A stretch of 63,819 nt of DNA from a virus (IMGVR_UViG_3300029624_000040:1-63819), one strand, 5' to 3'. Positions 1 through 63,819 are shown, counted from the first letter of the stretch. Translations and numbers: made by a program. Notes: generated from the sequence alone by a model not told the origin.

Positions 1-606
1 CGACCACGCCGCCGACCTCGCCGACTCCGCCGACCTCGCCGCCGACCACGCCGCCGACCTCGCCGACTCCGCCGCCGCCGACCACGCCGCCGACCACGCC
101 GCCGACCACTCCTCCGCCGCCGACCACGCCGACTCCGCCGACTCCGACCACGCCGACTCCGACACTGTCTCGGCACTGGCGGCGTGGCGATGCAATTCGG
201 CGACCCGGTTTATGGCGTTGCGATTAACATCGGTAATGGCCAACAAGCCGCTGTCGGCCAGAAGCCACGCGGACCACCGGTGATACACCGGCTCTAGTTC
301 GACGCCGACAGGGGGTGCCTCTAGGAAACGAACGGGCCACGCATCGCTGACCGTTTTTCCGATCGCCCATTCGCGGCTTGCTCCCTCAAAGATTGCATCT
401 TCGAGCCATGCGAACTGTTCAGGTATGCCGAGCACTTCGGGGTAGTCGCCGTGTCGTTTACCATGAAGCGTGCATCCGATGCCGCAGCCTTTGCCGTCCG
501 CCCAGTAACCGTAGTCCTGCACTAATTCGTCCGCCGCCCGGTGAGCGCGGACGCGGGCAACGTACTTGTCTTTGATAGTTGCGTCGTTGAGGAAGGTCAG
601 CATCAT
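1..606 (-). CDS. N-terminal part of an Ala/Ser/Trp-repeat phage protein; runs off the left end and continues at 63819
   Basis: Open frame from ATG 606 (MMLTFLNDATIKDKYVARVRAHRAADELVQDYGYWADGKGCGIGC...) to base 1, ending in SAAWSAAESARS repeats; absent from the ORF track because there is no stop inside the window. Confidence 0.85.
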   Translation of the reverse strand, partial: MMLTFLNDATIKDKYVARVRAHRAADELVQDYGYWADGKGCGIGCTLHGKRHGDYPEVLGIPEQFAWLEDAIFEGASREWAIGKTVSDAWPVRFLEAPPVGVELEPVYHRWSAWLLADSGLLAITDVNRNAINRVAELHRHAASAETVSESAWSESAESAWSAAEEWSAAWSAAWSAAAESARSAAWSAARSAESARSAAWS

Positions 607-797
607 ATTGGCCTTGTAAGGTGTTCGAAAATCCCCGTCTCTCCGGGGTATCACGCCTAGCTCCGGGCGGCGTTTCCTCTCACAGGTTTTGCCTTCCATT
701 GCGACCGCAGGGAATCGAGCCCCAGCGCCCCGTACCACCGCCCGCCAATGCGTTTCAAATATCGGCTGCACGGGTTAGGTGCTGGACCGGACGGGGG

Positions 798-1109
798 TTA
801 CTTCTGCCTTTCAAACACGAGAATCACTTTTCGCTTTTCGCGCGGCGTCCTCGGTCCGTGGTGCGGGTGAATCGCCACTCGCACCCATCGCTCGTCACCT
901 AGGTCAACACGGTCGGGAATCGGGTGCTTTTCAAATACGGCGACATTGACCTTCTCAACGCCGTGGAATCGTGTTTCCCGGTTCCATATTTCCTCGGCGA
1001 TTTCCTCGACCGCTTCTTCGTAGGACACAAGGTCGGTGTCCACGACCGGCTTAGGCTCGTGCCGCATATCGACTCGCATGCCGAGGTCTAGGTGTTCGAT
1101 GCCGTCCAT
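798..1109 (-). CDS. hypothetical protein
   Basis: ORF with GGAG RBS, coupled to the upstream stop. Confidence 0.6.
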   Translation of the reverse strand: MDGIEHLDLGMRVDMRHEPKPVVDTDLVSYEEAVEEIAEEIWNRETRFHGVEKVNVAVFEKHPIPDRVDLGDERWVRVAIHPHHGPRTPREKRKVILVFERQK

Positions 1110-1327
1110 TAAGACTCTCCCCTCAGAATCGCCATGCAGCGATTCCATTCCGCACTGTTGAAGTCCGCTTTAACGATGGCGTCCATCGCTTCTTCTTGCT
1201 CCGTCGGTGCAATTCGCATGTAGCCCAGCAGCGACTCGTCTCGACTGGCAAAGGCCTCGGTGTACGGTTGCCGCTCGTAGGCCAGTGCGTTTCGGTAGGC
1301 TCCTATGGGCTTGCCGTTTCGGTTCAT
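1109..1327 (-). CDS. hypothetical protein
   Basis: ATG 1327 with GGAGA RBS. Confidence 0.6.
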   Translation of the reverse strand: MNRNGKPIGAYRNALAYERQPYTEAFASRDESLLGYMRIAPTEQEEAMDAIVKADFNSAEWNRCMAILRGES

Positions 1328-1359
1328 CGCCGTGTCTCCGATGCGAGGGCGGGACGGTA

Positions 1360-1833
1360 TCAACCAACCGATGCGTGAATGTTGGCGCTTCCTGGGTGAA
1401 ACGCGGACGCGAACTGCACCCGCAGAAGACAGGCGCGGCCGGGTGCGAACTCGGCTGCGCGGGCGATTGCCTGCTCAGGCTTGTCGACCTGCGTGACATC
1501 GGCTCCCGAAAGGTCGCTTAGGCCAATCAGGTCGCCGAACTCGTAGGACTGCGGTTCGACTTCCACCTCGTAAGCCGCGAGCGGGCTGACATCGACGGAA
1601 ATCGGGTCGGTCTCTCCGCCAACTGACCGCGAGTGGGCTATGCCGAGAAACTTTCTGGCAAACAGCTTTCGTGTTGCTTGAATGTTGCCCTCGGACGGGA
1701 ACTTATGGGATGGCCGAGCAAATCCAGCGTCAAAAAACAGCAGGTCGCCCGGCTGGATTACGGTGTCCTCTTCGACCCGCACCTTGCGGAGCTGCACTTG
1801 ACCAGAGCGATAGCGAAGTTTGTGGGCAGGCAT
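1360..1833 (-). CDS. capsid decoration/cement-like protein, planctomycete type, outside the head module
   Basis: LRYRSGQVQLRKVRV..TVIQPGDLLF..FLGIAH..GETDPISVD resembles DUF2190-like cement proteins (recollection, no search). Confidence 0.55.
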   Translation of the reverse strand: MPAHKLRYRSGQVQLRKVRVEEDTVIQPGDLLFFDAGFARPSHKFPSEGNIQATRKLFARKFLGIAHSRSVGGETDPISVDVSPLAAYEVEVEPQSYEFGDLIGLSDLSGADVTQVDKPEQAIARAAEFAPGRACLLRVQFASAFHPGSANIHASVG

Positions 1834-1863
1834 GTTGTTTCTCCGGTGAGAGGGTGGGGCGGG

Positions 1864-2454
1864 TTAAACAGCGACGAGCCGGTACTGCTTGCCGTCCGGC
1901 ATCGTGACTAAGACTTCACTCGCATCGGACTGAGCTTCCGCTGGCGGCTCGTCTGGCAGCCCGGTTTCGATCAACGTGCCGAAGCACACTTCACCTTTAA
2001 CCAACTTGCCGCACTCGATTTGCTGTTCAGCCTCAGTGGGCAGACGCCATAAGCAGAGACCAGCAAAGATTCTCAGGGCAGCCGAGAGAGTCGTTTTGCA
2101 CGTAATTGACCATCCGGCTTCGATGCCCCATCCGGCTTCGATGTCCCCTCCGGCTTCGATGCCCCCTCCGGCTTCGATGTCCCATCCGGCTTTGATGTCC
2201 CATCCGGCTTCGATGCCCCCTCCGGCTTTGATGCCCCATCCGGCTTCGATGCCCGATCCGGCTTCGATGTCCCCTCCGGCTTCGATGCCCGATCCGGCTT
2301 TGATTTGGATCGAGCCTTTCGCCGAAAGAAACGGGACAGTTACCCAGCCAAGATTGGCGGCAACCTCGATATGTCCGCCCGCATTAAGCAGCGAGCGATC
2401 GCCGATGAAATAGCCGTCTTTGAAATGTTCAGCCGTCAGCCGTGTTGTTTCCAT
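1864..2454 (-). CDS. hexapeptide-repeat (IEAGxx) beta-helix protein
   Basis: About 11 tandem I[EK]AG[WGS][GDS] units. Confidence 0.8.
   Translation of the reverse strand: METTRLTAEHFKDGYFIGDRSLLNAGGHIEVAANLGWVTVPFLSAKGSIQIKAGSGIEAGGDIEAGSGIEAGWGIKAGGGIEAGWDIKAGWDIEAGGGIEAGGDIEAGWGIEAGWSITCKTTLSAALRIFAGLCLWRLPTEAEQQIECGKLVKGEVCFGTLIETGLPDEPPAEAQSDASEVLVTMPDGKQYRLVAV
2111..2303. repeat. 18-bp coding tandem repeat (ccggcttcgatgycccnn)
   Basis: Visible directly. Confidence 0.9.
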
Positions 2455-2498
2455 CTTTTCTCTCCGTCGGCGCGTACCGCGACCAAAAAAAGTAAGGG

Positions 2499-2759
2499 TC
2501 AATGCGAGCAACAAAACGTGCCGCTCGCCTCTCTCGGGTCATCGCCCGAGCCGAATCGCTTGAACCATCGGTCGCCGCGCGGCTGGCCCATCGGCACCGT
2601 GGGGACCACCGGAAGATTCGCGGCACGGTTCATCACTGCGCCACATTGCTCGCAGGTAGGGACGGGTGGAACGACGCTCAGAAACACCGTGGGGACCGAC
2701 ACGACGCCGCCGCACTGTGAGCAGCGACCGACAACCCTTGTGTTCGTGAAATCTCTCAC
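2499..2759 (-). CDS. zinc-ribbon small protein
   Basis: CSQC...CEQC; GGAGAG RBS. Confidence 0.6.
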   Translation of the reverse strand: MRDFTNTRVVGRCSQCGGVVSVPTVFLSVVPPVPTCEQCGAVMNRAANLPVVPTVPMGQPRGDRWFKRFGSGDDPREASGTFCCSH

Positions 2760-2803
2760 TGCATCTCTCCTTGCGCGTACCGCGCCCGCAGTTAGGGGGT
2801 GGG

Positions 2804-2950
2804 TTATTCAGCCAGCCGGACCTTAAAGCCGGGCTTGATTTCGTTTTCGGGAAAGAACCTTCGAATCGCCTCCCTGCGGCCCTTCGCCTTGCAGTCGTCG
2901 ATTTGTTTCCACTGGCCGTTGACCAACTGAAAAAGAGCGAACGTCTTCAT
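2804..2950 (-). CDS. 48-aa hypothetical protein (MKTFALFQLVNGQWKQ...)
   Basis: Hand-translated; GGAGAG RBS; lies between repeat elements. Confidence 0.6.
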   Translation of the reverse strand: MKTFALFQLVNGQWKQIDDCKAKGRREAIRRFFPENEIKPGFKVRLAE

Positions 2951-3008
2951 TAGGCTCTCCGTCGGCGCGTACACTGAGCGCAGTTAAGGGGTGGGGTTAT
3001 TCACAATC

Positions 3009-3260
3009 TCAGCTATATCGACGTGGTGCCGTAGACTGCTTTTTCTTTACCGGCTGCGGAGCCACACTGTCGGCGTTGCTCCTCATGTTCGCCCGAAACT
3101 CGTTAAGGTTCTGGGAGTCGATGGGGATTCGCCACTGCGGCCTAGGGGTGTCGTCACTCGCGACGTTGATGGCAAAGAGCTTGCCGCTGTTGATCCAGTC
3201 ACGCACCTTATCGGCGCTGACCTTCATCAGTTTGGCGAACTCAGCCGTTGTCGCGTACAT
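3009..3260 (-). CDS. xis: excisionase-like helix-turn-helix protein
   Basis: TTAEFAKLMKVSADKVRDWINSGKL..WRIP MerR/HTH_17-type pattern, next to the integrase. Confidence 0.75.
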   Translation of the reverse strand: MYATTAEFAKLMKVSADKVRDWINSGKLFAINVASDDTPRPQWRIPIDSQNLNEFRANMRSNADSVAPQPVKKKQSTAPRRYS

Positions 3261-3418
3261 CCTCTCGCCGCTCCTCCGTGTGACTCATTGCGTCCGACAC
3301 GGGGAATTTAGCGGGGATTTCGAGCGTGTCACGGCCATTGTGCTCGCCGTAGCGAGACGCGCGCCGGTTATGCCGAACAGTGTTCAGCTATGCCGACCTA
3401 TGCCCGATATGGGCTTTT

Positions 3419-4519
3419 TTAGAGAACTTTCCACGGGCCGTTGAAAAGCCACTTTCGCACAGTTTCGGCGACCGCGATAAGCCGACCGTCATCAATTTCG
3501 TGCAGGTAGTGCGAGCTGATGGACTGGTCCGCTTGCCCCATGACGTGCAGCACAGCTGCATGGTCCTTGGAGCGGTCAGCAACAGTGCGGAACGTGTGCC
3601 GCAGAGAGTAGAAGCCTGCGTTCGCCCGAGTGATCCCGGCTGCGTGCCGAGCCTTCGTGAACTCTTGGGCGATGGCATCGTTCCCGCGTCCACGCACAAA
3701 CGGCTTGCCGAAGCGGGTGAGGAACAAACAGCCTTCTGGATTGGCCGTCGCGTCGACCTGGGCGAGTGTTTCCGGCCACAGGGAGCAACGCCGGTCTACG
3801 GCTGTTTTCGGGCGAGGATAATCGACCCACGAGCCATGCAGGTGCCGCCGCTCCAAATTCGATATGTCGGTCTGGCCCATCCCGCAGTTGATGGCAAGCA
3901 GAATCATCGCACGCAGTGTTGGCGACGAGTGTGCGTAGATTCGGGAAATCTCTTCTGGCTCGAACAACCGCTTCGGCTTCCGGTTCCGCTCCCGACGTAC
4001 ATTCGCTTTCGACGGCTTGCGGAAGTCCGGGCCGTAGTTCGGTTCGGACTCTAGCCAGCCCGCCGCCACCCCCCATCGAAAGACCGACCGAATCCGCTGC
4101 ACCTCGTTCCCGAGCCGCACCAGTCCGAACCGCTTTGACAGTTCCCCCATGAGCCGAGAGAACTCCGAGGCATGCAGCGTCGCGGGGTCACGCGATGCCC
4201 CGAACACCTTGACGATGAGTTTGCATGTCCCGTCGAGTTCGTCGACCGTCCGCTCTGCCAGTTCGCCGCGTCGATGCTTCTGCAACTTGGCTTCGTAGAA
4301 CTCGTCGCAGAGTTTGCCCAATGAGAACACGGCATTTGGGTCTGGCACCGGCACACCGGCCTTGAGATACGGTTCGGCGTGAAGGTACTCTCTCAGTGCG
4401 GCGTCTGGGTCTTCCCATCGCCCGAAGTAGTAAATACGCCCGCGGACCTTGCGTGCCCACTTCCCTGAGTTGTGGGCGTAAAGCGGAAATCCGGGGTAGG
4501 GTTTGCCGGGGCGTTCCAT
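3419..4519 (-). CDS. int: tyrosine recombinase (phage integrase)
   Basis: RPKT, FYSLRHTF, HVMGQ...SHY motifs; N-terminal arm-binding-like WARKVRGRIYYFG. Confidence 0.92.
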   Translation of the reverse strand: MERPGKPYPGFPLYAHNSGKWARKVRGRIYYFGRWEDPDAALREYLHAEPYLKAGVPVPDPNAVFSLGKLCDEFYEAKLQKHRRGELAERTVDELDGTCKLIVKVFGASRDPATLHASEFSRLMGELSKRFGLVRLGNEVQRIRSVFRWGVAAGWLESEPNYGPDFRKPSKANVRRERNRKPKRLFEPEEISRIYAHSSPTLRAMILLAINCGMGQTDISNLERRHLHGSWVDYPRPKTAVDRRCSLWPETLAQVDATANPEGCLFLTRFGKPFVRGRGNDAIAQEFTKARHAAGITRANAGFYSLRHTFRTVADRSKDHAAVLHVMGQADQSISSHYLHEIDDGRLIAVAETVRKWLFNGPWKVL

Positions 4520-4526
4520 TGGATTC

Positions 4527-4742
4527 GGTAGTAAAGGTGGTAGTAGAACCGCAGGTCACAGCGACGGTGCTTATTACATAAGTCGCTACACGTCAACAGC
4601 TTGCACCCGTAGCTCAGCAGGATAGAGCGACGGTTTCCTAACACGATGGAAGCAAGCAAAAAGCCGGAAAACACAAGGGTTTCCCGGCTGAGGACGTGAC
4701 ATGTGCCCTGATATACCACCACGAGCGGTAGTACGTACTACC
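4527..4742. other. attP: tRNA-derived core flanked by GGTAGTA arm-type sites
   Basis: GGTAGTA at 4527 and 4539; GGTAGTA-CG-TACTACC palindrome 4727-4742; tRNA fragment between them. Confidence 0.75.
4603..4641 (+). pseudogene. 5' half of tRNA-Arg(CCT), att core
   Basis: GCACCCG TA GCTC AGCAGGATA GAGC G ACGGT TT CCT AA; tRNA similarity ends after the anticodon loop. Confidence 0.85.
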
Positions 4743-5055
4743 CGTCATTCGCCTCCCGTAGCAGTTCCAGCCACGTCGCCCCGAGCGCGACTGGGTGATT
4801 CGCTTTCGGGTCGCCGAAGCAGTGACTCGGGCGTTTCATCAGCTTCCGCTTCATCTTCTGCCGAACCCGGTCTGGCAGGTGCAGAATCGCGGCCATCTCC
4901 ACGTCGGCGTAAGCGTAGTTCGGGTCCAGCCCCCTTCCCCGCATTGCGGAGGTCAGGGTGGTCACGAGAGCCGCTACGGCCGATGAATCGTAGTGATGGT
5001 CCATATTGGAGTTGACGCTGTGCGCAGCGTCGATAGGATGCTCTGTCGAAGGCAT
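4738..5055 (-). CDS. hypothetical protein next to attP (possible directionality or regulatory factor)
   Basis: ATG 5055 with AGGAG RBS; stop overlaps an arm site. Confidence 0.6.
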   Translation of the reverse strand: MPSTEHPIDAAHSVNSNMDHHYDSSAVAALVTTLTSAMRGRGLDPNYAYADVEMAAILHLPDRVRQKMKRKLMKRPSHCFGDPKANHPVALGATWLELLREANDG

Positions 5056-5105
5056 CGAAATTCTCCTGGCAGGGAGTGAGTAGATTCCGAATTGGCAGAC
5101 ATCCG

Positions 5106-5142
5106 AGGCGGTCAGGTGTTGGCGCACTTGACCGCCTTTTTT
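5106..5142 (+). terminator. intrinsic terminator-like or regulatory hairpin
   Basis: AGGCGGTCAGGTG/CACTTGACCGCCT stem followed by a T run. Confidence 0.65.
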
Positions 5143-5149
5143 CGTGCGC

Positions 5150-6032
5150 TACTCGAAACCCGATTGGTGGTCGGGCGTCTGCCGAGTGTGACGGCGTACC
5201 GTCAGCGCGAGGGGGAATCTGGGAGGCCCGCGAGCAAGCGGGAAAGAAGTTCTAGCATCCATGCTATTCAGGGCGTACATTAGACAGCCCGCAGTGGTTC
5301 GAGGTGCTGACTCGACGCAAGCACGAGGCTGGTAACCCCGTGGCCACTGCGGGCTTACTTCCCACCGTGGCACCTTGCAATCATAATGACAATCGGGGTT
5401 TTGCTCCAGATGGGAGTCCTGTTTCCCCGGATGTGGCGATTCGGTGAGCATAACATCCGCGCAGTCATAAGCAACAGATTGTGCATTGTGCGCACAGCAG
5501 ATTGCACAGGTGGGGTGATTTGCCCGCTATGGCAAATACCTATGCGTCGGGCGGACGGCAGCGGGCCGTCAAGATGGGTCAGCCAGGCGGCGGAAGCAGG
5601 ACGCGCCGCGCATCTCGCGATTGAAGCGAGCGAAGCTCTGCCAGCGGCTATCGAAGCACCACATCGGTTGCACCCTGTCACAAAACGTCGGGACTTCTGC
5701 ACAAGCTCCGACACGACGATGCCGAGCCGACCGTCACTGGCCGACTCGGCGTCTCGTCATCAACTCCACGGGCAAGATACCGACTGGGCGTTCAGGTGCA
5801 AGGGGTGGAATCGAAGTGTTTGGATTCACGAATAAGGGGTGGTTTTCGTGAACCGAGCGGCGTGATGCACACCATTTTGTTGGCGTCGGCAAAATGGTCG
5901 GCGCGTGAAAAACGCCGGGCGTCCCCGAAGGAATCGCCCGACGTTGGCCTGAAGATAGCATCTTCAGAGTGGTAGCCCGTGGCCCGGTCGAGTTCGACTG
6001 GTCTTCACGACAAGCACTCCCATTATCCCCGG
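5150..6032 (+). ncRNA. large highly structured non-coding RNA, probably GOLLD-like
   Basis: ~880-nt gap with no credible ORF, more than 15 stems, ends closed by 5211-5225/6017-6030; G-U pairs favour the + strand. Confidence 0.75.
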
Positions 6033-6413
6033 TCAGGGGGAGCGGTCAACGGGAGTTTCGTCAGCCACTCGGGACAGGAAGGCGTCGACCGTCTTCTCGT
6101 ACTCATCGTGCCACGGGGCGCTCATTGCAACTTGGTCGAGAAATCCCTTTGACTCCCTCAGCAACTCCACCGCCTCGGCTAGTCGGGCGTTCCAATCACG
6201 ATGCCTTTGCTCATTCCTCATGTCTAGCTCGTTCCACTGCCGTAGTAGTGCAGCGTTTTCCACTTTCAACCGCTCTATCTCTGCGTCTCGCTCACGGCAG
6301 GCGGCGATAATTCGACGGGCACGCTCGGCAGGCATCGTGTTGATGCTACCGGGGTTCTCCTCCCAATGGGCGTACTTGCTGTAGTCGAGTTGCGTCAATT
6401 TACTCCCGCTCAT
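6033..6413 (-). CDS. hypothetical coiled-coil protein
   Basis: ORF in an overlapping operon. Confidence 0.65.
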   Translation of the reverse strand: MSGSKLTQLDYSKYAHWEENPGSINTMPAERARRIIAACRERDAEIERLKVENAALLRQWNELDMRNEQRHRDWNARLAEAVELLRESKGFLDQVAMSAPWHDEYEKTVDAFLSRVADETPVDRSP

Positions 6414-6696
6414 AATCCCATCCCATGAGGTCAACAATTTTTATGGCCCATTTCGAGCCGTAATCTACGTGTCCGCAGGCGTACTCACTGGCGAGTTTCA
6501 CTTGCTGCAACGTCGGTTCTTGCAAGCCCCGCATGCGGGCGTATTCAGACGCCTCACGCCAGACCGCTTCAGCTTCGTGTTCCTGCCACTCCGAGTCGTG
6601 GTCGCGGTTTCGAGCTTGCCGCTGGAAGGCGTCGTACAGGCGACGTGCAGGTTGAAACGGCGGGCGAAACACATCTCGCTGCGTCACGATTCTCAC
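6400..6696 (-). CDS. hypothetical protein
   Basis: Coupled ORF. Confidence 0.65.
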   Translation of the reverse strand: MRIVTQRDVFRPPFQPARRLYDAFQRQARNRDHDSEWQEHEAEAVWREASEYARMRGLQEPTLQQVKLASEYACGHVDYGSKWAIKIVDLMGWDYERE

Positions 6697-6878
6697 ATCC
6701 TTTCCGCGTCGATGATGATTCGGATTTCGCCGGGGGTCTCGACCAGTGCCTCAAGAGCTTCGGTCGATAAAGACGCCAGTTTCTCTTCAAACATCCGGCG
6801 GGCGTCCCGCTTGAGCATGTCGCGAGTGCTCGGTGGTGGTGAGTAGTTTTGCGGTCGGCAAGTTTTGTCGTAGTTCAC
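6693..6878 (-). CDS. hypothetical protein
   Basis: GTGA overlaps on both sides. Confidence 0.6.
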   Translation of the reverse strand: MNYDKTCRPQNYSPPPSTRDMLKRDARRMFEEKLASLSTEALEALVETPGEIRIIIDAERM

Positions 6879-7153
6879 GATTCACCCCTTTCCTCTCGGG
6901 CCGCGAGCATGGCGTCGGCGAAGCGGTAACGGAGTATGGCTGCAATCTCTTTGCGAGAGTGCCGCTTCGGTTTATAGTGGTCGTTGTGCGGATTCCGCGA
7001 CCGCTCTTGCTCTTGCACGGTGTCAATATCACCTTTATTTGGTTCCGGGCCATGAACCGCGAAGTAATCGCGGAGTGACATGCCCTCCCCGCCCGCCGCT
7101 TTACCCCGCTCGCCAGACTCGGGAAACGCTGGTCCGCCATCGTTTTTCTTCAT
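6875..7153 (-). CDS. conserved phage hypothetical (GGPAFP...GMSLRDYFA...ADAMLAAR family)
   Basis: Recognisable phage motif. Confidence 0.8.
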   Translation of the reverse strand: MKKNDGGPAFPESGERGKAAGGEGMSLRDYFAVHGPEPNKGDIDTVQEQERSRNPHNDHYKPKRHSRKEIAAILRYRFADAMLAAREERGES

Positions 7154-7192
7154 CAGTCTTCTCTCCTTGTCTCCCCGTGGGGCGGTTAGGGG

Positions 7193-7381
7193 TTAGGCGT
7201 ACCACTTGCCGACTTCGTCGAATTGCTCGACGGTTTTACAGAACCCAAGCTCCGACAAGATTTCACGCAGCAGGTCGTCCGCCTGGCCGTGGGCATGTTC
7301 GTAGTCGTCGCACTCTGCAATCTTCGCCATCCGTTCGGCGTACTTTTCGTCAAGGTCTTTGACGTTTGAATTGCTCGCCAT
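7193..7381 (-). CDS. conserved phage hypothetical (EHAHGQADDLL...KWYA)
   Basis: Motif and strong RBS. Confidence 0.75.
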   Translation of the reverse strand: MASNSNVKDLDEKYAERMAKIAECDDYEHAHGQADDLLREILSELGFCKTVEQFDEVGKWYA

Positions 7382-7527
7382 CTTCTCCCCCTTTCAATAA
7401 GCCCAGAACGCCCAGCCGAGCCACGCAGCTACGGCTACAGTCTCCAGTTGCCATTGCGGTTGGCCGTGGATATTATCGCAGAGAAATACGCGACTCAATC
7501 CCCAAAGGTGGGCGCAAGGATAATTTT

Positions 7528-7737
7528 GTGGCAGAAAATAGAAACAGTAGGTCGGACGGTGAGACCAAGGGGCCGGGGCGTCCGAGGAAGCACAAAATCC
7601 CACGGCAATCAGTCTCACTTTATCTCAGTGAAGACTTGGTAGAGTGGATGGACGGCATGGACGATACCCGGTCGGACCTCGCCGATAAGGCGATACGTCG
7701 GCTGATGAACTCTTGGGTGAGGAGGCAGAAGAAGTGA
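7528..7737 (+). CDS. ribbon-helix-helix regulator with AT-hook-like GRP (repressor candidate)
   Basis: GPGRPRK..RQSVSLYLSEDLVEWMD..RSDLADKAIR; divergent from the 7381 operon. Confidence 0.65.
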   Translation: MAENRNSRSDGETKGPGRPRKHKIPRQSVSLYLSEDLVEWMDGMDDTRSDLADKAIRRLMNSWVRRQKK

Positions 7738-8012
7738 GCGACGTGAAGCACCCGATACAGCCTGTCATCGTCGACGACGAGGGCACTTATCGCTTCAAGC
7801 CGAACGCTATTGTGCGATTCCTGCTTGACGCCGGGCCGTATGACCTGAACGACCTCGCCCGCATGCCATTTTCGCAGAATGACCGTGAACAGTTCGCGCA
7901 GCTTATTGGATACAGCGTTTCTGGCTTCAGCGAACTGTCTTACGTCAGCGATGAGGCGTGGGACGAGACGTGGGAGAACGTGCCTGAATGCCCCGCAACC
8001 TCCGAGACCTAA
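7734..8012 (+). CDS. hypothetical protein
   Basis: GTGA-coupled to the RHH gene. Confidence 0.7.
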   Translation: MSDVKHPIQPVIVDDEGTYRFKPNAIVRFLLDAGPYDLNDLARMPFSQNDREQFAQLIGYSVSGFSELSYVSDEAWDETWENVPECPATSET

Positions 8013-8068
8013 CAATCGCCGGGCTGCTGCTAATGGCCGTGGTGTTGGGCGTCAGGGCGATTTTGTGG

Positions 8069-9139
8069 CTAGTCGCAGAATAGCGGTTCAGCCAACCAGA
8101 TACCCCGCGACTCGTTCACCGCGAAGATTGCTTGCCCCGGTTGCTCGTAGGGAATCGCATTCCCCAGACAGTACGAGTTGTAGCCCATCAGGCTTCGCAG
8201 ACTGAACCAGCCGCCGTACTGGTTCCAGTGATGGAAGTGGCCGAATATGTCGTAGGCGGCTTTTCTCTGCCGGTCCCAATTTGCCTTCCGTTTGTTCGCG
8301 CTCACTGCAATTCCGCCGACGCCGCCCTGATACCGAATTGCTTGCCCGTGGTGCAGGCGGATCAGGTGGCCGCACGGCTCGATGTAGTGCAGGTACGAAG
8401 CCCCGATTTCAAACTTCACCCGCGGCTCGTGACGGAAGCACTTCGCCAGATTGTGATACATCAGCCATTCGTAAGAATTCTTGTGCGCGGTGGCGTGCCG
8501 CATCTTCTTCGTGGTGCGTCCGTGGTTCCCGATGACGGTCGGCACGATAATCTCTTCAACATCCGCTTCGTTCAGCAGGAACTGAATGCCCTCGGAGATT
8601 AGGTCTTGCGCGAGAAGCAGGGCCTCGGTCGGGGAAAGATAGTTGTTCTCTTCCAGTTCCTCGTGGATGTAGCCGGTGATGAAATCACCCATCAGCGGGA
8701 GCCACAATCGCCGGACGGTTGCTCTTGGCCGAATGGTCCCTTCAATCATGTCGAGGCCGTTCTGGAACATCTTCTCGGCCCGCTTGCTCGCAATCTCCGG
8801 CGAGTATTCATTCAGGCCATCGACTGTTTCCGGCTCGACCCGTTCTTCGACGTGCCAATCGGTGAGCGGAAGAATCACCGCCGAGTCACGTTTTCGCCAC
8901 TTGGCCTTCGTAATGCGGCCTGATGGCGGGTCGTGGTCGAGTGAATCGAAGAACTCAAAGCGGGCCTCGGAGTCTTCCAAGGCGTCGTGGAGCAGCTTCT
9001 TCTCAGCCTTCAACTGCTCAATCCGTCGCTCAAGCCGGTGGACCTTGCGGACCTGGGCGAGCGTGTCGGCTTCGGCTTCTGCAGCTCGGGCCTTATCCGT
9101 CAGGCTCGATTGCTTACTACCCTGTGGAGTTCCGGCCAT
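8069..9139 (-). CDS. calcineurin-like metallophosphoesterase
   Basis: DWH, GD, GNHGR, HG and GHFH motifs. Confidence 0.85.
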   Translation of the reverse strand: MAGTPQGSKQSSLTDKARAAEAEADTLAQVRKVHRLERRIEQLKAEKKLLHDALEDSEARFEFFDSLDHDPPSGRITKAKWRKRDSAVILPLTDWHVEERVEPETVDGLNEYSPEIASKRAEKMFQNGLDMIEGTIRPRATVRRLWLPLMGDFITGYIHEELEENNYLSPTEALLLAQDLISEGIQFLLNEADVEEIIVPTVIGNHGRTTKKMRHATAHKNSYEWLMYHNLAKCFRHEPRVKFEIGASYLHYIEPCGHLIRLHHGQAIRYQGGVGGIAVSANKRKANWDRQRKAAYDIFGHFHHWNQYGGWFSLRSLMGYNSYCLGNAIPYEQPGQAIFAVNESRGIWLAEPLFCD

Positions 9140-9369
9140 CTTAGAAACATCGCTTTCTTGATGGAGTCGGGGAGTTCAGGCATGTTGAATTCGTCGCGGA
9201 CCATTTCCGCCATTTGCATGCCGCTCAGAACGTGGACGCCGCCGATACGGTCGGAGACGAACTGGTCGAGTTCTTCAAACTTCTCCGGCTCTTGCATTTC
9301 GAGACGTTCAATGCAGGACATCCGGCTCTTGCGCGGCTTCTGTGCCTTCGCTTTCTCGGTAAGGCTCAA
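9100..9369 (-). CDS. hypothetical protein
   Basis: Operon ORF. Confidence 0.55.
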   Translation of the reverse strand: MSLTEKAKAQKPRKSRMSCIERLEMQEPEKFEELDQFVSDRIGGVHVLSGMQMAEMVRDEFNMPELPDSIKKAMFLRWPELHRVVSNRA

Positions 9370-9538
9370 CGGATTCCTCCCTGAACTTGTCCCACTGTGC
9401 TTTGGTAAACCCGGCCATCAGCCAGGCGATATGCAGCCGGTCGTCTTCAGTCACTTCCGGCGAACGAGCCAGTGCGACCGCCTGCCAGAATTCGTTGTCG
9501 TCTGCAATCCATCGTCGGCCGTGATTCCCATTGGTCAC
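9308..9538 (-). CDS. hypothetical protein
   Basis: Operon ORF. Confidence 0.5.
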   Translation of the reverse strand: MTNGNHGRRWIADDNEFWQAVALARSPEVTEDDRLHIAWLMAGFTKAQWDKFREESVEPYRESEGTEAAQEPDVLH

Positions 9539-9801
9539 TCGTCAATCCATCGGAACCCAAGTCGGTATGCGATGGTGGCGAAGTCTTCTGCAAACCTCGC
9601 CACGCTGTCCTCGTCGCGATGCCAGTCCGCTGCGTGCAATGCCTCATGGAGCAACGTGTCGAGCCGGTCCTTGCCCTGTAGCCGATGGTCAACGCGAATC
9701 GTTTTGTTCGGGGAATTAGGGTCGGAGCAATCGCCGTTCGTGTCTTTCGGCATCCGCTCAAACTTGAGCGTCCAGTGCCGCCCTAAGATGCTGACTCGCA
9801 T
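9535..9801 (-). CDS. zincin-like metallopeptidase
   Basis: TLLHEALHA HExxH motif with downstream E. Confidence 0.75.
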   Translation of the reverse strand: MRVSILGRHWTLKFERMPKDTNGDCSDPNSPNKTIRVDHRLQGKDRLDTLLHEALHAADWHRDEDSVARFAEDFATIAYRLGFRWIDE

Positions 9802-10451
9802 GCCTCGGCCTCGCGTTCGCGGATCATTTCGAGCGTGCCGAAGTAGCCCGCTCCGTCCACCCGGTTGTCTCGCTTCGGCCTGTTGCACTCCCGGCTTATC
9901 TTTACCCCAACCATGCAAAGAGCCACTTGCGCGGCCGTCACGTCGCACCCAAGGATGGCGGACCAGATTTTCGCAGTGCGCCCCATATCATCGAAGGGAT
10001 GCCCGTAGGCGGCGTTCCTGTCCCCGTAAACGAGACGCTGGGCTTCCTCCAAGATGGTCTCAGACAAGGGGTTGCCCGTCTCGGCATTCAGCAGCATCAG
10101 CCCGCCCCATAAAGCGACTTCAACCTCTGCTCTCGCCCCCGTTGACTTTCGCCAGCCCGGCAAAACCGCCACAGCGTCGCAATCAACAATCGCCGCCAAG
10201 TCCCGCCGCATAGCCTCCCGGAGATTGAAGTGCTTCGGCAATGTGTGCCAGTCCCAATCGTCTGGCAGGGCCATCTCGTCCAGCCCCGCCTCGCGGTCCA
10301 AATCCGCAGGCGACACAACATCCCATCCCAATCGCTCCAGGCGGTCTCTCGCGGCGTCGAATGCGGGGCGATTAAATCGTTCAAATCCACGCATGGGACC
10401 GGCGATATAGGCAGTTCCCTTGTTCACAAATTGCTCCTTACAAAGTCCCAC
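9783..10451 (-). CDS. DUF4406 (nucleoside deoxyribosyltransferase-like) fused to a DUF6378-like domain
   Basis: YIAGPMRG..FN..AF..LPGWRKSTGARAE; then ILEEAQRLVYGDR..YG..DNRVDGAGY. Confidence 0.75.
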   Translation of the reverse strand: MGLCKEQFVNKGTAYIAGPMRGFERFNRPAFDAARDRLERLGWDVVSPADLDREAGLDEMALPDDWDWHTLPKHFNLREAMRRDLAAIVDCDAVAVLPGWRKSTGARAEVEVALWGGLMLLNAETGNPLSETILEEAQRLVYGDRNAAYGHPFDDMGRTAKIWSAILGCDVTAAQVALCMVGVKISRECNRPKRDNRVDGAGYFGTLEMIREREAEACESAS

Positions 10452-10560
10452 AACGCGTCGACATACAACGCCAGTATCAGGGCGAGTAGGAGTAGGATTA
10501 CGGTGCGGCGGGTCATCGGCTGGGCTAGTCCGGTACGTGGTCTACGGATAAGGTATTGGC

Positions 10561-11010
10561 ATGTCACCCTTAATCAGCCTGTACCTGTCCCCTACAATCG
10601 GCTGGGCCGTCTTTACCGACGGGAAGGTTTCTCACATTGGGGAAGCCGAGACGCAGGTGGAAAAACCGCTTCAATTCCTCAACAGCCTTCAGCAGTTCTA
10701 CGACCAAGCCCACCTTCACCAGTACAGCGAAGTGCTGATTGTCCGCACCGGACCGGGCAATGGGTTCACCCAAAAAGCCCGCGTGATGCTGGCAGGGCTG
10801 AGAGACGGGATTCGAGAGATTGATTGTCGGGCGGTGAAAGACCTGCTCGGCAACCCGATGATTAGCAAGCGGGGGATTATGGATGCCGGACGAAAGCAGT
10901 GGCCGCACCTCGAAATCAAAACGGCGGAAGCCGCGATTGCCGCCTTCGCTGGCGTTGCCTATTGCCAGACGAGTACAGGGCGCCGACAAACCTCCACTCT
11001 GGCGATTTAG
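10561..11010 (+). CDS. RuvC-like Holliday junction resolvase fold protein, possibly inactive
   Basis: ISLYLSPTIGWAVF..VKDLLG..SKRGIM layout; the usual catalytic acidic residues are not evident. Confidence 0.45.
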   Translation: MSPLISLYLSPTIGWAVFTDGKVSHIGEAETQVEKPLQFLNSLQQFYDQAHLHQYSEVLIVRTGPGNGFTQKARVMLAGLRDGIREIDCRAVKDLLGNPMISKRGIMDAGRKQWPHLEIKTAEAAIAAFAGVAYCQTSTGRRQTSTLAI

Positions 11011-11213
11011 TGACCGGCTCGGATTATTCATCGCCAAGCCCGATACGCTGTGCTCGTCTTACAACAGCCAGCCGGTTTACGCATGGATTCGCTCAAACGA
11101 CGATTGGGTGAAACGTCAGTTCTACCGGGCCGACCGGCTTGAACGGCGGCTCGCCAAACTCCTCGACATCGCCGTCTTCCACGACCACGACTACTTCCTC
11201 TGTGACGACTGTG

Positions 11214-11489
11214 CTAGATGGGTACGGACTCTTGCCGAGGTTGATGGGCGGGTTCTGTGCTCGACGTGCTGTGCTCTACAAGCCCGCGCTGCTCAGCCAG
11301 AACGACGAGGAATTTTCGAGCCATCAGGGTCAGTTCCCGCTCCGGTTCCTCAGAGACCCACCGAGCCACCTGCTGACGGCTGACTCCCATCCGCCGCCCC
11401 AACTCCGCATTGCTCCACCCGGTTTGACCCTGGAACCACCGTATCCACTGCGCCCACTTCTTCCGGTCGTCCGCTGTCAGCCGGGACAT
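11214..11489 (-). CDS. XRE-type helix-turn-helix protein
   Basis: GWSNAELGRRMGVSRQQVARW. Confidence 0.7.
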   Translation of the reverse strand: MSRLTADDRKKWAQWIRWFQGQTGWSNAELGRRMGVSRQQVARWVSEEPERELTLMARKFLVVLAEQRGLVEHSTSSTEPAHQPRQESVPI

Positions 11490-12312
11490 CGCCTTTCCTC
11501 ACCAAAGCGCTATGGAACGCCCCACCGACATCCCTGTGGGTCAGCATCTTAGGCTTACCGCAATACTTCGTCTTAATGTGCTCGGCCCAACAGTCCCAAG
11601 CACAAAAGCATCCGGCCCCCTCAACATCGTGCCAGCCGATTGACACGTCACGGGTAAACGTCACGTCTTCCGTGCTCATCTTAAAGCGGGCGTACTCATC
11701 GGTCCACTCGTAATAAAACCATCCGAGCGGCATCTTCGACCCCGGCTTCATCCACGGTCGGCCCTCAGCGTCTAATACCACCGCCTGCTTCGGCGGGCAC
11801 CTGTCGAGCACCCGCATATCCATCAGCATTAAGCCGGTGGGCAACGCAGCGCAGGGCTGGATTCCCTTCAACCCCGCAGCCTCTTCTCGGCTATATTGGT
11901 CGAGCCGAAAGTTGGCGGTTTCGGGGTTGTCGTTGTTCAGGCTGCGCCAGCGAAACACATAGACGTTCTCGTGCGGCGGCGGGCCGACGTAGGGCGCACC
12001 AACAATCGCCGGAACGTGGTGGGAGTAGAGGAAGTCGAATGCCGTTTTGAAGAACGGCTTGTCGCCCTGGTCCGGCTTCATGTCCGAATCAATCATCAGG
12101 ACGTAATCGACATTCATGTCCAGTGCGTCTTTCAAGCACTGGTTCCGAGTCATCGTGATGGGCGTGTCAGATTTCTTCCACGGAATCACCGCTCGGATAC
12201 GGGGGTCTTCCTTCGCTTCCAAAACCGTCCTGACGTACCAGTCGGTCGTGTCCGCGTTTTCAACCCCACCGCCCGGAAACCGGGCAATCATCAGCGACTT
12301 CTGAACCGGCAT
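11350..12312 (-). CDS. GT-A fold (GT2-like) glycosyltransferase
   Basis: RN..LKDAL..DYVLMIDSDM; TGLMLMD; TEDVTF. Confidence 0.8.
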   Translation of the reverse strand: MPVQKSLMIARFPGGGVENADTTDWYVRTVLEAKEDPRIRAVIPWKKSDTPITMTRNQCLKDALDMNVDYVLMIDSDMKPDQGDKPFFKTAFDFLYSHHVPAIVGAPYVGPPPHENVYVFRWRSLNNDNPETANFRLDQYSREEAAGLKGIQPCAALPTGLMLMDMRVLDRCPPKQAVVLDAEGRPWMKPGSKMPLGWFYYEWTDEYARFKMSTEDVTFTRDVSIGWHDVEGAGCFCAWDCWAEHIKTKYCGKPKMLTHRDVGGAFHSALVRKGDVPADSGRPEEVGAVDTVVPGSNRVEQCGVGAADGSQPSAGGSVGL

Positions 12313-12324
12313 GAGGGAAGCCTT

Positions 12325-12356
12325 AAAAATGGCCGGGTGTAAGGGAGCACCCGGCC
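12325..12356 (-). terminator. intrinsic terminator after the head genes
   Basis: GGCCGGGTG/CACCCGGCC stem followed by a U tract on the minus strand. Confidence 0.65.
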
Positions 12357-12368
12357 TGTTCAGGAAAC

Positions 12369-12905
12369 TTAGAGACCCAAGGGAAGAGCCTCGAAGAGAA
12401 TCTGCGAAGTGGCCGCAGCGGTCGAACCGCTCGCCGTAATCGCCCGGCCGAAGGCGCCATCGGCACCAATCGAGCCGCCTACCGTCACACCAGCCACAGT
12501 CGTCCCCGAAGCGGTTGAGGCAGCCGCCACGGTGTTCTGCGCCAGAATGTCGGTATCGGCAATCACGTCGTCCGAGTCGCCCTTGTAGACCGTGCTGATT
12601 CCGCCCACGACGATGTAGCACATGGCTTCGTCGGCAACGGAGTCGTGCTCGATGTCCAAGACGGCAACGCGAACGTCAGCCGTGTCAGTGGCGTAGCCGT
12701 CAATCTCGGTTCCGGTTTCGTTCAGAACGACCGGATAACCGCCAGTGAGAGCCACGCCCGTCTTGTTGCGAACCGCCTTGAGGACGATGTTGCCATAGTC
12801 CCCTTGAACGGCGTACTTGCGACCAACCCAACCCGGAGTCGTGTCGGTCGATTCGAGTTCAAAGTCTTCCCCCCGCGGGAACGGGAGATTCCTCGTCGGT
12901 TCCAT
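12369..12905 (-). CDS. capsid decoration/cement protein
   Basis: Directly downstream of the major capsid gene; beta-rich. Confidence 0.6.
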   Translation of the reverse strand: MEPTRNLPFPRGEDFELESTDTTPGWVGRKYAVQGDYGNIVLKAVRNKTGVALTGGYPVVLNETGTEIDGYATDTADVRVAVLDIEHDSVADEAMCYIVVGGISTVYKGDSDDVIADTDILAQNTVAAASTASGTTVAGVTVGGSIGADGAFGRAITASGSTAAATSQILFEALPLGL

Positions 12906-12929
12906 CAGTTATCTCCTTTCCACAGAGGA

Positions 12930-14030
12930 TTACGAGCCGAACGGCCCCCAGAAGATGAGACCACGCCCACCTTTGCAGAACTTGAGTTGCCCGAAGAAAT
13001 CGACCGTGAATCGCTTCGACAGGTCGATAATCTCGTCGTCCTGACCAACGGCCAGCAGCGTGCCCTGCATCGAGCACAGTTCAACCGTCTTCATGTTGAT
13101 GCCGAAGGCGTAACCTTCACCATCCGAAGCGGTCGGACAGTCCACGTCGTAGGTGCAGTCCATCCCGTCGAACGTCAGAACGTCGTCCTCGTGACCAAGG
13201 CCGGAGAGCGTGCTCCCTTGCCCCTTGCTCACATAGACCCGCTCCTTCTCGTCGAGGGCATCGACCAGTTCTTCGTACATCGTGGCCGTCATCATAATGA
13301 CGGTCGGAAAGCCGTCCTTGCCTCGCTGGTTCACGGAAAGGTACTTACCATTCCGTAACACAGAGAGGCAGTTGGTGGCCCAGTCCGAGCCGCCGGCGGC
13401 GAAAGACGAGTTTTTGTAATTGAGCTGGAGAGGGGTCCAGAACGCATACGGCTCGTCGTAAACGCCGTCCGGCCACGCGCCGGTGGTAAGGGTTCCACCA
13501 TAACCGCCCGGATCACACCGCAGCGTGGCATAGGTATCCGTGCTGAGCGGGACCGGGTACTGGTCCGTGGAGGTCGGCTGGAAATTAGTCGCGGTCAGAA
13601 GACCCTTGAGGGCGTCGTCCGAACCACTCCCATCCTGGAACGATTGGTAGGACAGGAAGTCAGAGAAGTCCGACTCCATGTCCGACAGGATGTTCTGCAC
13701 CTCCTTGACGATGGCAGGCTCGCCGGAGTTTTGCAGCTTCTCCTTCTTCGTGTACTGCTCGCCGAGAATGTAAGCGCCGTAGGGGAGCGACGCGACTTCG
13801 TGGCGAGACTTACGGTCAAACGTGATAGCGTCGGCGTCCGAGTACTCAACCGGAGTGTTCCGGTTGTACTTCACACGCCACTTGATTTCGGTACCGGAGT
13901 TGTTGTAACTCATCCGGCCCTTCGACTTCAGCATCTTTAGCATCTTGACGTTGCGCGTCAGATTGTCCTCCGCTTTGCGGAGGTGATTTTCAATCGTTGT
14001 TTTTCTGACGCGAGTTGTCACACCGGCCAT
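12930..14030 (-). CDS. major capsid protein
   Basis: 366 aa, HK97/P22-like pattern (DGSGSDDALKGL; LTFDGMDCTYDVDCP), follows the scaffold gene. Confidence 0.85.
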   Translation of the reverse strand: MAGVTTRVRKTTIENHLRKAEDNLTRNVKMLKMLKSKGRMSYNNSGTEIKWRVKYNRNTPVEYSDADAITFDRKSRHEVASLPYGAYILGEQYTKKEKLQNSGEPAIVKEVQNILSDMESDFSDFLSYQSFQDGSGSDDALKGLLTATNFQPTSTDQYPVPLSTDTYATLRCDPGGYGGTLTTGAWPDGVYDEPYAFWTPLQLNYKNSSFAAGGSDWATNCLSVLRNGKYLSVNQRGKDGFPTVIMMTATMYEELVDALDEKERVYVSKGQGSTLSGLGHEDDVLTFDGMDCTYDVDCPTASDGEGYAFGINMKTVELCSMQGTLLAVGQDDEIIDLSKRFTVDFFGQLKFCKGGRGLIFWGPFGS

Positions 14031-14157
14031 AGGTATGCTCCTTTCCTCGCGGTGCGTAGCGGTCTAGTCACTTCTGAGGGCGCGAGGGAAAAGAGCGAGC
14101 CGGGGTGTCTGCTAGGCAGGCCCAACTCGCATCGCCAGCCCCTCAACTGGCTTACAC

Positions 14158-15252
14158 TCACTGGTTCAACTCCCTCATATCCCTGAGCAATTCCTGCTCA
14201 AGACTGAAGGTCTCCGGCGTTCGACTGCTCGAACCCGACTTGTTGTCTGCTCGTTTGCCACCCGGCTTGATGTCCGGCTTGGGCTTATCGAAAACGGCGT
14301 CCGGCTTCCCGAATTGCGCCGCGACTTCTTGCTTGGCGAAATGGTCAATCGTGGCTTGGTCGTTCAGCCCGGATTGCGTTAAACGCTGGACCGCGTTGAA
14401 GTACGCCGCCCCACGCTCCGAAAACACTGGGCGACCCGTTTCAGGGTCCATCACCGGCTGACCTTGGCCGTTCGTTTGATACATCCAGCCAGAGTTCTCC
14501 TGAAGAATCCGCTGGGCCTGATGCACCTGCGACTCTTGGGCGTGACGCTGCTGAAGTTCACCGAAAACCCGCTCGCGGACCTGCTCGGTAATCTGGTCAA
14601 CGTCCAGGAGCGACTTGGCCTGCTCTTTGATGAAAGACACAGGGTCGCGGCGGAATCGCTGGGAAGCGTCGTACCACTGGTGGAAGCCGTCTTTTACTTC
14701 TTTGGGCGTGCCGACCTGCCACTTGACGTTTCCGGCTTGGTCCTGCTTCACCGCACCTGTGGACTCGTCCCGCTCCATCCAGCCTTCCCACTGCGGGTCA
14801 TACGCAGCGCGAATCTCGCGGGCCGTTTCTTCCTGCTGCTGTTGGGTCGGCTGAGTTTGCTGGCCCCGGTTCTGAAGAAACTCGTTGAACTCCGACAGGT
14901 ACGGCTCAAGCTCTTTGTACCGCTTGGCGTACTCGTCCCGCTCACCGACCTTGCGAGACGCTTCAATCAGCCCCTTGGCCGCTTCTTCGTCCGACTGGTA
15001 CTTGCTGAGGTCGTAGCCGAACTGCTCGCGAGCAAAGTCCTTGAAGCCTTGGACGTTGAACGACGGCTTCTCCGACTCGGACGGCTGCTCAGCCTGCGGC
15101 TCTTCCGGTTGCTCTTGAGACTCACCGGACGGTTCAGGCTGCTCGGGAGCCGTCTGCTCCGGCTCGACCGTCTCGTTGGCCTGAGTCAGCGCGTCATCAA
15201 GCGTCGATTCGTCCTGAACCTCTTCCGGGGCTTCCTTCGTCGCTTCCGCCAT
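14158..15252 (-). CDS. capsid scaffolding protein
   Basis: Acidic E/Q/P-rich N-terminus, helical, directly upstream of the capsid gene. Confidence 0.7.
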   Translation of the reverse strand: MAEATKEAPEEVQDESTLDDALTQANETVEPEQTAPEQPEPSGESQEQPEEPQAEQPSESEKPSFNVQGFKDFAREQFGYDLSKYQSDEEAAKGLIEASRKVGERDEYAKRYKELEPYLSEFNEFLQNRGQQTQPTQQQQEETAREIRAAYDPQWEGWMERDESTGAVKQDQAGNVKWQVGTPKEVKDGFHQWYDASQRFRRDPVSFIKEQAKSLLDVDQITEQVRERVFGELQQRHAQESQVHQAQRILQENSGWMYQTNGQGQPVMDPETGRPVFSERGAAYFNAVQRLTQSGLNDQATIDHFAKQEVAAQFGKPDAVFDKPKPDIKPGGKRADNKSGSSSRTPETFSLEQELLRDMRELNQ

Positions 15253-15386
15253 GTGACCGTTCTCTGAGGGGTAAGGTGTCCACACGGGAACCTTAATCCA
15301 GAACGGCAACAGCGAAATTCCGTAAATCCAATGAAAAACCCCCGCCTGTCACCTGCGGGTGACGAAACAGGGGTGATTCGGGAATC

Positions 15387-15408
15387 AGGTGCGATTAAAT
15401 CGCAGTTG
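15387..15408. promoter_or_regulatory. palindromic site TGCGATTnAATCGCA, copy 1
   Basis: aggTGCGATTaAATCGCAgttg, intergenic. Confidence 0.75.
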
Positions 15409-15415
15409 GGGGTAG

Positions 15416-15829
15416 TCATCCAGTCATCGCGGACAACGCTTCGTCGAGTTCTTCATTGTACGCTGGCTCACCCTCAGGCGGGGAGTAGCCGAGTTGACAG
15501 GCCACTGTAAACAGCGACTTGGCGTATTGCTCGTTAGACTCTTTGAGGTTTTCGTGGTTGGTTTTCCACTCCAACGCCTTTTCCTTGGACCGTGCAAGCT
15601 GCCCCGCCAACTCGTCTCGCTCATCGGTCAGCAACTTAGTGTCTGCCGCTTGGCTTTCGAGCGCACCGACACGGCTAGCAGCTTTCTTCAAATCGCCGCG
15701 CAGTTTCCGGCTCGTCTCCTCTAATTCTTCGCACCGTTGCTGGCAGAGAACCAGTCGGGACACCGGAACGACATCCCCTTTCCATGCGGCCCACAGCCGT
15801 CGTAGGCGTATCTTCAACTCATCGAGCAT
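15416..15829 (-). CDS. hypothetical coiled-coil protein
   Basis: ORF with GGAGAAGG RBS. Confidence 0.65.
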   Translation of the reverse strand: MLDELKIRLRRLWAAWKGDVVPVSRLVLCQQRCEELEETSRKLRGDLKKAASRVGALESQAADTKLLTDERDELAGQLARSKEKALEWKTNHENLKESNEQYAKSLFTVACQLGYSPPEGEPAYNEELDEALSAMTG

Positions 15830-16569
15830 CAGTCCTTCTCCGCAAAGACAGGGGACTCAGGCAGGTATCTTTTACGGGCTTCGTGCCAGTCAAGGCTTGG
15901 GAGCATTTGCGGCCCCCAATCGTACCCCGCCCTGCGCATCACCCGCTCCCAGAACTCAGCGATTTCGACGCCCGCATAATCAACGAACGGAAGCCACTGG
16001 ATGATCTTGAGGCTATCAAGGTCAAGAATGTTGCGGCTTTTATCTATCCAACGCAGCCGATTACTCCGAAGGGTGAAGTGCGATAGGTAAGACTCGACCG
16101 CCGTGACGTTTCGCTTGGGGAAATCGGTAACGTCGCATTCGTTACGGGGAGATTTGGGAGGGAATTTAGGGGTGGGCGCGACAACGTCTCCCGCCTGCTC
16201 GGTCGTTTCAGTGTAGAAGCTGCGACCGTTTGATTCTGGCTCATTCCACAGTGTCGCACCCAAACTGCTTGGATGCACCTCGACAGTGCTCCATTGCCTT
16301 GCAATCTCCCGTTCGATTTCCTTTTGCAGTGTGTCTGTCCCTATCGCATCGAAGTCGACCACTCGCGGCGGACGCTTCGCCATATGCCACTCATTCAGCT
16401 TGGCAACAAACTCAGCGTAGGACGGCGACGTGACCTCCACCTCGAACCTACCACGAAGGCCAACAAAGCTCATTTGACTGATGGCTCTGTCTGGCCGGAC
16501 GTAGACCACATGATCTAGCACGACCGCGACTGGCTCACCGTACTTCTTGCATTCAAGGACGGGGTTCAT
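15829..16569 (-). CDS. hypothetical protein
   Basis: ATG 16569 with GGAGG RBS. Confidence 0.65.
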   Translation of the reverse strand: MNPVLECKKYGEPVAVVLDHVVYVRPDRAISQMSFVGLRGRFEVEVTSPSYAEFVAKLNEWHMAKRPPRVVDFDAIGTDTLQKEIEREIARQWSTVEVHPSSLGATLWNEPESNGRSFYTETTEQAGDVVAPTPKFPPKSPRNECDVTDFPKRNVTAVESYLSHFTLRSNRLRWIDKSRNILDLDSLKIIQWLPFVDYAGVEIAEFWERVMRRAGYDWGPQMLPSLDWHEARKRYLPESPVFAEKD

Positions 16570-16657
16570 CAAACACCTCCATGCCGAGGGAAACACAGAA
16601 CACCCGATAACCTTAATGCCCAACCACGAACCGTCAACCTGAACAACCCCCAAGAAT

Positions 16658-16679
16658 CAACTGCGATTCAATCGCACCT
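16658..16679. promoter_or_regulatory. palindromic site TGCGATTnAATCGCA, copy 2
   Basis: caacTGCGATTcAATCGCAcct; reverse complement of copy 1 except the central base. Confidence 0.75.
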
Positions 16680-17260
16680 CAGCAAATCACCCAATCCACC
16701 CTATCTGGCCGCCCGGATAGGTATATCCACAGGGTCCACACGATGAGCACCCCCGAAATTGTACTTAGGCTTGGTGACATCGTTTGAGGATGGAAAATTG
16801 TGGGGTGGAATATATATAGGTATTTGGGGCCGTTTGGGGCTGGACCAGCCCGGGTTTCGTTTTCGCAAGCCGTTTGCTGCCAGCGGCTTACGTTGATTGA
16901 TTCGCCTCTGAATCGTTTGATGGACGTTTTGAACGTTTTAATCATAACCATGACGCATTATTCCCACCCTTAATCCATGCGTCTGATGCATTGCACGAAT
17001 CGGTGTGTCGTTGCCTCTTGGGGGGATGGGTGCTCGTGTCCTGTCTGCTGCTTCTCTCCTGTTTGTTGCTTGTTCTTCCGTTGTTCTGTCCCTGTTTGGT
17101 TGCTCTGGTGGTGAAGTTGCTGTCGCCTGGGCAATTTGTTGGCGGGTGGCTACTGTCCACTGTGGACGGTAGGATGTGGCCAATCCTTACGCCGGGTTGT
17201 TTCGACGTTTTTTTGAATCTCCCAGATTTGGTCCAACGGTATTGAGCCGATAGCCGTCTA
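16680..17260. other. non-coding divergent control region, candidate genome terminus/packaging site
   Basis: Lower GC, transcription diverges from here, 87-nt A-free tract 17027-17113. Confidence 0.5.
17150..17172. promoter_or_regulatory. palindromic site CTACTGTCCACtGTGGACgGTAG, parS-like candidate
   Basis: 22 of 23 nt identical to the palindrome inside the ParB-like gene. Confidence 0.75.
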
Positions 17261-17316
17261 TAGTGGTGTGGCCGGGTGGCACCGGCCGGAACGCTAAACA
17301 CAAACGGGAGACTTCA

Positions 17317-17511
17317 ATGACTGCTCGCATCATCAACGCCCTGCTGATGGTCGGATTCTTTCTCGCTGCTGCTGCGACGAGCGGGCCGGTGAGCCTGATG
17401 TTGCTCGGCTGCACGTTCGGGTGCATTTCGATTGGCGGGCTGTTTGTGCTCGGCGATTTGGTAGAGATGCGACCGGACGCCGTGATCGTCGCGCAGCGTG
17501 CAGGCGAATGA
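17317..17511 (+). CDS. small membrane protein with two hydrophobic segments
   Basis: AAACGGGAG RBS; hydrophobic. Confidence 0.65.
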   Translation: MTARIINALLMVGFFLAAAATSGPVSLMLLGCTFGCISIGGLFVLGDLVEMRPDAVIVAQRAGE

Positions 17512-17527
17512 GCCGAAACGGGCGACG

Positions 17528-17921
17528 GTATCGGCAACGTCTGTCGACTCGCTCGATTGGTGTCGGGCGAACCTATCAAACGTAAACGGGAGACTGAAGA
17601 TGTACGAAGTTGGCAGTACCGCATGGTTTCGCGGCGACGAAGTGACTATCACGTCCGAGCCTTATGAGATGGACGGTGCCGAATGGCAAAACGCCGTGTA
17701 TCCGGACGGTCGGAAAATCATTCTGTCGACTCCCAAGCAACGGGAGCGAAATGCAAAGCGATACCGCGCTGAATGGCAATCGCAACAGGACGGGTTTCGG
17801 CGTCTGCGTGAACGGTAGGACGTTTCCAGTTCTCGCGCCTCACTTGTTGGGGCGCGAGTATCGGCAACGTCGTCGAATCGCTCGATTGGCAATCGGGCGA
17901 ACATTCAAACGCAAACGGGAG
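17528..17921 (+). repeat. two copies of a ~65-nt structured intergenic element (17528-17592 and ~17858-17921)
   Basis: gtatcggcaacgtc(t)gtcgantcgctcgattgg..tcgggcgaac..tcaaacgyaaacgggag. Confidence 0.8.
17600..17818 (+). CDS. hypothetical protein
   Basis: AAACGGGAG RBS, ATG 17600. Confidence 0.7.
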   Translation: MYEVGSTAWFRGDEVTITSEPYEMDGAEWQNAVYPDGRKIILSTPKQRERNAKRYRAEWQSQQDGFRRLRER

Positions 17922-17928
17922 CGGTCGA

Positions 17929-18048
17929 ATGCTGACCATACTGGGGGACGTAGCTTGCGCCGTCGCGTGCGGCGCGGTGGCTTACTATCTCGCCTGGCTG
18001 TTTTCTGCCGATTGGCGGGGAATTGCCAAACGGGAACGCGGCGAGTAG
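17929..18048 (+). CDS. 39-aa single-helix membrane peptide (MLTILGDVACAVACGAVAYYLAWLF...)
   Basis: Hand-translated; AAACGGGAG RBS. Confidence 0.55.
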   Translation: MLTILGDVACAVACGAVAYYLAWLFSADWRGIAKRERGE

Positions 18049-18111
18049 CGTATTGTTTACTGTCGGACGTGGCTGTCCGGTGTTTTTCAAAACCTGAAAC
18101 GGGAGCGAAAG

Positions 18112-18756
18112 ATGCGACCTTTGTACGAACAGGCGCGGCCTCAGAAATGGTCCGAAGTGGTTGGGCAGGAAAAGGCCGTGCGGAAACTTGAAACACTCCG
18201 CAATCGCGGCCTCAGTGGCCGGGTCTATTGGCTCACCGGACAATCGGGGACGGGGAAAACGACAATCGCTCGCCTGATTGCGTCCGAAGTCGCTGGGGAA
18301 CTCGGCACCGAAGAGGTTGACGCAGCAGACCTCACAATCGGCCTGGTTCGCGAATGGGAGCGTTCGGCCCGCATGAAGCCCCTTGGAGCGGATGGGTGGT
18401 GCTTTATCGTGAATGAGGCTCACCGGCTCAGTTCGGCGGTCGTGTCGCGATTGCTTTCGACGTTTGAGCAGCCCACGACGCAGCGAAACGCGACGTGGGT
18501 TTTTACTACCACCACGGACGGGGAGCAGCTTTTCGAGGAACACGATGACGCCGGGCCGTTTGCCAGCCGAGCGGTCACGATTGCTCTCTCACGGCGGGGA
18601 CTGGCGGAACCGTTCGCCCAGCGTGCGCTTGAAGTAGCACGGGCGGAAGGCCTGGACGGTCAACCCTTGGACCGCTACGTGAAGCTCGCGAAAACGTGCC
18701 GGAACAATCTCCGTGATATGTTCCAGCGCATCGAAGCGGGGGAAATGGTAGCGTAG
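18112..18756 (+). CDS. clamp-loader-clade AAA+ ATPase (DnaX/RarA-like ATPase domain only)
   Basis: [16 protein letters not shown]; GQSGTGKTT; Walker B reads NEAH instead of DEAH; FASR. Confidence 0.85.
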
Positions 18757-18757
18757 A

Positions 18758-18818
18758 GCCGAAACGGGAGCGACGTTGCTCCCGTCCGTCGGGGATAGTC
18801 TCCCGGCGCTGATGAGGC
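18758..18818 (+). ncRNA. type II hammerhead ribozyme
   Basis: GCC GAAA CGGGAGC-gacgtt-GCTCCCG TC CGTCGGGG-atagtc-TCCCGGCG CTGATGA GGC; GUC cleavage after 18786. Confidence 0.9.
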
Positions 18819-18868
18819 AGACACCTCACCCCTGCCGGATGCGAACCGGCTTACAGGAGACGAGGAAG

Positions 18869-19276
18869 ATGTTTTACGACTTCACTATCGGTCCAGCAAT
18901 TGAGGGTGAGCCGGAACCCAAGCGGCCGTTCCTGCGGTTGCTTTCAGCGGCGGTCGACGAAACGGAGAGGCTTGGCGACGCTGGTTACAAAGAGCGGGGG
19001 CAGGTTAGGCACTGGCTCACGTCGTTCATCACAAGCCAAGGCCCCGGATTGCACGACATCAATTACAAGTTCTGGAACCGCATGCTTTGGTGGCTTGATG
19101 AATACCACGCGAAGACGGACCCCGACTACGATCGCGGCACTGTTAAGGTTGCCGCCGCTGAGGCAGGGTGGCCTTACGGGACTCACACAGCCAGTATCCC
19201 GCATGTGATGCACGACGCAAATGAGGCCCGATATAACCGCGACGCATTGTGGGACGCCCCGCGCTCGCTTGCCTGA
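18869..19276 (+). CDS. hypothetical protein lying between the two hammerheads
   Basis: ATG 18869 with AGGAG/GAGG RBS. Confidence 0.7.
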   Translation: MFYDFTIGPAIEGEPEPKRPFLRLLSAAVDETERLGDAGYKERGQVRHWLTSFITSQGPGLHDINYKFWNRMLWWLDEYHAKTDPDYDRGTVKVAAAEAGWPYGTHTASIPHVMHDANEARYNRDALWDAPRSLA

Positions 19277-19357
19277 TTTCTATCGTCTCCCCGTCCCGGT
19301 CGCCTTAGACCCCGCGTCGCAACCGGGCGAGGCGGCCGGGCGGGTGGGGACGACTCA

Positions 19358-19413
19358 GCCGAAACGGGCTACGGCCCGTCGTCGTGCGGTGGTTCGCACG
19401 GCCTGATGATGGC
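19358..19413 (+). ncRNA. type II hammerhead ribozyme
   Basis: GCC GAAA CGGGC-tacg-GCCCG TC GTCGTGCG-gtggtt-CGCACGGC CTGATGA t GGC; cleavage after 19380. Confidence 0.88.
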
Positions 19414-19444
19414 AGCCACTATCTATGGGAAACGGGAGCGAAGA

Positions 19445-19681
19445 ATGGCGAATGATTTACAGGACTCCGTCAACCGACTGAGGCACGCCGGGCAGTGTGC
19501 CTTTGCGCACTGCGTCATTGAAGACGCGAAATGCCTGATCCGTATCCTGTTTCCGGACCGGCACAAAGGCCCTTCCGTTCGCGATACGATCCGTGGCGCA
19601 GCCGCCGAAATTCGCCGCGCCCAGCAATACATCGCCGACGCAGATCGACACTATGGGATCAACGAGAGCGATCAATGCTAG
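19445..19681 (+). CDS. hypothetical protein
   Basis: AAACGGGAG RBS. Confidence 0.65.
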   Translation: MANDLQDSVNRLRHAGQCAFAHCVIEDAKCLIRILFPDRHKGPSVRDTIRGAAAEIRRAQQYIADADRHYGINESDQC

Positions 19682-19989
19682 AACACAAAGGCTACGCCGG
19701 ACGCATCACTATCGACCACGACACCGGCTCACTCGTCGGCGAAGTGCTCGATATTCGGGATGTCGTCACGTTCGAAGGTCAGACCGCGCGGGCAGCCGAA
19801 CAGGCTTTTCGTGACTCGGTCGACGACTATCTGGAACTCTGCGAACAGCGGGGCGAGCAGCCGGACAAGCCGTACTCGGGTAAGCTGCTGGTCCGACTCG
19901 GGCCGGAACTGCACGCCAAGGTCGCTGCCAAGGCGAAGGGGAGCGGCCTGAGCATCAATCAATACATCTGTGAGAGACTGGCAGACTGA
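19675..19989 (+). CDS. hicB: HicB-family antitoxin (orphan)
   Basis: HKGYAGRITID..GEVLDIRDVVTFEG..AFRDSVDDYLE..PDKPYSGKLLVRL.PELH. Confidence 0.92.
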   Translation: MLEHKGYAGRITIDHDTGSLVGEVLDIRDVVTFEGQTARAAEQAFRDSVDDYLELCEQRGEQPDKPYSGKLLVRLGPELHAKVAAKAKGSGLSINQYICERLAD

Positions 19990-19999
19990 AAACACCGAA

Positions 20000-20100
20000 C
20001 CGTGCCGCCGTGTTACTCCCGTTTCCGGCGGCGCGGCACCCACCGACTGACCCCCGACTGCCAATCGAGGGGAGTAGCTCGCAACTTGCGGTGGGTGCGC
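20000..20100 (+). ncRNA. structured intergenic RNA whose loop is complementary to the operon RBS motif
   Basis: 11-bp stem 20000-20010/20026-20036 with CTCCCGTTTC in the loop; second stem GCACCCACCG/CGGTGGGTGC. Confidence 0.55.
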
Positions 20101-20140
20101 TTTCAACTGGTCGAAACGGGAGCGCAAATGGGAGCGACGA

Positions 20141-20311
20141 ATGACTGACCGCGAGCGAATTCAGGACGTGCGGGAACGGCTATCGGGCGGATGTCCTGAA
20201 GAGGATTTCGAACCCAAAGTCACGTCGTGGGAATTGCTAGACGTTCTCGATGTGCTGGCATCGCTCGATGAACGACTGGGAAAACTCGAAACGGGAGCGA
20301 AAGATGAGTGA
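20141..20311 (+). CDS. 56-aa hypothetical protein (MTDRERIQDVRERL...)
   Basis: Hand-translated; RBS motif; overlaps the recombinase start. Confidence 0.6.
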   Translation: MTDRERIQDVRERLSGGCPEEDFEPKVTSWELLDVLDVLASLDERLGKLETGAKDE

Positions 20312-21290
20312 AATCGCCTGGGGCTACGCCCGCGTATCATCCGACCGACAAGCGAACGAAGGCGTCGGCATTCAAATGTGGTGCGACAAGATTGTCCGCT
20401 ACGCAGAACAGCACGACCTCGACTTGGGTAATCTCCGCACCCAGCACGTCGCTGGTATCACGCTCGAAATTCCCGAACGATTGGGTATCGAGTCGGAGTC
20501 CGCCTACAAAACCAACTTCCGCGACAGGCGAGTTGGGGGGCATCTCTGGGACTACGCCGCACCGGACGACCATGTGATTATCGCTGGCGTTGACCGGGGG
20601 TTTCGCAGCCAACGGGATTGCCTGAATACCGTGCTCGACTGGATTAACGAGCGGCTGGTCCGTGTCCACATTCTTGACATGGCCGGGCATGACTTGGACC
20701 TCGTCTCCCCGATGGGCCAAATGCTGCTTTCGATTCTCTCCGCAATGGGGGAGTGGGAGTCGAAGATACGGGCTGAGCGGACGAAACGGGCCTTTGCTCA
20801 AGCCAAATTGCAGAACCGACGCTGCCACGACTTCGCCCCTATCGGCTTCCGGTTCCGAGGGGAAGGGAAGCACCGCCGATTGGTCCTGTGCCCCGAGGAA
20901 ATGGCAATCATCAAACAGGTTTGCAGGTGGAAAGAGGAGGAAGGCTTGTCGGAAGTCAAACTCTACAAGCGACTGAACGATAACGGCATCGTCCCGCCTG
21001 AGCCGGAGAACATGGGGGAGTGGTCACGCGGGGACGCCTCGAAGTACACCTACCACCGCATCAAGCAAATGCTCCGTATCGGTCCTCGATTAGTGAAGCT
21101 GGAAGAGGCCCACGGGGACATTAACAAAGAAGCCGTGGCGGAACTGGAAGAATTCACGCTGCGATTACACGAGACTGCCGAGCAGGTCGCCAAGCATCGC
21201 TCGGAAAAAGCCAAACGGGAGCGGCGGCGTGCGGAGATTCGCAAGCTCCAACAGCAAGGCCTGCCGAGCCACAAGCCGAAGGCGTCCTAA
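20304..21290 (+). CDS. serine recombinase (resolvase domain plus recombinase-like extension)
   Basis: WGYARVSSDRQ; DRGFR; SPMGQMLLSILSAMGEWE..IRAERT; APIGF. Confidence 0.9.
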   Translation: MSEIAWGYARVSSDRQANEGVGIQMWCDKIVRYAEQHDLDLGNLRTQHVAGITLEIPERLGIESESAYKTNFRDRRVGGHLWDYAAPDDHVIIAGVDRGFRSQRDCLNTVLDWINERLVRVHILDMAGHDLDLVSPMGQMLLSILSAMGEWESKIRAERTKRAFAQAKLQNRRCHDFAPIGFRFRGEGKHRRLVLCPEEMAIIKQVCRWKEEEGLSEVKLYKRLNDNGIVPPEPENMGEWSRGDASKYTYHRIKQMLRIGPRLVKLEEAHGDINKEAVAELEEFTLRLHETAEQVAKHRSEKAKRERRRAEIRKLQQQGLPSHKPKAS

Positions 21291-24200
21291 TCGTCCCGTG
21301 CGGCCTGCTGCTTCCGTCTCTGCATCCCGGCGTACAGTTGCATCATCAACTGTTCTTCCGGGGTGAGCACGGCATCGTCGAAGGCGTACAGACGCTCGAA
21401 TGAGCCGAGGTTGGGGGACGCTTCGGCCAATTGCTCAATTACATCGCCCACCGCGTAGTCCCTTGCCCGCTCCAGCCCACCGTAGGGGTCGGTGATGCGG
21501 GCGGGGACAGCCCATCGGCCCACCTTGTCCAACAGGTCTTTCCGGTCATCGAAGAAGAACGTCCGGGCCATACTTTGAGCACGAGCCGTCGGCAGGCTTT
21601 GAAGCAGGGCGTTGATTTGGTCGTTGTCGGTCGGGAAGTCCGGCACCTCGGACAATGGTCGCCCAGTGAACGGGTCACGCTGACTCGCCAAGGTGTAGGG
21701 GAGTTTGACGAACGGGGACGAACTCGCCACCGCCTTCTCGAACGTCCGCTGTAGCGCCGCGTCAATCGTCGCACCCGACGCAATCTTGTTGAAGACTTCC
21801 TCGTGGGGGAGTCCGAAGCCGGTCAGAAATCGGTCTTCCTTGCCGATGAGCGGGACGCCTTCCAGGGGGACGGCAAGTGTCTCGCCGATGTAGTCAGGGA
21901 CGAAGCCTTCGCCCTCACGCATTGTCTCCGTGGCGCGGAGCACCTGGGCCAACGCACCGCCCGGCTTCTGAAGCAACGTGCCAGCGATTAAGGGGGCCAC
22001 CTTCTTCTGAAACGACCAGAACGGAATCGCCCGCTTGGCAAAGGCCCGCTCGAATTTGGTTACGTCCCCATAATCGAAGTGCAACGACTCGACCATCTCT
22101 GCCGCGACTTCCGCAGAGTATCCCTGCCGTCGCATCGCTGCAAACAACGGAACGCGGTTGACGAACTCAACCCTTTCATTAAGCCGTGACCCTCGCTCAA
22201 CAGCACGCTGGGTTTGCTCGCCAAGAAACCGACCGCCCGGCGCGTTGTCGTTCAGGAATGCCGCCAGCGTGGTGCGTGGGCCTTCTGCCAAGTCCTGTGT
22301 GGCTTGCCGGTTGATGTCGGTCGGGTCGAGCGTGCGGTACGGAACGTCCAAGTTGTCAACCCCAGTCACCGGGGCATCCATGAACGCTTTGCCGCTCCCG
22401 AGCACGCCGTAGTCCAACATCTCCTCAATGTACTGCGATTCAATCGCAGTTGCGTCGCCCCGTAAATGACGGCCTGCATCCACGACGGCCTTGCCGTAGG
22501 CTGTCAGGTCGTCCGCTGTCCGAAACGCACCGCTGGTCAGGTTCAGGAACGAACCGCCCATCCCGTTTCTCAAGAAGAAACTGGGGAAGGCAGGCACCAT
22601 CCCCTTCTTGGTGCCGGGAATCTTGGCGACCGGAATCGTGACGGCCGCCTTAAACGTGTTGACGATGGTGTCGAGTACGTCCCCGACCTGCTTCCGCCAC
22701 ACTTCCTGAGTGGGGTCGAACGACTTCATCAGGCTGTTGGCCGCGTCGACCGCTCGGCTATCAACAAGCAGGTTGCCGAGTTCTTCTGCGCTGCGCCCTG
22801 TCGTCTTCGCAAAGTATTCGAGGGCTTGGTCGGGGTTCATCCCCACGTCCTGAAACGCCTCGGACAGAACCGAATAACCGACCGGAACCTCACCGCCTGT
22901 GTAGACCTTCGACATATCTCCGAAGAGCTTATGAATCGACTCGGCGCTGGCATCCAGAATTGCCATTCGCTTCATGTACTGAGCGAACGACTGAGCCGGG
23001 CCGGTGTAATCGACCGGACGCTTGGCCGCACTGCGTAGGTCTTCCGCGTGAGAGAGTTTGGCCTTGGCGATTTCTTCGGGGGTGCGTTGAATCTCACCCT
23101 GCCGGATCAGACTCGCCTGCATCGGGTCGGAAACGTCATAGGCGGGGTCCAGATACTCGTCGTACTGCTTCAGGATATGGTCAACCCCACCCTTTCCACG
23201 GGTGGCCGAGTCTTCCGCCATCTCCCGCATGACCTCGACCGGCACTCTTGCCCGAGCCTTGGAGCGGGAGCCGTAGCCGCGAGCGTTGACCATCTTCGAC
23301 TCGTACACGTCACGAGCCTTGTTGTAGACGGGCTTGGCGAAGCGGGGCATGTGGGCAAAGTCGTCCGCCTCTTCAATCATCCCCAGCGACACACCTTTAT
23401 TGAGCACTGACTGGAACTTGTTGCCCGCTGCGAGTTTGATGTCGTCAGCTAGTTTCAAAATGTCGGTCGCAACCTGCTCACCCTGCTGCGGCATCGCCAG
23501 CCCAGCCCGTCCAAAGGCGTCCCCCAAATCTCCCTGCGTCTCTCCCGTGTGCCGAACGATACGGTCGAAGATGTCCTCGACAACCGCCTCCTCGTCCGTG
23601 TTGCGGATGGTCTGTCCGTAGGAATCCTCGAAGGCTTTGTAAACGTCGTTGTACTGCTTGTTGACCGTTCGCGCCGCCTGCCGAGCGGCGAACATCGCGG
23701 CCGGTTCGTTGCCGTAGATGGTCTCCCCGAGCTTCTGCCCAATGGGCTTCATCACGTTCTTGACGGACGAATCGAACAGCATCCGCCCAAAACGGAATGG
23801 GGAACTGACCATCTCCGAACCCGGCAGGTCACTTGTTCCCTTCAGGTAGTCCCCGGCCACCTTGGTCGCATCCGCTGCCTTGTCTCCCGTCCCAAACGAC
23901 GCGAGTTGCTTGCCGGAGAACGGAATCTCCACATTGACCAGTGACCGCTGCCCCTGCCGTAAGGCGTCTACGAAGCCGTCTGCGGGCTTCAGTGCCTTCA
24001 AGGCATCATCAGCCATGCCAGCCTTACTGAGAGCCTGAGCGGCTTTTGTGGACCCCTTGGCGGCTGCACCCAACGCTGTCGTACCGCCGAGCGTAAGGTA
24101 CGATAGGGGGTCTCCGGCCACCTCGGCGGCGAATGCTCCTAGGTCTCGGAACTCCCAGGCGTTCGGGTCGTTCGGCATCCCCATCGCAGCCAACAGGTCG

Positions 24201-24436
24201 TCACCACTGGATACAGTTCCCCCACTGAGGGTTTCCCAAAGGAACCGCCGGGGGGTGTCGAGGAAGTTGGCGGTCGCGGATAGACTGGACGTGGTGCCTT
24301 TGAGCAACTGGTCAATCAGGCTTTCTTCCGCTTCCGGTGGAAGTGGTTGGAATCGAGCCGTAGACTGACGTTGCCGACGAATCGGTAAGTCGCGGTACAG
24401 GTCCGCGAGTGGGTCTAGTTGATAGGAGTCGTACAT
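21287..24436 (-). CDS. large internal virion/ejection protein
   Basis: 1049 aa, last gene of the tail operon; HFDYGDVTKFER..IPFWSF motif of large polyvalent ejection proteins. Confidence 0.75.
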   Translation of the reverse strand: MYDSYQLDPLADLYRDLPIRRQRQSTARFQPLPPEAEESLIDQLLKGTTSSLSATANFLDTPRRFLWETLSGGTVSSGDDLLAAMGMPNDPNAWEFRDLGAFAAEVAGDPLSYLTLGGTTALGAAAKGSTKAAQALSKAGMADDALKALKPADGFVDALRQGQRSLVNVEIPFSGKQLASFGTGDKAADATKVAGDYLKGTSDLPGSEMVSSPFRFGRMLFDSSVKNVMKPIGQKLGETIYGNEPAAMFAARQAARTVNKQYNDVYKAFEDSYGQTIRNTDEEAVVEDIFDRIVRHTGETQGDLGDAFGRAGLAMPQQGEQVATDILKLADDIKLAAGNKFQSVLNKGVSLGMIEEADDFAHMPRFAKPVYNKARDVYESKMVNARGYGSRSKARARVPVEVMREMAEDSATRGKGGVDHILKQYDEYLDPAYDVSDPMQASLIRQGEIQRTPEEIAKAKLSHAEDLRSAAKRPVDYTGPAQSFAQYMKRMAILDASAESIHKLFGDMSKVYTGGEVPVGYSVLSEAFQDVGMNPDQALEYFAKTTGRSAEELGNLLVDSRAVDAANSLMKSFDPTQEVWRKQVGDVLDTIVNTFKAAVTIPVAKIPGTKKGMVPAFPSFFLRNGMGGSFLNLTSGAFRTADDLTAYGKAVVDAGRHLRGDATAIESQYIEEMLDYGVLGSGKAFMDAPVTGVDNLDVPYRTLDPTDINRQATQDLAEGPRTTLAAFLNDNAPGGRFLGEQTQRAVERGSRLNERVEFVNRVPLFAAMRRQGYSAEVAAEMVESLHFDYGDVTKFERAFAKRAIPFWSFQKKVAPLIAGTLLQKPGGALAQVLRATETMREGEGFVPDYIGETLAVPLEGVPLIGKEDRFLTGFGLPHEEVFNKIASGATIDAALQRTFEKAVASSSPFVKLPYTLASQRDPFTGRPLSEVPDFPTDNDQINALLQSLPTARAQSMARTFFFDDRKDLLDKVGRWAVPARITDPYGGLERARDYAVGDVIEQLAEASPNLGSFERLYAFDDAVLTPEEQLMMQLYAGMQRRKQQAARDD
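22431..22452. promoter_or_regulatory. palindromic site TGCGATTnAATCGCA, copy 3 (intragenic)
   Basis: tacTGCGATTcAATCGCAgttg. Confidence 0.7.
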
Positions 24437-24632
24437 GAGTCGCTACCGCTGGGTGCCGTTGGGCGTGTCGCTAATCTTGGCCTCACCAATGATGTGCTAT
24501 CTATTTCTGGATTGGCCTCACTTCGCCGCGCGGTACCTGCAACACGAAATGCTTTGCGCGATTCTCGGCGTGGTGGTTCCGGTTCTTTTTGTGGGTGCTG
24601 GTATCACGCTTTGCATACCGAGCAAGCGTTAG
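24435..24632 (+). CDS. small antisense two-helix membrane protein (moron or exclusion candidate)
   Basis: Fills the gap between two ejection genes exactly; hydrophobic. Confidence 0.65.
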   Translation: MSRYRWVPLGVSLILASPMMCYLFLDWPHFAARYLQHEMLCAILGVVVPVLFVGAGITLCIPSKR

Positions 24633-26260
24633 AATCCTCGGGAATACGCACCGTAGTTTCGCCCCGAGAACTCTTGTCGTCGGCGCACACCCTCTTCGTA
24701 GTCCTTGCGGGACTGCTCTCGCTTCCATTGCTCGTAGGGGATGCCGTACTCGGCTTCAAACCCCCTTATCATTGCATCGCGTTTAGCGCGACTGGTGGCT
24801 GACGCATTCAGACCACCAACCTTTTCAATTTCTGCTGCAAAGTCGACAGGGCTGTCGATGTTCGCGCCGCTAGCGTTCAGTTCTTCTTTGGTCAAACTGC
24901 CATCTCGGGCCTTTTCAGTCTGTTCCTTGCTCCGGTACTCCTCGTTGTTTTTGTATTCGTCCTGTCGGGCCGCTTGCTCAATTGGGTCGGGAGTCGTGAG
25001 CGCATCACCCATTGCATTCCCGCCGCCCATCAACTCATTCCACAAGGCTTGCCCCCTCGGACTTTGGCGTTCTTCCTCTGAGAGTTTGTCCCACACCAGC
25101 GCCAGTCGGCTCAGGCGGTCCTTCCGCTCTGCGGCCGATGCTTCAGCAGCCACCTTGTCACGGTACGCATCGGCCTCTAACTGTGAGCCGACAATCTGTG
25201 CCGCTTGGTCCATCGTCATCGGAATTGGGCTTGACGCTAGCATTTGCAGAAGCGGCAATGCCCCGCCTTCCCCACCTCCCAGCGCGGCCTGACGACGTTC
25301 TTCGCGACGGTCCACGTTTTGCTGCCCGCGCTGCATCCGCTCGGCTATTTTCTCCGCGCGAATCATGTCCGGCGTCTTCTCGCCTCGGGCAAGCATCTCT
25401 TGGTCGCGTCGCTGCGCCATCAACGCCCCACCCTTACGTCGAAGGGACGATGGCAGGTCGTCAAACAACTGGTCACGTTCTGGTGCGGCAGGAAGATTGT
25501 CCTGCATCCCCTCCGGCAACGCGCCAGCCTCAGCGAGCGCCGATACGAGCGCGGACTGACGACGTTTGTGGGGCTGCAACCCCGGTCGTCCCTGCTCGTC
25601 GTAGACTACCTTTGACCCGCCGCTGTATTCTTTGTCCCCAAAGTTTTCGCGGTATCGCCGGTCCATTCTCTGAAGTCGCTCTTCAGGTGACGCGCCTTTC
25701 ATTTGGTCAAGTAGCGGGACACTGCCGATGTTCTTGCCACCCGCCGTCATACGCCCGCCCTCAAGCGGCTGGAAGGACGCTCGGGCTTGCTGCTCGATGC
25801 CGGAAGTTCCCGCACGCTCGGAACTCATCCCGTTGCCATTGGACGAGAACCCGCCAGTCGGGCCAGTGATTGATTTGCTGTAGTCGTTTACCGCCCGCGA
25901 CTTTGCTAACTCGGGCAGGTCAGGGGTCGGGAGGCCCGCCGATGCGTAGGCTGCGTCCCGCTCGCCACGGTCACGCACGTCACCACCGGGCAGGGCACCG
26001 CTGTAATCTTTGAATTGCGTATTGGTACCAAACAGCCGGTCGAGTCCTGCCCATCTCTGGTCGCGGGACTTGCCTTTGAACATTTCGGCAAGTTGCTCGC
26101 GCGTCGGTGGTGTCTGGTTCGGGCCGAACCCGAACAGCATCTTCTTCGCCTCTTCGTCAATCAGGTCTTCAATCGGCGTGCGCGGACTGATGCCCGTATT
26201 CCTCGGCTGCATGAGCAGCGAAGGGTCGGGGCGATTCAGGGCTTCAAACAAAGGAACCAT
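24629..26260 (-). CDS. internal virion/ejection protein
   Basis: Position; helical, low complexity. Confidence 0.6.
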   Translation of the reverse strand: MVPLFEALNRPDPSLLMQPRNTGISPRTPIEDLIDEEAKKMLFGFGPNQTPPTREQLAEMFKGKSRDQRWAGLDRLFGTNTQFKDYSGALPGGDVRDRGERDAAYASAGLPTPDLPELAKSRAVNDYSKSITGPTGGFSSNGNGMSSERAGTSGIEQQARASFQPLEGGRMTAGGKNIGSVPLLDQMKGASPEERLQRMDRRYRENFGDKEYSGGSKVVYDEQGRPGLQPHKRRQSALVSALAEAGALPEGMQDNLPAAPERDQLFDDLPSSLRRKGGALMAQRRDQEMLARGEKTPDMIRAEKIAERMQRGQQNVDRREERRQAALGGGEGGALPLLQMLASSPIPMTMDQAAQIVGSQLEADAYRDKVAAEASAAERKDRLSRLALVWDKLSEEERQSPRGQALWNELMGGGNAMGDALTTPDPIEQAARQDEYKNNEEYRSKEQTEKARDGSLTKEELNASGANIDSPVDFAAEIEKVGGLNASATSRAKRDAMIRGFEAEYGIPYEQWKREQSRKDYEEGVRRRQEFSGRNYGAYSRGF

Positions 26261-27705
26261 TAGGCCATTCCCAAGAGCATGTTGAGAAGCGGAAGGACGA
26301 AGTTGTCATCCGTCTGTTGCTGCTGAATCCCCTCACGCACCCTGTTGGAGCGTCGGCTTTCCAGCGTGTTCAACCCTGCGATTCGCTGCTGGGCATTTTG
26401 CCCCGCCGCGGCAATCGGGATGTTCGTCAAAGCGTCCACATCAGCAATCGAACGACCCAACGCATTCCGAGACTGGGACGCCGTCTGAGCCGCACTGTTC
26501 GGGCTGAAGCCGGAACGTCCAAGGGTCCGTGCCGAGTGGCGATTAGCGGAGTCCTCGTTGATGGCGTTCATCCCCAACGCCCGATTCACCATCGAATTGA
26601 CTTGGTCGTTCGTGAATACCGGGGCGACTGCTTGGCTGCCGAACTCCGAACTCTGGCTACGGGACTCCCCGGCCATCTGTTGCGGGACCATCTGCGGAAC
26701 GGACGGAGTATTCTGCGATGTTGGATTGGTTCCCAGCCCGGTTGAGTTCGCCGGGGCACTGGAACCGAATTGCGGGGTTGCGTTACCCGACCCACCGGAC
26801 CGGGCGCCACCCATCCCGAAGTTCCCGCCGCCTCCACCCATGCCGAAGTTGCCTGCCGGGCGTCCGTTCGGTCGAGACATGCGAGGGGACTCCGAACCTG
26901 GCCCCGTCTGCGCCATTCCACTGGGGCGCTGGGGAGTTGGGAGCGGTCCGCCAGTTTGCGGGGAACCTTCCGTTGACTGGACGTTGTTGTTCGGCAACGG
27001 CATCGGCCCGCCCGTCTCGGGGAACTGGAACTCGCGAGACTGGAACTGCTGCGGGTTGACCTGCCGGGGCTGAGTCCCCAACGCTTCAGCAAACCGACTA
27101 CCGCCCATCAGGGAGCTAAGTAGCGGTGAGGCGAAGTCGTTATAGACCGCCTCGAATCGGTCCTGTTGCAGTTGCGGTGCGAACGTCTGTGCGGCGGCGT
27201 TGATGCGGGACTGGTCGAGAGCCGAGTCCGCCCCAATCCGTGCCCGTTCGGTGGCCCCGCCCTCGGTCAGTGCGGCAACGTCAAGGTTGCCTCTGTTTTG
27301 TAGTCCAATCTGACCGAGGGCGTTTTCTCCTCGAATTCGCTCAAGGCTCTGCGCCCCTTGGTTCTGCAATCCAATCGAGCCGAACTGCCCGAAGTTCCGC
27401 ATGTCTTGCAGGGCAAGGTCGTTCTGACCCTGAAGCCCCAGTTGGTCAAGGGCGTTCTGAGCCTGTAGGTCGGCGATGTTGAACTGGTTCTGCGTGCCGA
27501 GGATGTTGTTCAGCAGGGAGAACAGCGCATTCCCTTCCGCCGTGCGGTACGCCATGTCTGAGGCGTAGCGATTGGCGGCGGCGTTCTCTCGTGCAGCGGC
27601 AAGAGAGTTGGCTGCTTGGGCGTACTGAGCGCCGGTGTTGAAGAAGTCCCCGCCCGAATTGGCAATCGGAAGCCGGGGGATGTTAGTCGGCTGGTTGTAA
27701 ATCAC
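26260..27705 (-). CDS. DNA transfer/pilot-like ejection protein
   Basis: Q/N/G-rich with ~11-aa periodic LQxQ repeats. Confidence 0.6.
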   Translation of the reverse strand: MIYNQPTNIPRLPIANSGGDFFNTGAQYAQAANSLAAARENAAANRYASDMAYRTAEGNALFSLLNNILGTQNQFNIADLQAQNALDQLGLQGQNDLALQDMRNFGQFGSIGLQNQGAQSLERIRGENALGQIGLQNRGNLDVAALTEGGATERARIGADSALDQSRINAAAQTFAPQLQQDRFEAVYNDFASPLLSSLMGGSRFAEALGTQPRQVNPQQFQSREFQFPETGGPMPLPNNNVQSTEGSPQTGGPLPTPQRPSGMAQTGPGSESPRMSRPNGRPAGNFGMGGGGGNFGMGGARSGGSGNATPQFGSSAPANSTGLGTNPTSQNTPSVPQMVPQQMAGESRSQSSEFGSQAVAPVFTNDQVNSMVNRALGMNAINEDSANRHSARTLGRSGFSPNSAAQTASQSRNALGRSIADVDALTNIPIAAAGQNAQQRIAGLNTLESRRSNRVREGIQQQQTDDNFVLPLLNMLLGMA

Positions 27706-28048
27706 CTTGCGCTCCCTCGAATAGCTCGCAGGTCGAACAGGCCGTGACGGGCTGCTCGTTGAAGTCTTGGTAGTGGTTATGGAGCGTCGCGTAGCCGGTG
27801 AGGGAGCAGGCGTAGACGGCGACGTGTTTCTGTCGTCCTGAATTCTGGCAGGGTTTACAGGTTAGTGTACCAACTTCTCGGCCCCGGTGAATGCAGGTTT
27901 CCGCTTGTTTCTTGGTGGCTGCTGGTTGCTGCGACCGGCGGCACGTTCGCTTCGCATTCGGGTCTCGCGTTGGGTTCACACGACCGCAACGCTCACACTT
28001 GTTGTCGACGGAGTAGAGGCAATTCATTCCGGCGAAATCGTAATCCAA
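27683..28048 (-). CDS. Cys-rich hypothetical protein
   Basis: CERC, CIHRG, CKPC, CSTC. Confidence 0.65.
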   Translation of the reverse strand: MDYDFAGMNCLYSVDNKCERCGRVNPTRDPNAKRTCRRSQQPAATKKQAETCIHRGREVGTLTCKPCQNSGRQKHVAVYACSLTGYATLHNHYQDFNEQPVTACSTCELFEGAQGDLQPAD

Positions 28049-28953
28049 CTTGGGTATGAAAACGCAGAGTCGAATTGAGGCGAAGATGTTGCGATCAACA
28101 CAAGGTCGCTGGTTTCACAGTCCCAAGACTGCGTGTCTACATCCTCGGTGATCGTCGAGGGCCATGACGCGCCCCCACTTATGCGCGAATATCCGGCACC
28201 GCTATTTTGGTAGAGAGCCGTAGGCGGGAACGATCGGCCCGGCGTTGGGTTGAACTCAATATACGTGATGCCGGATTGGGTGTACTTAACCACATAGTAT
28301 GACGCATCCGCGTTGCTGCCAGGTTGCGTAGCTGACCCTGTGGACCCGAAGATGTAGCGGCCCGATGTCCCTGCGGGGCCACCAGATAAGTCTACATATC
28401 CCCAGCCCGAATAAGATCGGTACAGCACGGTGGAGCCGACTGAAAGTTGGGCGGGCGTAGTGGCGTCTTCGTACTCAAGTTTCACGGTCCCGCAGCCCGC
28501 CTCATACTCCCATAGATCGGCGCACACCCTGTCCAGCACAACGGTTCCATCAATATCGCTACAGAATGAGTTGGCTGCGCCTGAAAACAGCGTGAACGAG
28601 TCCGGCGCATCATCCCCGCCACATAAGTCGGAGTCGAGCAACCCTGCTCGCTGGTTGGTTAGCGTCAAGTACTCACTCTCGTTCGACCCGCACACTGACT
28701 TCATCCGGTAGTCCATCAACAACCCGTAATCCAACCCGGTGACTTCATAAGGGTCGTCGCCGTCTCCAAGCCCCGTTATGACAGTCCAGTTATTTTGCCC
28801 TGCCGGGGAAAATTCCAGCGTGTAGCTGTCTGCTTCATACGTGGACAGGTTGGGCCACGACAATACAGGAGGGTTGCACGACCCATTAACGGAAAAGTTA
28901 GGTGGCTCACAAGTAAAGCAACACGGCGAGCACGGGTCATACTTGTAAGGCAT
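28024..28953 (-). CDS. Cys-rich tail fibre/receptor-binding candidate with an FN3-like domain
   Basis: PCSPCC N-terminus; LSW..Y.LEF..VTGL..YRM. Confidence 0.55.
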   Translation of the reverse strand: MPYKYDPCSPCCFTCEPPNFSVNGSCNPPVLSWPNLSTYEADSYTLEFSPAGQNNWTVITGLGDGDDPYEVTGLDYGLLMDYRMKSVCGSNESEYLTLTNQRAGLLDSDLCGGDDAPDSFTLFSGAANSFCSDIDGTVVLDRVCADLWEYEAGCGTVKLEYEDATTPAQLSVGSTVLYRSYSGWGYVDLSGGPAGTSGRYIFGSTGSATQPGSNADASYYVVKYTQSGITYIEFNPTPGRSFPPTALYQNSGAGYSRISGGASWPSTITEDVDTQSWDCETSDLVLIATSSPQFDSAFSYPSWITISPE

Positions 28954-29912
28954 CAGGCACACTCCGCTGCGCTGACTTCCCACTGTTCCGACTCATCACT
29001 CCATCCGGCAATTACCTTGGACCCCGACGCAATCGACTCATCCAAGCCCAGAACTTCATAGACCGTGACCGTGCCAGCCGCCGCCGTCGTGATTGTCTGG
29101 TTGCCCCCGGATGCCAGCGCCCCATCAAGCGCCCCCCGAATGTGATAGCTGCCGGTTCCAATCGCGTAGTAGGTGTTACCCACCTTCGTTCCGAGGATGT
29201 AGTCGTTCTGGAAGAAGTAGCCCCGGATGAACGCCGCATCGAGCGATACACTCACTCCCGCCGAGCCGATTACTGTCCCCCCCACGTTCAGCAAGGTGGC
29301 ACTGGTCGCACCTGCCCCCTTATAAAAGTCAGCATTCAGTTGGAAGGCATAGAGCGTTGTTCCTGTCCCCGTTTGCCCCGGCGTGTAGGGCTGCGGGAAT
29401 GAACCCGGAGGCCACGTTAAAACATCCTCTTCGTCCAGTGGCGGAAGGTCGTCTTCGTTGGTCGGGTTCAGCGGGTCGTTGTCTGCCGTGCTGCCCGGTG
29501 GCTCAATCCCCGACCCCGTTTCATCCGGCGACTCGCCACCAGAATAAACTCGGTAGACCGTTTCAGGATTGATGTTCGTCGTGGTGGGGAAGAAGTGGTT
29601 GGCGACGATGTTCTGTGACCCAACACCCGTCCCGAGAATCGTGGTGTCGCCGTCGTTGTTGGTAATCTGGACGCCTTCCTGTGAAGGCCCATCGTTGTTG
29701 ATGATGATGGCAGGGCCGGTGCCGCCCCACGTAAACCGCAAGGGTTCGGCCAAATCAATCGGCTCGGTTGAACCGAAGATGGCGGCAATCTCTTCAGCCA
29801 GCACATTCGCCAGCGTGATTCGCTCATCCCCGTTCGCTTCACGGAACTTGATGTCGTAGTCCGAGCCGAGAATCCGCTTGGCTGCACCGGAAAACATGGA
29901 ACGCAAACTCAT
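28953..29912 (-). CDS. tail-associated structural protein
   Basis: Position; beta-rich. Confidence 0.55.
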   Translation of the reverse strand: MSLRSMFSGAAKRILGSDYDIKFREANGDERITLANVLAEEIAAIFGSTEPIDLAEPLRFTWGGTGPAIIINNDGPSQEGVQITNNDGDTTILGTGVGSQNIVANHFFPTTTNINPETVYRVYSGGESPDETGSGIEPPGSTADNDPLNPTNEDDLPPLDEEDVLTWPPGSFPQPYTPGQTGTGTTLYAFQLNADFYKGAGATSATLLNVGGTVIGSAGVSVSLDAAFIRGYFFQNDYILGTKVGNTYYAIGTGSYHIRGALDGALASGGNQTITTAAAGTVTVYEVLGLDESIASGSKVIAGWSDESEQWEVSAAECA

Positions 29913-32152
29913 TGGCCCGCCCCCGCAATATCGAGTTGGTAGAGCCGGACCCGTTCCCCGTTCGTGGTGCAGACAACCTCAGCCTGAATGTGCCGGTTGC
30001 CGTCGGCGTCAATCTCTTTCGCGTCTCCCATGTTGTGCTGCGCGTATCCGTTCGCTTTCGTCGGGTCGACAATCAAATCGGAATCATCGTCCGACGCCGT
30101 GAATCCCATGCCGTTGTCAAAGTCGATTTCCTGGTCAACCGGAGTGTTCGACCTGTCCTCATACAGCCGCATCGCCAGACGGCTCGTGACACTTCCCGGT
30201 TCATAGGTCAGGTGCAGCCCACGGTCCTGATACTCGTCCGTTACCGTCCACCGATAGATGGCCGAACGCCACGACCAGTTGATGCCCCCAATTTGATACA
30301 CGCTCGTGGTGTCTGGCTTGGTCGTCCACGGGAATCGCACCTTGAGCGTCGTCCCGTCCAGTGCGGTGATGAGTCTCTGCTGGCCTTTCCCCGTACCGGA
30401 AACGATTTCCACTACCTTCCCGACCACCGTGGAGGCGAACGACGCACTCGAATCCGCAATCCACGTCAGACCGGAAGACGTGGCCGTGCCTCGTGCCGTT
30501 CCGTTTCCCGAATGGCCGTCCCAATCGCCCTGTTCGCCTGCGAGAATCGTCCGCGCTCGGCTGCCAAGAAAGACGGTCGCTCGCCCGGACAGGTCGCCAT
30601 ACGCACTCGATGCCACCGGGACGGGGTACTCGTACAAATCCCACTGCCGGAGCCGGTAGCGGTAGACCAAAGCATGCCGAGGGTACCTCCCCCCAAGGCT
30701 CACGAAGAACAGGACGCTTTCGTTCTCGCGGTCGTGGGTTGCGTGGAAATACTTTCGCCACTGCCAGTTGATTTTGAACGGGCTGCCTGAGCGGGGGTTG
30801 AACAGCGTTCGAATCGGGGCACTCACCGGAATCAGGTCGTTCGCCACCATTGAGTAGATACCCTGTCGGTCCAAGGCATACACCCGGTCGTCTGCAATCA
30901 GGCAGCAGCGTTGATTCACCGCCCCCCGTTGCGGCCCGAGTGACGTGAACCCATCGGTTGCAGGGTCAGCGTCGTAGCTGATTCGCCACACCCGGTTCTC
31001 GCTGAACGTGTACGCCCAGCGATTGTGAGCGATGATGGCGGTAATCTCACCACCCTCCGGCGTCTCCGATAACGTCACGGCATTCAGCGGCGACCACGCT
31101 TCCGGGTAGACGAGTTCCGAATACCGGAGTTGCCTTCTCTGAGAAGCATCAGGGGCAATGCGGTAGCGGACGTAGGCCGAGGTGGAGCCGCCGTAGACTG
31201 TGGAAAGCGTAATCGTTTGCGTTGATGTGTTGACAGTGAGGATGCTGTAGCCGGTTGTGTCGCCTTCGACGTAGAAGTTCCTTCCCGCCAACTCGTCAGT
31301 CCAGTCCGTCCCGATTCCGGTCACGGTCCCCGAGCCGTTCGTCACCTTGGCCGACCCGGTTTCGTAAATCGGATAGCCCGCCCCAAGCATCCGCCCCGTA
31401 TTGTGCGTCCAGAACGGAACGTCATCAGGCGGCTCGGTGAAGCGGTCGCTCACCAAGTCTGTGTTCTGCGTATCGACCAGCGGAACCGCAGTGCCCAAAG
31501 CGTCATCGTTCTTAGTGGAACTGAATGTGGTACCCGACAGATTCGTCGTCTCCACATCCACATACGCCACCCGGGCTTCACCGTTCTTAGTCCGGAGAAT
31601 CTGCCGTTTGACCACTCGGCTATCAGACGGGGCTTGGACACTGGCGTAGTTAATCTGGTCAGCACCCTGCCGCCACGTCCCTCCTGCTGTGTATTCAGCC
31701 ACCCCGGCGACCGGGTTGCCGTCAAGGTCATAAAGCTCGAATGTATCGGTCGTCTTGTTTTTGACGATGCGTGCGCCGTTTGCCGAGTAATTCCCCGCCA
31801 CCCCTTCGATAAACACGTACTCGTCGTTGGAAAGTCCGTGTCCGGTAGAAGTCACGACGATGGGAGTCGCGTTGGTCGCTGCCGTAATCGAGCCGTCATT
31901 GGTGCTAGGCTGCAACTTGGCTGAGACGGGTGTGACGTTCGACGGATTCCCGTCCCGGTCAAGCCATCGCTGGTAGGCGTAGAGCGTGCCGACAATATCC
32001 CCGCCCGTAGTGAACGTGGCGGTAACGGTCGTGGTGGGAGCAGGCACCCCGGCGTCTTCAAACGCGGATTGCAGGCCGTCCCACGCCAGCGCGTCACTGA
32101 ATCCGTCAGTGGCGTAGAGCGTTCCATCAGGTTCGCGGGAGAAGTATTTCAA
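29909..32152 (-). CDS. podovirus tail nozzle/stabilisation protein with inserted beta domains
   Basis: LRYSEL.YPEAW, RGAVNQR, LDRQGIY propeller-like segments; ITAATNATPIVVTSTGHGL insert. Confidence 0.75.
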   Translation of the reverse strand: MKYFSREPDGTLYATDGFSDALAWDGLQSAFEDAGVPAPTTTVTATFTTGGDIVGTLYAYQRWLDRDGNPSNVTPVSAKLQPSTNDGSITAATNATPIVVTSTGHGLSNDEYVFIEGVAGNYSANGARIVKNKTTDTFELYDLDGNPVAGVAEYTAGGTWRQGADQINYASVQAPSDSRVVKRQILRTKNGEARVAYVDVETTNLSGTTFSSTKNDDALGTAVPLVDTQNTDLVSDRFTEPPDDVPFWTHNTGRMLGAGYPIYETGSAKVTNGSGTVTGIGTDWTDELAGRNFYVEGDTTGYSILTVNTSTQTITLSTVYGGSTSAYVRYRIAPDASQRRQLRYSELVYPEAWSPLNAVTLSETPEGGEITAIIAHNRWAYTFSENRVWRISYDADPATDGFTSLGPQRGAVNQRCCLIADDRVYALDRQGIYSMVANDLIPVSAPIRTLFNPRSGSPFKINWQWRKYFHATHDRENESVLFFVSLGGRYPRHALVYRYRLRQWDLYEYPVPVASSAYGDLSGRATVFLGSRARTILAGEQGDWDGHSGNGTARGTATSSGLTWIADSSASFASTVVGKVVEIVSGTGKGQQRLITALDGTTLKVRFPWTTKPDTTSVYQIGGINWSWRSAIYRWTVTDEYQDRGLHLTYEPGSVTSRLAMRLYEDRSNTPVDQEIDFDNGMGFTASDDDSDLIVDPTKANGYAQHNMGDAKEIDADGNRHIQAEVVCTTNGERVRLYQLDIAGAGQ

Positions 32153-33840
32153 TTCGTCCTCTCCGGCACCATGCCTGCGTTATAGCCCAGCATAGCAAGT
32201 AACGGTAACGTGTTGCTCGGCACGTCTTGGTAGGCCGGTGCGATGTAGGGGGAATAGAGTTGGCTCTGTGGGTCAAACAGTGCCACTTCCTCCAAAATGG
32301 GTCGGGGCGTCCGAACGGTCGGTAACTGTAGCTCCTTGGCAAATTGTGCCGCCGGGTGCGTCCCAACCATTGCGCGCGAATGGAGCATTGTCTCCGCAAG
32401 GTCGACAACCTCTTGGTTGCTCGCACCGGATGCACGGGCTTTGCGGATTGCGTCAGCCACCGCCTCCTTAGTGACGCCGCGCTGTGCGGCACTGACGGAA
32501 GCAAGAGCAGCCTGCAACGGGTCGCCGCCTCCGACAGGTGCATTTCGTGCCGCGTCCGCCAAAGTCGTGTCGCTCTTAACCCTCTTTTTAATTTGTCGTG
32601 GAGCGGTGCGGAGACTGGCTGGCAAACGGTAGTCTGCGTTCTGTGGCGTGAGCCGAATGGAATCAACAATTGCGCTGTCGACTTCACTCGCAGGCACACT
32701 CTCAGGCACCACGTCAAACGAGTGCATCCGGCTCATCTTGACCGAATCGTACCCGTGGTCTTTAAGGATTCGCGTCGCGTCGTCTGCGGACTTTGCACGG
32801 TAGGCCCCCGATTTACCCCAGTAGGGGAACTCCGTCGCACCCTCGCCGCCACGGCGGGCCGCGTCTGCTGCGTCACTCAGTTTGTAAATGGCGTCCTCAA
32901 TCAACTCGCGTTTTGACCCCACCGGCCCAGTTGTCGTTTGGGCAAACGCCCCCATCTCGCCAGCAATCGACGCCCACTCGTCTTCAATCTTCTTAACCTC
33001 GGACGGAGACAGGTCCGCATACTTGCCCACCCGACGAAACACTTTGTCTGTGGTGTAATCCGAGTAGGGCACCTTGGCGGACATTTCCTCCACCTGCCGA
33101 ATCAGTGAGTCCGGTATCTGCCATTTCTCGATCTGGTCCTGTGTCTTTTCCGGCACATACTTCAGCAGGGTCTTATACAGTTCCGGCTCTGTAATCTCGG
33201 ACGGGTCGACCAGCTTGCCGACCTGCTCTGCAAACTCCACCCCACTTAAGGGCGTCATGTCACTGCTCCCGAAAGTAAACTCAAACGGTTTGCGAGAGTC
33301 CCCGAAGCCCCGCATGACTTGGCCAGACCGTCCTTGCACGTACTCACTCGCCAGCCGAGGCTCGGGCGTCATATACGTCCCCCGTCCGTACAAACCGTCA
33401 TCCGTCGCGGCGCCTGCAAAGTCGGGGCTGAGGTCTCGCAACGTGATGTCGGGATTACCCGTGCCGTGAAACAACCGCATCGGGTCGCCCGCACTGTCGG
33501 TCAGCTTCGTCAGTCCGGCAATCTCCTCCGGCATCGCGCCCGCCGCACGCATGGCGTCCGACGCCGCGTTGGCCTTATTCGCCAGTCCAGCCGCCTTGGC
33601 CGTCTTCCCGATAGCCCCCGCACCAATCAGGTTGAGCGGGTCGAGCAACATTTCCGCCAGCGGAGCGGCAAAGTCGTGGGCGTCCCACCGGCTTGTATCG
33701 TTCTCCCACCCGTAAGTGGAGAGCAAATCGCTACCGCTAACTCGCTCGCCCGGACGGCCAGCCAGAGCACCCCGCGTGTACGCTCCCGGTGTATCGAGTG
33801 CGTAGCCCACGCCTTCCAAGATGTCGAGTAGCGGAATCAC
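32149..33840 (-). CDS. virion-associated ADP-ribosyltransferase-like (ART-PolyVal-type) protein
   Basis: PMRLFHGT, YGRGTYMT, ASEY, GYDSV, EEVALFDP. Confidence 0.75.
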   Translation of the reverse strand: MIPLLDILEGVGYALDTPGAYTRGALAGRPGERVSGSDLLSTYGWENDTSRWDAHDFAAPLAEMLLDPLNLIGAGAIGKTAKAAGLANKANAASDAMRAAGAMPEEIAGLTKLTDSAGDPMRLFHGTGNPDITLRDLSPDFAGAATDDGLYGRGTYMTPEPRLASEYVQGRSGQVMRGFGDSRKPFEFTFGSSDMTPLSGVEFAEQVGKLVDPSEITEPELYKTLLKYVPEKTQDQIEKWQIPDSLIRQVEEMSAKVPYSDYTTDKVFRRVGKYADLSPSEVKKIEDEWASIAGEMGAFAQTTTGPVGSKRELIEDAIYKLSDAADAARRGGEGATEFPYWGKSGAYRAKSADDATRILKDHGYDSVKMSRMHSFDVVPESVPASEVDSAIVDSIRLTPQNADYRLPASLRTAPRQIKKRVKSDTTLADAARNAPVGGGDPLQAALASVSAAQRGVTKEAVADAIRKARASGASNQEVVDLAETMLHSRAMVGTHPAAQFAKELQLPTVRTPRPILEEVALFDPQSQLYSPYIAPAYQDVPSNTLPLLAMLGYNAGMVPERTN

Positions 33841-34097
33841 CGTGCCAACATCTCCATCAGCGGCACCGGACGATGCACCATGTCCTGCGGCATGGCCTGC
33901 TGCTGTGTCTCCATAATCATCCGATGGTCCACCTGCTCACGCGGGGGAATCGAATTCTCGAACGCACGCATCAGGTCTTCCAATGTCGCCTGCTTCTTCC
34001 GCTCATCCAGTATGCGCAGGATGTCTTCAAGCTTCGGACGCGGAGCCTCACGCGGGGCGTAGTAGCTGCCTTCCTGCATCATGCGGATGTCGCTCAT
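33837..34097 (-). CDS. hypothetical protein
   Basis: Coupled ORF. Confidence 0.6.
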   Translation of the reverse strand: MSDIRMMQEGSYYAPREAPRPKLEDILRILDERKKQATLEDLMRAFENSIPPREQVDHRMIMETQQQAMPQDMVHRPVPLMEMLAR

Positions 34098-34492
34098 AGG
34101 TACGGTCCCCTGCGTAGTTCCAAGTCTCCGTCCGCCGTTTGGCCGACGACGTAATCGGCCCCCGGTGCATCAACAAACGCCAAAGCCTCATAGGCTCCGT
34201 TCGCATTGCCGCCCGGAAGAATTGTGAAATGGTCGATGGTCGCTCGGGCCGATGCACTTTCTTCCCACTCATACAGAATGAAGTGAGCACCCGTCGAAAA
34301 GCCCGAACCCAATAAATACTCTCGCTCAAACCAACCTGTATGTCCCCGGTCGCCCAGTGAAATCTTCAGCTCGGAGACAACGGCAGTGCCGTCCTCGTCA
34401 TAAATCGTGGCCGTCGGCGCGTCGTCTGGATTGGAATCGTTCTTCCAGACAAGCGGGAGCCAGTCGCCGAGTTGGTATTCGCCGAGGTACAT
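34094..34492 (-). CDS. small beta-rich structural protein (paralog of the next gene)
   Basis: YLGEYQLGDWLPL..PDDAPTATIY. Confidence 0.65.
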   Translation of the reverse strand: MYLGEYQLGDWLPLVWKNDSNPDDAPTATIYDEDGTAVVSELKISLGDRGHTGWFEREYLLGSGFSTGAHFILYEWEESASARATIDHFTILPGGNANGAYEALAFVDAPGADYVVGQTADGDLELRRGPYL

Positions 34493-34806
34493 CAGACAAC
34501 CGTGAATGAACCCTTCTGTGCCCGCCCGCTGCTGCTTTCTTCCCACTCAATGAGCACGAAATAATTGCCCCGGTCGAAGCCGTTGGCCGAACTGACGGTC
34601 GGCAATCCCCGATACAAGCCGGTCTTGCTATCGACCTGGCTCATTGATGCCCCGTCGTAATTCGCGTTCGGCTCCGTTCCCCCAGCTTCGTAGATGCTGT
34701 AGGTCGGTGCGGCGTCCGGTGCGGCCGGGGTCTGGTCCGCCCCGATTTGCACGGTGACAGGCAACGTGCTGCCCAATTCCACGATGCCGTAGTAGTCAGC
34801 GGCCAT
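34492..34806 (-). CDS. small beta-rich structural protein
   Basis: YYGIVELGSTLPV..PDAAPTYSIY. Confidence 0.65.
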   Translation of the reverse strand: MAADYYGIVELGSTLPVTVQIGADQTPAAPDAAPTYSIYEAGGTEPNANYDGASMSQVDSKTGLYRGLPTVSSANGFDRGNYFVLIEWEESSSGRAQKGSFTVV

Positions 34807-34809
34807 TGC

Positions 34810-34986
34810 TTAATTCTCGAATTGAACTTCGCGGAATCCCTTGCGGTTTTGTAAGACGCCCGCCTCGCTCGAATCGCAATTCACCGCTCGGGGACTGACC
34901 CCTTCCGGTACGTCGTGCGCGTCAACCTCGGTGCTGATGCCGGGGAACTGGCGGATTTCAACATTGCGTCGGTTTGTCTTATCCAT
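34810..34986 (-). CDS. 58-aa protein resembling the N-terminus of podovirus nozzle proteins
   Basis: Hand-translated MDKTNRRNVEIRQFPGISTEVDAHDVPEGVSPRAVNCDSSEAGVLQNRKGF; TGATG-coupled to the adaptor gene. Confidence 0.65.
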   Translation of the reverse strand: MDKTNRRNVEIRQFPGISTEVDAHDVPEGVSPRAVNCDSSEAGVLQNRKGFREVQFEN

Positions 34987-36158
34987 CAGTCGGTCGTCCC
35001 CATCCGTCCGTATTCCAGAATGTGCTCCGTCGGCCCCAGCGTGAGCCGCTGATTCATCGACCGAGCCACCTTGTTCTTCTGGTCGGCAGCCATCGCCGCC
35101 CTCAGCTCTCGTTTGTACTCCGCAGCCAGCATCGCCCGGTCCTGATGGCTGGTCATCACCCCGAGCCGATAGCGGGCCAATGTCGTTAAGGCATTCAGCA
35201 TGTCGCCCGGCTGAACGTCCACCGGGTCGCTAATCGCATACGCCTTGCCTGAAAGCGTTTCGTCCGCACTCGCATCCAGCGTTAAGGTCGTGGAGTTCGT
35301 GACCGATGTGATTACCCGCTCGAACGCAAACGGGTTCCCGCCGTCATAGCCAGTGGGAACTTCGCTGTCTGAACTCACCCGGAAGACGGAACCCACATGG
35401 TCCTGCGTGAAGGACGTGCCCGACCCCGTGACGGTGGCACTCCCGTTCGTCACTGAGACGGTTCCGGTGGAGTACGATTCGACCTTCAACTCCCTCGGGC
35501 GACGGCGGTAGATGAAGTCGTATCGCCTTGACGTACTCGGTGCGGGGCTGAACCGCATGCCCATCGCACCCATATAGTTCGTGTCGCCGATGAACGTGAA
35601 GAAGTCCGGCTCACTGGTGGAGCGATAGACCCTCTGCACCGCCAAGGCATAGCCGATCGGACGTTCGACCAGGACCCGTGCATTCAGGGCGTCGAACACC
35701 TCGGAATGCAGGGCTGCGAAGTCCACCGGAAGCGGGTAGGTCTCCCGCCAAAGGTTGTAGCTTGTGCCCGACACCACGTCTTCGCCCGGATTGCTGTTCG
35801 GCAGCAGCGTCAGAACGGTGTCGCTCTTTCGCTCGTCAATCTCATAGACCGCCGTGCCGATTTGCAGTTTGCCGAGCGCCGCCCAGCTAGGCCACGTCCC
35901 CGAGGACAACGTGACCTGATACTCATAAGTCCCCCCGGTATGGCCATACGCCACCGTACCCGTCGAGTACGGGGCGTTAGTCGTCACTGAGCCTTCGGTG
36001 TAATAGAAGGCCCACTCGTGGATATTCACGAATTCCCGCATCGCTTCACGCGCGGCAATCCTGTAGCGGTTCCGGTCGCGGCCGGTCGTCTTCCCCCCAA
36101 GCCAATCGCGAAGATGGCCGGTGAGGTCGGCGTAGGTGTAAAGCCCAAGGTCAGCCAC
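34986..36158 (-). CDS. head-tail adaptor (tail tubular protein A-like)
   Basis: TYADL..W.FY..YPLPVDF..FSPAP with inserted beta domains. Confidence 0.75.
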   Translation of the reverse strand: MADLGLYTYADLTGHLRDWLGGKTTGRDRNRYRIAAREAMREFVNIHEWAFYYTEGSVTTNAPYSTGTVAYGHTGGTYEYQVTLSSGTWPSWAALGKLQIGTAVYEIDERKSDTVLTLLPNSNPGEDVVSGTSYNLWRETYPLPVDFAALHSEVFDALNARVLVERPIGYALAVQRVYRSTSEPDFFTFIGDTNYMGAMGMRFSPAPSTSRRYDFIYRRRPRELKVESYSTGTVSVTNGSATVTGSGTSFTQDHVGSVFRVSSDSEVPTGYDGGNPFAFERVITSVTNSTTLTLDASADETLSGKAYAISDPVDVQPGDMLNALTTLARYRLGVMTSHQDRAMLAAEYKRELRAAMAADQKNKVARSMNQRLTLGPTEHILEYGRMGTTD

Positions 36159-36648
36159 CGCTCAACCTTTCCGTGTGCTTCTCACGAAGTTCCGTCACCG
36201 TTTTCTTGTTCTGTGGCAGGTCCGGGTTTTCAATCAGCTCGGCCTTGACATGCTCTTCCACGATAGACGGGTCAATTTTCGGCCCCGGCTTCGGTTCATC
36301 ACAATCGCGATTCGCCTTGACCGATACCGCCCCTTCACAGTTCCACCCCCGCTTCTTACAGACGGCGGCAATATCCCCCCGACCTGACACGACAGCCTCG
36401 GGGTCCACCACCATGCCGGGGCGGACCAGCTGGCCGACGTACCGCTTACCGGAGATATTCACCCCGCGACGCTTGAGTTCCTTGGCGAGTTCAGGGTTGT
36501 CCCGCCAATACTCGTCGTTCTTGTAGCCCGCCATGTAGGTGTCGTCCGTCTGGCAACCGGGCGGCTTCCGTGCCGCCAGCATGTCGGCCAGCTTGGGGTC
36601 CACACCCTCCGAGACGAGCCGGTCATACTGCTCTTCGTAGGTTTCCAT
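36151..36648 (-). CDS. hypothetical protein
   Basis: GGAG RBS. Confidence 0.7.
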   Translation of the reverse strand: METYEEQYDRLVSEGVDPKLADMLAARKPPGCQTDDTYMAGYKNDEYWRDNPELAKELKRRGVNISGKRYVGQLVRPGMVVDPEAVVSGRGDIAAVCKKRGWNCEGAVSVKANRDCDEPKPGPKIDPSIVEEHVKAELIENPDLPQNKKTVTELREKHTERLSGG

Positions 36649-36661
36649 ACACAAACTCCTT

Positions 36662-36684
36662 CAGGTGCGATTTAATCGCACCTG
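36662..36684. promoter_or_regulatory. palindromic site TGCGATTnAATCGCA, copy 4
   Basis: CAGGTGCGATTtAATCGCACCTG with perfect 11-bp arms, intergenic. Confidence 0.75.
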
Positions 36685-36685
36685 C

Positions 36686-37135
36686 TTAGCTGTTGGCGGT
36701 GAAGATGGCGCCCCAGTTGTCGGCAGCGGTCGCCACGAGAATCGCCATCGTGTTTTCCAGAATGGTGATGGCGGCGTTGGCGGAACCGTTGTTGATTTTG
36801 TCTGAGGTCGCCGGGTAAATCTTCAGGCCTGCCGAGCCGCTATTGAGCACAACCTTCACGTCCCCGGCCGCAGCACTGGGCAGAATCACGCCAGTCGTGT
36901 CGTTGCCCCCGGTCACGACATGAACGATTGCCGCCGAGCCGAGGGCGGTGGCGTCGCCTTGAACCGAACCCGCCGCAGCAGCGGTGCCGGCCTCCAGCGA
37001 CAACGCATTCAGAATGCTCGGGCTGGTGATGCTTGGACTCTGCGGGTTTTCGAGTTCGTCAATCACCCCGTCCGCATGAACCTTGCTCGCCATTGCGATG
37101 CGGAGTGCATTCTTTTCGGAATCTTCCAAAGCCAT
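36686..37135 (-). CDS. head fibre/structural protein
   Basis: GVILPSAAAGD..LKIYP.TSDKIN motif. Confidence 0.6.
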   Translation of the reverse strand: MALEDSEKNALRIAMASKVHADGVIDELENPQSPSITSPSILNALSLEAGTAAAAGSVQGDATALGSAAIVHVVTGGNDTTGVILPSAAAGDVKVVLNSGSAGLKIYPATSDKINNGSANAAITILENTMAILVATAADNWGAIFTANS

Positions 37136-37146
37136 CTCAACTCTCC

Positions 37147-37374
37147 TTAGTTAATGGACGGGCGGATGTCGCCCCGTGGGTCATCGGACAGGAAATCAGC
37201 AATCGTCTTCATCGCGGCATCATCCGCCCTTGCTTCTTGCGGCGTTAAGGTTCTCGCACCAGACGGAATCCCACCGTGCCGGTCGTTCATGTGAGCGATG
37301 AAGTCCATCGCCACCTTCACTTCCGTCGGAATCTCATCCAGCCACGGTTCGTATTCTTCACCGCCATAGCTCAT
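37147..37374 (-). CDS. hypothetical protein
   Basis: ATGA-coupled to the portal gene. Confidence 0.55.
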   Translation of the reverse strand: MSYGGEEYEPWLDEIPTEVKVAMDFIAHMNDRHGGIPSGARTLTPQEARADDAAMKTIADFLSDDPRGDIRPSIN

Positions 37375-39371
37375 ACAGGTTGGGCTTCCGGTTGGGGTTG
37401 CATTTGCTGTTGCTGCATCATCTGCCGCATGTCGGGGAACAACATCTGCTCGATGTCGTCCATCTGTCGGAGCTTGCCCCACTGTCGCAGGTACGTGTTC
37501 AGTTGCGTCGGGTCGCCGGTCGCCTGGTAATACTGGAACATCAAAGGACCGAAGCTCTGTCCCATCTGGTCCAGATTCTCTTGGTCTCTTTCCAGATTCG
37601 GTTTGCGAATCGACCCTGCCTGAATCGTGTAGTGGAACTCGCCGAGCACCCGTTCCAATGATTTCTGGTCATCCAGATTAAGCGGCTGATAGACGTGCTC
37701 CGTCCACAGTCGCGTCATCGGGCCAATCTGTTGCGTCTGACGGTCGAATGTCTCGTTGAAGATGGGGGCCACCGTTTCCGGTCCGCTGGCCCACCTCGCC
37801 ATAATCGCTTCTTTCCGTGCGACTCGGCTCTGGTGGTCCTCCACGCGGTCGGCCATATCGTCCGGCCGAATGTTGATAGCCTGCTGCTTGAGTTGGGCTT
37901 CCGATGCCGAACGCATCTGCTTGCCGCTCATGCCGTAAATGAGTTCCGACAAGCCGGACGCCTTGTCGAACTGCTGTAGCACGAACTCTGCAATCCGCCA
38001 CAAATCGGGGTTCACCTCGGGGAAGGTGATGATGTCCATTAACCCCTTGATGCCCTTGTCGTGAACAAGATTGTTGAACGGAACGACGGTTGTATCGTCC
38101 CCTGCTTCAATCGCATCCTGAACGGCCTTCTCCAAGTCCTGTGCCACACCGACCAGCATCCGGCTGGTTTTCTCAATGCGGCCCATCAGGAAGCTCATCG
38201 TCCAGTTCAGAAACTTCACGTAGGGCAGGCACGGCTTCATGTGGGCCATCGGCCATAATTTGCCCGGCACCGTATGGAAGTCCAACTCCGTAAACGGCCA
38301 CTCACCGTTGTCCAGGTAGAACGGAATCGGCCACCGCACGGACTCAATCAACGCACGCTGGTTTTCTTCCAGTGCCAAGTCAGCCTGCATCAGTGACGGC
38401 GGGACGTTCGCGGGGTACGGCAGGCCCGGAACAATCTCCAGATACACATTGTCGCCGAACCGCTCCAACGCTCCGGCCATGCCCTCGACCAGCCGGTTAT
38501 TGTCTCCTGCCACCTTGAGCCGGTTTCCAAACCCACACTTCGAGTAGACCTTGTAATAAGTCACCAGGTCCGTGGTCGTGCCTCGGCGTCTTTCATTTTC
38601 AAAGTCCGGCATCACGGAGTATTCCGCCGCCGTTCCTGCGGACTCTTCCCCGGTAGTAATCCGCCGCTTGATGTCCTGTTCGTTCAGGCCACGCTCGCGA
38701 GCAAACTTCCAAATCGGCTCCGTGACTTCCTCCGCACACCACGTCGCCTTCTTAACCGTCTCCGCATCAGGGTCCAGTAGCAGCGAACTCCACGGGCGGA
38801 AGTACGAATGCGGCAACACCATCTGCGGACTGGACTCCGGGGTGTGATAGGCGTGCCACATTACCCCCCGCCCGGCAATCAACCCGTCAACGACCAACCG
38901 TTGAGCCTCAGCCTTCAACCCCAGTTCGTTCGGCGTGTAGTTCAGAAATTGATAGAGCAGCCCCGCCGTAATCTTGTCCTTCTCGGTCGCAAACTGCCCC
39001 ATCATCCCGACCTGCTGGGCGACCTCCGGCCCATACAGTGCCGCCACAGATTCCAGGGGAATGTCAGGCCGCTTCGGCAAAACGTGACGCAGTGGGTTCC
39101 GGTAGTACATCGTCGGTGCGAATAACTGCACCAACTCTGCGACCTTGTTGAACTGCGTTTTGAACGTGACCGAAGGAATATTGTCCCACTGCATCGCGTC
39201 CTTGTCGGGACTCTTGTGCTTGTAGAGCCAGTCGCGAGTGCCGTAGTAGAACTGGAAGCAGTCGTGCGCAACCTCCCCGAAGTCATCGGTGCGATGCTTT
39301 TTCGCCTGCTGGATGAGCGCGGTCCACGCTTCAACCAGTGGCCGTAGCGGATTGTCAGGCAGCGGCGTCAT
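37371..39371 (-). CDS. portal protein
   Basis: 666 aa downstream of terminase; DGLIAGRGV, LLLDPDA, ASGLSELIYG..SASEAQL, Q-rich tail. Confidence 0.88.
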   Translation of the reverse strand: MTPLPDNPLRPLVEAWTALIQQAKKHRTDDFGEVAHDCFQFYYGTRDWLYKHKSPDKDAMQWDNIPSVTFKTQFNKVAELVQLFAPTMYYRNPLRHVLPKRPDIPLESVAALYGPEVAQQVGMMGQFATEKDKITAGLLYQFLNYTPNELGLKAEAQRLVVDGLIAGRGVMWHAYHTPESSPQMVLPHSYFRPWSSLLLDPDAETVKKATWCAEEVTEPIWKFARERGLNEQDIKRRITTGEESAGTAAEYSVMPDFENERRRGTTTDLVTYYKVYSKCGFGNRLKVAGDNNRLVEGMAGALERFGDNVYLEIVPGLPYPANVPPSLMQADLALEENQRALIESVRWPIPFYLDNGEWPFTELDFHTVPGKLWPMAHMKPCLPYVKFLNWTMSFLMGRIEKTSRMLVGVAQDLEKAVQDAIEAGDDTTVVPFNNLVHDKGIKGLMDIITFPEVNPDLWRIAEFVLQQFDKASGLSELIYGMSGKQMRSASEAQLKQQAINIRPDDMADRVEDHQSRVARKEAIMARWASGPETVAPIFNETFDRQTQQIGPMTRLWTEHVYQPLNLDDQKSLERVLGEFHYTIQAGSIRKPNLERDQENLDQMGQSFGPLMFQYYQATGDPTQLNTYLRQWGKLRQMDDIEQMLFPDMRQMMQQQQMQPQPEAQPV

Positions 39372-39739
39372 GCGTCATTTTTCTTTGGACGACCCGGACC
39401 TCGCTTCTGACCGACCTTCTCCTCCAACTTGGAGAACAGGTCGTCAATAATCTTGTCGCGAGTCGTTAGTTCCCACGTTCCGTTTTGAGCCACTTGCTTG
39501 GCTTCAATCGTGTTGTGAACGTGAGGGTCGTCCACATGCCGCACATTCCACTTCGGGGACTGACGAACCCCGTTAATACTGACGGTATCATACACAATCA
39601 GCGTCAACGTGTTCACCCCAACACATTGCACGACGGCAGGCAAGGCCGTTTCTTTGCCAATCCATCGCACCGTGTCACCTACGCCGACGCGCGGGGGCAC
39701 GAATTCCGGGTTTTTAACTTTGGCAGGAGGGGTTTCCAT
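39368..39739 (-). CDS. hypothetical protein
   Basis: Between terminase and portal; C-terminal GPGRPKK. Confidence 0.7.
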   Translation of the reverse strand: METPPAKVKNPEFVPPRVGVGDTVRWIGKETALPAVVQCVGVNTLTLIVYDTVSINGVRQSPKWNVRHVDDPHVHNTIEAKQVAQNGTWELTTRDKIIDDLFSKLEEKVGQKRGPGRPKKNDA

Positions 39740-39757
39740 GCTTTCATCCTTGAGGGG

Positions 39758-41455
39758 TTAGCTAATCGACACGCTCCGGCGTGCCTTGTTCTTCCGGCTC
39801 AACTTCTTCATCCGCTCGTCTTTGGCGGTGAGTGGTCTCTGCGGTGGCTTGGGTTTCTGGTAAATCACGTCCGCGAGAAACGATGCCCCGTACTCCAAAC
39901 ACATCAGCAAGTCGTTGTGGTCGTGCGGGTCGTACTTCCGCTGGTCCCCGTCCTTTTTGGGGTCGTAGAACGCATCCTTGATTTGGACCGGCAACCGCTG
40001 ACAGTTGCTATGAATTCGGAGCCTCGGAACACCGTCCGGGTTGAACGGGTTCGGGTCCATCAACCGGCGCAGCTTTTCTTCTCGAATGTGAGACTTCTTC
40101 TCACCCTTGATGAAGCCCGAGGCTGTCCCTTGAGAGAAGATGTCCTTGGACATAAGGGCCAGCGAATACTCCTCGGTGTTCGAGCGGCCCGATGCTGTTC
40201 CCTGTCGTCCGTAGGAATCATCCACCAGAAACCACATGAACCCGCCGCGGGTGTCCGGTCCCATTGCAGAGTTCACGACCTCGGCAAACTTCCGAGCGTG
40301 ACACTGCTCAATGACCTGCTCATACCAGACGTGAACCTCACCTCGGTTCGGGTGGGGTTTTTCGGCCAGCGTGTAGTCCGGGGCCAAGGCCATGAACAGC
40401 ACGCCGCATTTCTGCACGCCGGGGTCCACAATCATCGCCCGGCACCAGTCTCTCGGAATCGAGAAGTTCTTGACCGTGTGCAGGTCTTCGTCAAACGTGG
40501 CGTAGACCATCCGCTCGTCGAGCGTGAAGTCTCCGTACCATGCAATCTTCCGCTGGCGTTCGGTCAGCAGGCCGTCGAAGAACTCCTTCTTCTCTGCCGT
40601 TGAGAAGAATGGGTTGTCCTTCATCAAGAGCTTGAAGGACTGCAATGCCTTTGGGTCGTTATTGAACGCTTGACTTCGTCGATACTGCGTGTGTAGCCAC
40701 GGCAAACTGATTTCCGGTGTAGCCGAGTAGATGCCTTGGGCACGCTTGCCGCCTGTGCCCACCCGCTTAACAAGCTGGTCCGGCCAGTCGCGGTTCTGGA
40801 CTTCCTCGTCAATCCACCAGAAGTTGATTGCTGTACCAGCCTGCGGGTCGCCGAGTGACGAGTAAAACTGCACTTCCCAGTCATTCTTCAGGCGGATTGC
40901 TTTAGGCAATCGGTCCTTCCGGCTTTCCCAACTGATACTCTTAATCTCTCGCGGCGGGATGACAGGGGCCGCTTCCTGCCACTTTTCCCGGTAGGCGGCG
41001 TCGTACTCATTATCCGGCACCACGGGACGCCACTCGCGGGTTTCCTCATCACGGATGATGTAGAACATCCCCGGCTGCAACAGTTTGGCAGCCATCACCT
41101 TGCCGACGTGCTTCCAGTCGTAACCGACGGCGTAAATCAGGCCGTCCGTTTTCGGATGCTCGTTATAGGGGTGAACCCCCATTGCAATCATCCCGGCCTC
41201 GGCAACAGCCGTGGACGTTTTGCCGGAACGGTTGCCACCGATTAAGAGACGTAGCCTCGCATCGCTTTGGTGAAACGCCTCGGCATCCGGCACGGGCTGG
41301 TAGCACTTCAGGGCTTCCATCCCCCGATTCGCAATCTCCTGAATCGCACGCGCAGCAAAGCGTCGCTGGGATTGGCTCAACCCCTGCGGCTTAGGCGGCG
41401 CAACAGGCATGACTGCCTGTGACGACTCACTGGTTGGAATCGGCGGGAGAGTCAT
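39758..41455 (-). CDS. terL: terminase large subunit
   Basis: GGNRSGKT Walker A, WIDEE Walker B, SATP, IVDPG nuclease, HNDLL. Confidence 0.93.
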   Translation of the reverse strand: MTLPPIPTSESSQAVMPVAPPKPQGLSQSQRRFAARAIQEIANRGMEALKCYQPVPDAEAFHQSDARLRLLIGGNRSGKTSTAVAEAGMIAMGVHPYNEHPKTDGLIYAVGYDWKHVGKVMAAKLLQPGMFYIIRDEETREWRPVVPDNEYDAAYREKWQEAAPVIPPREIKSISWESRKDRLPKAIRLKNDWEVQFYSSLGDPQAGTAINFWWIDEEVQNRDWPDQLVKRVGTGGKRAQGIYSATPEISLPWLHTQYRRSQAFNNDPKALQSFKLLMKDNPFFSTAEKKEFFDGLLTERQRKIAWYGDFTLDERMVYATFDEDLHTVKNFSIPRDWCRAMIVDPGVQKCGVLFMALAPDYTLAEKPHPNRGEVHVWYEQVIEQCHARKFAEVVNSAMGPDTRGGFMWFLVDDSYGRQGTASGRSNTEEYSLALMSKDIFSQGTASGFIKGEKKSHIREEKLRRLMDPNPFNPDGVPRLRIHSNCQRLPVQIKDAFYDPKKDGDQRKYDPHDHNDLLMCLEYGASFLADVIYQKPKPPQRPLTAKDERMKKLSRKNKARRSVSIS

Positions 41456-41756
41456 CCATTCCTTTCAGCACCAATCCGAGTGCGTCCTTCAACTCGTCGT
41501 CTGACATTGAGTGAACGTCCAAAGCGTCCAACTGCAATTTCTGGTTTCGCTCCATCGCCGTGACCACGATGTCGGCGATTCGGGCCTTAACGTGCTGCGG
41601 GCTATCCGGGTCCGTGGCAACGCGGTGGATGTACCGAACCGTGCCTTCAATCCCGCCGAACTGCTCGACCAGCGCAGTCGTGAAGTCGCCGTAATCGGTC
41701 GAGCCGATGGCGTCCGCCTTCAACTCGCTGATGATGTCGCCGGGGGTTACTGGCAC
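41427..41756 (-). CDS. possible terminase small subunit
   Basis: Helical ORF overlapping the terL start; ends MSDDELK. Confidence 0.5.
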   Translation of the reverse strand: MPVTPGDIISELKADAIGSTDYGDFTTALVEQFGGIEGTVRYIHRVATDPDSPQHVKARIADIVVTAMERNQKLQLDALDVHSMSDDELKDALGLVLKGMDDSPADSNQ

Positions 41757-41943
41757 TCGCCTTTCCTTGTTCGATAGGTATCCGCTGCTCCGGTCCTGCT
41801 GCGGTAGTTCGCGGCCGACTTCTTGGACGCCGTGCGGTAGTTATCCGCCATGCGGTCCTGCGACCCACGGTACGGGCAAGGCGGCTTAGTGAAGTCTGTT
41901 CCGAAGCAGTACGGGTACAGTCCGATTGGGGCCTTGAATCCCA

Positions 41944-43275
41944 TTATTCAACCCCCGTAATCGGGTCAGCGTTTGCGTCCGTCGCCACCGTGTAGGTGTT
42001 GAACGTGCTATCATCCCCCGGCTTCTTGGCGGTCAGCGTGTCGCCGCTCAGCGATGAGTTGGTGGCAATCAGCACGAGCGCGCCGAGACTGTGTTTGTCG
42101 GCGGTGTCTTGGATGTTGCTGGCCGCACGGTTTAGCACTGCGTCGGCAACCTGCGTGGAGGTCGAGACACGGTCGAACCCAGCCTCCAATGAGTCGGTTG
42201 TATTGTTAAACGTGCTCCAATCAGCGGTCACGCCTTTCGATGCCAGCTTGGCGATAATTGAGTCGTCGACTACGTCATCGGATTCAGCAACAGCAACCAG
42301 GTGATCCAGCCCGATTGCCGCGAGACGCGCATCAATATCGGCGGTCGTCAGCGTGGAAAATCCAGTTGCGGTAATCCACGCCGTATCGCCTCGGTCCCTC
42401 AACGCCTGAAGCGAGTCGGTCGTGTTGTCGTAATCGTCCCAGTCGGCGGTCGACTCTTTGCTAACCAGCCGTGCCACAATCGAGTTGTCCGTCACGTCGG
42501 CACCGGCCACGGAAGCCGAGACGATATGGTCGAGGCCGATGTCCGACAGGGCCGTGTCGACTGTTGCGTTAATCTCAGCCACCGCATCAGCCGCCAGAGC
42601 ATCCGCATCAATGGCGTCGGTCGCAATCACCGTGGCTGTAATCGCCCCGCTCGCAAACTTCGCCGAGGTAAGCGCTCCCGAGGCAATCTTCGATGCGGCA
42701 ATCGCATTGTCCGCAATCTTGGTCGACGTAATCGCATCAGTGGCGATAGACGTTGCCGTAATCGCGTTCGCTGCAATATCCCCGGCCGCAATGGTCGCCG
42801 GAGCCTTGCCGCTCGACAGATTGACCTCGCCCGTTCCAGTCCCGACCTTGAGCGTCACCGCCGGGTAGCCTGCTGTGGCAGGAGTGGCGACGGGCGAGCC
42901 GTTCCAGTGCGTCGCATTGACCGGCAAAACAGTCTCGCTGAAATCAGTCGGATACATCGCCGACGCATTGCCATACGTCTCGACAATAAAGTGCTGGTCT
43001 TCCACGGCCTTTGTCGCCGAGTCCGTCACCTGCACGTTCAGCGTTTTCGCCTGAAGCTCCGCGTCCGAAAACACGAACTTCCAGCCGATGTCCGTGACAA
43101 AAGTCGGTAGCGTGCCGATGTTCGCAGCCGCACCGCCGTCTTTTGAGACCTTGACATCCCCGGCCGCGGGCGTCCAATCGGCACCGACGGCATGGTCGAC
43201 CGACCCCGCCTTAATCATGGGGATGATAACATCAGCCCCGGTGCCCGTGCCGTATTTGCGGAGTATCGCACTCAT
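41944..43275 (-). CDS. structural/fibre protein with 10-aa repeats and an internal duplication
   Basis: AITxxKIAxx repeats; IGLDH...DW...NTTDSL occurs twice. Confidence 0.7.
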   Translation of the reverse strand: MSAILRKYGTGTGADVIIPMIKAGSVDHAVGADWTPAAGDVKVSKDGGAAANIGTLPTFVTDIGWKFVFSDAELQAKTLNVQVTDSATKAVEDQHFIVETYGNASAMYPTDFSETVLPVNATHWNGSPVATPATAGYPAVTLKVGTGTGEVNLSSGKAPATIAAGDIAANAITATSIATDAITSTKIADNAIAASKIASGALTSAKFASGAITATVIATDAIDADALAADAVAEINATVDTALSDIGLDHIVSASVAGADVTDNSIVARLVSKESTADWDDYDNTTDSLQALRDRGDTAWITATGFSTLTTADIDARLAAIGLDHLVAVAESDDVVDDSIIAKLASKGVTADWSTFNNTTDSLEAGFDRVSTSTQVADAVLNRAASNIQDTADKHSLGALVLIATNSSLSGDTLTAKKPGDDSTFNTYTVATDANADPITGVE

Positions 43276-44009
43276 CAGCAGCATCCTCCGAGCATGACGC
43301 CACGATTAAGGCCACGGATGCCGCGCTCGATTTGCGTTAAACTAGGAGGCACAACTACCACCCCGTCATCCACCCGCCTCGGTCCGGTCGGTCGCACGAG
43401 TGGCGGGTGAGCGGCATCGGTCGGTGCGCCTGCTCCGACAGTAAGGTCTTCCGAATCAGTGCCGCGGTCCTTCAGGTCGCTCGCGTTATAGAGCGGCCAA
43501 TAGTGATTGAGCTTGCCCAAAAAACGAGGCGACAGCCCCTTGCCGAACGCCTCCATCTGCCCCCGTGATAACACGCGGTCGACGGCAAACACCTCAGACA
43601 GACGGCCGTCATGTCCGGAAAACACTGAATCATTAACGCCGATCGTGGTTAATGTCCCGTGAGGCTGGATTTCTCCTCCGGAGTTGCTTGTCTTTGCGGT
43701 GTGCTGTGAGTTTGCGACCAACCGATAGTCCAGAGTCGACGAGTCATACGACACGCAAATCCGCACACGGTCGCCGCTAGCCGCGGCTGTGAGGTTCAGA
43801 AACTCAAATCGGCCTTGAAATCGCACCACGTCCGGAAACGGGCGGCGAATAAACCAGCCCGAATTGGACGGTCCGCCACTACGCCCAACCAAGTCTCGCG
43901 TGTCGCTATCGTCAAACTCCACGACAAAGCCAAACGTGAACGACGCACCGGACTCTAGAAACGGAACATCCGCCGTGAAATGAGTGCTGCCGTCTAGGTC
44001 AACCGCCAT
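43275..44009 (-). CDS. LamG/ConA-like lectin domain protein
   Basis: DGRLSEVFAVDRVLS..HYWPL. Confidence 0.7.
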   Translation of the reverse strand: MAVDLDGSTHFTADVPFLESGASFTFGFVVEFDDSDTRDLVGRSGGPSNSGWFIRRPFPDVVRFQGRFEFLNLTAAASGDRVRICVSYDSSTLDYRLVANSQHTAKTSNSGGEIQPHGTLTTIGVNDSVFSGHDGRLSEVFAVDRVLSRGQMEAFGKGLSPRFLGKLNHYWPLYNASDLKDRGTDSEDLTVGAGAPTDAAHPPLVRPTGPRRVDDGVVVVPPSLTQIERGIRGLNRGVMLGGCC

Positions 44010-44497
44010 CAGGTCACCGGTATGTCAATATCGAGTTGCTTGAAGAGCAGGTCGCCGGATAGGTCATCGGCCGACGCCGCAATTCGCTCAAACAATTGCT
44101 CGACCATATCCCCCGCAACCCACCCAAGGTTGGCCAGCGTTTCCGTCCACGTCAGTACGTCTCGCTCTCCCGTCGTGTCGCTAATTGAGAGATCGCCGCT
44201 GTCCTCATTCGTGTACGTGCCCTCAATCGTTTCACCGTCGGCGATTGCACGATGCCCGAGCCGAAGCTGCACGTTTTTCGACGCGGCTCCCGTTGCCGGC
44301 CGGCAGTGAACGGTGAATGTGACTGTTCCGGTCGCGTTATCAGGCACGACAAAATGCGACCGCAGTTGCTCGGTCACGGTGTCATCTAGCGCCCAGTAAT
44401 ACTCGTCGACATTCGTGTTATCGACGTACTCAACGTCCGGCGTGTTGTCCTCGTCGGGCGTCCAAGCCGCGAACGGGAATTCGTACTTAATGCTCAC
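44009..44497 (-). CDS. structural protein
   Basis: Coupled ORF, beta-rich. Confidence 0.65.
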   Translation of the reverse strand: MSIKYEFPFAAWTPDEDNTPDVEYVDNTNVDEYYWALDDTVTEQLRSHFVVPDNATGTVTFTVHCRPATGAASKNVQLRLGHRAIADGETIEGTYTNEDSGDLSISDTTGERDVLTWTETLANLGWVAGDMVEQLFERIAASADDLSGDLLFKQLDIDIPVT

Positions 44498-45102
44498 GCC
44501 CTGACCTCCGGTATTTCAATCGCCTCAGCCTCGGCGGCGGTGGTGGCGTTTTCAATTTGCCGGTTGATGCTGATTCGCTGTTGTCGCCGGGCCGAGAACT
44601 CCGCCATTAAAGGCAAGCCGAACGCCAGAAACTCCGTACCCGTGAGCAGCCCATCATCAGCCGAGCCGGGCACCGGCGTTGACGCCCCACGCGGATAAAG
44701 CGGCACCCCCGTGGATGTCACCTGCGCCACCGATAGAGCCGTCGCGGCGAGAAGTGCGTCCGCCAGTTCCTGTTCGTCATCCGCCTCGGAATTAAACGTG
44801 TAGTCCGTCTCTCCGACCGTAATGGTCACGCCTTCGGACTGCCGGGACTCGACCAGTTGTGCAAGGGCACTGCGCTTCGCCGACCTTGCCGCCGCCAGAG
44901 ACGCCGCCGCATCAACCGCGTCCTTCTCCGGCTGGGTCATCTCCACGACCGAGCCGTCGACGATTTTGCGATACTGCTGAGGTATCGCCTGCACCGCCGC
45001 CGCCGTTGCGCGGTCGGTAATCAGCACGATCCCATCGCCCGGCGCATCAGGCGTGTGCACCGGGTAGGCCCGGAGAGTCGTTTTGTCGACAGCGAGAGCC
45101 AT
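44494..45102 (-). CDS. tail-fibre assembly-like (DUF4376-like) protein
   Basis: KIVDGSVVEMT..IENATTAAEAEAI. Confidence 0.55.
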   Translation of the reverse strand: MALAVDKTTLRAYPVHTPDAPGDGIVLITDRATAAAVQAIPQQYRKIVDGSVVEMTQPEKDAVDAAASLAAARSAKRSALAQLVESRQSEGVTITVGETDYTFNSEADDEQELADALLAATALSVAQVTSTGVPLYPRGASTPVPGSADDGLLTGTEFLAFGLPLMAEFSARRQQRISINRQIENATTAAEAEAIEIPEVRA

Positions 45103-45105
45103 GCG

Positions 45106-45489
45106 TTACTCTCCCTTGCGGTTGGTAAAACCGTCCGCTGTTTCCCGCAGCGATTTTATCTCGCCCAGCAACAGCCGGTGGTCTTCTTCTCGCTCTTTCC
45201 GGTCTTCCGCTCGCTCCCTCAAGCGGTCCTCCTTGTCTTCCCGTCGCATTTCACGGAACGCAGAAACAACCTCTTTCAAGGCCTGTGTGAATAGTTGGTC
45301 TCGTTTCGGTAAGGCCTTCGTGTTTTGGTGCCAGAGATACCATGCAAGCACCCCGCCGCTTCCGGCAGCCGTCGCCCATTGACCCCAGCCGGCAGCCGAG
45401 ATGCCCGTTGCGTCTGCGAACACACCCGCCGCAGCAACCCCTGCTGAACCGACAGCGAACAGAAACTCTCCAATACTCATGCCGTGCAT
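45106..45489 (-). CDS. holin-like membrane protein
   Basis: Hydrophobic N-half, charged C-half. Confidence 0.45.
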   Translation of the reverse strand: MHGMSIGEFLFAVGSAGVAAAGVFADATGISAAGWGQWATAAGSGGVLAWYLWHQNTKALPKRDQLFTQALKEVVSAFREMRREDKEDRLRERAEDRKEREEDHRLLLGEIKSLRETADGFTNRKGE

Positions 45490-45520
45490 CCCTGCTACCC
45501 CGCTGGCCCGCGGGCGCCCC

Positions 45521-45967
45521 TTAATTTACGTCGATCGCTTCAACTTTAATTCGTCGCCCGTTGACTCGAATCGCACTGCAAACCGCGAGGCATCGCAGGT
45601 AGTCGTCTCGCTCAGCCACCGGGTCTTTAATCAGCAGCAGCACCACCGGCTCGCGGTCGAAGGCGATGGAATAGAGCACCGCCTGACCGATGGATTCCTC
45701 CCACTTCGACGCCCACTCGACTTCGATTGCTTCGGTATCCGTGAGGATGTCGCAGCGGCTCCCGTCCGGTGTGCGGGCTTCGGCAATGCCGCCTGACTCT
45801 TGAGCCAGGTACGCACTCCAAATCGTCTCGCGGTCGCTCGGTTGTGGGCGTGCGATGCGCGGCGACTCCACCCCGACCGACGGCGATTCCTGAGCGGGCA
45901 GGCTGACCATCGACAGCAGCATCGCAGCCGCGGCGACCATGTGCTCCCAGTGCCTCATTCGCTCCAT
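45521..45967 (-). CDS. signal-peptide-bearing PD-(D/E)XK-fold protein
   Basis: GSRCDILTDTEAIEVEW..SIGQAVLY (K replaced by E). Confidence 0.6.
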   Translation of the reverse strand: MERMRHWEHMVAAAAMLLSMVSLPAQESPSVGVESPRIARPQPSDRETIWSAYLAQESGGIAEARTPDGSRCDILTDTEAIEVEWASKWEESIGQAVLYSIAFDREPVVLLLIKDPVAERDDYLRCLAVCSAIRVNGRRIKVEAIDVN

Positions 45968-46425
45968 CCTTCCGGCGCTCCGAGACCGATGTCGTATTGC
46001 GTGTCCGTGTCGGTATCCGTGACGGCTGGCGGTTGCGCCGGTTCAGTCCGGTCGGATGTCAGTGCGTCGATAATCGCCGGGGCTGCGATACCCGCCCCGA
46101 GACCGGTTCCTGCGAGTGCAATTCCGCCCGCCAAGGCCGCAGCTTTTAAGAGTCCGCCGCCCGAACGCGCGGGCGAGGATTGCGTGATCGTTACGTCGCC
46201 GAGATAGGTGTCGCCCATCTCTTCATCCTCAGCGGTTTTGTCCTGCCAGAAGTTCCGACGCACGTATCGGTTCTCCGCTTCCTCATTCTTGGCCTGACGC
46301 TCCATTGCCGCCTTGAGGCTCTGATACCCCAGCAGGCCGTTCGCCAGATTGATTCGCCCCCGCTTCATCCAATAGTCCTTCGTCAGAACTTCCGGTGATT
46401 TCTCGGATGATGCGGTGGTACTCAT
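45955..46425 (-). CDS. hypothetical membrane protein
   Basis: One hydrophobic segment. Confidence 0.65.
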   Translation of the reverse strand: MSTTASSEKSPEVLTKDYWMKRGRINLANGLLGYQSLKAAMERQAKNEEAENRYVRRNFWQDKTAEDEEMGDTYLGDVTITQSSPARSGGGLLKAAALAGGIALAGTGLGAGIAAPAIIDALTSDRTEPAQPPAVTDTDTDTQYDIGLGAPEGWSE

Positions 46426-46536
46426 CGGGGTCGTCTTCCTGAATGGCTTCGATCAGTCGCGAGAAGCGGGCCGAATCCCGCTCCCGCGCTGATCGGTTAT
46501 CGGCGATGATTCGCCGCAGCGTGTCCTCGACCGGCA

Positions 46537-46842
46537 TTAAGATGCCTGAGTCGTGGGCGAGGCGACCGGCGTTGCCATCACGCCGGAGGTGGAGCGGCTT
46601 TCAACCGCGCCGAGTTCATCGAAGTTGCGGGCGGCAGCCGCCTGGAGAACGCCCTGAGCGATCGTCGCGGTGTTGCGACCGTCGCGGTTGTTCGCCTGAA
46701 TATTGCCGACCGTTTCCGTCATCAAGTGCTTTGCGACCTCGGGGTCCATTACAGAGTCCTCATCGTTTCCGTGTTGCACAACATCCGAAGCCGGACCACC
46801 CGGCACCGGAATCTCCACTACGCCGTCATTTTCAGGCGGCAT
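46537..46842 (-). CDS. hypothetical protein
   Basis: GAGGGA RBS. Confidence 0.65.
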
Positions 46843-46933
46843 ATTTCCCTCACTTCATCGATTCGAATGCAAGGCAAATTACCCCGCACACAATCGTCGC
46901 ACCGATTAAAATTAATGCGGCATGCACGTCCAT

Positions 46934-47188
46934 CTATGCGGTTTTCGTTTGCTTCGGCCCGACCATCTCTTCGGTGGCTACCGGGCATCGGGATTCGATA
47001 TGGTCAACGGCCGCTCGCAGCATGTTTGACAGGTGGTCTTCACACGCAAAGTCATCTCTGACGTTAAGGTCAAGACGGCCCGCTAAGTACGCAGAGACAG
47101 CGGCCAGCTGGTTTGCTACGTCTCTCGTCGCCTCCTCGCTTTCACCGATAAGCGCGGCGGCACGGTCGATTTCTTTTCGAAGAAACAC
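46934..47188 (-). CDS. hypothetical protein
   Basis: Follows the protease gene. Confidence 0.5.
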   Translation of the reverse strand: MFLRKEIDRAAALIGESEEATRDVANQLAAVSAYLAGRLDLNVRDDFACEDHLSNMLRAAVDHIESRCPVATEEMVGPKQTKTA

Positions 47189-48379
47189 CTATCGTTCCTG
47201 CCGTTGAAAGAGCCGAAGATGCACGTCGTCGCCGACGCGATATGTCTCTGAGTCGTATTGGCCGTCCGGCTTGTGGACGATTACGCGGTACGTCTCGCTT
47301 TCAAGAGCCGACACGCGGGCCTGTAGCCGCTCCAGCTCGCTCCGCACACTGGCGAGGGCTTGCGTGTCAGCATCTTCCCCGGGTGGTCCCTGTGGTCCTT
47401 GTGGGCCCACCGGACCACGCTCACCGGGCAGACCGGCCTGCGGCTCTCGGTCCAATAGCAACTCGATTGCCTTGCCCTGCTGTAGCAACAGCCCCTCGAT
47501 GCGCTCGATCCGGTCAGGATCAACAGGTGAGGTCGGCGTCACCGGGGGCTGTGGGGGGGGTGCGTCCGGTGTTTTCTTGCCACGTTGCCAGTCATCGCAG
47601 TCATCGAGAAACCGCATCACGACTTGATAATTGATTGCAATCGCCGGTCCGGTATGCAGCCCGCTTGCGTTGGGGTTATCAAGCACTTCGCTGAGCACCG
47701 CCACGAGTTTTCCGTCAACCGTTATGGGCGACCCCGATTGACCACTCGTGCCGTCTGCGGACGCTACGAACCAACGGTTTCGCAAACACTGCTTTTGGCC
47801 TCGTTCATCAGTCCGGCAGGCAGCCAGCACAACCGAATCGGTGAACCCTTCCCATCGTCCTTCGATTCGGAACGTATGGCGTTTGGCCGCAATCGGAAGC
47901 TGCGGGGCGATATCCGACACAGGACTGATTGCGATGTCTTCCCCGCGCGGCAACGCGGCACTTAGCAGGGCCAGGTCTGCGTCGGCGTCTCGACAGCGAA
48001 TCTCCGCCGCAACCCACTCGCCCAAGAAAACTTGAGTGCGACTGGTTGCTACATGGGCATTGGTCAGTACAAACAGCGTGTCACCGCGTCGACCGATGAC
48101 ACCACCCGTGCCCTGTCCGGTCCGCTGGAACTGAAACCGCGGCGGCTGGACCCCAAAATTGAACTGCTGCGGGCACCCGCCCGGCGGGCAATACTTTGGC
48201 TGCTGGTACGGGTAACACTGCCCCTGCGGGCATGCAGAATACTGAGCGGGGAATTGCCCCTCTGCGGTCGTGCGAACGACAACCTGCGGTCCCCACGTCG
48301 CAGCCTCAGCAGCAACCCCGAACAGAATCAAATCGGCGATGAACAGGCCGATGCGGATGAACTGCCATGCGGTCGTCAT
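47189..48379 (-). CDS. trypsin-like serine protease with signal peptide and collagen-like repeat
   Basis: LTNAHV, DLALL, GQSGSP triad; GxP/GxQ triplets. Confidence 0.88.
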   Translation of the reverse strand: MTTAWQFIRIGLFIADLILFGVAAEAATWGPQVVVRTTAEGQFPAQYSACPQGQCYPYQQPKYCPPGGCPQQFNFGVQPPRFQFQRTGQGTGGVIGRRGDTLFVLTNAHVATSRTQVFLGEWVAAEIRCRDADADLALLSAALPRGEDIAISPVSDIAPQLPIAAKRHTFRIEGRWEGFTDSVVLAACRTDERGQKQCLRNRWFVASADGTSGQSGSPITVDGKLVAVLSEVLDNPNASGLHTGPAIAINYQVVMRFLDDCDDWQRGKKTPDAPPPQPPVTPTSPVDPDRIERIEGLLLQQGKAIELLLDREPQAGLPGERGPVGPQGPQGPPGEDADTQALASVRSELERLQARVSALESETYRVIVHKPDGQYDSETYRVGDDVHLRLFQRQER

Positions 48380-49032
48380 GCTTCCCTCCAAATCGGCTCA
48401 CCGTCGGGCGTGAGAGTCGAGGCCGTCGCGGCGAGGTAGCGACTGCCCTGAGACAGATGGGCACGAATCAGGCGAGCCGGGGAATAGTCAGCAGGGTCTG
48501 CCTTCTGCGGCAGACGGCAGATAAATTGGTCGAACGCCGCGCACGATTCGGAGCAGAACAACTCGTCCAGATTCGGCTTGAAGAACCGACCGAGAATGTC
48601 GAACCAACGAGACGAACCAAGAGCACCGGCGAAGTCGTAAGGCAACTCCTTACCGATCCACTCTTGCATGTGGACATTCAGAGTCAGAACCTCGTTCCAG
48701 TCGAGATCCTTCTTGAGCCGATAAAGTTCGACCGTCCCGCCCGCTTCGATGTATTGACGAATTCGTGCGTTGACAGGTTGAACTTGAAGCCCTGCGAATC
48801 GCACCTTCCGCAACAAACAGGGAGAGTCGTTGCGCGAGGTGGACTCAAACAGGGCGGGAGCAAATCGCCGCGAGCCGTTTTTTCGCGACTCGTCCTCGAC
48901 AAACCCGATGGTGCCGACGTGGCTGGGGCCAAGGTGAGGCCGCTGCGTCCACGACATCGTCCGCCAGCGAATCAGGCGTGACAGCCAGTCTTCACCGTAG
49001 AATGCTAATAGGTCGGACGTGTGCAGGTTCAC
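48376..49032 (-). CDS. permuted papain-like amidase (YiiX/YebB-type NlpC/P60)
   Basis: SHVG..FES..PYDF..LFCSE..SPA. Confidence 0.8.
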   Translation of the reverse strand: MNLHTSDLLAFYGEDWLSRLIRWRTMSWTQRPHLGPSHVGTIGFVEDESRKNGSRRFAPALFESTSRNDSPCLLRKVRFAGLQVQPVNARIRQYIEAGGTVELYRLKKDLDWNEVLTLNVHMQEWIGKELPYDFAGALGSSRWFDILGRFFKPNLDELFCSESCAAFDQFICRLPQKADPADYSPARLIRAHLSQGSRYLAATASTLTPDGEPIWREA

Positions 49033-49051
49033 GTCTTGGCTCCGTGGAAAT

Positions 49052-49089
49052 AAAAAAAAGGCGGCACCCTCGAATGTGAGGATGCCGCC
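49052..49089 (-). terminator. intrinsic terminator between the early cassettes and late genes
   Basis: GGCGGCA..TGCCGCC stem followed by T8 on the minus strand. Confidence 0.8.
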
Positions 49090-49330
49090 CGTATGGCTGG
49101 CTTCAGCGAATGGTCCGCCCGTGTGGCGGGTCTGTCAGTCCTGCATAGTATCCGGCTCTGATGCTCGCTGGTCAACCTCAATTGGGTGCAGAACTACGGT
49201 CGTCTTGCTTCCGCGGGGCCGACCGGGTGACCTCGACACCGCTCCGATGACAATCGGCTTCGCAAGCTCATACGTCTCGCCCGGCTTCAACGAGATTGGA
49301 ATCGGCTTTCCGTGCCCGGTTGTCGCTCCG

Positions 49331-49699
49331 TCACTGCTCACGCGGATCCTCCTGAATTTGCACGCTGAACCCTTCAATCAGTTCCAGGTTGTGCGGGCCG
49401 TCAAACCCGTTGTGCATCCGGTCGACACTTGGGTTCCGTGCGGCGTGTCGCTCGCAGAGTTGTAGTTCAATCGCTTTGTGCAAATTGAACTCGTACCCCA
49501 GGTTCGGCAAGCTGTCCGTCTGCATGCGAATAGTCGCTGCGGCGTTCGCACAGTTCTCGACCTGCCGATTGCCGTGGCCGAATATCTCCCGCAGACCGGC
49601 GAGCACGTTGCCCGCGCGGAAGAATGCGATGGCGTGCAAAGCGGAATCAATCCGCCTCAGCTGCCCGACCGTGCATCGAATCGTGACTTGTTCGCTCAC
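49331..49699 (-). CDS. hypothetical protein
   Basis: GGAGGAG RBS, coupled. Confidence 0.6.
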   Translation of the reverse strand: MSEQVTIRCTVGQLRRIDSALHAIAFFRAGNVLAGLREIFGHGNRQVENCANAAATIRMQTDSLPNLGYEFNLHKAIELQLCERHAARNPSVDRMHNGFDGPHNLELIEGFSVQIQEDPREQ

Positions 49700-50130
49700 T
49701 GCTCCTCCTCCGTGTCTATGCCCCTCGCAGCGAGGGCGGGGTGTACGTTCAGGGACATTCCCAGCGAGCCGCCTTCTCCGACGATGAGGTATCGAACCTC
49801 GGCTCGTTTACCGGACGTCAGGCTTGATTGATTCTCCTCGCACCATGACCGCATCGCGTCTTCGTGGGGGAATACATGGATCGCTAGCTTGGGGCAGGTG
49901 ACTGACATTGATTGAGCGCAAGGGCCGTTCGGACCTTGGTCCGTATAGGCCAAGATTGCGGTGCCGGGCCTTGTCATGTCAGACGACCACTCCGGGGCGG
50001 TCGCGATGTTTACCACTACAGCGATAATCTCTTTGGGATTCGTCATATCCCACGCCTGATTACCCATTCCGACCGCCTCTTCAACGGCGTCAACCATGTC
50101 GTCGGTAATGTCCTCACTCGTCAGCATCAC
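49696..50130 (-). CDS. hypothetical protein
   Basis: RBS, cassette ORF. Confidence 0.6.
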   Translation of the reverse strand: MMLTSEDITDDMVDAVEEAVGMGNQAWDMTNPKEIIAVVVNIATAPEWSSDMTRPGTAILAYTDQGPNGPCAQSMSVTCPKLAIHVFPHEDAMRSWCEENQSSLTSGKRAEVRYLIVGEGGSLGMSLNVHPALAARGIDTEEEQ

Positions 50131-50199
50131 TCCCCCTTCCGTGCCGCGGCGAGGGCGGCTCTGAATGTTTTGTGTCGCCCGGTGAATCAGGGTTAGGCA

Positions 50200-50466
50200 T
50201 CAATCCCAAATCGGCGACGTGACCCGGTGATAACCCTTCACGGCTGGGTCTGGGCCCGCGCGGTCAAGGACACCGACCTCACCGTCGAGCATCATCTGGA
50301 ACAGCACGCCGCCGTCCGCGTTGTGGTCAAATATCTCAATCGGCTGGCAGCCTAATTTCTCGGCCACATACCCGACGCCGCAGTACGTCGATGTGCCGTG
50401 CTCTTCGGCGAACTCCCGCAGAATCTCGTGAATCTGCTGCCGTTTCTGTTTGTCAGTGCCGGTCAC
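50200..50466 (-). CDS. hypothetical protein, winged-helix-like
   Basis: Cassette ORF. Confidence 0.5.
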   Translation of the reverse strand: MTGTDKQKRQQIHEILREFAEEHGTSTYCGVGYVAEKLGCQPIEIFDHNADGGVLFQMMLDGEVGVLDRAGPDPAVKGYHRVTSPIWD

Positions 50467-50498
50467 TCGCGTCTCGCCCGTATTAGGTTGGTGGTGTG

Positions 50499-50720
50499 TC
50501 AGCGTTCGGTGTCGTTCGCCCATTCTTCGGGCGATTGACCGACTACGCACTCAAAGAGCTTTCGCCGCCCATTCTCTTCGAAGGCCAGCATGCGGTAGAT
50601 GCCCGCTAACACCGCGGCGTCAGCCTCATTCTGCGCGTTGAGTTTCAGCGAGCCGCAGTAGTCGCGAGCGTCAGTCATCGGTCGCCCCTTAAACTTCGCA
50701 GCCGTAGCGTCAACTTTCAT
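50499..50720 (-). CDS. hypothetical protein
   Basis: GGGGGAG RBS. Confidence 0.6.
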   Translation of the reverse strand: MKVDATAAKFKGRPMTDARDYCGSLKLNAQNEADAAVLAGIYRMLAFEENGRRKLFECVVGQSPEEWANDTER

Positions 50721-50729
50721 TTGCTCCCC

Positions 50730-50942
50730 CTACGGTGTCCGCCCGCTCATGCGGGCGTGATCCAAGTATTCGATTTCCCATGTCGGGTGATATCGCAGGT
50801 GGTTTTGAGTCTCCCCGTCGAGCCGGGTACGGAGGTAGCAGCCATCAGCCGATGTGATCGTTCCCGGCTTGCCCCGATACTTAACCCGGCCGCCGCGTTT
50901 CGCTGGCACGCCGTAATAGCGGCGGATATAGGCCATGCTCAT
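50730..50942 (-). CDS. conserved phage hypothetical (YIRRYYGVPAKRGGRV...YHPTW)
   Basis: Recognisable phage motif. Confidence 0.75.
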   Translation of the reverse strand: MSMAYIRRYYGVPAKRGGRVKYRGKPGTITSADGCYLRTRLDGETQNHLRYHPTWEIEYLDHARMSGRTP

Positions 50943-50964
50943 CGCGTGTGTCTTTGAGTGGTGT

Positions 50965-51408
50965 TTAGGCTTCGGTCACTGACTTTGTTTCATCGATCGC
51001 CACCTCGTAGACCGTTCCGTCTTCGCGGGCCGCAAAAGCCTTCATGCCGTCCGCGATCAGTCCAAATCGAGGACGCAACTTGTGCCGGTCGAGCCATTCA
51101 CCGACACATTTTTGCAGGCTTAACTCCAAGTCGTCTTCCTGCTCTTCAGACGGTGTCAGCCAGTCCTCCGCCCATTCCCCAGAATAGTCATCGGCCCCGC
51201 TATCGAGCAAAAAGAAATCGATGAACCGATCAGCACAAATCTGTTCCTCTGGCGGAAACGGATCGCGGAGCGGGGAAACGAACACGTATTCGCATTCGGG
51301 CCACTCGCCGAACGCCTCTACCGCCGCCGCTTCCGGTGTGTCTTCAAGACCTTGCCACATCTCTTCGTTCTCGTTGTTCGCGTACACCCATTTTCCGTTA
51401 ACGCTCAT
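50965..51408 (-). CDS. acidic hypothetical protein
   Basis: Cassette ORF. Confidence 0.7.
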   Translation of the reverse strand: MSVNGKWVYANNENEEMWQGLEDTPEAAAVEAFGEWPECEYVFVSPLRDPFPPEEQICADRFIDFFLLDSGADDYSGEWAEDWLTPSEEQEDDLELSLQKCVGEWLDRHKLRPRFGLIADGMKAFAAREDGTVYEVAIDETKSVTEA

Positions 51409-51465
51409 TGCGGTTCCCCCAAGTGTTCAACCGCCCACGCGGGCGTGTGTGATGATTAGGCCGGG

Positions 51466-51906
51466 TCAGTCGATCTCGTTGACGAACTCAGCAACATTCT
51501 GCACATCAAACTCGCTCGGTAGATCAGCGAGCTTCGCCCCGTCGATGATGTCCACGAAATGCATTCCGAGCCGTGGCATGAACACGCGGACGAGCAGGCA
51601 GCCATCCGTTTCGGTCGCCCACACGGGTACATTCAGGCGATCGTAGGTCGGCATCTCGCGGAAGATTCGAATTGGAGACGAATTCATTAGGCTCAGATCG
51701 GTCGGCCCGCAGCGATTGAAGCCTTTTGGTAGCCCCAGCATGATTCGACCGATCCCGCCGATAAATGTTGACGGTCGGTGATTGCTGCACGACTCATTAC
51801 TGTCGTCTTTGCGAAAGCAGCCAGTCTCCATCGGCCCGCGAATGCATCCCGGACACTGAAAATTTACGACCAACTCGGCTGCTCGCTCTCGCATCGTTTC
51901 AGTCAT
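51466..51906 (-). CDS. hypothetical Cys-containing protein
   Basis: Cassette ORF. Confidence 0.7.
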   Translation of the reverse strand: MTETMRERAAELVVNFQCPGCIRGPMETGCFRKDDSNESCSNHRPSTFIGGIGRIMLGLPKGFNRCGPTDLSLMNSSPIRIFREMPTYDRLNVPVWATETDGCLLVRVFMPRLGMHFVDIIDGAKLADLPSEFDVQNVAEFVNEID

Positions 51907-52053
51907 TACTCTCTATCTCCCTACCAAGCGGCATCGAGTGCCGCGTCTATAAACACCCACCACCCGACCGCCAACGCAGCGGCCCCAATGATTGCGAGGA
52001 TGGGTTTTGCTCGGTCCATTTGTTCGTTGCCCCTCGGGCGGGGCGGCTAAAGG

Positions 52054-52413
52054 TCAGTGCAGGCTGATCGTCAACGGCCCGGTCGCAACTCCCCTCGCGT
52101 GCTTAATCAGCATTTGAGCGAGCTCGATCGCCTGCTGCGGGGGCATGGCCACCCATTCGGTCGGAGTTGGAAAGTCGATTCGGACCAATTCTCGATCCGG
52201 GTCGCTGCTGATCACAAAAGTGCCGTCGCCGTCATCGTCCGGGCTGATTCGACCGCCCGAATAGGTCCGCTTGTCCTGTCGATGAGACTGGCCGATAAAC
52301 CGCTTTGCAAGCGGGTCATCGGAGTTCGCCAGTTGCTCACGGAGAGCGTCCGGCAGTTGAGAGCCGCCATCGTGTTCGCTGTGGTGTGCAAAGCTCATCG
52401 CGTCAGTCTCCAA
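52054..52413 (-). CDS. hypothetical protein
   Basis: Cassette ORF. Confidence 0.65.
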   Translation of the reverse strand: METDAMSFAHHSEHDGGSQLPDALREQLANSDDPLAKRFIGQSHRQDKRTYSGGRISPDDDGDGTFVISSDPDRELVRIDFPTPTEWVAMPPQQAIELAQMLIKHARGVATGPLTISLH

Positions 52414-52452
52414 ATTGGTTAAGGTGTCCGCCCGCTCATGCGGGCATTGAAA

Positions 52453-52746
52453 TTACCGCCGTGCGAATTTGCGAAGATGGTCCCGAATCCGCATCCGCTT
52501 TTCGTAGAGCTTCCGCTCCTTCTCCGCCTTCGCCTCTTTCGCTCGGTCTCGCAGCATATTCCGATGGCGAACCTGTTCCTGTAGGTGACTCCATCCGGTG
52601 TCGTCATTTCGTCGCGGGATGAGAATGTCGCGCCCGAGATTGTCCATGCCGCCGCCACACGTTGGGCACACCGGGACCCGGGACGCATATCGCCCACGTC
52701 TCGCGTGCGTCCGGCAGGGCAGACAGAAATAGTTCTGGTTAGCCAT
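52453..52746 (-). CDS. zinc-ribbon protein
   Basis: CLPC...CPTC. Confidence 0.65.
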   Translation of the reverse strand: MANQNYFCLPCRTHARRGRYASRVPVCPTCGGGMDNLGRDILIPRRNDDTGWSHLQEQVRHRNMLRDRAKEAKAEKERKLYEKRMRIRDHLRKFARR

Positions 52747-52765
52747 CGTTCCCTCTGTGTGGTGT

Positions 52766-53029
52766 TCAGGCTAAGACGGTCGGCTGGTATTCATCGCGTA
52801 GAGGCTCGTCGATGCCGGTCACATTATCGATTGCGACATATCCGCTGATGCCATAGAGGAAGACGACCGGTTCCCCGCTGTGAGCTTCGAACGGCTCCCC
52901 GCTAACCGTCGTTTCTTTCACCGGGCCGCGGTTCTTCACGGACCAATACCAGACGCGACTGCCGGGCGGGTGCATTGCCGTAAACCGCAAGAGTCGTTCC
53001 TTTGTGTCGAGCATTCTTGCTTCCTCCAA
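52766..53029 (-). CDS. hypothetical protein
   Basis: Cassette ORF. Confidence 0.65.
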   Translation of the reverse strand: MEEARMLDTKERLLRFTAMHPPGSRVWYWSVKNRGPVKETTVSGEPFEAHSGEPVVFLYGISGYVAIDNVTGIDEPLRDEYQPTVLA

Positions 53030-53073
53030 TGTGTTCAGCCGCCCACGCGGGCGTGTGTGATGATTAGGCCGGG

Positions 53074-53322
53074 TCAGGCAAACCGGGCAGCTTCTTTAGT
53101 TAATCGTTCGTGGATAATCCGGCGATGCTCTGCGTTGAACTGTTTGGCAGTCGCGTCCGGAATACGCTCCATCAATCGGATCGTGAAGTCGTACACGGCT
53201 ACCATCGAGCGAGGGTATTCGCCCTCTTTTTGGACGCGATCGGACAGCTCCGCCATCACGTCATCAACGTCAACGTCGACCTCGGTCTGAACCCACACGT
53301 CTCTCGCGATTTTGCACTGCAT
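53074..53322 (-). CDS. hypothetical protein
   Basis: Cassette ORF. Confidence 0.65.
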   Translation of the reverse strand: MQCKIARDVWVQTEVDVDVDDVMAELSDRVQKEGEYPRSMVAVYDFTIRLMERIPDATAKQFNAEHRRIIHERLTKEAARFA

Positions 53323-53356
53323 TGCTCTCTATCTCCTCACTGGGTCACGGTTGCGG

Positions 53357-53584
53357 TTAAGAAACGTCCGGCTGGTCTTCGCATAGGTCGCCGAAACACA
53401 CCGGACAGGGCTTGTACATTGCCCCGGAATACGATTCGTAATCGTGCGTCGGCACCCGCCCTTCGCCTTGGCACTCGTCGCACCAATCTTCCAGTTCGTC
53501 ATCCCGGCACCCGCCGCACAGGTCGTAATAGCCGGAGAGGTTGGATTCGATTTCGCCGCCGCACACGTCGCACTGTCCGTCCAT
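53357..53584 (-). CDS. Cys-rich zinc-binding protein
   Basis: Four CxxC pairs, one DnaJ-like CxxCxGxG. Confidence 0.6.
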   Translation of the reverse strand: MDGQCDVCGGEIESNLSGYYDLCGGCRDDELEDWCDECQGEGRVPTHDYESYSGAMYKPCPVCFGDLCEDQPDVS

Positions 53585-53676
53585 GCCTCTATCGCCTTGT
53601 TAAGCTCGGGTGTCGGTCGCCGCCTATCTCTCGTGTCAGAGTTCGACGTTCGGAGCCGTGTTAGGTTGGTCGGGAC

Positions 53677-54609
53677 TTATGGGGCGGTCGCGAATAGGCC
53701 GCCGACTTCAGGCGGTTGCGTCAGTGACTCGCCGTTGATGATTAAGACTTCCGGCGCTTCAATGGCTCCGCCTTTGTCGCGCTGCCCTTGGTTCGCAAGT
53801 CCCTTGTTCGCTTTGAGCCGCACGAAGGTCCAACCGGCGTACATCTCGCGGACTTCCGGGCAATCGTAATAGCTCACGACGACGCGGGTTTTGCGGTAGC
53901 GATTGAGCGCGGTTGCTAATCGCTGATGGTCCGAATCGGCGAAGTCATGCAGGTATCTGAAGCCTTTGGTCACATAGGGCGGGTCGATGTAGATCACCGT
54001 GCCTTTGGCGTCTTCGATGCCGCTCTTGCGGCCGGTCGGTTCCAGGACGTCGAAAATGTCGCATCGCATGATCGTCATCGTGCGGAGTCGTTCGCACCAA
54101 GCGGGAATAGAGTTGACCGCCGACACGAATCGCTGAGCCGCGTGCCCCCCCTTGCTCGTGTACCGCATGCAAAAACCCATCTTGTAATTCGAGGTGCCTG
54201 CGACACCGCCGCGGCCGAACCATGCCATCAGCATGTAGTGATAGGCTCGCTCCCAATCGGGCGGGTCGTCGCCCTGCGGAGCCGGGTTCGACTTAATGAC
54301 TTCTGCCGACTTCAGGTACAGCTCGCGAGACAGCAGTGTGCGGTTCAGCTTTTCGAACAGCCGGACGGCCAGATCGTCCTCCTGGAGCACGAACGCGAGA
54401 TTGGTCACGTCTCCGTGCAGGTCCACCACCGTCTCCATTGAGCACGGTGGCTTGGCGAACTCGACCGCAAGTGACCCGCAGCAGAGTCCCCAATAGGCGC
54501 GGTGTGGCCCGAGTTCTTCGACGATGCGGGACGCGAGAGTCCGCTTCCCGCCCGCCCATCCGGCCAGCGCCTTGATCTTCATTTCCGGTTGTTCTGTCAC
54601 GCTAACCAC
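53677..54609 (-). CDS. dam: DNA adenine methyltransferase (Dam/D12 class)
   Basis: WAGGKRTLA; atypical GLCCGS motif I; IYIDPPY. Confidence 0.88.
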   Translation of the reverse strand: MVSVTEQPEMKIKALAGWAGGKRTLASRIVEELGPHRAYWGLCCGSLAVEFAKPPCSMETVVDLHGDVTNLAFVLQEDDLAVRLFEKLNRTLLSRELYLKSAEVIKSNPAPQGDDPPDWERAYHYMLMAWFGRGGVAGTSNYKMGFCMRYTSKGGHAAQRFVSAVNSIPAWCERLRTMTIMRCDIFDVLEPTGRKSGIEDAKGTVIYIDPPYVTKGFRYLHDFADSDHQRLATALNRYRKTRVVVSYYDCPEVREMYAGWTFVRLKANKGLANQGQRDKGGAIEAPEVLIINGESLTQPPEVGGLFATAP

Positions 54610-54612
54610 TCG

Positions 54613-55014
54613 TCACGCTCCTTGGCCGAGGCGACGGATGACCAACTCCACCCTCGGGTTATGTTTGTCCGTGTATCGCTCGACCGGCTGGTAACGATTG
54701 GCCGCGTCGTCGGTAATCAGCCCCGAATCGGTCAGCCCGTCAAAGGCCGCTTTCAGGCTCGCCAGGATGTTGTCGGCATCGAGGTGACGCTTGGTCGGGT
54801 GGAAGTACCGAATCGTAATGTCCGCCCCCGGCCACGGTGCCCCTTTGATTCCGCCCCTCGGTGTCTCAGCCATAACGGCATAGGACGCATCGCATCGGTA
54901 TTGCCGGACCGCGTTCGCCTTCGCCATGCGATGCACGCGAGAGTTCGGTTTCAGTTCCTTGGGTGGGGTTGCCAAAATGACGACCAGTTCGTCGTGTGCG
55001 GTCGCTGTCGCCAT
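54613..55014 (-). CDS. RusA-like endodeoxyribonuclease
   Basis: LDADNIL..K..FDGL..GLITDD..PRVEL. Confidence 0.8.
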   Translation of the reverse strand: MATATAHDELVVILATPPKELKPNSRVHRMAKANAVRQYRCDASYAVMAETPRGGIKGAPWPGADITIRYFHPTKRHLDADNILASLKAAFDGLTDSGLITDDAANRYQPVERYTDKHNPRVELVIRRLGQGA

Positions 55015-55072
55015 CACTCCCCTCCATTCTCCATTAAGGCCTCGATAGCCAGCAGGATGCACGCTGGGCCGC

Positions 55073-55531
55073 TCACAGTTCACCCCCATTCTCTCTCGCG
55101 ACCCGGTAGTGGTCCGGCCCCGTCCAGCCTTCAGGTTTTCCGAACTTGCCGGGAATAGTTGGGTGCGGGACCGGCTTGCCGCCCGGAAATTTCGCTTCGT
55201 TCGCTCGGTTGACCTCGGCTTGATGCGGCTCAAGCGGCACGCCACAGGCCCGGAGTGTTCCGACGCTGACGAAATTAAGGTCGCAGCATCCGTCGATAGT
55301 TGCTTCAAGGTCGGGGTAACGCAGCGTAGTGAACAAGTCATCAAAGCTGGGCATGTCCAAACACCCAAACCCGAGGCCGTCAATCGTCTCGACCGCCTCT
55401 TCCCAAATCAGCTTCGCCCGCAGCCGTCGCGTCTCCTCATCCGGCATCGTGTAAGGCGTCTCGGGTATCGCTTGGCCCGATGCACGCATGCAGTATTCGT
55501 TGGATTTCTCTAGGTCCGTCACTTCACTCAT
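55073..55531 (-). CDS. MazG-like NTP pyrophosphohydrolase
   Basis: LRAKLIWEE..E; DG.CD; EVNRAN.AK; KPEGWTGPD. Confidence 0.8.
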   Translation of the reverse strand: MSEVTDLEKSNEYCMRASGQAIPETPYTMPDEETRRLRAKLIWEEAVETIDGLGFGCLDMPSFDDLFTTLRYPDLEATIDGCCDLNFVSVGTLRACGVPLEPHQAEVNRANEAKFPGGKPVPHPTIPGKFGKPEGWTGPDHYRVARENGGEL

Positions 55532-56004
55532 CCCATCAACTCCAAAAGAAACTTGCCGTAATCGTCCGCCCACGGCTCCAGCCGGGACGCTTCACTTAGC
55601 CACGCATCCACCGCTCCGATGGGGTCGCGGCCGAAAATCTCCCTTACAAACTCCCGGTCAAACCGCCCGGCCTCATGCAGCACGTACCAGCAAAGAATTC
55701 GACCTGAATTCGTCGATTGCACGAAGTCGTGACACTTCCGGCACGCAGCAACCAAATTCCTCTCATCATCGCTCGAACGCCCGCAGACGTGGTGAGGGTC
55801 GATAACCCGTGGCCCGTAGTAGGCCGTCCGGTTGTAAGCCTCAAACTGCGATAGCTCGGGGCAGAGTTCGCACCTTGGATGCAGAAGCAGGAATTCGGAG
55901 ACAGCATCAGTTCGCCCTTTCGGTCGGCTCTTAATCCTCCCCCGCTTCGGTCGCCAAGGCTTCCGGTTCAGCGGCTTGTTGCGTTTGAGTGGGGAGCGGT
56001 TCAT
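55528..56004 (-). CDS. HNH endonuclease
   Basis: CELC..DPHH..NLVAACRKCH. Confidence 0.85.
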   Translation of the reverse strand: MNRSPLKRNKPLNRKPWRPKRGRIKSRPKGRTDAVSEFLLLHPRCELCPELSQFEAYNRTAYYGPRVIDPHHVCGRSSDDERNLVAACRKCHDFVQSTNSGRILCWYVLHEAGRFDREFVREIFGRDPIGAVDAWLSEASRLEPWADDYGKFLLELMG

Positions 56005-56498
56005 TAAACCCCACCCTCCAGTTCTGCCCAAAGCCGCTCAAACTCTGCGTTCCACTCTTTAAGTTGCTCCTTAGTCAGCGGTGGCTTTTCTTCCTCGATT
56101 TCGACGCCCCGGTGAGCGACATAGAACGCGATTAACGCCTCGGCTTGCGTGAGCGTAATAGGCTTTGCGCCGCCCATGCTGTAAAGGGCGATGATTTGGT
56201 CGGTGGTCCCCCGGCTCTTGTACCACGACACCCATACCGCCTCCGGGCCAACCACCTCGGGGTCGCTGTCTTCCAAAATGTCGTCGGCGTAAATTGTCGC
56301 GTACTTCTGGTCCTCGCAGTATCGGTAGTCGACACCATCCGGCATCGGGTTTTGGCCTTCATAGGCGATGTCGCGAATCGCATTCGCTGTTGCGCAGTTC
56401 CAGTTGTCGGAATTAAAGACGCCGTCCGGAAACGCGCATCGCGGCTGACTCCCTTCGCCTTCATACGGCCACTTACGTCTTTTACATCGCGGGCACAT
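56004..56498 (-). CDS. hypothetical protein
   Basis: Coupled ORF. Confidence 0.65.
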   Translation of the reverse strand: MCPRCKRRKWPYEGEGSQPRCAFPDGVFNSDNWNCATANAIRDIAYEGQNPMPDGVDYRYCEDQKYATIYADDILEDSDPEVVGPEAVWVSWYKSRGTTDQIIALYSMGGAKPITLTQAEALIAFYVAHRGVEIEEEKPPLTKEQLKEWNAEFERLWAELEGGV

Positions 56499-56560
56499 CT
56501 ATCCCTTCCCCCTGAACCATTCCCCAAAGTTTTTCAGCCGACCCGCCGCATACAGCGGAG

Positions 56561-57142
56561 TCACGTTTCGGTTGGCTTAATCCGCCTTCCAAACCCCGGC
56601 GTCCGCTCGGCCATCGCTGCACCCAAATTGCTCAGGTGCTCGACCGTCTTCCGCTTCTTCTCCAAGCTCATCTCCATGTTCAGGTCGACGCCGTCCAAGC
56701 ATTGAGCCAGGCACGCAAGCCGCTCGGTCAACTCGCCGTCCTGCTCCACATGCTCCATTACTGCACGAACGGGCCGGTCGTCTCCACTTCGCCAATCGAC
56801 CCCTAAATCCCGCAGCACACCTTCCAAACACCCCAGTTTCTTTGAGTCGTCTTTCAGGTCCGCTATCGCCTTCTGCATCTCGTAATTGCTGAACCAGTGA
56901 GGCTCCAAAGCGTCTCTGACCTCTTCACTCATAATCGCCGCGCCGAGCAAAAACGCTTGGCGACAGTAGGCTGAACCGTAAGCGCGTCTCGGGTCGACCG
57001 TGGTTATCTTCGCTGGGCGTCTTTGCTGGTTCCGTGGCATCCGTGACCGCCGTTTCTCCTGTGTGCGCACCGCTCCCATTGTCCGGGTCACAAGACCTTC
57101 AACCCGGAGCTTCGACGCTTCTGACTCAACGGCAAGAGCCAA
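56561..57142 (-). CDS. hypothetical protein with a DnaB-N-terminal-like segment; start uncertain
   Basis: QAFLLGAAIM..DALEPHWF resembles the DnaB N-domain. Confidence 0.4.
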   Translation of the reverse strand: MALAVESEASKLRVEGLVTRTMGAVRTQEKRRSRMPRNQQRRPAKITTVDPRRAYGSAYCRQAFLLGAAIMSEEVRDALEPHWFSNYEMQKAIADLKDDSKKLGCLEGVLRDLGVDWRSGDDRPVRAVMEHVEQDGELTERLACLAQCLDGVDLNMEMSLEKKRKTVEHLSNLGAAMAERTPGFGRRIKPTET

Positions 57143-57337
57143 CCGGCCTCAGTGGTCTTTGTGTGACCCGTCCAAGTCGTCAGGGTGGGACGTTGCTTGG
57201 GTTTTGTGACCACTACCGGCTGTCAGGGCGCGACCCCTGTGTCCAACTCTCCGTGATTTCTCACGTCCGTTCCCAGACTGGCAACGCCCTTCAAGCCGAT
57301 TGGTTTCGCCGTGTTGCAGGCGGCGGGCATTTTTGCT
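56946..57337 (-). ncRNA. candidate ~390-nt structured element
   Basis: Closing stem 57327-57337/56946-56956 and several internal stems including CGUGA-GAAA-UCACG. Confidence 0.45.
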
Positions 57338-57375
57338 GAGAGTCGTCATGGCGTTTTCACTTCCTTGTTGTCGAA

Positions 57376-57446
57376 CCGGCGTGTCAGGAGTCGAACCTGG
57401 GTCTCCCACGGCCCTGCGGGTGTTCTGTCCGTTGAACTACACGCCG
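57376..57446 (-). tRNA. tRNA-like element with a non-canonical 6-nt anticodon loop
   Basis: CGGCGTG/CACGCCG acceptor, GTTC/GAAC D stem, GGTTCGACTCC T arm; loop AGGGCC. Confidence 0.75.
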
Positions 57447-57459
57447 TTATCTGTCCACC

Positions 57460-57705
57460 TTAGAACGGCACGTCGTTGTCGCCGATGTCGCCGCCTGAGC
57501 TTTGCCGCTGCTGCGATTCATCCTTGGGAGTGAAGGACAGCGACATAAACGTCTGGCCCGCCTTCGATTTCTTCAGCCAGGCGGCAATCCAGACCTCTTC
57601 GCCTTTGAAGTTTCCTTGCCCCTTGTAGTCCGGGTGCTTGTCCGATTCCTTGCGGTCGTTTTTGAACAACGCCCCCGAGTTCGTGTTGTCATACTGCTGT
57701 GGCAT
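57460..57705 (-). CDS. ssb: single-stranded DNA-binding protein (short DUF736-like type)
   Basis: GALFKNDRK..PDYKG..AAW..FMSLS; acidic DVPF tail. Confidence 0.8.
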   Translation of the reverse strand: MPQQYDNTNSGALFKNDRKESDKHPDYKGQGNFKGEEVWIAAWLKKSKAGQTFMSLSFTPKDESQQRQSSGGDIGDNDVPF

Positions 57706-59271
57706 CTATCGCTCCCTCCGGGTCATCAGTGAAAAATCGAGTTCCTTCACGCGAGAATTCCAGTCCGCCTCACAGACTGGCATGTATGGTGCATCAGGCG
57801 GCGGCTCAAACCCGTTCGCTTTGATGTAGATTCCCCGCATCTGCGCGAACGTGACGGGCTTCTTTTTCGACTTCCGGCAGCCCCAGAACAGCGACTCCCA
57901 CTTCTTGTAGGCTTCGGGCCGGGTGTCGACCTTGCGGGGGCGGCGTAGTTTGCCCCTCGCGAGCGTGAGCTTTCCATCCGTCTGAAGAATTGGCCGCGTG
58001 CGTTTCTGGTGCTGAAAGCCGCACTGCTGACACTTCTTGCCGCTCCGACGTACCGCTTGGCAGTTCGGGCAGACGATAGGCTCCGGTAGCTCACTGTTGC
58101 GTATCGCCTCTTTGACGAAACTGGACGCCTTGTTTTCATCCAGTTTCCAGAACCGTTGCCAGAACCAGCCCAGGTCGTCATTCGGTGAGATTCCGTGGAG
58201 CAGGTCATTCCCGCCGTGGTCCTGAATGACGACATGCTCTAGGTCGGGCCGGTTACGGTTGCGGCGGATGACTCGACCGCAAACCTGAATGAACGCCTGA
58301 ATCGAAGGGATGGGCGTGGCGAGAATCAGGTGCATCACTTCGGGAAGGTCGATTCCTTCGCGGAGCACAAAGCGATTACACACCACATTTATACGGCCCT
58401 CCTTAAGCGCACTCAATATCTCTTGCCGACGTTCTTTGTCGTTTTCCTCTTCTTTATTCCAATAGGTGCATTCACCGTCGATATGTGCTGCGGTGATGCC
58501 GTTGGCTTCTAGGTGGTCGACCATCCACTTTGATGAATCGACCGATGGGGCGAACAGCAATGTCGGGTATCGCTCGGGGTTCAGCCGGTTGTAATTGGCG
58601 ATGACGTGACCGCAGACCTGTTGCGCGTAGCCGTCAAAGCCGAACAAGTCGACACAATCACGCGCAGCAACCTTGCGAACGTCACGGGTCAATTCCGGGG
58701 TGGTCGGAGAGTAGTATTTTGCCGGAATTAACGCTCCGCACTGAAATCCGTCCGACGTTTGACCGGCTACAATGAGGCTGTCCGAGCGGTTGACTCCTAA
58801 GGGAGTTGCTGTCAGCCCGGCCACCTTAGCGTCGGGGAAGTTGTCGATGTGACCGCCAAACTCGTCTCCCTGAAACAAGTGCCACTCATCCACGAGAATG
58901 AGTTGTGGCGGCAGCATCTGGTAATCGAGCCGGTTCTGGCGTGATATTTCAGTCTGGATAGACGCGAGTTGAAGCGTGGCCTCGGGGTCAAAATGCTCTT
59001 CCCACCCAGCCGCCCGGACGCCCACTCGCAGTCCTTCGCCCTTTAACGTCTCGTAGATTTGCTCCGTCAGCATCCGGCGCGGGGAGTACAGCCGCGTGAC
59101 GTGCCCGTGCTTCGCCGCCCACTCCATGACGCGGACGAATACGCGGGTTTTGCCCATGCCGGTGGGCAGGGTGACACACACCGAGCGAGTCCCGTCCGAC
59201 CACTCCCTGAGAAGGGAATGCACGGCTTTTTGCTGGTGCGGCCAGTCGCCGGACATATCGGGAAGGCTCAC
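57706..59271 (-). CDS. superfamily 2 helicase with zinc ribbon
   Basis: LPTGMGKT, DEWH, LTATP, QVCGRVIR, CPNC..CQQC. Confidence 0.9.
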   Translation of the reverse strand: MSLPDMSGDWPHQQKAVHSLLREWSDGTRSVCVTLPTGMGKTRVFVRVMEWAAKHGHVTRLYSPRRMLTEQIYETLKGEGLRVGVRAAGWEEHFDPEATLQLASIQTEISRQNRLDYQMLPPQLILVDEWHLFQGDEFGGHIDNFPDAKVAGLTATPLGVNRSDSLIVAGQTSDGFQCGALIPAKYYSPTTPELTRDVRKVAARDCVDLFGFDGYAQQVCGHVIANYNRLNPERYPTLLFAPSVDSSKWMVDHLEANGITAAHIDGECTYWNKEEENDKERRQEILSALKEGRINVVCNRFVLREGIDLPEVMHLILATPIPSIQAFIQVCGRVIRRNRNRPDLEHVVIQDHGGNDLLHGISPNDDLGWFWQRFWKLDENKASSFVKEAIRNSELPEPIVCPNCQAVRRSGKKCQQCGFQHQKRTRPILQTDGKLTLARGKLRRPRKVDTRPEAYKKWESLFWGCRKSKKKPVTFAQMRGIYIKANGFEPPPDAPYMPVCEADWNSRVKELDFSLMTRRER

Positions 59272-60164
59272 CGCTCCCCCTTCCATGCCTCGTACTGCTT
59301 CAGAATCGACTCCTCCAAATCGCCAATCTGACGACGCTTCGGAGACGGCCACAGAGAATTCAATTCGTCCAACGCCCGGTGCATCTCGCCGAACGCCTTC
59401 TGGAACTTCCCGTCAATCTTGCTGAACGCAGCCTGCTCTTGAGCCTGCGTCTTCACCGCCTTCTCAGCTTCACGCCGAGTCGGTAAAGGCTGGTCGTCTT
59501 CCCATTCACTTGGGTCGAATGACGTTCCACCACTCGGCTTCTTGGAAGAAGAAGGGCCTCCATGCCCGGCTGGTCCATCAGCATCCGGCGTCTTTTCCGG
59601 TTCCTTCGGCCCCGAGTCCTTCGGGGTGTCCTGCTTGGCCTTCCGTGTCTTCGCCGCCTTGCGTCCGGTAGAAACACTGACGTTTTTGCCGTTTTTGGTT
59701 TTTCTACTGTCCACTGTGGACAGTAGACCTTTCGTTTCTAGCTCCCGCCGTTGCTGCCCGACATACGTCGGTGAGACGTTGCACACCTCAGCAATCTGCC
59801 GGTCGGACAGCTTCGCATTCCGCTTCAAGTAGCTTTGCGTTCGGGACTTTTTGTCCTCTCGCGACGTGGCGACCCCGTGCTGGTCGTTTGCCCGACAGGC
59901 AAACCGGAAGGCGTCTTCCCACGTTCCCTTGCGGATGTCCGCGAACACCTTGGGGATGTTGTTTTCCGCATCGGCAGTGACACGGTGTAGGCCGTCGGCC
60001 AAGTAGTATTTCTCACCGTCATGGAAGACGACTGGGTTGGGGAACGTGGCCCCGCCTTTTTTCTCTTGAGCGTATTGCTCGACCACTTCTTCGCGGCACG
60101 ACGCGCGCGCCTCGGTGGCTGGCGTAAGGTCCAAATCGTCTAGGTTGATTCCTTTATTCGGCAT
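59268..60164 (-). CDS. ParB-like N-terminal domain plus HTH protein
   Basis: YYLADGLHRV; SDRQIAEVCNVSPTYVG. Confidence 0.85.
   Translation of the reverse strand: MPNKGINLDDLDLTPATEARASCREEVVEQYAQEKKGGATFPNPVVFHDGEKYYLADGLHRVTADAENNIPKVFADIRKGTWEDAFRFACRANDQHGVATSREDKKSRTQSYLKRNAKLSDRQIAEVCNVSPTYVGQQRRELETKGLLSTVDSRKTKNGKNVSVSTGRKAAKTRKAKQDTPKDSGPKEPEKTPDADGPAGHGGPSSSKKPSGGTSFDPSEWEDDQPLPTRREAEKAVKTQAQEQAAFSKIDGKFQKAFGEMHRALDELNSLWPSPKRRQIGDLEESILKQYEAWKGER
59703..59727. promoter_or_regulatory. perfect palindrome inside the ParB-like gene
   Basis: TCTACTGTCCAC t GTGGACAGTAGA, encodes LLSTVDSR just after the HTH. Confidence 0.8.
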
Positions 60165-60867
60165 CGGTCGCCTCCTTCAATGCAGTGGCGACAACCCGCT
60201 TCCACTCCACCTTTTCGTTCGCAATCTTGGCCTTCACGGCATCGACGATTTCGCCGTCCGTCGCCATGTCCGGGTCGACGCCAGCCCAGTTCATAACGGC
60301 GAAGAAATCCTCGTCGGACTTAATGTCGAGATTGGACTTCATGCGGGCGAGCGTCCGGGCCTCCTGCTCACGGGTCGCCTGAATCTTGGAGTCCTGCTGT
60401 TTCTCAGCGACGTACTTGTTGTCGTCGTACTGGCCGAGATAAACGTCTGCGGAGAACCCAAGGTGCGACAGTGCTTTTGAGAGGGCGTCGGTCATCGCCT
60501 TCTTAGGCGCGTCGTCGTCGACCTCTTGCACGCGAGGGTTCGGTTCGTTGTTTTTCTCGCCGCGGAATCCGGCTGGCGTATAAAGCATGTGGGTGCCGCG
60601 GACCGAGCCGAACATCATGTTCTCGTTGATGCCGACGCACACATCGCAAACAGCAAGAATGCCGTCGCCGACAGGCAAGGTGCTGTGCTTCGCGTTATAG
60701 ACCCAACCGTCACCCACGGGGCCGAATTGCTCGGTCATCCTCTGGATGTTGTACATCGGGTCGACCGCCGTGTACTTGCGGCCGAACTCCACTTTCTTGG
60801 TATATCGCGGGTCAGTTTCCTTGACCGCGTCCCAAAGCTTTTTGCCTGTGTTCTCTAGTCCTTCCAT
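60154..60867 (-). CDS. Rad52/Sak-like single-strand annealing protein
   Basis: FGPVGDGW; DDAPKKAMTDALSKALSHLGFSADVY. Confidence 0.8.
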   Translation of the reverse strand: MEGLENTGKKLWDAVKETDPRYTKKVEFGRKYTAVDPMYNIQRMTEQFGPVGDGWVYNAKHSTLPVGDGILAVCDVCVGINENMMFGSVRGTHMLYTPAGFRGEKNNEPNPRVQEVDDDAPKKAMTDALSKALSHLGFSADVYLGQYDDNKYVAEKQQDSKIQATREQEARTLARMKSNLDIKSDEDFFAVMNWAGVDPDMATDGEIVDAVKAKIANEKVEWKRVVATALKEATDAE

Positions 60868-61781
60868 GCCAAGTCTCCATCTTCAATCGCGGTGAACCAA
60901 CTCGGAACGTCTAAGGTTTGGTCCGACTCGTCCGCGGGGTCGGTCCAGTCGTCTGTTTCAATTCGCATCCGTAATTCCGCGAGCCTCTTGTCGATGAGCA
61001 GATTGGCTGACCGCCGCATTTCCTCGGGCATCTGGTAAACCCGGCAGTAGTGCGGCCATGACTTTGAGGCGACAATCCAGCGGCTTGGCTCGCTGCACGG
61101 CCCGAACACTGCATCTCTGCCGCGCTCGTACCACGCCAGGCTGATGTGATAGCCGTAGGAATGAGCGTCGTTAAAAAACTCTCGCCCGTTCTTCGCTCGG
61201 CTGGTCTTCAGGTCTGCTATCGCGTTGTCGGGGTCAAGGATGTCGAGCTTGGCTTTGAGCGGCAGCCCGGTCTTTTCGTCCGTCCACACGACCGAGTATT
61301 CACAGTCCCCGGCTTCTCGGGCCTGCATGATAATTTCAGTCGCCCTCGTGTTTCGCAGCATGCCCATTGCCATGTCGTTAATCAGGTCATAGTCGGCCTG
61401 CAAAACGTCGGGCACGTCCGACTCCGCTTTCCACTCGTCGTACTTCTTCCCTTGCCTACGACCGCCCGGATAGACCCTTACAACATCCTTCAGACACTTG
61501 CCTTCAAGAATGTGTTGATGCAGGGCCGTTCCGACTGCAAATTGCGGTTTGGACGGACCGGCCATCCCGTCGATTTCTTCCAGTCGAAAGAGAACCGGCG
61601 ACTCGCAGAATTTCTTGAATGACGTGGACCTCAGCCCCAGTAAGTCGTCGTACTCCTCGTCGGAGCATTTCAGTGAATACGGCTCAAACGGTTCCTGATT
61701 CAGCAACCGCGCCCACCAACTCTCCGTCGTCAGTTGGTTGGTATTCGTATCCGCAGATTTCATCGGCTCGGCCTGGCTCAT
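60855..61781 (-). CDS. RecE/exonuclease VIII-like PD-(D/E)XK nuclease
   Basis: GTALH..LE; LKAKLD; DLKTS; YGYH..AWY. Confidence 0.85.
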   Translation of the reverse strand: MSQAEPMKSADTNTNQLTTESWWARLLNQEPFEPYSLKCSDEEYDDLLGLRSTSFKKFCESPVLFRLEEIDGMAGPSKPQFAVGTALHQHILEGKCLKDVVRVYPGGRRQGKKYDEWKAESDVPDVLQADYDLINDMAMGMLRNTRATEIIMQAREAGDCEYSVVWTDEKTGLPLKAKLDILDPDNAIADLKTSRAKNGREFFNDAHSYGYHISLAWYERGRDAVFGPCSEPSRWIVASKSWPHYCRVYQMPEEMRRSANLLIDKRLAELRMRIETDDWTDPADESDQTLDVPSWFTAIEDGDLAWKD

Positions 61782-61814
61782 GGAGTGCTGCTTTCAACTG
61801 GTCGATTCGCCATT

Positions 61815-62138
61815 TCACGGCGTCTGCAAATCGCTGGACGGCTGCGTAGTCGGGTAGAAGTTCGGGCTTGTTGATGACGGCAACGAGCCGGTCGTCAATG
61901 TCTGCCCCGGTGAGTCGTTTTCGATGCAAAGCCCATGCTCCTCGGCATACGAACAAGCCCACGAAAACGCCCGGAACTTATCCACGAACTGCTTATTGAG
62001 CGGCGGTGGTGGGCGCAGGAACCACTGCTCAAAGTTCGGGGGATGAAATCGCCATTCGGCCCCGGCAACGTGAACAAGTTGCATGACTTGGGAATCTGCT
62101 GGAAACCCCTCGGGCCACACTCGGAATCGTCGTGTCAC
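61815..62138 (-). CDS. hypothetical protein, frame ambiguous
   Basis: GGAGG RBS; an alternative frame 61684-61962 is also open. Confidence 0.4.
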   Translation of the reverse strand: MTRRFRVWPEGFPADSQVMQLVHVAGAEWRFHPPNFEQWFLRPPPPLNKQFVDKFRAFSWACSYAEEHGLCIENDSPGQTLTTGSLPSSTSPNFYPTTQPSSDLQTP

Positions 62139-62199
62139 ACCCGCCTCCCAAACTGCCTGAGCAGCACCAGTGCGAGGATTGCGAACTCGAATAGGTCGG

Positions 62200-62430
62200 T
62201 CACGATGCGGACTCCAAGGCTTCGATGCGTTCGAGCAATTTGGCCGCTTCCGCCTTTAACTTCTCGATTGCGTCCTCCCGCTCGTCCGGCTTGGCGAGGG
62301 CCGGGAACTCAACGATGCAGGCGTTCTTGCCCGCCCACCCCGAATGCTTCACCCGGTATCGCGATCGCGATAGCCAGTTGGCTGTAAATTCTTCAGCCTT
62401 GCCTTCCGCCTCACTAAAGGCGAGTAGCAC
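62200..62430 (-). CDS. hypothetical protein, start uncertain
   Basis: Coiled-coil C-terminus. Confidence 0.5.
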   Translation of the reverse strand: MLLAFSEAEGKAEEFTANWLSRSRYRVKHSGWAGKNACIVEFPALAKPDEREDAIEKLKAEAAKLLERIEALESAS

Positions 62431-62481
62431 CTGGCGGTCGGCTCAATTTCAATGCAGTCTTTTAGGTCTTCGATGGTCATG

Positions 62482-62757
62482 TCACTTAACTCCGTAATTG
62501 CCTTTAATCATCCGCTTGAGGCTCGTGCCGCAGAACGGACAGTGATTGATGACGATGCCTGCCTTCTTTTCTCTTCCCGACTTCAAGATCAGCAGGTCGC
62601 GGGAGTGAACGCCGTTCGTCATTGAAAAATAACCCTTGCAGACGAGGCCCGACTTCTTGTGCGGGTCGTCTTCCACGACCGCATCAAGCCCTGCGCACAG
62701 AGTCAGTTTTGTTTTGCTGAACGTACATTTGGGCCGGTTGTTCTTTTTTTCTTCCAT
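62482..62757 (-). CDS. hypothetical zinc-binding protein
   Basis: HCPFCG. Confidence 0.6.
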   Translation of the reverse strand: MEEKKNNRPKCTFSKTKLTLCAGLDAVVEDDPHKKSGLVCKGYFSMTNGVHSRDLLILKSGREKKAGIVINHCPFCGTSLKRMIKGNYGVK

Positions 62758-62850
62758 ATCCCCCTCTCGTAATCGCACCCATTTACGCTGCCGGGCGGTC
62801 AATGAATCTCCACTCGCGGACGTTGTGGGTGGCGGTGATGCCTGGGTGAA

Positions 62851-63249
62851 TCATTTTTCCGCCCACACATGAAACCGCTGCGGAAGGCCCCTTAATAAGC
62901 TCGGGTTGCACGCGCAAACATACCTCGCAATTTCGACCGCCCACGCGAAAGGAACGCCCTGCATGTGCGGAAGAGCCTCGCTGATATCTCGCATAAAACG
63001 TTCCCAGCCCCGGTCGCTTAATGCTGTGGCGCCAGACAGTGACCGTCGCCGCTGCGACTTCCACCAGCGGCACTCTTTTTCGTATGCCCTCTTGAATGCC
63101 GCGGCGGTAATATCCCGTTTCACTTCTTCCTGGAACTGCTTTCGGGCACTGGAAACCTTGACCCGTTCGCAATAGAGCCTTAGTTCATTGTCGCGTAACC
63201 ACCTGGCGACTTGCTCATCGGTTGCGTAGATTTCGGGTTTCTTGCTCAC
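62851..63249 (-). CDS. hypothetical protein
   Basis: GTGA-coupled to csrA. Confidence 0.65.
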   Translation of the reverse strand: MSKKPEIYATDEQVARWLRDNELRLYCERVKVSSARKQFQEEVKRDITAAAFKRAYEKECRWWKSQRRRSLSGATALSDRGWERFMRDISEALPHMQGVPFAWAVEIARYVCACNPSLLRGLPQRFHVWAEK

Positions 63250-63404
63250 GCCGCCCTCCTTTCCTTCACATCGTCCCGAACGACCTTCACGTCTCGCGGG
63301 GCGTCAAAGCCCAACACTACGTCCTTGCCGTCCTTAATGACTGTGACCACGATGTCCTTGCCGATACGCACGGACTGTCCGACTTTTCGCTTGAGTACGA
63401 GCAT
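63246..63404 (-). CDS. csrA: carbon storage regulator CsrA/RsmA-like RNA-binding protein
   Basis: MLVLKRKVGQSVRIGKDIVVTV..VVLGFDAPRDVKVVR. Confidence 0.92.
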   Translation of the reverse strand: MLVLKRKVGQSVRIGKDIVVTVIKDGKDVVLGFDAPRDVKVVRDDVKERRAA

Positions 63405-63420
63405 CCTTGCTCCCTTCGAG

Positions 63421-63621
63421 TTAAGAGCCGAAGCGGAGTGCGTTCCGCTTGGCCTTGAGGTATGCCCGCCGCGGAGTGCGGCGAGCTTGGGCGATTCCAA
63501 TGACGCGTTCAGTGCGAGGCGTTTCGTCCGGAATCGCCGGTTCCCGCTTGGCATCTGTCACGCCCCATTCGATCCCGATGAAGCCATAGAGTGCTAACGC
63601 GAATCCCGCGTAGCTCTTCAT
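63421..63621 (-). CDS. hypothetical protein with hydrophobic N-terminus
   Basis: GGGAG RBS. Confidence 0.5.
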   Translation of the reverse strand: MKSYAGFALALYGFIGIEWGVTDAKREPAIPDETPRTERVIGIAQARRTPRRAYLKAKRNALRFGS

Positions 63622-63654
63622 CCTTGCTCTCCCTGTAAGGTGTAAGTTTGCGAC

Positions 63655-63819
63655 CTATTCGGCAGCCGACATCATCTCAATCAGCTTGTCACCCATTGTT
63701 TCACACGCCGCCGACCACGCCGCCGACCACGCCGCCGACCTCGCCGACTCCGCCGACCACGCCGCCGACCACGCCGCCGCCCACGCCGCCGACCACGCCG
63801 ACCACGCAGCCGACTCCGC
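63655..63819 (-). CDS. C-terminal part of the same repeat protein (AESAAWSAWSAA...CETMGDKLIEMMSAAE*)
   Basis: Same repeat unit and strand; TAG at 63655-63657; 63724-63758 is identical to 1-35. Confidence 0.85.
   Translation of the reverse strand, partial: AESAAWSAWSAAWAAAWSAAWSAESARSAAWSAAWSAACETMGDKLIEMMSAAE

Follow-up and report, generated by a model that had tools for sequence, protein, structure and literature searches.

By their anatomy, the nine plus-strand copies of the motif AAACGGGAG in this phage genome are best read as start-associated sequences (SAS), a class that itself has no known function. The window we analyzed is the entire virus record of 63819 bases. An earlier note on this DNA had proposed an RNA-only circuit in which ribozymes release a loop that silences many ribosome-binding sites at once, and had regarded the combination as unlike any described system; its interpretation is partly supported by the results below.

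Nine copies of a motif at the ribosome-binding position

Using dinucleotide shuffles as a background, we found 10 exact matches to AAACGGGAG in the whole genome against 0.75 expected (sd 0.83, largest 4), a number that none of 100 shuffles reached. Nine of the copies lie on the plus strand, exactly where the earlier note had placed them, and one on the minus strand (20016–20024), all of them confined to 17302–21221 (Table 1). Given that the window is the whole record, the remark that the motif had not been noticed elsewhere in the genome holds true for exact copies. A search allowing one mismatch gave 32 matches against 19.1 expected, the 22 additional ones being dispersed and near chance. The operon carrying the motif is the phage's only plus-strand operon and is non-structural, encoding a clamp-loader-like ATPase, HicB and a serine recombinase; a search of 16500–21500 found no promoter-like sites.

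Table 1. Motif copies, genes and RNA elements of the operon, and the phage csrA gene
Feature	Position	Strand	Context
Motif copy 1	17302–17310	+	6 nt before ATG of gene 1 (17317–17511, 64 aa)
Palindrome-like element	17553–17569		Within a conserved block of ~60 nt 5′ of motif copy 2
Motif copy 2	17584–17592	+	7 nt before ATG of gene 2 (17600–17818, 72 aa)
Palindrome CTCGATTGGCAATCGGG	17881–17897		Upstream of motif copy 3; ESAS-like
Motif copy 3	17913–17921	+	7 nt before ATG of gene 3 (17929–18048, 39 aa)
Terminator-like hairpin	18061–18082		Canonical, with U-tract; immediately 5′ of motif copy 4
Motif copy 4	18097–18105	+	6 nt before ATG of clamp-loader-like AAA ATPase (18112–18756, 214 aa)
Type II hammerhead 1	18757–18826	+	Rfam RF02276, 56.7 bits; inferred cut after C18786
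Motif copy 5	18762–18770	+	Within hammerhead 1; TTG at 18776, 5 nt downstream
Gene 5	18869–19276	+	135 aa, no family; between the two hammerheads
Type II hammerhead 2	19357–19421	+	Rfam RF02276, 53.2 bits; inferred cut after C19380
Motif copy 6	19430–19438	+	6 nt before ATG of gene 6 (19445–19681, 78 aa)
hicB	19675–19989	+	After gene 6, start overlapping; without motif
Anti-motif hairpin	20000–20036	+	11-bp stem including one G.U pair, 15-nt loop
Inverted palindrome copy	20053–20069	+	16/17 match to 17881–17897; within a second hairpin (20037–20097)
Tandem pair	20114–20134	+	Motif copy 7 (20114–20122), before ATG (20128) of a 6-codon mini-ORF, then variant AAATGGGAG (20126–20134), before ATG (20141) of gene 8 (56 aa)
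Motif copy 8	20289–20297	+	In the end of gene 8; 6 nt before serine recombinase ATG (20304–21290, 328 aa)
Motif copy 9	21213–21221	+	Within recombinase gene; GTG (21229), 7 nt downstream, opens an out-of-frame 45-aa ORF of doubtful reality
Phage csrA	63246–63404	−	52 aa; PF02599, 58.7 bits vs cut-off 27, E = 4.1e-17

In agreement with the proposal of an operon-wide ribosome-binding element, all nine plus-strand copies are followed at 5–7 nt by a start codon (7 ATG, 1 TTG and 1 GTG). The earlier count of seven copies upstream of starts was thus too low, although seven is the number of copies that serve credible genes (starts 17317, 17600, 17929, 18112, 19445, 20304 and 20141), start 20141 being reached through the tandem variant. 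The copies are identical as 9-mers, five of them have GAAACGGGAGCG in common, and the consensus cassette reads GAAACGGGAGCGAAAG-ATG, with GGGAG as its Shine-Dalgarno core; nearly all genes of the operon are preceded by it. Elsewhere, 76 predicted starts are heterogeneous, with ordinary GGAG/AAGGAG sites that lack the AAAC flank, and gene 5 uses its own Shine-Dalgarno sequence, AGGAGACGAGGAAG, rather than the motif. On the minus strand GGAGG and AGGAG are frequent (66 and 57 occurrences), but the operon has hardly any (1 and 2). Predicted folding of the motif-bearing initiation regions is weak (−2.6 to −12.8 kcal/mol, z −1.1 to +1.0), and the copies are not predicted inside hairpin loops.

The phage is probably one of planctomycete bacteria. 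In two host-clade Planctomycetota MAGs carrying ATPase orthologue loci, the 16S rRNA 3′ end is the canonical GGATCACCTCCTTTCT / CACCTCCTTTCT, a tail that pairs contiguously with GGGAG only. Pairing with the 16S rRNA leaves both cassette flanks, 5′ AAAC and 3′ CGAAAG, unaccounted for. Further upstream, a palindrome-like 17-mer precedes three of the nine copies (at 17553, 17881 and, inverted, 20053), shorter and otherwise arranged than the inverted repeats (ESAS) of Cluster K mycobacteriophages.

Comparable cassettes in relatives and actinophages

The notion that no such system had been described does not hold, as the SAS of Cluster K mycobacteriophages (Pope et al. 2011, PMC3203893) and those of Cluster EF Microbacterium phages (Jacobs-Sera et al. 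2020, PMC7302621) share this anatomy. The Cluster K SAS is a 13-bp sequence whose 11–19 copies share a single orientation, precede starts by 3–7 bp and lie in the non-structural half of the genome; inverted repeats (ESAS) stand upstream of roughly half of them, and four phages each have a single reverse SAS. Both systems display an asymmetric, over-conserved block around a Shine-Dalgarno core, 3–7 nt before mostly ATG starts, whose flanks extend beyond 16S pairing; many copies in the same orientation, restricted to non-structural genes and scarce elsewhere; inverted-repeat elements upstream of some copies; and a single reverse copy, away from gene starts, which in both systems we find on a hairpin loop. 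The differences are that the sequences are unrelated (AAACGGGAG here, GGGATAGGAGCCC there), that our phage is an unrelated one with Planctomycetota as host phylum, that its nine copies occupy one 4-kb operon whereas the 11–19 copies of Cluster K spread across half a genome, and that ribozymes interleaved with genes and a CsrA gene are found here. In Cluster EF, a 13-bp SAS likewise stands in ten copies where ribosomes bind, accompanied by a weaker upstream element (ESAS); here too, the sequence differs. We found 10 forward SAS in the Cluster EF phage AnnaSerena and none in reverse within the 50.0 kb that we examined of its 56.7 kb.

In the Cluster K phage Anaya, the sole reverse SAS sits in a 10-nt hairpin loop, of which we found no published description. 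This hairpin is kept in 11 of 12 aligned Cluster K phages; both partners have changed in 6 of its 18 pairs, and none of 500 shuffles reached its covariation score. Loop sequences vary from one subgroup to another although the SAS does not, such that Amgine combines the loop CUUCCCUUC with the SAS GGGATAGGAGCCC (18 forward, 0 reverse). This indicates that exact complementarity is not required in Cluster K, and the loop variation lends no support to strict loop/SAS pairing.

Closer to the phage under study, we compared ATPase orthologue loci, in which cassettes stand before genes with mutually unrelated coding sequences. Our searches brought up no relative near enough to have AAACGGGAG in common. 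In the corresponding operon, four distant relatives each have a cassette of their own with a different sequence: CCCTAGCC-N1-5-GGAG in L005 (7 copies), ..TACCAGGAGTTGAAACGATG in L076 (11 copies), and others in L004 (3 copies) and L071 (3–4 copies). On this evidence, the start-associated cassette is a lineage trait. In the entire 53.7-kb record of L005, the cassette word occurs 6 times forward and once in reverse, all inside 6.2 kb, and the full reverse cassette, CTCCCCGGCTAGGGAG (14806–14821), lies 8 nt past a stop codon. No anti-motif above chance was found in the examined contig parts of L076, L004, L071, L077, L064 and L065.

The hairpin loop and the hammerheads

The hairpin at 20000–20036, which starts 10 nt past the hicB stop codon, has the stem and the loop with an exact motif complement that the earlier note described. 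Its stability is −26.1 kcal/mol (z = −4.37), and none of 200 shuffles was as stable. The loop, predicted to be open, displays CTCCCGTTTC (20016–20025), the complement of GAAACGGGAG and the sole plus-strand anti-motif word of at least 10 nt genome-wide; by post hoc arithmetic from the shuffle rate, one reverse 9-mer within the 4-kb operon has a chance of ~0.02. The complementarity is perfect over 10 nt for five motif copies and over 9 nt for the remaining ones. When the loop was paired with all translation starts, as had been suggested, the 11 motif-type regions gave −14.5 to −19.9 kcal/mol, including −18.0 and −15.7 kcal/mol for the adjacent copies at 20114 and 20126, against an average of −8.5 at the 76 other starts. 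The hairpin is followed by CACCCACCGACUG and not by a U-tract; an intrinsic-terminator scan, which demands a loop of 3–8 nt, gave 8 terminator-like sites but not this one. A search for homologues of the region spanning the hairpin, gene 8 and the recombinase found none.

Both hammerheads score above the RF02276 gathering score of 37, and the CUGAUGA and GAAA cores that mark the type, along with a GUC cleavage triplet, are visible in their alignments. As the earlier note had seen, hammerhead 1 takes its GAAAC core from motif copy 18762, which also forms the 5′ strand of its stem III, pairing with GCUCCC (18778–18783). However, these are the only ribozymes found, both located around gene 5 and at least 600 nt upstream of the hairpin. 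No ribozyme flanks the hairpin, and nothing would therefore release the loop; with this, and with no anti-motif in the examined parts of most relatives, the proposed silencing circuit of ribozyme-released RNA is not supported.

Competing readings of cassette and loop

We favor a joint reading, to which we give roughly an even chance, that combines an SAS cassette, a cis-acting loop gating gene 8 and the recombinase, and hammerheads processing the transcript around gene 5. The cassette would give the operon genes one uniform, open ribosome-binding site and could offer a regulator one common handle across them. The loop would most likely pair within its own RNA with the tandem copies at 20114 and 20126, 90–110 nt downstream, and such pairing would gate translation of gene 8 and of the coupled recombinase, with a possible, secondary reach in trans to other copies. 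Against this reading, the reverse copy and the nearby inverted palindrome may be a mere inverted duplication of an intergenic cassette, most relatives and AnnaSerena show no anti-motif in the parts examined, and three unrelated translation starts also reach −16.6 kcal/mol or lower when paired with the loop. The reverse cassette of L005 and the hairpin of Anaya are two parallels that keep the idea of an anti-motif loop alive, and the operon's layout, with its likeness to the unexplained SAS of mycobacteriophages, offers a concrete, testable idea.

A wider action of the loop, in which its RNA pairs in trans with most, if not all, copies of the motif and turns off the whole operon's translation at once, ribozymes supplying the processed RNAs, seems improbable to us. 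The perfect complementarity of 9–10 nt, the duplex energies and the open loop all suit it, as do the single reverse SAS on a conserved Cluster K hairpin loop and the one reverse cassette in L005. Pairing of C-rich hairpin loops with Shine-Dalgarno regions is moreover an established mechanism of sRNAs such as S. aureus RNAIII and RsaE/RoxS, whose pyrimidine-rich apical loops are likewise complementary to GGGA/GGAG in several initiation regions; the hairpin studied here differs in lying within the operon transcript that it would regulate. However, without a ribozyme beside it the hairpin is not released, the copies 90–110 nt away on the same RNA should outcompete targets in trans, the anti-motif is absent from the examined parts of most relatives and of AnnaSerena, and loop/SAS covariation is not seen in Cluster K. 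Alternatively, the cassette may be a copied "best" ribosome-binding site, spread and homogenized by recombination as small genes joined and read by no dedicated regulator, an account we regard as possible but doubtful. It is favored by the longer blocks in common upstream of genes 2 and 3, by a stretch identical at 24 of 26 nt around copies 18097 and 20289, by the relative L075, in which entire hammerhead-plus-leader cassettes are repeated, and by the inverted order of palindrome and motif in the hairpin region. Nevertheless, at least four relatives and two actinophage clusters show this anatomy with other sequences, and many Cluster K genomes have kept it, a pattern indicative of selection acting on the cassette itself. 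The hairpin would, on that account, be of another kind: a DNA target of a repressor or of the neighboring serine recombinase, an RNA-stabilizing or terminating stem-loop, or an inverted intergenic duplicate. Its 11-bp inverted repeat with a 15-bp spacer, ~270 bp upstream of the recombinase gene, would suit a recombinase site, and the threefold presence of the palindrome is operator-like; the missing U-tract argues against a terminating stem-loop, and the compensatory changes in the Cluster K hairpin are more in keeping with a structured RNA or a cruciform than with the half-site of a protein.

The motif could also be the target set of a CsrA-type protein, from the phage or from host paralogues, that binds the GGA in GGGAG, with the flanks tuning binding, and that would repress or time translation of the whole operon; we consider this rather unlikely. 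The phage does encode its own CsrA, as the earlier note had indicated, and this copy is a candidate reader of the GGA present at the Shine-Dalgarno position in all motif copies, two features which recall CsrA/RsmA repression. The 12 nt between the tandem copies at 20114 and 20126 suit the site-spacing rule for CsrA dimers. Moreover, CsrA is encoded by G001 (the record of L005, 60.1 bits), the other motif-rich relative searchable whole, and 5–11 CsrA matches per genome were found in 5 of 5 host-clade MAGs. Among 2517 phage genomes, 30 have a CsrA gene, for which no role in phages is known (PMC7366521). However, GGA/GGAG is part of any Shine-Dalgarno sequence, so that its presence in the motif does not discriminate for CsrA, and the candidate sites, contrary to those of CsrA/RsmA repression, are not predicted in loops. 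In addition, G002 (the record of L004), which is rated complete, has a cassette without CsrA, only 1 of 6 relatives' records searched contains the gene, and the relatives' cassettes diverge outside GGA, for which one conserved protein family alone is no explanation.

As for the hammerheads, the favored joint reading would have both process the transcript around gene 5, as known from prophages, with no part in loop release. Prophages with multiple hammerheads (Perreault et al. 2011, PMC3088659) similarly have two type II hammerheads around one small gene in a polycistronic phage transcript, with an integrase-type gene nearby; the difference is that here the 5′ strand of stem III in hammerhead 1 doubles as a copy of the operon's ribosome-binding cassette. 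A hammerhead-flanked gene is also found in L075, and the relative L072 carries a twister-P5 ribozyme.

A start-associated sequence in the plus-strand operon

The virus record, 63,819 bases in all and rated 96% complete, carries nearly all of its long ORFs on the minus strand, the single plus-strand block being 17317-21290. Profile searches assigned a family to the ATPase, HicB and serine recombinase genes of this operon (Table) and gave no family match for its remaining six small genes; a major head protein, a helicase, exonucleases, a methyltransferase and a tyrosine integrase are encoded outside it. The recombinase has no homologue but itself at E <= 1e-20 among 5.8 billion clustered proteins and, judged by this search, is an orphan inside a very large family. 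Homologues of the ATPase come from Thermoguttaceae and Pirellulales MAGs where the source names them, and the orthologue loci from reference genomes are all from Planctomycetota, suggesting that the host is probably a planctomycete.

The nine plus-strand copies of AAACGGGAG listed in the earlier note were all recovered (Table), with a reverse copy at 20016-20024 as the tenth, and all lie inside the operon. Ten copies in the window compare with 0.75 expected, and none of 100 shuffled sequences reached ten. The recurrence of the motif in the operon is not due to chance, and the observation is confirmed. When one mismatch is allowed, 22 further scattered matches bring the total to 32, near the 19.1 expected. 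A start codon follows every plus-strand copy after 5-7 nt (9/9), and seven of the copies serve credible genes. For gene 8 the site is a tandem variant, AAATGGGAG (20126); the exact copy at 20114 stands before a mini-ORF of six codons, which overlaps the start of gene 8. The copy at 18762 lies within hammerhead ribozyme 1, upstream of a TTG in frame with gene 5, and the copy at 21213 within the recombinase gene, upstream of a GTG that opens a 45-aa ORF. The motif is missing from gene 5, where a separate Shine-Dalgarno sequence follows the ribozyme, and from hicB, whose start lies across the end of gene 6. The mini-ORF may act as a leader peptide or by translational coupling, and a one-mismatch copy inside gene 2 may be a tenth cassette or a product of chance.

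Conservation reaches well past the Shine-Dalgarno core of the motif, GGGAG: GAAACGGGAGCG is common to five copies, and those at 18097 and 20289 are alike at 24 of 26 nt up to the ATG. The 76 other predicted starts in the window show mixed GGAG, AAGGAG, AGGAGG and GGGAG with no common flank, and GGAGG and AGGAG, plentiful on the minus strand, are almost missing from the operon. Folding predicts little structure in the initiation regions that carry the motif. The 16S rRNA 3′ end is canonical in two Planctomycetota MAGs bearing ATPase orthologue loci, so rRNA pairing does not account for the AAAC and CGAAAG flanks. We assign the motif to the start-associated sequences (SAS), here in a new phage lineage, and its anatomy is that of the SAS of Cluster K mycobacteriophages. 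The Cluster K SAS is an asymmetric 13-bp GGGATAGGAGCCC. Its 11-19 copies lie 3-7 bp ahead of mostly ATG starts, in a single orientation and in the non-structural half only, and their outer positions are unable to pair with 16S rRNA; inverted repeats (the extended form, ESAS) precede about half of the copies, and the authors left the reader open, as host or phage and “either RNA or protein” (PMC3203893). An analogous motif is described for Cluster EF Microbacterium phages (PMC7302621). In the window, a palindrome-like 17-mer, whose first two copies lie in a block of ~60 nt repeated upstream of genes 2 and 3, loosely resembles an operator or the Cluster K ESAS.

Features of the virus record, of related loci and of phage Anaya
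Feature	Source	Position	Strand	Remarks
AAACGGGAG, nine copies	window	17302, 17584, 17913, 18097, 18762, 19430, 20114, 20289, 21213	+	exact
Clamp-loader-like AAA ATPase	window	18112-18756	+	profile search
Hammerhead 1	window	18757-18826		upstream of gene 5
Hammerhead 2	window	19357-19421		downstream of gene 5
HicB	window	19675-19989	+	profile search
Hairpin with reverse copy	window	20000-20036
Mini-ORF MGATND	window	20128-20148	+	begins 5 nt after copy 7, ends 5 nt beyond gene 8 ATG
Serine recombinase, 328 aa	window	20304-21290	+	profile search
CsrA, 52 aa	window	63246-63404	-	profile search; own AAGGGAGCAAGG-ATG initiation region
Palindrome-like 17-mer CTCGATTGGCAATCGGG and variants	window	17553-17569, 17881-17897, 20053-20069		third inverted; upstream of copies 2 and 3, near copy 7
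CAACGGGAGCGAA-ATG	window	17738-17753	+	one mismatch; inside gene 2, before other-frame ATG
Pyrimidine-rich tract	window	17035-17105	+	in 660-nt divergent intergenic region upstream of gene 1
31-nt hammerhead-like stretch	window	17498-17528		81% identical to 5′ part of hammerhead 2 (AGCCGAAACGGGC...), rest absent
ART-PolyVal ADP-ribosyltransferase domain protein, 563 aa	window	32149-33840	-	E = 1.9e-7
ORF with tandem repeats	window	1864-2514	-	about ten 18-nt repeats (..CCCATCCGGCTTCGATG..) at 2105-2290
Cassette CCCTAGCC-N1-5-GGAG	L005		ATPase strand	7 copies (word search)
Cassette (A/C)CC(G/C)TACCAGGAGTTGAAACGATG	L076		ATPase strand	before 11 starts
Cassette AACC(C)TACAAAGGA	L004		ATPase strand	3 copies
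Cassette ACTTTAAT(T)TGAAGGGG	L071		ATPase strand	3-4 copies
Cassettes	L077, L064			weaker cases
Promoter and two hammerhead cassettes	L075	2480-3430
Twister-P5 ribozyme	L072	6148-6219		downstream of ATPase
Hairpin with reverse SAS	Anaya	34850-34900

Private cassettes in orthologous loci

The operon region (17000-21400) had no blastn match among 50,697 phage records, and the exact 19-nt cassette matched once in IMG/VR, as a single copy in locus L001 (0.09 expected by chance). Scans with single proteins (the ATPase, a 1049-aa neighbour and the recombinase) did not turn up a relative either; operon DNA compared with 401 Planctomycetota genomes matched only pieces of hicB, hammerhead and ATPase (12/401), and no close relative suitable for covariation was found in the collections searched. 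A profile of ATPase homologues recovered 30 orthologue loci. Eight are viral, 17 metagenomic and five from MAGs, and one MAG locus is a duplicate of a metagenomic contig. Several of these loci have their own over-conserved cassette before unrelated genes, on the ATPase strand (Table). Throughout the 53.7-kb L005 record, the 8-mer of its cassette occurs six times forward and once in reverse, all inside 6.2 kb, as in the window. Given that the relatives have different cassettes and that L005 repeats the pattern of the window, the cassette idea is a trait of this phage lineage, with a sequence private to each phage. The cassette seems to evolve together with some factor particular to each phage.

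Two word screens of the 30 loci were too noisy in G+C-rich DNA and were not relied on. A third screen, which looked for 20-mers preceding ATG that matched one another at 14 or more of 20 positions, with CTG as control, gave ATPase-strand clusters in six loci (L004, L007, L010, L065, L071 and L076) and missed L005 because its spacing varies. Since the CTG control also gave clusters, in the coding-repeat loci L003, L007, L065, L068, L076 and L144, each case was judged by eye. The upstream repeats of L065 and L007 were dropped, the genes themselves being duplicated; CGGCGGGAA, with 13 copies in L007, is a 69-nt coding repeat; and the L010 cluster, which looks like coding noise, was also dropped.

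Hairpin loops bearing a reverse copy

The hairpin in which the earlier note had seen a complement of the motif is real: its predicted energy of -26.1 kcal/mol (z = -4.37) makes it far stabler than shuffled sequence, and its loop holds the only anti-motif (reverse complement) word of at least 10 nt in the genome. Stem III of hammerhead 1 supplies, with its 3′ strand, the one other anti-motif element in the operon. The hairpin lies 10 nt past the hicB stop and, unlike a terminator-like site at 18061-18082, has no U-tract. In L005, the reverse copy is a full reverse cassette, CTCCCCGGCTAGGGAG, located 8 nt past a stop codon and adjoining a terminator-like hairpin, and it folds partly on itself; no anti-motif above chance was found in the fetched parts of L076, L004, L071, L077, L064 and L065. 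Within the pyrimidine-rich tract of the window, CTCCTGTTT (17056-17064) could pair with the motif via one G.U pair, which is not significant alone, and the tract would be relevant only to an operon transcript with its start further upstream.

A comparable arrangement was found in the Cluster K phage Anaya (JF704106), where the SAS has 16 forward sites and one reverse site at up to two mismatches. A long hairpin within the 385-nt non-coding gp96-gp97 gap, near the right genome end, displays the reverse site in its apical loop of 10 nt (CCUCCUAUCC). This hairpin shares its direction of transcription with the SAS genes. Conservation of the gap extends to 182 Mycobacterium phage records; 12 of these, picked to spread identity, were aligned (alignment A3). 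The hairpin is kept in 11 of the 12, with a C/U-rich loop of 9-12 nt; the loop is deleted in Yuna. Six of its 18 pairs changed on both sides and pairing holds in 90.2% of cells; the covariation score, somewhat favoured by a structure taken from one aligned sequence, is 0.255 compared with 0.187 in shuffles (0/500 reach it) and at most 0.10 with the pairing slid. An exact anti-SAS is present in just 6 of the 12 loops, and the Amgine loop reads CUUCCCUUC with an unchanged SAS (18 forward, 0 reverse), so that loop and SAS do not co-vary. Reverse sites are reported for Adephagia, Angelica and CrimD in the Cluster K description (PMC3203893); of these three, our sequence check covered CrimD alone. 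No reverse SAS was found in the 88% of the genome examined of the Cluster EF phage AnnaSerena, which, like the lack of anti-motifs above chance in the fetched parts of six related loci, counts against the idea. The papers that could be searched, among them the 2011 and 2020 descriptions, contain no report of a Cluster K reverse SAS on a hairpin loop and assign no function to the SAS (PMC3203893, PMC7302621, PMC4351075, PMC9262239, PMC13596312). The window hairpin with the reverse copy is real, and its counterparts in L005 and Cluster K are unexpected.

Readings of the cassette and neighbouring RNA elements

Position, spacing, complementarity and predicted folding are observed or computed here; we infer every mechanistic step past them. 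Most likely, the motif would serve as a uniform translation cassette, the reverse copy acting locally on the start region of gene 8 and the recombinase. The closest partners of the loop are the tandem copies 90-110 nt downstream, with a second hairpin containing the inverted palindrome in between. The earlier note had favoured a circuit in which the loop, released or in cis, silences many ribosome-binding sites at once, and we rank such global silencing in trans last. The loop is predicted to form duplexes of -14.5 to -19.9 kcal/mol with the motif sites, compared with a mean of -8.5 at other starts, and three unrelated starts also pair with it at -16.6 kcal/mol or better. No ribozyme flanks the hairpin, so the release of the loop by ribozymes, as first proposed, fails; the loop was also considered as a trans substrate of hammerhead 1, and the stem I pairing fails on inspection.

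The reading that we place second, and which could hold alongside a locally acting cassette, is that the cassette is a CsrA target. Genes for CsrA are present in the phage and in all five host-clade MAGs searched, with 5-11 family matches each, an unusually large paralogue set, and GGA is present in every cassette, yet also in any Shine-Dalgarno sequence, which makes CsrA a reasonable but unproven reader. The gene was found in one of six relatives' records searched, being present in that of L005 and absent from the complete L004 record; about 1% of phage genomes carry csrA, with no known role (PMC7366521, PMC9144972). Third comes a spread of the cassette by recombination, the hairpin being a DNA or structural element.

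A broader reading is that the window, L005 and the Cluster K1 phages are instances of a recurrent, convergent module, an SAS whose own transcription unit carries one reverse copy on a hairpin loop, in which the anti-SAS loop RNA would pair with the shared cassette and gate or shut translation of the whole early or non-structural gene block. We regard this as rather unlikely; if true, it would give a mechanism for the long-unexplained mycobacteriophage SAS. The SAS anatomy is wider than known, extending to an unrelated phage lineage, another bacterial phylum and a different cassette in each phage, which argues for SAS-type control as a general solution rather than an actinophage oddity. A reverse copy on a hairpin loop, here and with covariation of the hairpin in Cluster K, makes the mechanism testable in Mycobacterium smegmatis phages by routine genetics.

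Ribozyme processing, a uniform cassette and a phage CsrA, the gene itself lying at the far end of the record, are RNA-level control layers combined at this small operon ending in a recombinase. Multiple hammerheads are known to flank single genes near integrases in prophages (PMC3088659). No self-cleaving ribozymes were found in the 8 viral orthologue loci. In L075, another of the related loci, the ATPase is preceded by two type II hammerheads, and a repeated leader and ribosome-binding site (GAAAGG) come after each of them; these two nearly identical cassettes stand behind a strong sigma-70-like promoter (TTGACA..TATACT). A twister-P5 ribozyme was found in L072. In the window, the hammerhead-like stretch after gene 1 may be what remains of a ribozyme of this type; 17509-17528 was rejected as a third hammerhead, the similarity being limited to the 5′ third and Rfam giving no match even at E <= 5. 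On the minus strand, the record also encodes an ADP-ribosyltransferase domain protein and a repeat-bearing ORF (Table), and the upstream regions of the gene pairs 2454/2950, 51408/53014 and 51906/53322 are near-identical (e.g., GTACGCGCCGACGGAGAG), these being small-scale repeats of initiation regions outside the operon.
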